Part shown: positions 1 through 64,000 of the stretch, one piece after another
Numbering within the stretch: the first letter of the stretch is position 1
Layout: every line of letters begins with the position of its first letter
Made by a program: the position numbers and the translations under genes
Assembly: GCF_037042905.1 (NCBI RefSeq)
Contig: NC_087250.1
Coordinates: 23,252,001-23,316,000, forward strand
Direction: 5' to 3'
Source: Lytechinus pictus
Taxonomy: Eukaryota
Length of the DNA: 64,000 nt
Notes under the pieces: model-generated
The model's database searches: none
What the model was told of the DNA's origin: nothing
What the model saw: only the letters and a program-made list of their open reading frames with translations

Positions 1-13800: not shown

Positions 13801-16500
13801 AAATGTTTAAAGTGGATGCCGAGATTATAGAAGAAGGAAGACTGTTCCAGGAGTCAATCACTCTCTGACTAAAGCTGTTTTTCCTTAGCGATGAGTTGCT
13901 TCTTTATTTGTACAGCTTCATGTGATGACCTCGAGTGCTACTTTGGCCTACGGGTGTGAAGAAGAGATCTGGATCAAAGTCTACCAGTCCATTCATAATT
14001 CTATAAACTTCAATCATATCACCTCTGATTCTTCTGTAATGTAGAGAGAACATGTTGAGTTCCTTCAGTCTTGTTTCATAAGTCAACTTATTACTTAGTT
14101 AAGTTCAATTTCAAGCTTATTCATTTACAGTCAATGACAAAAATGTCACGAGTCATGAAAAAAAGTTTAAAATAAAATCATAGACTCTTAATTTTTGTCT
14201 AGACTAAAGAAAATGAAGAGAACCAAAAAAAAAAAAAAAGACGTCATCATCATGAAATTTGAAATAGACATTAGATTAAATCTTAATTATTGTGCAGAAG
14301 TTCATAAGGCCCCAGTATAAATGCATTCAAATCAAATCTAGAGAAGGCCTGGAAAACCAAGATTTAATTGTTTCGACCCCGACAATGACAATATTCTTAT
14401 ATAACGTTAGATCTAATCTAACTCGTCCAAACTCAGTCACACTAACACTTATAACAGACCACTCTAGGCGACACCCCGATACTTACCCGTGTTAATAAAC
14501 TGGGACTCCACTCACGCGCATTTGGGCCGCCCTAGCTTAGAACTAAGCATTGATATGACTTAACAAAATATATCTACAAGGTATGTATAATCTATTTACT
14601 ACTTTGATAATGTTTAAACGGTACTCACCAGTTCTTTTGATGTATTTTCTCCAGAATTCCCACGGATTTGTCCCAAATCTTGCGACAAACCACGTCGCGG
14701 TAGACAGCTGTACATTCTTTTTTATTTATAAATAGAGCGCCCCTTACGATAGTTGTTAACAACGCGGCCAAATCGTTAGGTTTTTTGCACTGTGTCCAAG
14801 GCGTTTTTATTTTGTTTGATTTTTTATTTTTTAATAAATATTTTGTTAAATAGCGATTTTTACGTGAAATATTAAATTTATATCACAAAATATTTTTAAT
14901 TGTAGAGATATATATAATATCATGCAATAATTTATTCTATATATATTTTATAATAAAATTTATAATTGTTGCGGTCTTTAAAAAAGGATAGTCGATAGAT
15001 CAGGTGATGACTACACGTATCACGTGATCTGAAAATCAGCTTCATACCGCTTTGATTGCACTCGACGGTGACCGGACTGACTGCCAAGAAAAGATCGAAA
15101 AAGGACTCAAATGTAAGTTTCCCTTTATTTTATTAAATGTTAAGTAGGAATAGGATGATATTTAATGGGCAATCTTTTAATAAATGATAAACAAACGAGG
15201 AAAAAACTCGTATTTAGGGAGTAATATCATACTTGGGTGCAGGAAACAGGAACGGTTCTACTTCTAACCTGTTTTTAACGCATTGTCGCCTATGAGGTCC
15301 ATACATGCTAATGTTTGGACCTCATTGGTACTAGGAGTGTAACACTAACAGTAGGGTGTCTGAAGCCACACTGAAAAGTGTCAGCATAAAACAGGCTGAT
15401 TTAGGGGAAAATATGGCACATTTTTTCGGGGAAGTTCAGGCTATTAGAAAAATGTGATCTGAATTGATTATTAACTTGTGTTTGGCATGTATGGAAAGAG
15501 AAAATTCAGGGGCTTCTTTTGACAGTAAGGACAAGTTTATATGATCATTTTAAATAAGGATTTAGAGATAAATTGCAAACCCTTATTTTTGTGTGTGTTG
15601 AGATTGCCATTTCTCCATGCGTTTTCTATGGGAAAATGAAATTTTTGTTTTGCACAATTTTTTTCACTTTGTCGCAATTTTTCATTGTGATCTGGTTTCC
15701 AAATCTTTATAAAAATCATACCATCAGATAGAGCATAAAAAATCCTATTGGACTCTTTATGGACAAGTTTTTGGCATTAATAATAAATTTATAACAGCTC
15801 TCGGAAGCTAAAAATTTGGATTTGTGTGTGTCCATTTCTTAACTACACAGTCTATGGCAGAGAAATGCTGAAAATTTACCTAATTTCATTCTTCTTTTTT
15901 GCAGCCAATAATTGGAATTTTTTCAAAAATGTTACATTTCTGTCAGTCTGAAGGTCATTTCTCTTCAAATTCACAAAGAAAATGTGATATTTTCTTGAAA
16001 TAAGAAAAATATTTTTTTTCTCCAGACACCCTACTAACAGACTAACGTCTTAACGAACGATAAAATTGTTGAGTTCAACTGAGGACAAGTTCAAAGATGC
16101 AGAGGGGCTAATAAATAAGTCTTCTATACTTAATGCCCAACATCACGGTAAATCAAGGTAAATCAAACTCATTACACTACCATGTTCATGATCATCAGAC
16201 ATCCCATCACATTCATGAATCATCATCCCCGCCCTCAGCTCAGCCAGCATAAATATACTCGTGTGGGACAAGGGCAAAAAGGCCGTGTGTATCGGCATGG
16301 TCCACAAGTCACAACTTAATCAGTGTACAAACCCGATTACGACGTCAAAAAACATATATTCACGCCATTTCACACTTACAGCTATTTCTATAAAGGAGGA
16401 ATTATTATTGTACAATACCTGAATTTATTGTAAGATCTTTCCAACGGTGTGTTTCTCCTCTCAAAATCAGAATCTCTTGAAAAGATGTGGAGAGCGCCAT
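426..16500 (-). CDS. NUP160: Nuclear pore complex protein Nup160, N-terminal part (10 coding exons; gene continues beyond left edge)
   Basis: Exons 16419-16500, 12505-12616, 11648-11855, 10375-10606, 8516-8594, 7459-7573, 5078-5242, 2810-2985, 1563-1647, 426-494 all have GT-AG ends and consistent phases (1323 nt = 441 codons, no stops). The product MALSTSFQEI..WKDLTINSGGTQ..SAGGFTY..NRFIYWRT..VHRLPFPHP..SWLTADGEAWFAL..CRDHKLRIWS..DPREAYLDHIFKPGRFS is collinear with recalled metazoan Nup160 N-terminal motifs. Confidence 0.93.
1563..1647 (-). CDS. NUP160: Nup160 exon 9 (QRTEGWLPVYLETDQLTSVQVPSFLDPR)
   Basis: cag acceptor, CGG|GTAAG donor, W.PV and DPR motifs. Confidence 0.9.
2810..2985 (-). 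CDS. NUP160: Nup160 exon 8 (FLILEQRWQDG...TLVDFTMTSSHVVAMWGLPDGRTVVKSTCYS-K)
   Basis: tag acceptor, AA|GTAAG donor, L.DF..T.....A.W motif. Confidence 0.9.
3425..5070. repeat. Compound microsatellite (TAG)n/(AGGAGT)n/(GGA)n in Nup160 intron 7
   Basis: Directly visible; source of spurious ORFs 3419..5311, 3477..4892, 3487..3942. Confidence 0.97.
5078..5242 (-). CDS. NUP160: Nup160 exon 7 (NLNCLITSDLTSFLPEG...LTLGVYLTISHFSL)
   Basis: Polypyrimidine tract plus aag acceptor, CTG|GTAAG donor, 55 codons. Confidence 0.88.
5467..6052. mobile_element. Palindromic TTAA-flanked MITE (Kolobok-like)
   Basis: TTAA-aaggagaatgaaacc...ggtttcattcccct-TTAA, arms inverted over about 190 bp. Confidence 0.8.
6282..7049. 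mobile_element. piggyBac-like non-autonomous element
   Basis: TTAA TSD (6278-6281, 7050-7053), CCCT..AGGG termini, TIR ccctaactaggccggg / ccggccattttaggg. Confidence 0.75.
7459..7573 (-). CDS. NUP160: Nup160 exon 6 (RDQDAIYLAQSVAVRPLGQDMMAFCVCRDHKLRIWSCK)
   Basis: cag acceptor, AAG|GTAAA donor, conserved C.DHKLR.WS motif. Confidence 0.93.
7594..8340. repeat. (GAT)n microsatellite, two blocks
   Basis: Directly visible; generates poly-S/H/I/M pseudo-ORFs. Confidence 0.95.
8516..8594 (-). CDS. NUP160: Nup160 exon 5 (ITTQNEVKESSIMERLWTGLVPVSI-R)
   Basis: tag acceptor, AG|GTATG donor, phases 1 and 2 fit the neighbouring exons. Confidence 0.9.
9295..9637 (-). mobile_element. tRNA-derived SINE
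   Basis: Minus strand has an A-box TGGTGTAGTGG, a degenerate B-box, a core ..GCTAAATGGGTACCCGG.. and a (TTA)n tail; related to the copy at 48545-50248. Confidence 0.8.
10375..10606 (-). CDS. NUP160: Nup160 exon 4 (DANAQLSGSDLASIFAD...SWLTADGEAWFALSVRTGSLVLVKMAPLGLR-G)
   Basis: cag acceptor, G|GTAAT donor; overlaps track ORF 10355..10549. Confidence 0.9.
11648..11855 (-). CDS. NUP160: Nup160 exon 3 (RTSQNRVELVESSLNHNLHGNALRLNF...VHRLPFPHPNKLTRQ)
   Basis: cag acceptor, CAG|GTAAG donor, open frame, VHRL..PHP motif. Confidence 0.92.
11915..12077. mobile_element. Short palindromic MITE
   Basis: tacc(a/t)tggtcacatttg..ctacggcggccgta arms; copies at about 23700-23850 and 42881-43047. Confidence 0.8.
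12505..12616 (-). CDS. NUP160: Nup160 exon 2 (GTQGVLQDVNVADSAGGFTYKDSHKVNSVTANRFIY-W)
   Basis: cag acceptor, TG|GTAAG donor, SAGGF.Y...NRFI.W motif. Confidence 0.92.
13082..13364 (-). mobile_element. tRNA-derived SINE, near full length
   Basis: A-box TGGCCCAGTGG, B-box GGTTCGAATCC, core ACCCAGGTGAGGTAAATGGGTACCGG, (TTA)n tail. Confidence 0.85.
13540..14090 (-). mobile_element. CR1-type LINE 3' fragment
   Basis: YETRLKELNMFSLHYRRIRGDMIEVYRIM..TRGH..KL*..RKNSFSQRVIDSWNSLP is the typical CR1 ORF2 C-terminus, with an in-frame stop. Confidence 0.9.
15352..16033. mobile_element. Non-autonomous DNA transposon (hAT-like TAGGG termini)
   Basis: TIR tagggtgtctg / cagacacccta; flanking duplication ctaacag at 15345-15351 and 16034-16040. 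Confidence 0.75.
16419..16500 (-). CDS. NUP160: Nup160 coding exon 1 (MALSTSFQEILILRGETHRWKDLTINS-G)
   Basis: AACATGGCG start context; phase-1 donor G|GTATTG matches exon 2 phase; CpG-rich upstream sequence. Confidence 0.85.
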
Positions 16501-17339
16501 GTTAGATTTCGCGCCTGCGTTGGGACGGCGTTGTTGTTGTTGTTGTCGGACGCCGGACGTACGTCGGGGGTTTAGTGGGGGAGTTTTGCCACTTTCATGA
16601 TATAATTATGAAGCGGCAGAGGAAGAGGGAGGAGGATGAGGAGAGGCAGCCAGAGAAGGAGAAGAAGAAGAAGAAGAAGAAGGAGAAGAAGAAAAAAAAA
16701 GGAGGAGGAGGAAATTGCACATATAGGCCCAGTCTGTAGCGACTTGACTATATCTGCATACCTAATCTATTTATTCTTTTCCTTATATACCTTTATACCA
16801 CATTTTTCATATTTTATATAGTTACCTATGATCTGCTTTGCAAACAGATTTTTTTCATTCTTACCATGGGCATGATGGGTTAGAACGTAGAGGCAATTGT
16901 CACGACTTACCCACCGCCCCGCCCCCCGGCCCCCCCCCCCTCCCCCCCCCCCCAAAAAAAAAATCTCCTTTCAACTGTTTTGCCTCCCAAATTTTGGGCG
17001 CGGTCTTGTACTTGTACTTATACTATATTTTTCTTCTGTTGCTATGCAATCATATTAAGACAAGACCACCCCAACAAAAAGTTGAATTGAATTAAAGAGA
17101 AAAATCCAGCAAGCATAACACTGAAAATTTCATCAAAATCGGATGTAAAATAAGAAAGTTATGACATTTCAAAGTTTTGATTAATTTCACAAAACAGTTA
17201 TATGCACATAATGGTCGGTATGCATATGAGGAGATTGATGACGTCATCCACTCACTATTTCTTTTGTATTTTGTTACATGTATATGAAATATTCTAATTT
17301 TCTCCCCATTGTCAAGTGAAAAATGATTAATCCTCAGTT

Positions 17340-18655
17340 GAAAGGAGATTTTTTATGGTGTAATACAAATAAAATGAACTTGAATGCCAGTAAATGTCAA
17401 GCGATGAGAGTGGACTTTGGGAAGAATCCACCCCCACCACTGATTGTTGAAATAGGCAACCAGACCCTGAACGAAGTAAATGTGATGAAAATACTTGGTA
17501 TCCTTATCCAATCAGACCTGAAATGGAATGACCACATTAGTTCAATGATAGCTAAGGCTAACAGGCGAATTTACATGTTGAGGCAGCTCAGACCTTTTAA
17601 ACTCCAACAGGGTGATCTACTGACCTTTTATACTGGTTACGTGAGGCCTTTGGTGGAGTATGCTGTGCCAGTTTGGCACCCAGGTCTGACTACTCAACAG
17701 CGAGCACAAATCGAAAGAACACAGAAACGATCTCTCCGAATTATTCTTGGCCCACTGTACATCACCTATGAGAATGCCCTACAAATCACAAACCTGAAAT
17801 CACTCGAATTAAGACGACGGGACTGTATCAAATTTGCCAAGTCCCTACAAAACTCACCCACCTTCAGATCCTGGTTGCCTAATCCTAAACTAAACACAAA
17901 ATCACGCCGAAGAATTGCTCCCTACGATCAGATTAAATGCAGAACACAAAGGTACAAACTTAGCTTATTGAATGAATCCTAGATAAAAAAAAGACAATCA
18001 GTTTGTTGTGATCTGTATTATGACCTCTTCCTAAATCCTTTTTTTTTTTCATATCTCCTCTCTCTCTCTCTCTCTCTCTTTCTTCTTTTTCTTTCTCACC
18101 CTCCATCTCCATCTCTTTCTCTTTCTCTCGCTCTCTTTCCCTTCCTCCATCATTCTCTCCAATTCTTTCTCTATCTCACCATGCAATGTGACTTTTTATT
18201 ATTATTATTGAATTAGAATAATCAGCGACTACCTGTAATGTTTCAGTAGAACGAAATAAGTATACAAAACTCTCTGTATATAAAACTTTATTCTAATTAT
18301 TTACCCATTGTTACCCACTTCCATTTCTCCTTATACTCTGAATACGTTACTAATTCGAAATATCGATATTCTCAAGTCAAATTTATCCAATCCAATTCAC
18401 TTACATCATAAATCCTTCCAATCCGCTTTCTCGTATACATGTACTATATCTTAAGCAAATTTTGAAACCTCTGCAATTACTTATATTCTGTTGATTCATA
18501 TTAACCTCCAAAGTACATTATTTCATGCTTTGCCTGTATTTTTATAATTCTATTTTGATACTGTTATGTTTTATGTTGTTTTTTAATGTAAAAGTTCTGT
18601 ACAATTCAGCTCTTGCTGCGAACAGTCTTTGAATAAAATACCATTATTATTATAT
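17340..18655 (+). mobile_element. 5'-truncated L2/CR1-group LINE (RT C-terminus plus 3' UTR) inserted into a Kolobok-like MITE (17056-18950)
   Basis: ORF 17323..17982: W...NKMNLN..KC..KILG.LI.SDLKW..H..KANRR..LRQL..Y..YVRP.VEYA.PVW..IER.QKR; ends aataaa..(tta)n; MITE halves on both sides. Confidence 0.9.
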
Positions 18656-21600
18656 TGTTTAATAGTGGTTCAGTCAACTTGGTCCTTATTGTCAAATCTG
18701 TAAAAAAAAATTAAATATTGTATAATTAAAACAATAAAAATGAAAGAAATAGTGAGTGATGGACATCATCGATTGGCTCATTTGTATTACATTGAATTGT
18801 GCATATCACTGTTTTGTGAAAAATAAGCGAAAATTTAGAATGCCATAACTTTCTTATTTTACATTAAATTTTGATGAAATTTCAGCGTTATGCTAGTTTA
18901 ATTTTTCTCTATTTATTCAAATAAAAATTGTTCTGGGGTGGAATTGACCTATATAGTTTCCAGCTAGCCCCCCCCCCCCCTTTCCCTACCAGTCGGCTTC
19001 CTTGGAGAGGGTAACAATAGGCCCACTCTCGTATCCGTGGGGGGCACAGTCGGCTCGTGCCCCCCCCCCCTTTGAGAGGCACAATTAACATTTGTAATGT
19101 AAAAATGCCGTTAAAACACAAGTGTGCCCCCCCCCCCCGCTTTGAAAGTGACTTTTTGTTCGCTTGTCATATTTTTCCTCTGAAAAAATATGCCCCCCCC
19201 CCTTGTAAAATCCTCCATCCGCCCCTGAATAGGCCTATATTATCGTCTATTTTTGCAATTTTTCACAACTAGACTTCTTGGTTTTGTTTTACATGAAGGG
19301 CATTTGACAATATATTTTCTATGTTCTTTGAAAGCGTTCTGCGTCGCAGTGCAAATCGCTGAATAGAACCGGCTCCATTCGATGTGAAGTATGATTGACA
19401 TGAACCATTCATTTTCATTGAAGGGGACAGCTTGAAAGTTACTGGGAAAACAAATTAATAAACTTTATGTTAAGAGATAACATGGAAATATTATATGTTA
19501 ATTGGTCCTCTTAGATATGTTTGACGTCATTTCGTCTTATGATTTTTAATATCTGATTATCTCTGTATATTTGGACCAAGTGCTTATACATGATGAATAG
19601 CACCCCTCTGTTGTAAGTCGTCCGGTCCTTATATACGTTAATTTAATCGTGGTATTGTTTCAAATAGTCCGACTCGCCTCTTTTTCTCGCAGCTGACATT
19701 TTTCGAAAATAAAGTTCGCAAATTATATGGTGATTATCTGTATTTATTCCCGGAATATGGGATATAATTAGAGAGAACACGACTGAATTCTAATTACAGA
19801 TCATTTAAGTTTCCGAATGATACAAGTGTTTTTTCCCTCTCGCGACAGTATGTAAGTATTAAGCAGATCATTTGATCATTATTATGCTTCATATACAATC
19901 TCCTTTTTAGTCACATCAAATAAGCAACTATAATATGGTAAATTCGTTGTTATACCTATATATACTTTTTGTATTTATGACATATTATCTTTATTTTAAC
20001 GATCAAAATGTAATTATTGTAATGATTTCTTTTATTTTGCGGGTAGACCCATCGATCCGTTCTGATAGACAATTAGGATATAATGTATAACATGAATGTA
20101 TATTTGGAGGGTGGGGGGGGGGGGTAGTACATTCACATTTTTCCTAAGAACCATGCAGGTGCTAGCCTAATTCGGGAAATATTCATAATGATATCTCCGT
20201 CACAGGGGGGCGGGGGCAAAAGCAAAAGTTGGCCATTATGGTATTTATCAATACAAAATACGTTTTCAGATAAAGTTAATACAAAATGGGTTACGAGCCC
20301 TTTTGACAACAGCTATTTTTATTTTAAGCTATTTATAACCCAACGAATGTCGCCCCCGAATTTTGTTGAAAAAATATAATAAAAAGAAAACTCAAACAAA
20401 AGAAATGCATAAGAAAATAAAGCAAAATAAAAACAATTGAATACATGAGAAATCAATTGTGGTACCGGATTTTTTTTTCAAAACATAAAACAAAGCTTTT
20501 GCGCCGCGGCGCAGAACGCTTTCAAGAACCTAGAAAATTTGTCGTCACTCATGCAGCTCCAAAACTGAAGGTTGCGGTTCACCATTTTCCGACAAAGTCC
20601 TCCCAGCTGTTCATTGTCATTTGAAGGACATTTTCGATGGATTTACTGTGTTCTTAAAGAAAATATTTAAATCTAAATAAATAGAGTAATATTTAGAGCA
20701 AAATACTGAAAAATTCATCGAAATCTGATAGCAAATATATAGCTAAGTTATTGAAATTTAAAGTTTAGCAAATATGATTGTGAAAACAGTTATACACACG
20801 TCGTCATAAATATTCATTAGATGGACTGATGATGTCACATTCCCACTTTCCTTTTCCCATATGTTATTAGATGAAATCATAATTGTTTCATTTTTTCATG
20901 CATGTGTGAATGATAAGCCTCCCTTAATTGTAATGAAATAAGTTGCAGCAATGAATGCACTTAATCAATCGTTATTCCAATTATAATATTTCGGGTTCTT
21001 GAAGGAAAAAAAATGATCATCAGTTTTCTCATTCACATGTCTAGATCTGTTTCACCGGAATAATACAAATCTTTAAAATGCCAGAACTTGATTCCTTGTC
21101 CGATTTTGATCAAATTGTCAGTGTTTTGTTTGTCTTATTTTTCTTAATCTGTTCAAATCATATTATTTTCAAATCAGAGGGCCCCTTTAAGTTCGTACTG
21201 CGTCGCTAGTGATCATGTACTAATAGTTGCCAACTCTACCGCTGTTGTTGGTATTCTCATGCTTTTGCACTTTTTGACAGCCTTCTGATCATTTCAATGG
21301 AAATACCATATTTTGATATTTTGTTAAGAGTCCCTCCAATATTGCCGACAATGGACGGTACGACGTTGCAAAACTATTTTATCATGCCTTTAACTGATCA
21401 TATGTAGTTTAAAACATGTGCATGCTTGACTAAATACAGAAAAATCTAACAAGCATATCATTAAAAATTTCATCAAAATCGGATGTAAAATAAGAGATTA
21501 TGGAACTTTGAAGTTTCGCTTATTTTTCCACGAAGAAGTTATTTGCACAACTCAGTGACATGCAAGTCAGAGAGTAGATGATGTCCCTGCTCACTCACTA

Positions 21601-24274
21601 TTTATTTTGTTTTATCATATTAATTATTTTTTTAAACAGATTTGACTATAAGGACCAACTTGACTGAACCATAAAACGCTTAAACAAAATTTAGGAGCGC
21701 CTTGAGCATGCACCTAGCAGTGGATACGTGCGCTACACAAATCCTATATTATTATTGATTATCAAAGCAATGGTAATACCAAAATGATGTTCAGGGATGA
21801 ATAAGACTTCGTTTCACATGACAATGAGGAGTAAATTAGAATATTTCATATTTCATATAATAATATACAAAAGAAATAGTGAGTGGGTGACGTCATCAGT
21901 CCCCTCATTTGCTTACTGACCAGGATGTGCATAATAACTGTTTTGTGAAATTAAGCGAAACTTTAAAATGTCATAAATTTCTTATTTTACATCTGATTTT
22001 GATGGAATTTTCAGGTTATACTTGTTTGGTGTTCTCATTGTATTTAAATCAATTATTTGTTGGGGTGGACTTGTCCTTTAACTTTTTATATTTTGAATAC
22101 TGATTTTTTTTTCTCTCTCTTCGTTACGCTTCCTCAAAAACATGGATGAATAATTATTTCATTCACGGAATCCTTCAGTTTTGTTTCAGTTTAATTTCTT
22201 TCTCATTTCCAACAGAACAGTATACAAAATCCATAAACATGCAATCATAACAACATTATCAATATATAATTAAGATACATGTAACACAATATATATATTC
22301 ATCTTAATTATAGCTTATACATTTGAAACTTGTATGGATCATAAAATATTTGTAGCTGAAAATGGAAAGGTCCATTGTGAAGGTTTCCTTGTAAATCGTG
22401 TACCCCTCAAATTAGATTACTAGTACTAGTATTCAATAATACTCAATCACATAATGAAAATAATGATTGCTATCATGGGCGGAAATCCCAGGGGGGCAGT
22501 GGGGACGCGTCCCCCTCACCTTTTAGAAAGGGGGACACAATATCCAATGCCCCCACACTATTTGTGGAAGGAGCGAAAAAAAAGGGGGGGAAAACGAAGA
22601 AACAGAAAGAGGAGGAGAAAAGGGAGAGGAGGAAGACGAGTAAATAAAATAAGGTGAGGGGGGTACATCTTTCATGTCACTTTTATTTTCTTATGCTTTT
22701 CTTTCGTTTGAGTTTCCTTTTTATTTATATTTTTCAGCAAAATTCGGGGGCGACATTAATTGGGTTATAAATAGCTTCAAATTATAATGGATGTTGTCAA
22801 TAAGTGTGTGTGTGTGTGTGTGTGTGTAGAAGAATGATGGAAAACTCGATTGTGTCACCCCCCCCCCCCTACACACACACACACCTTTTAAGAGAGATGT
22901 TCGCCCATGATTGTAATCAATTAGAAAATCTCCTTCTGACCTTGACATAATTTGTGGTGTGAATTATATTTTCCCATGACATATGTTTTGCTCAGAAGGA
23001 GGCAAGATGCAATGATGAAACTATCTGAAAATATGTGTAAAAAACAAATGGAGAGTTATCCACAAAATCAGCCATTTTGAATCACGTTTGCCAATTTGAG
23101 GATCCCCTTAGAAAGTACAAGAGTTTTAAAACTCCCATAACTTGCTTATTTCATTACCGATCTTGATGAAACCTCTTTTAAATTGTTCCTCTCATTTACT
23201 CTTTCTTGGGTGTTGGTTTCCTTTAAACAGGCCTAATATTATAATTCCCTCTCAGTGAACCACGCCCCCCCCCCCCCCCAGAAGGGCCCAGAATGCATTC
23301 TTCATGCTGAGTGTTGAATGGAGACAACACTACAATTTTCGGCAAACCCAGAGAAACAAACTTAATTCAATGTAATATTTTGTCACCTGACTTCACAATT
23401 AAATATCTAAAACATGGCAGAACATGAACATTTGAAATAAAGGGAAAGTTTGCGTTCATAATCATTGCCGTTTATATTTATTTCTTTTTATTAATATACA
23501 TATTTGAGATTTGTCTCACAGCGTGCGTGTTGTGTATTTCTGTTGTTTATTAATTTTTAGAAATCTGATGATAATGCAGTGTGCATAGATTCCTCTAAAC
23601 TTGAAACAGGCATATTCAAAATGTGTGATATTCTTTGTTAAACACTGCAGCTGTCACTACACTGTCGTTGAATTAATACGCCAAGCAGAAACAATAGCAA
23701 GGTGGTTATATTTGCTCTACGGCGCCTACGGCGGCCGTACGAAAACAGCCGTTTTATTATGATTTTTATTCAAACCACCTATATGTATAGCTGGTAAAAT
23801 GTTAAAATGGCTGTTTTCGACTTGCCGTGAGCAATTTTGACCGAGGTATAAAGCTCCACCCAAAAATCATTGATTACGAGGCAGGATGGCGATATAGATT
23901 ATACGGGGGGGGGGGGGGGGGGGGTAGTCTTCAGGCACAGACCCTGATTGGAACTTTGATCAACAAGTGTGCCTCCACGCAAAATTCAGACCCTTTACTC
24001 GAGTGAAGGGTTTGCCCAGCAGACGGGGGGGGGGGGTATGAATAGGCATATTGCAAAACATGCATCATGCTAAAATATTATTGAAGTATCGTTCATTCTC
24101 AAAACAAATCAGTCAAAAATGACTAGTTAATCGAGCCAGAGGGGTGCAACTGTTATTCTAGTCATATTTGACTATTTTCTAGATGTATTTTACTAGAAAA
24201 GAGTTATTTCTGACTAGAATATAAGTCAGAATGTGGGTAGACATATCAGTTGCACCCAGTTGACTACTGATCTT

Positions 24275-25200
24275 AGGGCGGCCCTTTCACACGTGATTCT
24301 CGAATCATCATTGTAATGATGATTGCTATTGTAATCGTGACTGTGATGAGCGTTTGTGATTCTAATCATGTTAAAGGGTGCGTTTATCCGCCACTTTTTT
24401 ACCCTAGAATCATGATCTGAATCATGATTCAAATCACGATTCTGCAGAATCACGATTGCGTTTAGTCGAAATTGAATATAATCATGATTAGAATCACAAA
24501 CATGAAACACGAAAAAAGGGGCGTTTGGAAAGACGTTTCTGCAGAATCACGTACGAAAATGTTCGAATAAACGATATCGTGATTACAATCATGATTCTAT
24601 GACCTCATTGTTATGTCGGGCTATTTTCGGTTTGACTCTTGCCAAGCTCAAGGCGCTCTATATGTTCATTCTATGTACATGATTATGTACTACGCATGCA
24701 TTTTTTGTCATGTTCAAGTTCTGTGTTGGTCATCGCATCGTCCACTACTTTTCATTTTTTGGTCATGTCTTCAACTTCAAGTTCTAGTAAATGAATTATC
24801 TGGACAGACAATGATCTCAGTTGTTGTTGAGTATACAGTATCAATATTAAATTGGATCTACGCTGAAATTCACTTCCGAACACCATTTTGGATAAACTAA
24901 CAAGATGAATAGAAGCATATAGAAGTAAACAAAATGAGGTATAGACTGAATTCTGGAAGCAAAAGATTTTTCGAGAGCCGAAACAGGTGCGAAAAACTTC
25001 CTCTGTCAAACTGCGCACTAGTGATGCGCACTGGATTGGCCCGAATCTGAGGAGAAACGGCATTGGAATGAAGGTCGTCTAAACGCTGATTCTGTGATAT
25101 TGTGATTCATGTTTGTGTTTTGAATCATGATTCAAATCATGATTCAAATCATGATTCTGGCTTGAGGTCGCATAAACGCAGCCAAAGTTTGGTTTCACAC
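24275..25200. mobile_element. Palindromic element with aatcatgatt subrepeats (PIF/Harbinger-like)
   Basis: Inverted ends gggtgcgtttat / ataaacgcagcc; repeated aatcatgatt on both arms. Confidence 0.55.
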
Positions 25201-25453
25201 GTGCTAAGAAGTTCTGAAGTAGATAATTTGTATGTATGTCGCCAGTCCGCGATGAAGAAACTGAGGAACCTTTTTTCCCGGCGTCAAAATAGTCAAAGAC
25301 TACGCATCATGAATACGTCATTAATACGGATCGAAAAGCAACAAAATAATTGACAATGACCCGAGCAGCTGGTCAGCGTGTCTCAATAGGAGCATCCCTG
25401 CGGTTACCATGAGAGGATTGTGTGTTCGAGTCCCAAATTAGGCAAGAACTTAA

Positions 25454-26004
25454 AGGACAAGTCCACCCCAACAAAAAAATGATTTGAAGAAAAGGAGAAA
25501 AATCCAACAAGCATAACACTGAAAATTTCATCAAAATCGGATGTAAAAAAGGAAGTTATCGCATTTTTAACTTTCGCTTAATTTCACACAACAGTTATTA
25601 TGCACATCCTGGTCGGAATGCAAATGAGGGAACTGATGACATCACTCATTTCTTTTGTATTTTGTTACATGAAATATTCTAATTTTCTCCTCATTGTCCT
25701 ATGTAACAAATGTTATTCCTCCCTGACCATATGGTATTATCATTGTTATAACATTTTATGGTTCAGTTAAGTAATTGGTAAAAATTGTAATATTGTATGA
25801 TTCCAACAACAAAAAACAAAAGAAATAGTGAGTGATGAACATCATCGACTTTCTCATTTGCATGTCACTGAGTTGTCAATGGAACTATTTTTTTGAAAAA
25901 TAAGCGAAACTTCAAAATGTTATAACTTTCTTATTTTATATCCGATTACGATGAAATTTTAAGCATTATGCTTGTTTGATTTTTTTGTGGGGTAGACTTG
26001 ACCT
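25454..26004. mobile_element. Full copy of TTAA-flanked Kolobok-like MITE
   Basis: TTAA-aggacaagtccacccc...ggggtagacttgacct-TTAA. Confidence 0.8.
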
Positions 26005-26558
26005 TTAACTTTAAAATCTCTACCCATTTTTGATAAAAATTGAGGCGAGACTTTGAACAAAATATAAGCTACTTTGGTCATAATCACGAATCCCGATTGG
26101 CATGGAGGGAGAAATAGGAATATTTTAGATAAAATGTACCTATTCTACCTATAAGATAACTATTAGGATATGAATGTATTGAGTAACGATTTGTGTTATC
26201 GTTGAAGTGGGTCTCTATTACAAGACTACACGGCTCACACTGTTGCATTATGGGTAGGACCCTGTCCAGATGTGCATAGTTGAGGACTAGTGGTGCTACT
26301 ATGGCTGTTGGTTCGTCTGTCCTTTAATGTAGGCATGTATTGGAACATGGAGGTCCATTTCTTTACAATATTTAAATAAAAGAGCTGCCAAAAGCTGTTG
26401 TACATGACCTTCACACATACTTTCTCCAGTTGAGGCATGGCGGCTTGTCATTGTTCAAAACACACCTTCACCCGACAAAGGAAATTATCATTGGTATAAT
26501 GTCGAAAATCTGTCTATCTGACGGTCAGTCGGATCGGGGTCGTCCTAGCCACTAACCC

Positions 26559-26630
26559 GTCTCTGTGGTATAGTGGTTAAGGCACCGGCGTTCAAAGCTG
26601 GGGGCCCGGGTTCGATTCCCAGCAGAGACA
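26559..26630 (+). tRNA. tRNA-like gene or pseudogene with anticodon TCA (short variable loop, not canonical tRNA-Sec), probably repeat-borne
   Basis: Acceptor stem GTCTCTG/CAGAGAC 7/7; A-box TGGTATAGTGG; anticodon stem CCGGC/GCTGG with loop GT-TCA-AA; B-box GGTTCGATTCC; T6 immediately downstream. Confidence 0.6.
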
Positions 26631-26724
26631 TTTTTTCGGCATCACCAATTTTTCCAAATGGTAGAAAGCTCTGGGAACCTTGATTTAAGCTACGCCTACC
26701 ATTGTTCTCTTCATCCATTTCTTT

Positions 26725-26727
<3 letters not shown>

Positions 26728-26776
<49 letters not shown>

Positions 26777-26793
26777 CGGGTGAGTGTGTGTGT

Positions 26794-26827
<34 letters not shown>

Positions 26828-26832
26828 TATAA
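26728..26832. repeat. (TA)n/(TG)n microsatellite
   Basis: Directly visible. Confidence 0.95.
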
Positions 26833-26926
26833 ACGTGACATACATTCGTAATGTCATATTTTACATTAAACATTATCTCTCCCAACTAGACATCTTCTGA
26901 TTCATTGAACAAGTGATCACGAGACG

Positions 26927-27066
26927 ATGGAGACAAAGGCAAAACTGGTAGTGGTTGGGCTTCCGACGATTTTGTCATTACTGGTAATCACTTTGGTAAA
27001 TCAGAAGGAAGGACTTGGAGATCACAATCCAGCTCCTAGAAATTACATCTCGATTATTCGACAAAG
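26927..27066 (+). CDS. GAL3ST paralog A coding exon 1 (METKAKLVVVGLPTILSLLVITLVN...IIRQ-R)
   Basis: Hydrophobic anchor; AG|GTAAAG donor; homologous to 59685-59827 (both end ..IIRQ-R). Confidence 0.8.
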
Positions 27067-30000
27067 GTAAAGGAAAAGAAAATATATATTTAATTGGAAA
27101 CGGGTATAAATTGCCAAATTCGTCCACTCACTACATGGTCTACCTTCATTTAGTCTAATGCCATTCCGTCCGTCAACATTTCGTCTGACAACTATTTGGT
27201 CCAATAACCATTTGGTCCAATCATCACTTCGTCTAATCACAAGTTCGTCTATGACCATTTCGTCTAATAACAAGTTGGTCTAATACCCATTTCATTTTCA
27301 TTCCTTTTGCAAAAAACATGCACTTTAGTCCAATTAATAAGCCAGTTCGTAGTTCCACTCTGCGCATGATCAGAAGATTGTGCGCGCTAAATTGTGCTTC
27401 CACCACTCATACCGAACTTGAAAATCCTCAATGAACCAAGACGTATGTAATATTCTGAGAAAGATTGAGTAAAATAATTTTCTTACACAACAAATTTTCA
27501 CAGCTATAAGCGGGTAACTCCTTTTCCCCCTAGAAGGCTTTGAAAACCTTACAGAAAATACTCACACAAAACAGGGTAAAACTATCAAGTCCGCTCAATT
27601 TTGACAAGAACTTTATTGATACCTAGATCATCCTGTAGTAGTCAAATTTGAAGATTCTTTTTTATACAGATATTTCATGTCGATATTTCAAAGAATCTAT
27701 CATGTATAATCACACCAATTAACGAAGCCGAATCCAAATGGCATTGGACACGTCTAGATTGATTTAATCGGTCTGGAGACGGCTTATCCGGATGTGTCAA
27801 TATAGCCATTCTCATTTAAAATACCGTGATTATTTGAGCTTATCGCGATCTTTCCTCATCTTGATTCACACTGGAGCAAGCATCGCGATCTTTCTGGACC
27901 CGCAAAAACATAATCCTTGGACATGAGTGCGCTAGCTTGCGCAATGGATTAATTTACCCCATGCACCACCAGGGGCCCGTTTCATAAACATGATAAAGAG
28001 TTACAACCAGGCGCGGATCCATGGGGGGGGGCCGAGGGGGCCTTGGCCCCCCCCCCCCTTCGGCTAAAAAAAGAAGAGGGGGAAAGAAAGAGAAAAAAGA
28101 GGGGAAGAGGGGAAAGAAAGGAAGAAAAAGAAGAAAGGAATAGGGGGAAGAAGGGAAGAAAAAAGAGAGAAGAAAAGGGGGTAAAGAAAAGAGGAAAGGA
28201 GAGAGGGAGAGGGGGAAAGGAAAAGGAGAAAAAAAAGAGAGAGGAAGAAGGAGGAAAGAAGAGAAGAGAGAGAAAGGGGAAAAGAAGAGGGGAAAAGAGA
28301 GAGGAAGAGGGGGAAGGAAGAAGAGGGGGAAAAAGAGAGAGGAAAGGGGGAAAGAAAAGAAGAAAAAGGGAAGAGGGGGAAGGAAGGGAAGGAAAAGGGA
28401 GAGGAAAAGGGGAAAAGAGAAGGAAAAAGAGAGGGAAAGGAAAAGGAGAAAAAAGGAGAGAGAGGGGAAGAGGGGAAAGGAAGAGAAGAAAAAGAGAGGG
28501 AGGAAAAAGAGGAGAGAAAAGGAGAAAAAGAGGAAGAGAAGAAAAGGGAGGGGGAAGGAGAGGGGGAAGAAAAAAGAGGAAGAGGGGAAAAGAATAGGAG
28601 AAAAGGGAGAGAGAGGAAGAGGGAGGAAAGAAGAGAAGAAAAAAGAGAGGGGAAAGAAAAGAAGAAAAAAGAAGAGGGGAAAGAAAAGAAGAAAAAAAAG
28701 GAGAAGAAGAGGGGAAAGAAAGAGAAAAAAGAGGAAGAGGGGGAAGGAAGAGAAGAAAAAGCGAGGGGGGGAAGAGAGAGGAAGAGGGGAAAAGAAAAGG
28801 AGAAAAAGGAGAGAGAGGAAGAGGGAAGAAAGAAGAGAAAAAAGAGAGAGAAGGGGGAAGAAAAGGGGAAGGAAGAGAAGAAAAGGGAGGGGGAGAGGGG
28901 GAAGAAAAAAGAGGAAGAGGGGAATGAAAAGGAGAAAAAGGAGAAAGGAAGAGGGAGGAAAGAAGAGGGAAAAAAAGAGAGAGAAAGGGGGGGAAGAAAA
29001 GAAGAAAAGGGGAGAGGAAGAGGGAAAGGACGAGAGGAAAAAAAGAGGAAGAGGAGGAAAGAAAATGATGTTCGAACCAAAAGGGCGCCGAAATGATGTT
29101 CGAATGAATGTCAAAATGATGTTCGAACTGGGGGCGCCAGATTGATACTCGAACTAGGGGGGAGGGGCCGAATCGATGTTCGAACTAGGGGGACGCCAAA
29201 TTGATACTCGAACTAGGGGGGCTCAGAATTGATGTTGGAACTAGGGGGCGCCAAATTGATACTCGAGCTAGGGGGGCCGAAATGATATTCGAACTAGGGG
29301 CGCCAAATTGATGTTGGACCTACATGTAGGGGCGCCGAATTGATATTCGAACTAGGAGGGCGCCGAAATGATGTTCGAAGGGATGTTAAAATGATGTTCG
29401 AACTGGGGGCGCCAAATTGATACTCGAACTAGGGGGGGGGGGGGGGCCGAATCGATATTCGAACTAGGGGGACGCCAAATTGATACTCGAACTAGGGGGG
29501 CTCAGAATTGATGTTGGAACTAGGGGGCGCCAAATTGATACTCGAACTATGGGGCGCCAAATTGATGTTGGACCTACATGTAGGGGCGCCGAATTGATAT
29601 TCGATCTAGGAGGGCGCCAAAATAATGTTCGAAGGGATGTTAAAATGATGTTCGAACTGGGGGCGCCAAATTGATACTCGAACTAGGGGGGGGGAGGGGG
29701 CGAATCGATGTTCGAGCTAGGGGGCGCCAAACTGATACTCAAACTAGGGGGGCGCCGAATTGATGTTCCAACTAGGGGGGCGCCAAATTGATACTTGAGC
29801 TAGGGGGCGAAATGATTTTCGAACTAGGGAAGCCAAATTCAGTTCGAAGGGATGCCAAAATGATGTTCGAACTGGGGGTCGAATTGATGTTCGAACGGGG
29901 GGGGGGGGGCGAATTGATGATCGACCTACATGTAGGGGCGCCGAATTGATACTCGAACTAGGGGGGGGGGCGCCGAATCGATGTTCGAACTAGGGGCACC

Positions 30001-33000
30001 ACATTGATGTTTGAACTAGGGGGCGCCGAATTGATATTCGAACTAGGGGCGCCAATTTGATGTTCCAACTGGGGGCGCCAAATTGATGTTAGAACTAGGC
30101 GGCGCCAAAATGACGTTCGAACTATGGAGCGCCGAATTGATGTTTGAACAAGGGGGAGGGGGCGAATTAATTTTCGAACTAGATGGGGGCGCCAAATTGA
30201 TGTTTGAACTGGGCGGGGCGCCAAATTGATGTTCGAACTAGGGGAGCGCCAAATTGATGTTCGAACTAGGGGGCGCCGAATTGCTATTCGAACTTGGGGC
30301 GCCAAATTGATGTTAGAACTAGGCGGCGCCAAAATGACGTTCGAACTATGGAGCGCCGAATTGATGTTTGAACAAGGGGGAGGGGGCGAATTAATTTTCG
30401 AACTAGATGGGGGCGCCAAATTGATGTTTGAACTGGGCGGGGCGCCAAATTGATGTTCGAACTAGGGGAGCGCCAAATTGATGTTCGAACTAGGGGGCGC
30501 CGAATTGCTATTCGAACTTGGGGCGCCGAATTGATATTCGAACTAGGGGCGCCAATTTGATGTTCCAACTGGGGGCGCCAAATTGATGTTAGAACTAGGC
30601 GGCGCCAAAATGACGTTCGAACTATGGAGCGCCGAATTGATGTTTGAACAAGGGGGAGGGGGCGAATTAATTTTCGAACTAGATGGGGGCGCCAAATTGA
30701 TGTTTGAACTGGGCGGGGCGCCAAATTGATGTTCGAACTAGGGGAGCGCCAAATTGATGTTCGAACTAGGGGGCGCCGAATTGCTATTCGAACTTGGGGC
30801 GCCAAATTGATGTTAGAACTAGGCGGCGCCAAAATGACGTTCGAACTATGGGGCGCCGAATTGATATTTGAACAAGGGGGAGAATTAATTTTCGAACTAC
30901 ATGGGGGCGCCAAATTGATGTTTGAACTGGGCGGGGCGCCAAATTGATGTTCGAACTAGGGGAGCGCCGAATTGATGTTCAAACTAGCGGGGCGCCAAAT
31001 TGATGTTCGAACTAGGGGAGCGCTAAGTTGATGTTTGACCATAAGGCGACAAATACATGTTTCAGAAGGGGGAGGGCAAAGTGATATTTCACATGGCGCC
31101 AAATTCATGTTCAACCGAGGGCGCCAAATTGACCTTGAACTTAGGGGGCTCCATGCAAATTCATGTTTGACCAGGGGCGCAACATTGCTCGTATTGCCTG
31201 TTTATAGTGAAATTTATTTCCTGCCCAAAAAGGTTAAATTAATGCGGCTGATTTAAAATATCCCGTTTTTACGATAATAGACAAAAATCAATGTGCTCGA
31301 GTTTGAAGTTTGTTTGGCAAGATAGGTATCCTGTTCAGGGTCAGAAAAGGGGTAAATATCAAATTCAGCTGGCGCTACGCGCTCGCAATATTTGATTAGT
31401 GAGGTGTGTATCCTCTCCATCGATCACACGTACATAAGTCCTTAAAATGTTAGTGTTTTTCAAGTCAATATACATAGGCCGATCCAGGGGGCAAAGTTTT
31501 TGCCCCCCCCCCCCCCCCCCCATGGTGGCGCAAAAAAAAAAGGAAAGAAAAAGAAAAAAAAGACGAAGAGAAAGAGGAAAAACTTTTAGAATAGGAATTA
31601 TACCTTAAAAGAGTCCTTCTTAAGTCAGTATATGAAAAAATTTAGCTCGCGCTACGCGCTCGCATCATTGCTTAGTTATATACGCATCCCGACCTCACAG
31701 TTTTTTTTTATGCGAACGAGAAGCACAAGCTGAAAATATTTTATATTCTAATCTAACAACTGAAAATGTCCTTTTCATTTCATCATTAAAAAAGTTTTCA
31801 GCTAGCGCTTCGCGCTCGCATTCATTTCTTAAAGGACAAGTCCACCCCCCAAAAAAATGTTGATTTGAATAAATAGAGAAAAATCAAACAAGCATTATGC
31901 TGAAAATTTCATCAAAATCGGATGTAAAATAAGAAAATCATGACATTTTTAAATTTTGCTTATTTTTCACAAAACAGTGATATGCGCAACTCAGTGACAT
32001 GCAAATGAGACAGTCGATAATGTCCCTCACTCACTAATTCCTTTGTTTTTTATTGTTAGAATTATACAATATTTCATTTTTTACAGATTTTACAATATGA
32101 ACCAGCTTGATTGAACCATTTAGTATTAAACAATGCTAATTGCTCATGTTCAGGGAGGAATTAATCGTTGTTTCACACGACAACGGAGAAAAATTGAATA
32201 TTTCATATTTCATATACTAAAATACAAAAAGAAGTAGTGAGTGAGTGATGTCATCAGTCTCCTCATTTGCATACCGACAAGGATGTGAATATAACTGGTT
32301 TGTGAAATTAAGCGAAACTTTAAAATGTTGTTGGCCTACCTATTATCTTTGTGTATTTCCTATAAGATTCTCAACATATTCCTTTTCAGGTGTTTCGATT
32401 GTCAAAAATGAAGGCCTATGAGCTAGCGCTGTGCGCTCGCATTTTTATTGGTGATTTCTGTATACCTATTCAGTGGCGTAACTACCAGGGGGCATGGGGG
32501 GCACGTCCCCCCCCCCCAAAAAAAAAAGAAATTATTGTTTATTATAATGTTATATTATATCATAATTATTTTACATAAGAAGCATTTTTTCATGACTTTA
32601 TGAAACAGTTTGCTCAGGGCCTATGTCTTCATTGTTCCTGGTGCTCGCATAGACTGTTTAACGAGATGTATAATCCTGTTGTACTAAAACCTCCCGTTTT
32701 CAAATCAATATACACCAAATATATTTCCTCGCATTTCGAGTTATTATTGTTTTATGTAGTGACATTTGCTTCTTTTTCATGACTACTTAAAGTGATAGCC
32801 CAATTTTAGGGTCTTAATATAAAACATTTCCTGTCCGTGCTAACGTTCGCATTAGTTGATTGGTGAGATGTCTGCTCTTCATGAATTCCTAAAATCAGTT
32901 CTTAAAATGTCAATTTTTCTTATCTGAATATCAAATTTTTTTAGCTCGCGCTTCGCGCTCGCATCATTTGGTTAGTGAAATACGTAAGGACTTAGTGAAT

Positions 33001-36000
33001 TCCTACAAACAAGCCTTAGAATGCCCCTCTTCAGGTCTGAATTTCATAAATTTTCAGCTCGCGCTTCGCGCTCGCAGTATTTGATTAGTGAGATGCGTAT
33101 GATAATCATGATTACTATGACTACAAAAAGTGCTTCATATGTTTAGATGTAATTCTAACAAAATCAGCAAAGGATGCCACTATCATTAGATGACTATGCT
33201 GAGATATTTATACTCTTAATGGATACCTAAAATATAGTCCTTAAAATGTCCCTGTTTGGGGTCAATATGTACAAAATTTCAGCTCGCGCTTCGCGCTCGC
33301 ATTATTTAATCAGTGAGATACTTATCCCTTTAATGGCATCGCATGTCCTTAAAATTTCTCTATTAGGTCAGCATACCTGGCAACTGAGCGCGCTCCCTAA
33401 GTGACACCAAATTTGTGGTGGTGCCCCCCCCCCCCATGCCGTGACCCACGGTACGTCACTGTACCTATATATTCTACAACAAACTACTTGAATTCCCCCC
33501 ATTTAAAAATTTCGGATCGCGATTTGCGCTCGCATTATTTGCTATAAATGTATCAACCCATGAATGCTGTTCATGATTACAAAAAATATAAAATATCAAG
33601 TTTTTCAGGCCTCATGCACTGTCAACATATTTCACGCACTCATTAGGCTTATTAGATTAATAAATGAAGAGCTCACTTGCAAAAGGGGTTAGGTCCATTT
33701 TTCATCAAATTTGATTTTTATGTCTCGATGTATAGATTTTTAGTAGCTCTATGAGATGATACCAAAGAAAAGTTGAAATTCCTATTAAAAAGTGAACTAA
33801 AATGGCAAAGAAAAGCCACTTTTTTTTCAAAAGGGGTTAGGTAGGTCCATTTAAGTTTAGTTGCAAAAGGGGTTAGGTCCAAACATAATTTTTTTTGGAA
33901 AAGTATATCATAAAATATATGAAGACAGGTAGATTTCTTTTATACCCAATTTCATGTTCTCATGGAAGGGTATCATGAAAATTCAGTTTCGCATAAGAAT
34001 ATTGCAATATGGGAGAATTAAAAAAATTATTTTCTTGGAGTGGACCTAACCCCTTTTGCAACAAAACTCTTCTGAAGAACTCATTTGTCAAAATGGGTTA
34101 GGTCCATTTTTCTTAAATTTTATTGTTTTCTGTCTCTAAACCTCTAATTTTTTAGTCACTCTGATGATACGAAAGAAAATTTGAAATTCAAATGAAAACG
34201 TGAATGAAAGTGGCAAAGAAAAATCACTTTTTTAATCAAAAGAGATTTGATTCATTTCAGTTTAGTTGCAAAAGGGGTTAGGTCCACAATGATAAATTTT
34301 TTAAAGATATATAGAAAAAAATTGAAGACAGGTAGATTTCTTTTATACCCAATTTTATGTTCACATGATAGGGTAGTACATCATGACAATTTAGTTTTTC
34401 ATAAGACTATTGCAATAAGTGAGAATAAAAAACATGGTTTTTCTCGGAATGGTCCAAAGTGGACCTAACCCCTTTAGCAACTAAACTCTTCAAATATGAA
34501 AAAAAAAATATGAATTCATAACTAAATTGTCCCTTTTTCAGAAAAAAATATCGACACGTTTTAGGAAGAGGAATAGAAGATAGGCATCATTTTTATAAGA
34601 CAAAATGTCCTTAGGCCTAAAATGTCTCGATCCTAGTTTAAAATAATAATAAAATATCAGCTCGCGCTTCGCGCTCGAATCATTTATTAAGTACTTTCCA
34701 CATCCACTTCACAATTCCCCTATATACACAGTGCTTTAAATATTGCTTAAATTGACCCATTTCATATCGGAATTTCAAATATTATTTCCAGCTCGCGATC
34801 CGCGCTCGCATTATTGATTTTCATGATGAAAAAAATGAAATGTATTCAGAATGCCCAGATTTTGTCTAACTCTAAAACACGTGCATGCATGTTTATTGAG
34901 ATACGCATCTTGATCTTATTAAAAACGTGCTAAAATTATCCAGTTTTAGATCAGAATATCAACAATTTTCTGCTCGCGCTTTGCGCTCGCATTATTAATG
35001 TACGAAGATACCAAAAACTACCCATCATTTTTCATGAGTGACGAAACATGAATCGAGTGTCCTGTTGGGGGTTTGAAATCTATTTTTTTAGGTTGGAATA
35101 TCAAAAATGTTCAGCTCGCGCTTCGCGCTCGCATTATTTAATCGTTGAAATATGTATCGTCTTAATGGCTAACTGCAAAACTTCCTTAACAGGTCCCTTT
35201 TCGACCAGGTCAGAACGCACATTAAAAATTTCTGCACGCGCTTCGCGCTCGTAGTAATTATCTAGTTACATACGCATCTTGTTCAGGTTCACAAACATTG
35301 CCCAGAATGTTCAATTTTCAGGTCAAAATACATTAAATTTATTTTTTTTTTTTTATCTCGCATAGGGCTTATGAGATTATTGCACATTAATGTTGTTTAT
35401 AAAGTAAAGCTAGGAAATGATTGTTAGGACATGGGCGTTTTGTCCCCCCCCCCCCCCCCAAAAAAAAAAAAAAAAATCACGACCAAGAAAAAAAAGAGAG
35501 AAAAGGAAAGGGATTATGGTGAAATATAAAATATTTTCCAAATATTATGTCAAATATATCGCGCTTCGCGTTACCATTATTTATTTAGGCCTTGTGAGAT
35601 ACCTCAATGTGTTTTTAAGAATAAAATTTCGGAATTTCTTTAACTTCTACCCCCCATTTTTTTATTTTTTTATCTTGGTGCCCTCTACAAAAGTTCAACA
35701 AGCCCCGCCCCCCCCCCCCCCGTGCAACCCTGCTGAATAAATCACAGCTTCGCCACTGATGAGGAGATTGAGTCGATTGCTTCGAGATTGCATTATTCCC
35801 AAGAGGTTATCATTGATATTAATGAGGGCTATTCTAAACAACTAGTAAAGAAACTACAGCTCCCGTTCACACAATATTCTAGTAGGGCCTACTCTGGTGA
35901 GAAGTTAAACCAAATTGAGACCCCCCAAAATCGCTCGCGCTTCGCGCTCCCATTGATATTATATTATATATTCATGGATTTTTTTTTCAAGAACACATTA

Positions 36001-39000
36001 AAAAAGTGGTCTTTAATTGCCTTTTTTTTAATGTGATTATGTAATAAGATAATTCAAAATACATTCAAGGCATTTAAGTTACATTTAAGTTAGCCTGGCC
36101 GGGAGGGAGGGGGCGCCATTTTTCGAAAAGTGCACATGGGCGCCAAAAATCACGTCAAATTTGGGCCCCCCTCCCCACGAAATCTTGGATCCGCGCCTGG
36201 TTACAACTGTTGTAACTTTGCCATTATGGCAACTACCATGGCAAACTTGATTCTGATTGGCTGATGAGCCCTGTTACCATGGTAGTTGCCATAATGGCAA
36301 AGTTCCAACAGTTGCAAGTCCTTTATGAAACGGACCCCAGCTTTTCTTTGTCTATCGTCAACGCGCGAAATTTAAACAAAACCTCGCGGAGTCTCGGATC
36401 ATATGATTCACATGAGAAAACTTGCGAGTACTAGTAGTTTACTCGCAATGATAGAATGATAGCAAGATGGCTCCCGATTGCCTTCATCGACATTCCTCCG
36501 TCTAAAGGGCATTCCTTGTCGCAGAAGATACCTCATTGAAGAAAATATCCTGACAAGAGAGTGGCGAGCAGTATCTTGCTGTTCTTTGATCTGCTTGTTG
36601 AGTTGACTGTCAATTGATGAGCCACCGAAAACCTGTGGGTTTCTGACATCTGGTTCCCATCGAACCGTTCAGTAGCCTTTTTCCACTTGTTGAATCCATC
36701 AAAAATGAAGGCTGGATCTCGTTTCTTTGATAATGTCAAGATTCCCATAGCTTCAGCCCGCTTGCACTAGAAACAAGTAGTCCGGGTTATAATTGAGCAA
36801 GGTGCCACAAGAAAAAGGAGAAATTTTCATATAGTGCTTCTAGACCAGTTTTTTACGCTGAATATGAATATATGAGGTAACCAGGCTGTATCCTGAAAAT
36901 TAACCCGTGAGGGCGCTTTTTTCAAAATGGCCGCCAAATTTTCAGAACATTTGAATTTTCGTACATAGATTTTGACATAAATATTCCATTGCCACAAAAT
37001 TAGTGTCATATGAAAGACAAATAAATTTTCTACAATTTGGTACTATTTATAGGGGATAAGTAGGTCATTTGGCTGAGATTTTAAGTAGAAAACTGCATTT
37101 TTTGCCATTTTTTCCCAAAAATTGAAAATTTAGCAAATACATGATTTTACATAATTCTGAAAAAATGAATGAATTACCTTGAAATGTTCCAGAAAACTTT
37201 ATTGACATACTATTATCATGTGGATGAAATTCCAACTCTGTATCATTCTTCTTAGCAAATTTATAAGGTATCAAACTTGAATACTTCAATTTCAGAAATG
37301 TCGCTTTTTGTATGCATTTCCATAGACTAATACGTATAACATGTACTGTACATGTATAATATGTATAATGTATAGTTTAATAAAATTTAAATGCAATTAT
37401 CTCCGCTTTTTAACCACTTGGAGAGTTAAGAGTAGGCTTTTCTCTATCAGCTACATAAAACAAAATGTTGGCACATCGAGGCCTAACACTCTCATGGGGT
37501 GGGGGTGTCGAAGCCCCCCACCCCCTTTGGCTATATCATGTTGTTGTATATTGCCTATTGGAAAATCACTATTTTTTGAAGCACCCATTGAGGCAAAAGG
37601 CATTTCTGCTATACAGTACAGCCACTTTAATTACTTTGAAACCGCTTGGAGAGGAAAAGAGTAAGCTTTGTCATTTTTGTTCTACCAGCTATATCAAAAG
37701 AAGTGGCACGTACATCGAAGCCAACCCCTCTCGGGGGGGAGGGCGCTGGGGAAGTCACCCCTCCCCCTTTTGCTTATTGCCAATGTATTTGGAAATTCAC
37801 CATTTTGGACCCAACATTGAGGCAAAAAAGCGTTTGTGCTTTATAGTATTTTATCAATTTGAGAGAGTAGAGTTTGTTCTACCAGCTACATAAATAAGCG
37901 CTAGCACATCGAACCCTAGCCCTCTCAGGGGCTGTCTAAGTCACCCCCTCCTCTATATCATGTATGTTGCCTATTTATTGGAAATTTCACCATTTTGGAT
38001 CACCCATTGAGGCATAAGGGCGTTTCTATATCATACAGCCAATTTTATTTTCTTGCAATTACTTGGAGAGGCAAGAGTAGGTTTTGCTCTATCAGCTGCA
38101 TATGAACAAGTGCTGGCAAATAAAATCCTACCCCTTCCGGGATGCTGTTGAAATCACCCCATCCCTTTTGCATTATAGCATATTTATTGAACAATTCACC
38201 ATTTTGGAGCCCCCATTTAGGCAAAAAGGCGTTTCTGATATAGTTCTGCCACTTTTACTGCCTTGAAACCACTTAGGGAGGAAAGAATAGGATTTGCTTT
38301 ATCAGCCACATATAAAGAAGTGCTGGCAAATAAAAGCCTACCCCCTCCGGGAGGCTGTTGAAATCACCCCACCCCTTTTGCATTATTGCTTATTTATTGG
38401 GAAATTCACCATTTTGGAGCCCCCATTTAGGCAAAAAGGCATTTCTGATATAGTTCTTCCACTATTACTGCCTTGAAACCACTTAGGGAGTAAAGAATAG
38501 GTTTTGCTTTATCAGCTACATAAAAAGATGTGCTGGCAAATAAAAGCCTACTCCCTTTAAGGGACTGTCGAAATTACCCCCCCCCCTTGAAATTCACAAT
38601 TTTGGAGCCTCCATTGAGGAAAAAAGGCGTTTATGATATATAGTTCTGCCACTTTTAAATCCTTGAAACCACTTAGGGAGGAAAGAATAGGTTTTGCTTT
38701 ATCAGCCACATATAAAAAAGTGCAGGCAAACAGCAGGAGGCTGTCGAAATCACCCATCCCTTTTGCATTATTGCCTATTTATTGAAAAAATCACCACTTT
38801 GGAGCCCCCATTGGGGCAGAAAGTCATTTCTGATTATGTTTCTGCCTTTTTTCACCCTTGAAAACTCTTGGAGAGAAAAAATAGGCTTTGCTTTAACAGC
38901 TACATATAAAGACATGCTCGCAAATAAAAGCCTATCCCCATCAGAGGGCTGTTGAAATCACCCCACCCCTTTTTCATTATTGCTTATTTATTGGAAAATT

Positions 39001-42000
39001 CACCATTTTGGAGCCCCCATTGAGGCAAAAAGGCGGTTCTGATATATAGTTCTACCACTATTACCGCCTTGAAACTACTTGGAGAGGAAAGAGTAGGCTT
39101 TCCTCTAACAGCTACATATAAAGAAGTGGCTCTACTATATACCAGAAACACTTTTTTGCCTCAATGGGGCTCCAAAATGGCGAGTTTTCCAATGAATTTG
39201 AAAAAATCGTAAAAAAGGTGGGGTAACATCTATATAGTCCCCTGAAGTGGGTCAGGCTTCGATATGGCAGCAATTCGTTATATATAGCTGAAAGATGGGA
39301 ACCTACTCTTTCCTCTCCAAGTGGTTTCAAGAAAATGAAATTGGGTGTTTTATACAGCAGAAGTGCATATCGCCTCAATGGGGGCTCAAAAATTGTGAAT
39401 TTTCAAATAATTAGGCAATAATACAAGAGGGGTGGGGTGATTTGACAGCCGCCAAGATAGGTAAGCTTCAATGTGCCAGCACTTCTTTGTAGAGCAAAGC
39501 ATATTCTTTCCTCCTTAATTGGTTTCAAGGCAATAAAAGTGGCAGAACTTTATATCAGAGATGTCTTTTTACCTGAATGGGGGCTCAAAATAGGTGAATT
39601 TCCAATAAATAGGTAATAACGCAAAGGGGTGAGGGGGTGATTTCGACAGCCCCCAGAAGGGGGTAGGCTTTTATTTGCCAGCACAAAATTATGTAGCTGA
39701 TAGAGCAAAGCCTATTCTTTCCTCTCTAAGTGGTTTCAAGGCAATAAAAGTGGCAGAACTATATATCAGAGAAGCCTTTTTGCTTCAATGGGGGCTCCAA
39801 AATGGTGACTTTTCAACAAATAGCCCAAAACCGAAAATTAGTGGGGTAACTTCTACAGCCGCTTGAAGGAGATAGGCTTTGATTTGCCAACACTTCTTTA
39901 TATGTAGCTGATAGAGCAAAGCCTACTCTTTCCTCTCCAAGTCATTGCTAGAAAAGAAATTTGCTGTACTATATAGTAGAAACGCCCTTTGCCTCAATGG
40001 GTGATGCAAATTGTGACTGTCCAATAGATAGTCAATTACCGAAAATTGGTGGGGTAAATTCTACAGCCCCCTGAACATTCTGAAGGGGATAGGCTTTGAT
40101 TTGCCAACACTTCTTGATATGTAGCTGATAGAGCAAAGCCTAATCTTTCCTCTCCAAGTCATTGCAAGAAAATAAAATTGGCTGTACTATATAGTAGGAA
40201 CGCGCTTTTGCCTGAATGGGTGATCCAAAATGGTGAAATATCCAATAAATCAGCAATATACATGATATAGAGGGGGGTGACTTAGATAGCCCATGAGAGG
40301 GCTAGGGTTCAATGTGTCAGTGCTTATTTATATGTAGCTGGTAGAACAAACTCTACTCTTTCCTCTCTAAGTGGTTTCAAATCAATAAAATGGGGTGTAC
40401 AACAAAGCACAAACGATTTTTGGCCTCAATGTTGGGTCCAAAATTGTGAATTTTCAAATAAATTGGCAATATTAAGCAAACCCCCCCCCCCCCCGAGAGG
40501 GGTAGGCTTCGATGTGCCACTTTGTATGTAGCTGGTAGAACAAAGCCTATATACTCTTTCCTCTCCAAGTGGTTTCAAAGCAATCAAAGTGACTGTTCTG
40601 TATAGCAGAAATGCCTGTTTTTGCTTCAATGGGTGCTCCAAAAAACAGAGATTTTTCCAACAAATAGGCAATATACAACAACATGATATAGCCAAGGGCA
40701 AGGGGGGTGACTTCGACACCCCCACCCCATGAGAGGGTCAGGCCTTGATGTGCCAACATTTTGTTTTATGTAGCTGATAGAGAAAAGCCTACTCTTAACT
40801 CTCCAAGTGGTTAAAAAGCGGAGATAATTGCATTTAAATTTTATTAAACTATACATTATACATATTATACATGTACAGTACATGTTATACGTATTAGTCT
40901 ATGGAAATGCATACAAAAAGCGACATTTCTGAAATTGAAGTATTCAAGTTTGATACCTTATAAATTTGCTAAGAAGAATGATACAGAGTTGGAATTTCAT
41001 CCACACGATAATAGTATATCAATAAAGTTTTCTGGAACATTTCAAGGTAATTCATTCATTTTTCTTAGAATTATGTAAAATCATGTATTTGCTCAATTTT
41101 CAATTTTTGGGAAAAAATGACAAAAAATGTAGTTTTCTACTTAAAATCTCAGCCAAATGACCTACTTATCCCCTATAAATAGTACCAAATTGTAGAAAAT
41201 TTATTTGTCTTTCATATGACACTAATTTTGTGGCAATGGAATATTTATGTCAAAATCTATGTACGAAAATTCAAATGTTCTGAAAATTTGGCGGCCATTT
41301 TGAAAAAAGCGCCCTCACGGGTTAATTTTCAGGATACAGCCTGGTTACCTCATATATTCATATTCAGCGTAAAAAACTGGTCTAGAAGCACTATATGAAA
41401 ATTTCTCCTTTTTCTTGTGGCACCTTGCTCAATTATAACCCGGACTAAAGTCACTCCTTGGATCTCCGGTTGGTAATGGAGCCATGGATATCTGGTAAAC
41501 CACTTCTTCTGAAAGTATTTTTTTTGTGATTTTGTCTCTTTTGGGGGAATGATCGAACAATCTTGAGGGTGATTTGGTTCATCATCATGGAAGATTTCTT
41601 CACCTCCTCTTTCCACTGTTGTGCTAGTTGATGCCGATTCTAATTCACTTATACTAGCTGTTTCTTTTTCTTGCAGCGGACTTTCAGATTCCTTTCTCAT
41701 TTCTTTTTCTGCTTTCTTGCTTGGGGTTGCTTGAAACAAGGAGAAGCTCCTTGCTTGAAAGAAGTTTGTTAGTTTGGAATACTTTTTGCGCTTTGCATCA
41801 ATTTTTAGCCTCAGATATGTCCGCGATATAATCAGGATAGTTTGCTCAAGAGCTTTTACATGTTTTATGACCAGCGCGTTTTGTTAGATATGCGCAAAGA
41901 GAAATTCTTGGTAGCTTGTTAATTTCGCGCATTGGAATTTGGTTACAATAACTTTTTATGACAGCGATGCCTGGCGATTTACTTATTTTACATAACAAAA

Positions 42001-45000
42001 ATGAAGTGATATTCAAAAGGGTTGTAGATTAACTGGGACAATCATCATGCACTTGGATGTGGGGAGGGGTAAATCTGAGAAAAGTTATTTGTACTTTTTC
42101 AAGATCTACCCCTCTGGGATTTACGTCCATGGGGTTTTCCCCGTTTATCTTGCCACACTTTTACTCCCGTTTATTTTTCCACCCTTTTGAATTAATTGAT
42201 TTATTAAAAGTAATTCATTCACCACTGGTGGGATGGAACACCCTATCAACAAAAGTTGTTTTTCGTCGGGGTCCTTTTATGTCATGTGTTAAAAATATCA
42301 TATACATAAACATTTAATTCTTTTTCATCTTGAACCTCTATTCATCTGTTTAAAAGTCCTAGAAAAGAATGTTTTTATTTAATAACAATATACACAAATT
42401 GCGAGGGAAACAAACTTATTGATGGCATACTATAATCATCACTATGATCATCATGATCAAACTTTTCATTATTTCATCATCATTATTATAATTTTTGTAC
42501 CCTAAATTACTGGGGGGATGATAATACAGGCCACCCCACTTGAATATTGGGGGATATATCCCCCATCCCCCCCCCCCCCCCCCGTGATCGACACCCATGG
42601 TTCTCATCCAGAAAAACCTGCGCGAATTAAACTTGTTAGATAGAAACCGATTAACTTTCCGCATTCTCTCTTTGAAAAGGCCTTTGGACCAAAGTACGTC
42701 ACAATCGAGTAAACCGAGTTCGCATTGTGACGTCATCAAGCATGTTGTGTACATCAAGACCCATAAGACGGGATCCACCACGCTTGAAACTCTCTTCAAC
42801 CGGTTTGGCTTCTACCATAATTCATCTTTTATCTTCAATAAAAATGGAGCTTTGGGGCATTTCGAGTAAGTTCACCCTTATAGCTTGGTCACATTTGCTC
42901 GATCTACGGCGGCCGTACGGCGAGTCGAAAACAGCCGTTTTATTAATTTTACTTCAAACCACATATATGTAGCTGGTACAAAAAATGTTAAAACGGCTGT
43001 TTCGACTCGCCGTACGGCCGCCGTAGAGCAAATGTGACCAAGGTATTAATTGTATCAATATCACCCAACCCCTCTCCCTCATTCACATGGGCTGCTGAGC
43101 CGGGGGGGGGGGTCTAGTGGGGCTTCAGCTCCCCCTTTTTCCAAAACGGTTTACATAAACGTAAAAGTAAACATCGCTTTTCCGTGATAGGTGGGCGAAT
43201 AATGGGTAAAATGAAATGGCCTATCAAAATCATCGTTGCATGCGCATTTTGCTCAGTAGACTGACTAGGAACCAATCAAAATTCTTCTTTCATAGTCAGC
43301 CCCCCCCCCCCCCCTCATACTTTCGACTCGGCTCCCACTTTCAAAACCATTCCGATGCCCCTGATTCATTCCCTTTCTCGAACAATAGCAGAGATGTGGT
43401 GTAAATGCAGAGGGGGAGGCGGGGCAAGTTGCCCCCCCTGGCGGATTTCACCGGGAAAAAAAAAAGAAAAACGGGAAAAAGAAAAAAAAAGAGGGAGAAA
43501 GCAAGGGAAAGGGGAAAAGGAAAGGAGGAAAAGGAAAGGGAAAAGTAAAAAGAAAACGAAGAAAAAACTTTTTTTAAATGGAAAAGGAAGAAAAGCGGGA
43601 AAATGTACGAAAGAAGAACATCTGAGAAAGAGCAAATCATTCCGAAATAGGCCTATGTAATGCAATAGCACAGTGGGAAATAGATCAAAAGACGACAAAA
43701 TGGCAAACAATTGCGGGAAACAAAGGTAGAATGTAATTAGTCAAAAGCTAATGGACTGCATACAACATTGTGCTTCAAGCTTGCTAAATGCGGGGCTAAA
43801 TCTTGTTATGCAAATTAGCTACCGGGGCTTTGCCCCAGACCCCACGCAGTAGGGGCTCTTCATTTATATCCTTCAAATGGCTCTATAACGCCCCCCATTC
43901 AATCACTGGCAGACAGGCGGGGGGGGGGGGGTTCTTGGTTCCACACCCAAGAGGAAATCAAATAATGAGACAACGTATAATGAAATGAATGGAAACAATA
44001 AAAGGTGTTATTTGCTGAATATAATGGAAAAATATATCACATAATTAGAATTTAATTTCAATAGGCATTTTTTTTCCCAGCTCGCTTTGCACGCTGGCGA
44101 CTTTTTACAAATTTGTCCCACATTGCAATGTTTTGCTCCCTCAAAATATATGGTTCATTACGCAACTGGGTTGAATAAATGTGTTGTGTAAAATTAAGCT
44201 ATATTCTGTATATGCCCGCGATTTGATTAAAATAGCGGCAATCTGCGAGGTTTAAATGGCTTTGATATCAAGAAGTTCCGGGGGCTCCGCCCCGGACCCC
44301 AGCCGCACAGCACAGCGTATGGAAGGGTTGGGCCATGGCTTCAAAAAGTCCTACAAACAAGAACAACAAAAAAGGGGGAAAGAAAAGCAAAGGAAACTAT
44401 GAAAGTGTAGGATATGATTTTATTTACTGAATAAAAAATAGCTCAAAGTTAGATTCTCAGGAAAAGGTGATTTTTTCTCGCTCGCTTCGCTCGCTCGGGA
44501 CTTATATAAAGCAGCTTTTTAGCACATGTGCTATAATGCGCCCTTCGGTTTTTTTTTTTTGCTCTTCACGCTACTGCCGCACAGAATCCTGTTCACAGTG
44601 GCGTACAGACCACAAAAAAGGAATCTAAAGAGAGAAGAGTGAAATATATTATTTTCTGGATATCATGTCAAAATCTATCACAAAATTTGAGTTTTTTATT
44701 AAAAAGGTCAAAATTTTTGCTCGCTCGCTTCGCTCGCTCGCAACTTTTTTTAATAGATAAATTCTGCCTGATACGCAATATCTGGCCTTCTCAAAATAGT
44801 CGCCTCATTACACCATTACACCTGTTCATACCATGATATGACCGGGAAATTTTTGGCTCTTGCCCCCCCCCCCCCCTGGCCACTGACCCCTGTTACGCCG
44901 CTGACAATAGCAGATATGTGGTGTAAATGCAGAGGGGGAGGGGCACATTAAGGGGACGTTCACCCTGAAGAAAAGTTTGTTGCAAATATAGCAAAAAAAA

Positions 45001-47720
45001 TAATAAATAACAAAAATATTGGTGAAGGTTTGAGGAAAATCCATTAAGAATAAGAAAGTTATTAGAATTCAAAGTTTTGGACTTGTGACGTCATAAACGA
45101 GCAGCTGCCCAATAAGTTATGTAATATAAAATGCGTATATTTCATTTTTTTTAATGGTTCGTGGTGACTTTTTTTTGAGAAACGGGTGTGATTTAATATA
45201 CTGAAGGTACAGTAAAAATCCTTTTCACTTTTCTGAGAAAATGACATTTAATTGATTTTTTCCAGACGATATGTAGAAAAGCTGCTCGCATATGACGTCA
45301 CAAATCAAATAATTACAATTGCAGAATTATCCCATCAAATCAAGTACCTTTGACATGCCCAATCTTCCTGTGTTCTGCGATTTTGATAATTTGATCTGAT
45401 TTGTCCGATACGATGACGTCACGACCAATTTGCTGCGTGCGCTGCGTACGGAGGAGGTGCCACGAAAATGCAAGGCGTTACAGAGCAGTAGTAAATGTGT
45501 GCGCTGGGCAAAGAGTTGCGATTGATCCAGGATTGATCCCATCAATCACAACTATGGACGGCCAGCAACGTCAACATCAACTATGCATGTTTGTTCAAAA
45601 TATGAGTCTAACTCTGATGTATATTCATGCATTCATTGTTCTCTGGAAACTTCACCGTGTTCTCTTTGTTCACAAAGAAGCCCCCATCCCCCCCGTGATC
45701 GACACCCATGATTACATGCATTATATGTTTCTTACTCGTGTGAAAATTAGTTTCTCCATTTGCATTGTACATGATGAATATAGGGGCTATGGCGGCCATT
45801 TTGAATTTCATAATACAGCATTTATCACATCAATGGCATATTAACAATTATGTTTTTAATCAGTATTCCACTCGTTTATCTTAATGATATGCATTTTAGT
45901 GCTCAATCTTGTCATTTTTTTTGCCCCGGCCATTGCCATTGTATACTCTTTGGGCCAGTGGCGGCTATTTTAGATATCAAAATACAGCAGTGTTCCCATA
46001 TATGACATAATATAAATGATATATCTCGTTAGTAATGATGATTTGCATGTATTACTTCGTTCATACATCGCGATTTTTGCAGTTTAGTGCTCATTTTTGT
46101 GAAAATTAGTTTTCCCTATTCATATTGTACATAATAGTATACATTGGCCTATGGCGGCCATTTTGAATATCAGGAAAATAAATATTTTGTCAAAAATCAT
46201 TTTCTAAGATTGTATTTCACTCCTGCCACACAATTTCATGCATTTCACAGCCAATGTGCGGACAATTTTATGATTTTCATGGGTAATTTGCATATTTTGG
46301 CGGCCATATTGGATTTTGCCAATTTGCGGAAAATGCTCAAGGTTACACGAGTGGCATCATCCAGATTCGTGATCAGCACCCTCGAATTGACAAGAAACCA
46401 TAAAAAAATATTGTATATACATATAAAAAAAACAAGGTTTGGTCAATTTTCTATGGGGCCTATCCTGGACTATATCTGCGATGCGATTCCACCGAGATAT
46501 GACTGGCAATTTGGTGCAAACGGATCCTAGCGCAATGACATCGCATAGCGTGCGCTTGGGCTTTAGAGCAATTTACCCATCCCTTTCGGTGGATAACATA
46601 TGAAACTTCTATATTCTAATGTTGCAGCTTTTGTTTTCTCTTATTGTTTTACTGAAGTGGAAATTAAGACACAAGTAAGTTTTGACAGTAAATTACATGC
46701 AATTTATGGAACTCATGGATTGTGAATATACATCTATCATATAACTACTGCTTAATTTGAAATTACAGATCAATGGACTTACGAAAAGCTGACGTGGTCA
46801 CAAAGTTACTCCCACCTCTCGGAGTAAAAGAAGGAGACTACGCGAGATATAAGAATTACGACACAAGTGCGATTCACGTACGATTTTACCGCGATGTCTT
46901 AGATCAGTTCATGGCCAATGGAACGCGTTATGTTTCGAGCGTTCGCGATCCAGCCGACCAATGGGAGTCAGCCTTTAATCAGTTTGGATTCAGAAAAGTT
47001 ATCTCAAAAGTAGCGGACTCCAATGGCCAGATGATCATAATAAACGACTCCTTAAAATTACCATTTGATGAAAAGAATTCAACGCTCGATACAATTAATG
47101 AATTTCTCCGAACACCGGAGGTATACATTGATGTTCTGAAAAAGAGGGGGGATGATATACGTTGGCATTTTGCACGAAACAGTCAAACATTTGATCTAAG
47201 TACGGATCTTGAACCAGACCAGGTTCACAACGAAACGCTTGTTAATCGGACATTCGATCGACTACTCGACGAACTGGACTTCGTCATCGTGAACGAATAC
47301 TTCGACGAATCCTTGCTCGTCATGAAGAAAGCATTTTGCTGGGATTTCACCGATATCTTGTACATTCCACAGAATAGGCGAGCAGTGAAGGATACGCTGC
47401 CGGAAAAAACGCGGGCTAAGATCCGCGCGTTTAACCGAGCAGATACGCTCCTTCATCGGCGCTTCAATGAATCTCTGTGGAAAAAGATCGAGGGTTACGG
47501 ACCGGATTTCAAGAAAGACTTGGATCATTTCAGACAAATGTTGAATGACGTCAAGTCAGAGTGTTCTGATGTAGGAATGTCTTATCTAAAGGGATATAAT
47601 TCGAAGATGCTCAATATAAGATCCAAGACCAACGGAAACCTGTATTGCAAATTAATGGCAGATAGAATTGAAGGGTCGTTCTGGCATGTCTATAATAGAC
47701 AGAAAATACAGATCTTTTAG
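26927..47720 (+). CDS. Galactose-3-O-sulfotransferase family protein, paralog A (3 coding exons, about 425 aa, type II membrane)
   Basis: Exons 26927-27066, 42680-42865 and 46769-47720 join in frame across two phase-2 GT-AG introns; N-terminal TM segment, 5'-PSB motif YIKTHKTGSTT, 3'-PB motif SVRDPADQWES, and DFVIVNEYFDESL..K..FCW typical of GAL3ST. Confidence 0.88.
28066..29065. repeat. About 1-kb polypurine (GA-rich) tract
   Basis: Almost only A and G on the plus strand; source of the F/L/S/P-rich and K/R/E/G-rich pseudo-ORFs. Confidence 0.95.
29066..31180. repeat. Minisatellite of about 27-31 bp units (ttgatgttcgaactagggggcgccaaa)
   Basis: Dozens of units visible, with higher-order duplicated blocks around 30014-30960. 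Confidence 0.95.
32471..33461. mobile_element. Nested hAT-like non-autonomous element
   Basis: TIR cagtggcgta / tacgtcactg; flanks tacctatt / tacctata (7 of 8 match). Confidence 0.7.
33666..34491. mobile_element. Tandem dimer of an about 410-bp TIR element (possibly Sola-type)
   Basis: Each monomer is gaaga..gggttaggtcc...ggacctaacc..ctcttc; outer 4-bp duplication aaat. Confidence 0.7.
36470..41800 (-). pseudogene. Degraded hAT/ZMYM1-type transposase fragment (TTF zinc finger plus DUF4371-like region), split by the 36778-41447 insertion
   Basis: Removing the insert and one TSD gives FQKKWFTRYPWLHY..GVTCF*CKRA..F..DGFNKWKKATERF; after a frameshift, LVRIFSSMRYLLRQGMPFR. Confidence 0.8.
36778..41447. 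mobile_element. 4.67-kb palindromic non-autonomous element, Academ-like
   Basis: TAGTCCGGG..CCCGGACTA termini, 3-bp TSD aag, about 740-bp near-perfect TIRs continuing into inverted arrays of an about 180-bp unit. Confidence 0.85.
42680..42865 (+). CDS. GAL3ST paralog A coding exon 2 (PAPS-binding KTHKTGSTT)
   Basis: tctctctttgaaaag acceptor, GA|GTAAGT donor. Confidence 0.92.
45730..46472. mobile_element. One end of another TAG..CTA-type (Academ-like) element
   Basis: Ends ..ggggcctatcctggacta; repeated ggcggccattttg motif as in the 36778 element. Confidence 0.5.
46769..47720 (+). CDS. GAL3ST paralog A coding exon 3 (catalytic domain)
   Basis: ttacag acceptor; ORF 46773..47720 with RDP and NEYFDESL motifs. 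Confidence 0.94.
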
Positions 47721-47838
47721 CATACTGCAATGTATAGGTCACACGCATTTGATTTTTTTATCCGTAGGATTATATGTCAAAATTGAGATTTGAGATCACG
47801 TGAAATAATGACTGTGAACACGATTCTCTTTTATCATT

Positions 47839-47986
47839 CAGGGGCCGCGGAACCGGGGGGGCTGGGGGGGCTTCAGCCCCCCCACTTTTTTTCCAAAACT
47901 GTGTACAAAAACTTAAAAATTACCATATGATTGTGATTTTTAGCATGGTCAGCCCCCCCACTTTGAAAACCGTTCCGCGGCCCCTG
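47839..47986. mobile_element. Short MITE
   Basis: TIR caggggccgcggaac / gttccgcggcccctg. Confidence 0.75.
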
Positions 47987-48209
47987 TGACATTAACTACC
48001 TTACGTTGATACTTTAAATATCTTGAGAGTTTATATCCAACATAATTTAAAACGTGACTTTCGTATAAAATGAAATGTAAAAAAGTGCAATAAAAAGTTT
48101 TATAATATGTTTAAATTAGTGAAAATGTAAATGACCAATTTCTGACTTTATTCAAATATATCGGATATCCTGTTTAGATTGTGTTCCTGTGTTTAATGGA
48201 AGTTTAACT

Positions 48210-50620
48210 TTAGCATGTTTAGACCATGCATGGACAAAAATAGAAAGAATCCCGAAAAGAGTTTGTAAAATTATCCGAGGCAAAAGTTATTTGAACTATG
48301 AAGATACTATAAAAAAGATGGAAACTGGATACACTAAAAGATAGACGTGAACAATTATGTTATGATTTTGCCAAGGCCCATGCATGTTGTAAGAACTGGG
48401 CCCCGTCTTACAAAGAGTTGTGATTGATCCGATCAATCACAACTATGGACGGCCAGCAACGTCAACATCTCTTATGCATGTTTGTTCAAAATATTTTCTA
48501 GCTATGATGTATATTCATGCATTCATCGTTGTTTTGAAAATTCATAATAATAATAATTGGCATTTACATATCACTTTATCAATTTACGACTGCTCAAAGC
48601 GCTTCAAAATTATTATGACCCCGGTCACTGGATCAACCGCGTAGCCAGGATTTCGTTTTTGGAGGGGGCGGTAAATGCACGCAAAGCGTGCCAACGTGCC
48701 AACACTTACAGAGCGCAAGCGCGCATTCTAGGGGGTGGGTGCAGGGAGGGGGAGTTTCCCCCTCCCGCTCGAAGCGCGAAGCTTTCGGTGTTTCATAAAT
48801 TAAAATGAAAAGGAACCGTCTCTCTTGTCTCTAGTATCTATATCAGCCCCAATTCAGTTGACTATATTGTGATTTTGAACCTTGTTTTCAAAAGTGATTG
48901 TGAACGCACAAACAGGGATCGAATGGAGGAATTTAAAATAATATTAACCCCGCGCGAAGCGCGGAAGCTAAAGCGTTTTATCAAATTTTTTTTTCAAAGT
49001 AAAGGGTCCCGAGAAAAGAGTATCCTCTAAGTTATATTGAATACTTCCCTTGGAAAGATCAGATTTGATTACAAACAATTTAGCAACAGTGCATATTTAA
49101 ACTCGCAAAACAGAGGAGAAGAAGGATATGCCGGGAGGAAGATATTCCTCCCCGTGCAGAGCAATGAAACTGACATTTCAAAGGGCGGACGTTTCATAAA
49201 ATGCAGATATCTCTAATACCACCATCGGCTCTATAATTCAATTGATTTTAAAAGTTGAAACTTCTGTGATTTATTGAAATTATATAAAACAGGATGATAT
49301 ATAATTTCTTTGACTAATTCTGATGCGCTTCATTTTGAATGATAAAGAAACTCAAGTGTCAAAATTTCAAACTGAGGGCGCAAAACAGGACAGGAGATGA
49401 ATGTGCAGGGAAATGACATGAAGTTAAGTAGAATTTGATAAAAAAAAATATTGTACTTTTTTTTATTTAATACGACACGAATTTTGTACCTTCCTCTCTT
49501 TAAATAGAAACCTGTTTGTCCCCAAATTATAGTTGTTTAGTAATGAGCTGAAAAGCGGGAAAATTTGCCTATATGGAGGTGATATGACGGCAGAAATTGA
49601 TGTAAAGATTTTACCCGCCCGGAGCCGACCCGACCAGAAGTTGCGCGATCAATTAAAAAAAAGATAACTTCATATACTTTGGCCTATCCTTACTCTAGTT
49701 TCATGCCCTAATGTATATATTTCAACTTTGACTGGCAAGAAATACACATAGCTGAGATGGAAAAACAGGGTTAGAGAAAGGGTGAGGGAGACAAAGGAGA
49801 ACTGCAATATTGTCATTTAACCGCGCGCAGCGCGGAAGTAAAATTCATGTATATAAATTTAGAGCAAGAGTAAAGGAGATTCTTTTTTTTAGGAAAAAAA
49901 AAAGAATGAAAAGAAAAACCCACAAAGCTACATTTCTTCCCTTTCCTTCCTTCGCTTTTCCTTTTCTCCTCTCTTTTCCCCTTCTTTTTTTTTTTGGGGG
50001 GGGGGGACCGCCCCCCTGGCTATGCGCCTGCACTGGATTCATAGCATTTCAAGCAGCCTGTTAGGCGCACACTTGCTAAACCAACCACAATGACGGTTGT
50101 TTCCTACCGGTACCCAATTAGCACCTGGGTGAGAGTGGCAAAGTGTGGATTGACGCCTTGCCAAAGGACGCTAGGCCATGTGGGGTTTGAACACACGACC
50201 CTCTGATTACAAGGCGAGAGTCAGTACCGCTACACCACGGCGCTTCCAAAGGACATTGTGCACATTTCCTCTAGAAAAAATTATGACACTGATGGATTTC
50301 CATAGAGTTACGATTGATTGAATCAATCGTAACTCTTTGTAAGACGGGGCCCTGGTTACCGGAAATCAACGTTGTTGGCATGACTTTACGCAATAATCAA
50401 AAGTACATGTAATACAAATGCAAGACCTCCCGTTTAAACATCGTTTATATTTCATCAATCTCCTAAATAACTGCTGAATTGCGTATTTTCACCATAATTT
50501 CATAATGTACACTGTATTTTTCTTAATGTACCATTAGTTTTATTATTATTACATTATTGTTTTATGCTGCGTGTATTGTGATATTCTTCTACCTCTGCTT
50601 TTTGGCTGCGCATATATGTG
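48210..50620 (+). mobile_element. Degraded L2/CR1-group LINE 3' end interrupted by nested insertions
   Basis: IERIPKRVCKII..Y..Y..LDTLKDRREQLCYDFAK..KNW continues after the insertion as LPEINVVGMTLRNN..YKCKTSR. Confidence 0.7.
48399..50351. mobile_element. Harbinger-like MITE containing a SINE, which in turn contains a hAT-like element
   Basis: TIR ggccccgtcttacaaagag / ctctttgtaagacggggcc, TSD ctg; SINE 48545-50248; inner element 48634-50030 with TSD cactggat. Confidence 0.85.
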
Positions 50621-50748
50621 TATGACTGTTTTACTTGGAAAAAATGAAATGAATTCTTTTTTTTAATCTATTTAATTTCTCAATGATAAAATTATGTTTT
50701 ACAGCGACCCCCCCCCCCCCCCCTCCTTCCCTTTGGGCTGCAGCTCTG

Positions 50749-51007
50749 GGCCCCGTCTTACAAAGAGTTTCGATTGATCTAATCAATGGAAATCCATCAG
50801 TGTCATAATTTTTTCTACAGGAACTTTGCAAAATGTCCTTTGTAAACAAGGGAGAACACACTAAATTGTCGAGAAATCGAGGAATTTATGAATATGCATC
50901 ATGTATAGAATTTCTTTTGAACAATCATGCATAAAATATGTTGACTTTGCTGGCTTTCCATAGTTGCGATTGATCAGATCAATCGCAACCTTTTGTAAGA
51001 TGGGCCC
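50749..51007. mobile_element. Harbinger-like MITE
   Basis: ggccccgtcttacaaa / tttgtaagatgggcc inverted ends with CWG flanks; relatives at 54433-54592, 59422-59579, 63520-63678. Confidence 0.75.
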
Positions 51008-51419
51008 CAGGTTTACCCCGGAAACTTTACTGTACTGTGGTGATATATAGAAACAATATTGACAATGAAAATAACAATAGTAGGCATAGGGGGGACGTGT
51101 CCCCCCCCTAAATTTTAAATTTTTAGTTGATAACCTTTTTTTTTTTTTTTGCTTGTTTGTCAATTTTTTTTTCTGCGTCCCCCCTAAATTTTTTGGTTGA
51201 TAACATTTTTTTTTTTGCTTGTCAAAAAATTTTGTGGTCCCCCCCTAAAATTTTTGGCTCCCGCCGCCAATGATAGTAGGTATAATATAACGATGATAAT
51301 TACAATGGAAAGTTGATGCTGTGAAAATGTATTTATTTACTTTATTCATAGTACTGACTTTAATTCCAATTCCAATTAAATTTCCAATATCAGTAACAGT
51401 TCCAATTTCAATTTCAATT

Positions 51420-51960
51420 TTGTTTGGGACATGAAGACAACGTGTTGAAACTTTACAAATCGACTTGTTTGGGACAAGAATACAACGTGTTGAAACTTAG
51501 AAATCAACTTGTTTGGGACAAGAAGACAACGTGTTGAAACTTAAAAATCGATTTGTTTGGGACAAGAAGACAACGTGTTGAAACTTAGAAATCGACTTGT
51601 TTGGGACAAGAAGACAACGTGTTTAAACTTAGAAATCGACTTGTTTGGGACAAGAATACAACGTGTTGAAACTTAGAAATCAACTTGTTTGGGACAAGAA
51701 GACAACGTGTTGAAACTTAGAAATCAACTTGTTTGGGACAAGAAGACAACGTGTTTAAACTTAGAAATCGACTTGTTAGGGACAAGAAGAAAAACGACGA
51801 GTTGTTCAAACTTGTTTGGGAAACGTCGCGTTGTTTGGGGAAAGAATACAATTTAATCAAATCATTAGTTGTTGAACTTTGGCAAGTCGATTTGTTTGGG
51901 ACAAGAAGAAAATATGATGAGTCGTTGAAATTCAAAAAGTCGATTTGTTTTGGGACAAGT
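51420..51960. repeat. 44-bp tandem repeat, about 8 near-identical units plus degenerate units
   Basis: Unit ttgtttgggacaagaagacaacgtgttgaaacttagaaatcgac. Confidence 0.95.
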
Positions 51961-52468
51961 ATCCACCAAGAAATTAAAATTAAATGTGCGCGAAGCGTAT
52001 TACAACGAGCATGAAGAAGGGTGCCCCTTTATCTTGTTAATTGCGGCCGGGGAGCTCGGGTCAGGGATTCGAAATGCTTTGAAGTGCAGTTCATCAGATT
52101 TTAATTTGTATCACAAATTTTAATAACAAGTATGAAGCAGCTCGTCGTGATTTAATGAGTAGTATGTTGAGATAAAAAAAAACTCCGTGAAAATCATAAT
52201 AAGATGAAGTACCCTTGCATTCCAATCTATTCATTTTGGTATTCTGAGAACCGCCATGTTATCTCTGTATAAGACACAGCTTTTTTATGGAGTAATATCC
52301 AATGAGAAAGGCTGTTTTATAGCACTCTCATCTCATTCAAACCATGGACCTATATTACAACCAATGAACATACTGAAAATCCTTTTTCGCCAGGTGTGGC
52401 AAATGAGTGAGATTGCGTCAATTCATCAAATTCAAATGCGCTTGCACAAACACGATAATAGTTTTATG

Positions 52469-64000: not shown

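What the first reader, a model, noticed from the sequence alone, without database searches (positions are those of the whole stretch)
26354..26832. tRNA-like gene with a UGA-reading (UCA) anticodon in a small cassette with a hammerhead-like motif and a (TA)n flank
Seen: 26559-26630 folds as a 72-nt cloverleaf with a perfect 7-bp acceptor stem, A and B boxes, anticodon TCA at 26592-26594, a 4-nt variable loop and a T6 run that could terminate Pol III. It therefore looks like a discrete tRNA gene rather than a SINE head, and it lacks the long variable arm of tRNA-Sec. About 55-90 nt upstream lies CCGACAAAG-[gaaattat/ataatgtc stem]-GAAA (26472-26507), a degenerate hammerhead-core layout. An 18-bp direct repeat tccatttctttacaatat (26354 and 26714) brackets the cassette, which runs into (TA)n. 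Established: Penelope-like retroelements carry hammerhead motifs in their terminal repeats, some associate with microsatellites, and some Naiad-group elements encode in-frame UGA selenocysteine. Inference: this may be the terminal repeat of a retroelement carrying its own Pol III tRNA-like module, possibly an opal-suppressor-like RNA. G32 and two stem mismatches argue against a functional tRNA in this copy.
Basis: partly seen in the sequence, partly recalled or inferred. Interest (0 to 1): 0.72.

Follow-up and report, generated by a model that had tools for sequence, protein, structure and literature searches.

The report
Tandem repeat masking its own tRNA
The stop-codon-reading "tRNA gene" is real in shape but is one module of a very abundant 360-base head-to-tail repeat; the supposed hammerhead ribozyme beside it is instead part of an antisense arm predicted to fold back over the tRNA, and the whole unit is likely a parasite copied by Penelope-like jumping genes rather than a working suppressor tRNA.

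Summary
The cloverleaf (26559-26630, anticodon TCA, T6 tail) and the 18-bp direct repeat are real. The hammerhead is not: no core word, no Rfam hit, and a second species changes its GAAA. Reads show that 26354-26713 is one 360-bp unit of a very high-copy head-to-tail repeat found under two species labels. The direct repeat is the start of the next unit (1.05 units), not a target-site duplication. The two stem mismatches are decay: about 99% of DNA depth pairs both stems. TCA and the abnormal G32 appear to be the family majority. It is not tRNA-Sec; the nearest references are tRNA-Gly(TCC) and tRNA-Glu. The new point is that 26440-26557, including the 'hammerhead', is an antisense copy of the tRNA and its trailer that lacks only the anticodon arm. 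The unit-length RNA is predicted to form a rod that hides the cloverleaf, and family-majority letters deepen that rod by 13 kcal/mol. Selection on the rod is not shown. Best reading (0.55): a ribozyme-free, non-autonomous passenger of Penelope-like elements that inserts at (TA)n, with the tRNA serving as an RNA polymerase III promoter. A working opal suppressor is unlikely (0.05). Earlier scan notes describe what is probably this family.

The parts
26354..26713 (+). One 360-bp unit of a very high-copy head-to-tail repeat
   Evidence: summed DNA depth 6e4-1.2e6 against 46-129 in the unique flanks; the joint 26713->26354 in 144 of 2179 RNA reads laid (77 starts); end-to-start joints in DNA contigs of runs X1 and X7
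26714..26731 (+). First 18 bp of the next unit (terminal redundancy), ending in AATAT at the microsatellite
   Evidence: exact copy of 26354-26371; loose ends behind 26724-26731 continue into unit sequence
26369..26381 (+). AT-rich stretch with AATAAA (26375); unpaired in the circular fold of the window copy; role unknown
26440..26557 (+).
   Evidence: local score 46, reached by 4 of 2000 dinucleotide shuffles; reached by 1 of 124 real tRNA loci; majority letters deepen the fold
26559..26630 (+). tRNA-like gene: canonical 7/5 cloverleaf, A and B boxes, anticodon TCA (26592-26594), G32, A73
26585..26601 (+). Anticodon stem-loop: the only tRNA arm predicted to survive in the rod (pair probability about 1.0)
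26631..26636 (+). T6 run, a Pol III terminator-like signal; predicted to pair with GAAAA at 26504-26508 in the rod
26637..26713 (+). 3' trailer, the right arm of the rod to about 26695, with a T5 run at 26649
26728..26831 (.). (TA)n/(TG)n microsatellite abutting the 3' end; inferred insertion target

Best explanation
This is a 1.05-unit copy of a very abundant 360-bp head-to-tail repeat that carries a tRNA-like gene and an antisense arm predicted to fold over it, and it is likely a non-coding passenger that Penelope-like retroelements reverse-transcribe into (TA)n tracts, with the tRNA likely serving as an internal promoter rather than as a decoder of UGA. SHOWN: the repeat nature, tandem junctions in DNA and RNA, presence under two species labels, an intact cloverleaf with A and B boxes in the family majority, the antisense arm, and the absence of a hammerhead. 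PREDICTED: RNA with 14 or more nt of leader folds as a rod in which only the anticodon hairpin survives; a monomer read from tRNA +1 to one unit later folds as a full rod with its two ends side by side; a transcript with 9 nt or less of leader folds as a cloverleaf. INFERRED: (1) Pol III starts at the tRNA in an array and sometimes reads through T6 and T5, or a longer transcript crosses the array. (2) The antisense arm keeps that RNA from being cut as a pre-tRNA by RNase P and RNase Z. (3) A Penelope-type (probably Naiad-like) endonuclease nicks (TA)n, the target primes on the AAUAU of the RNA, and reverse transcription of a multimeric or circular template ran 378 nt, leaving the 18-bp overlap. 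(4) TCA is a drifted anticodon of a tRNA-Gly(TCC) or tRNA-Glu ancestor, multiplied with the unit.
For:: unit boundaries; tRNA bins about 9,900 times the flank median (the tool warns this is no copy number); head-to-tail joints; C at 26570 in 675,293 of 678,285 (X1) and 166,283 of 166,360 (X7), G at 26621 in 750,629 of 757,545 and 239,345 of 239,450, each restoring a stem pair; plus strand z -3.81 (0 of 100 shuffles) and circular z -4.17 (0 of 60), against minus strand -1.12 and -1.21; rod -77.8 against enforced cloverleaf -48.3 kcal/mol; nine majority letters deepen the fold by 13.1 kcal/mol (0 of 300 random same-type sets), seven of them outside the tRNA (-10.9); the permuted monomer's outermost pair is 26567:26557. 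(PMC8557442, passages): Naiads prefer (TA)n, insert as partial tandems and lack canonical hammerheads, and non-autonomous Chlamys form head-to-tail insertions. (Li 2026 preprint, parts 1-2 of 5): tandem retrozyme units, also found as dispersed monomers, are proposed to be non-autonomous Penelope-like derivatives; tRNAs sharing its D and T arms are Glu (119 of 146), Gly-TCC (25 of 146) and Lys (2 of 146).
Against: No autonomous partner, shared 3' end or empty allele was seen: no genome is held and no RT or GIY-YIG hit came from 44 of 85 nearby frames. (TA)n lies on one side only, and no target-site duplication is visible. T6 directly after the tRNA should end most Pol III transcripts (general knowledge). 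Selection on the RNA rod is not shown: G.U bias is 7:2 (p 0.09) in this copy and 6:4 (p 0.38) with majority letters; the minus strand also folds when only the arm is shuffled (z -3.1 and -6.0); no compensatory pair was found; 3 of 8 letters common in RNA reads break a rod pair, and variant sets are no gentler than random (31 of 300 and 67 of 300). The arm could be the relic of an inverted duplication. RNA reads are few (169 per million), fall equally in both directions, and show no start or end pile-up.
Confidence: 0.55

Rival explanations
1. A tRNA-derived satellite amplified at the DNA level (unequal exchange, rolling circles). This locus is a stray monomer reinserted from extrachromosomal circular DNA, and the antisense arm is a fossil inverted duplication with no RNA role.
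For: Head-to-tail joints in DNA of two species labels and very high depth; 1.05 units also fits a DNA circle; no G.U bias or compensation; low RNA level; tandem repeats derived from SINEs are known (PMC10702118, abstract).
Against: The 3' end falls on AATAT at a (TA)n edge on the same strand as the tRNA and the better fold. A whole cloverleaf with A box, B box and terminator is kept in both species. The arm lacks just the anticodon hairpin.
Confidence: 0.25
2. A Pol III-driven non-autonomous element of another class: a solo or tandem LTR of a Helenus-type TRIM, or a SINE that formed arrays.
For: Helenus LTRs hold an internal tRNA-like sequence and can form tandem arrays (PMC10886601, part 1 of 6 and passages). 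A and B boxes are intact.
Against: This copy has no TG...CA ends and no purine run of 10 or more. The tRNA lies mid-unit and is followed at once by T6, unlike a SINE head. The cloverleaf is fully paired in the majority, unlike most Helenus.
Confidence: 0.1
3. The family makes a mature, charged UCA tRNA that reads UGA (an opal suppressor), used by the host or by an element.
For: All four stems pair in the family majority; no variant is listed in 26585-26601, and no run shows A36->C at 5% or more; a short-leader transcript folds as a cloverleaf.
Against: G32 occurs in 0 of 148 reference tRNA matches. Thousands of active suppressor genes would be expected to disturb termination (inference). Uniformity is explained by amplification of the whole unit. 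No UGA-containing partner frame lies nearby. General tRNA finders often call false tRNA-Sec in animal genomes (PMC5330540, passages).
Confidence: 0.05
4. One reading: the terminal repeat of an autonomous Penelope-like element with a degenerate hammerhead, linked to in-frame UGA.
For: (TA)n flank and terminal redundancy.
Against: No hammerhead. In run X7 the GAAA reads GAGA in 9,752 of 9,850, and 109 of 425 RNA reads lack 6 nt of the proposed stem II. The 3' loose ends shown run into the next unit, not into an ORF. Naiads lack hammerheads and use SECIS.
Confidence: 0.05

Closest known systems
Animal non-LTR retrozymes (Cervera & de la Pena 2020, PMC7229834, passages; Li, Clavereau & Pollet 2026, 10.64898/2026.07.22.740005, parts 1-2 of 5)
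   Same: Non-coding tandem unit within 150-450 bp and about 45% GC; monomers and multimers; highly self-paired predicted RNA; proposed dependence on Penelope-like elements.
   Different: No type I hammerhead. It carries a whole tRNA-like gene with Pol III signals and an antisense arm. A circular RNA is not shown.
Naiad/Chlamys Penelope-like elements and non-autonomous Chlamys such as MRC1 (Craig et al. 2021, PMC8557442, passages)
   Same: (TA)n target, partial-tandem structure, no canonical hammerhead.
   Different: No ORF, and no shared 3' end with an autonomous family shown. A tRNA module was not mentioned in the passages read. Naiad UGA recoding uses SECIS.
Helenus / Cassandra (TRIMp3; Kojima 2024, PMC10886601, part 1 of 6 and passages)
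   Same: A small-RNA gene inside the repeat as a likely Pol III promoter; tandem arrays.
   Different: No LTR ends or polypurine tract seen; (TA)n junction; fully paired cloverleaf.
tRNA-derived SINEs and SINE-derived satellites (Vassetzky et al. 2023, PMC10702118, abstract)
   Same: tRNA-derived tandem repeat with dispersed copies.
   Different: The tRNA is complete, mid-unit and followed by T6; no SINE body or LINE tail was seen.
Eukaryotic tRNA-Sec (Santesmasses et al. 2017, PMC5330540, passages)
   Same: UCA anticodon.
   Different: 72 nt against 90-101; 7/5 fold against 9/4; no long variable arm; A73 against G73.

Membership tests
tRNA-Sec | UCA anticodon | tested here: met
tRNA-Sec | 90-101 nt, 9/4 fold, long variable arm, G73 | tested here: not met
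   72 nt, 7/5 fold, 4-nt loop, A73; criteria. RF00005 outscored its clan members
Functional cytosolic tRNA | Paired stems, A and B boxes, T-run terminator | tested here: met
   Met for family-majority letters; this copy has two mismatches
Functional cytosolic tRNA | Pyrimidine at position 32 | tested here: not met
   G32 here; C or U in 148 of 148 reference matches
Functional cytosolic tRNA | Processed, CCA-added, charged | not testable with these tools
   Only standard RNA-seq was laid
Hammerhead ribozyme / non-LTR retrozyme | Type I hammerhead in the unit | tested here: not met
   GAAA altered in run X7
Hammerhead ribozyme / non-LTR retrozyme | Tandem non-coding unit of 150-450 bp | tested here: met
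   360-bp head-to-tail joint
Hammerhead ribozyme / non-LTR retrozyme | Highly self-paired circular RNA | tested here: inconclusive
   Rod predicted; junction reads cannot tell circles from arrays because the joint is also in DNA
Non-autonomous Penelope-like element (Naiad type) | Partial tandem ending at (TA)n | tested here: met
   One copy only: 1.05 units ending at (TA)n
Non-autonomous Penelope-like element (Naiad type) | Shared 3' end or pseudo-LTR with an autonomous RT plus GIY-YIG family | not testable with these tools
   No genome held; none among 44 of 85 nearby frames
Non-autonomous Penelope-like element (Naiad type) | Variable 5' truncation and inverted 5' copies across loci | not testable with these tools
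   No other full copy could be fetched; opposite-strand joints in single contigs were not followed up
Helenus-type TRIM | Two LTRs, PBS, PPT, 4-5 bp target-site duplication | tested here: not met
   this copy only: no TG...CA ends, no purine run of 10 or more; a PBS was not searched for
tRNA-derived SINE | tRNA head at the 5' end, then body and tail, flanked by a target-site duplication | tested here: not met
   205 bp of family sequence precede the tRNA, T6 follows it, and the direct repeat is unit sequence

The most novel reading that the evidence does not exclude
A ribozyme-free counterpart of retrozymes. An intact tRNA gene supplies the Pol III promoter and perhaps the RNase P cut that makes unit-length monomers. 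A built-in antisense arm, kept by selection, switches the long RNA into a viroid-like rod with its ends juxtaposed for circularisation and only the UCA anticodon hairpin exposed, and Penelope-like enzymes copy it into (TA)n tracts.
Probability: 0.15. Interest if true: 0.8.

Novelty: new variant of a known kind. Interest (0 to 1): 0.45.

Why it matters
If true, it widens the set of non-coding passengers of Penelope-like elements from hammerhead-bearing retrozymes to a tRNA-bearing kind, and offers a testable RNA switch: a short transcript folds as a tRNA, a long one as a rod that hides it. Practically, it means that UCA 'suppressor' or 'SeC' tRNA calls made by tRNA finders in this genome can be copies of this repeat. 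It does not show a new way of reading UGA.

Tried and rejected
Own genome: not held. Family copies: none in metagenome or viral contigs by the anticodon-arm pattern; the D-arm plus T-arm pattern gave 0 viral loci and 133 metagenome loci from a scan stopped at 16 of 64 parts, all ordinary tRNAs with no match to the unit's flanks beyond one 20-nt chance hit; no second copy in the window; no look-alike by sequence in the scan index. Run search: no RNA holder on record was listed; 4 of 24 runs were laid. Hammerhead, HDV-like, twister and other Rfam ribozymes: no hit. The 18-bp repeat as a target-site duplication: rejected. The stem mismatches as family traits: rejected, although the single X12 contig shares the window's A at 26621, a CpG site. 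A frame-shifted tRNA-Glu origin of TCA: scores below the in-register alignments (12 against 16) but is not excluded. G.U bias and variant tolerance as proof of selection on the rod: not significant. Penelope-like ORF nearby: none in 44 of 85 frames of 75 aa or more read through TGA; the 41 left out were low-complexity, the shortest, or overlapped the unit. Literature searches for a published description listed none by title or abstract start; (position 32) was seen as a listing only. Repbase and Dfam could not be searched, and supplements of the cited papers were not opened, so a consensus may already be deposited there.

Full report
CONTEXT. The window is repeat-rich, AT-rich eukaryotic DNA. 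It holds two galactose-3-O-sulfotransferase frames and one short frame with a weak ALKBH8_N hit (3 of 32 long frames scanned). No whole genome is held. Earlier scan notes call the organism a sea urchin; I did not test that.

OBSERVATION. ARAGORN finds one tRNA in the window, 26559-26630, anticodon TCA, and Rfam scores it 46.7 bits as RF00005. The 18-bp direct repeat and the (TA)n tract are there. It is not tRNA-Sec, which is 90-101 nt with a 9/4 fold and G73 (PMC5330540, passages).

THE HAMMERHEAD FAILS. There is no exact CUGANGA (motif recalled) on either strand of the unit read as a circle; 3 sites lie at one mismatch, and none completes a type I layout. Rfam shows no ribozyme at E up to 10 on 26340-26726. 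In run X7 the GAAA reads GAGA in 9,752 of 9,850, and 109 of 425 RNA reads lack 6 nt of the supposed stem II.

IT IS A UNIT OF A HIGH-COPY TANDEM REPEAT. I laid 4 of 24 listed runs on 25990-26733 at 80% likeness. In DNA run X1 the summed depth is 46-129 in the unique flanks and 6e4-1.2e6 from the bin holding 26354 onward. The tRNA bins are about 9,900 times the flank median. The tool warns that this is no copy number, so I say only 'thousands'. A second species label (X7, X12) holds most of the unit. 144 of 2,179 RNA reads laid join 26713 to 26354, and DNA contigs of X1 and X7 join 26719-26724 to 26365-26369. So the unit is 360 bp, head to tail, and this locus has 378 bp: one unit plus 18 bp of the next, ending on AATAT at the microsatellite. 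A joint from 26392 to about 26425 with unknown letters between, plus loose ends there, shows variants that differ in this segment. That would fit the 404-409-bp units of earlier notes, but I saw no sequence of those, so the identity is likely, not shown.

THE tRNA IN THE FAMILY. C at 26570 (99.6% of X1 depth, about 100% of X7, 447 of 495 RNA reads) and G at 26621 (99.1%, about 100%, 668 of 682) restore both stems. The single X12 contig keeps the window's A at 26621, a CpG site. No row is shown for 26585-26601. 76 rows are hidden, but rows down to about 35-40% share were kept, so TCA and G32 are inferred to be the majority. All A>C places counted per run (3, 2, 1, 2) are among the shown rows, so a TCC anticodon is under 5% in all four runs. 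For ancestry I fetched tRNAs sharing the D and T arms: of 146 complete matches, 119 are Glu, 25 Gly(TCC) and 2 Lys. Gly(TCC) is closest without gaps (20-23 differences against 23-33), and the nearest Gly loop differs only at positions 32 and 36. With gaps the best Glu(TTC) scores 85.5 and the best Gly(TCC) 84, with medians 72.5 and 80.5; the one Trp(CCA) scores 41. Gly(TCC) is mildly favoured. The panel is not the host's own and was selected by the pattern. Position 32 is C or U in 148 of 148 reference matches.

THE ANTISENSE ARM. The plus strand of the unit folds far better than shuffles (z -3.81, 0 of 100; circular z -4.17, 0 of 60); the minus strand does not (-1.12, 17 of 100; -1.21, 7 of 60). 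The cause is that 26440-26557 aligns to the reverse complement of 26567-26695. The score is 46, reached by 4 of 2,000 shuffles, against 22 in direct orientation; 1 of 124 real tRNA loci reaches it. The arm complements the D loop and T loop, so it is not an echo of the tRNA's own stems. Its one long gap matches 26586-26602, the anticodon arm. In 26470-26670 the rod is -77.8 kcal/mol against -48.3 with the cloverleaf enforced; acceptor and T-stem probabilities are 0 and the anticodon hairpin's is about 1.0. Nine majority letters deepen the fold by 13.1 kcal/mol (0 of 300 random same-type sets), so the rod belongs to the family, not to this copy. With 9 nt or less of leader the cloverleaf forms; with 14 or more the acceptor stem is lost. 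A monomer read from tRNA +1 for 360 nt folds as one rod with its ends side by side (outermost pair 26567:26557). None of the earlier summaries I was shown mentions this arm.

RESULTS AGAINST AN RNA ROLE FOR THE ROD. G.U pairs are not significantly biased to the plus strand (7:2, p 0.09; 6:4 with majority letters, p 0.38), and the minus strand also beats arm-shuffled controls (z -3.1 and -6.0). The three X7 letters (31 of 300) and the eight letters common in RNA reads (67 of 300; 3 of 8 break a pair) are no gentler on the fold than random changes, and no compensatory pair was found. The arm may be a relic of an inverted duplication. RNA reads are 169 per million, equal in both mate directions, with no start or end pile-up; such a library cannot show a mature tRNA.

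MECHANISM. Shown: a tandem, non-coding, tRNA-bearing, hammerhead-free unit with an antisense arm, ending at (TA)n with a short overlap. From the literature: Naiads prefer (TA)n, insert as partial tandems, lack canonical hammerheads and recode UGA through SECIS, and non-autonomous Chlamys form head-to-tail insertions (PMC8557442, passages). Animal retrozymes are 150-450-bp tandem units with self-paired circular RNAs, proposed to be non-autonomous Penelope-like derivatives (PMC7229834, passages; Li 2026 preprint, parts 1-2 of 5). Inferred: the A and B boxes drive Pol III; read-through or a longer transcript gives multimeric or circular RNA; the arm shields it from tRNA processing; and a Penelope-type enzyme primes at (TA)n on the AAUAU and copied 378 nt. 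No partner was found: 44 of 85 frames in 19-37 kb, read through TGA, have no RT or GIY-YIG hit.

KNOWN OR NEW. It works most like a retrozyme but fails membership for want of a hammerhead. It resembles Helenus in holding a tRNA inside the repeat, but this copy lacks LTR ends and a polypurine tract (PMC10886601, part 1 of 6 and passages). Seven searches listed no description of such a family by title or abstract start; Repbase, Dfam and paper supplements were not seen. Within this scan at least ten earlier notes describe what is probably the same family. They are unchecked leads; they agreed with my reading and supplied the wider (TA)n pattern, which I could test at one locus only. They disagree on ancestry (Glu in e1-7880797, Gly in e1-9857750), as my own panel does.

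VERDICT. A real feature and a new variant of a known kind. The suppressor-tRNA and hammerhead readings are not supported. The antisense arm is the part worth following. Interest 0.45.

Noticed in passing
window 26165-26289: A separate short repeat just left of the insertion (X1 depth up to 8,640; also in RNA reads), unrelated to the 360-bp unit.
   Followed up: no
window 26392-26425: Reads and contigs of the family carry other letters here (joint with unknown letters between, loose ends at 26406 and 26425), so length variants of the unit exist.
   Followed up: partly
window 26436-26690: Several single contigs join opposite strands within the unit (e.g. 26500/26690, 26534/26571), which may be head-to-head truncated copies.
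   Followed up: no
window 46761-47720 and 62336-63298: Two galactose-3-O-sulfotransferase frames (PF06990), about 82% identical in DNA: a local gene duplication.
   Followed up: partly
window 17320-17982: A 220-aa frame with a weak ALKBH8_N hit; by recall it looks like the C-terminal end of a LINE reverse transcriptase.
   Followed up: partly
window 37405-40812: Two arrays of 210-217-bp tandem units facing each other as a long inverted repeat, about 70% identical.
   Followed up: no
window 28073-31038: A 1-kb GA-rich tract followed directly by a 2-kb minisatellite of 27-28-bp units.
   Followed up: no
window 25444-25988: A dispersed repeat of 300-500 bp with relatives at about 1-360, 3035-3171, 17059-17335, 18654-18958, 21411-22087, 31825-32328 and 57900-58078.
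   Followed up: no
L124: A metagenome locus with a cluster of diverged tRNA-Glu-like copies, one of which reads as Lys(TTT).
   Followed up: no
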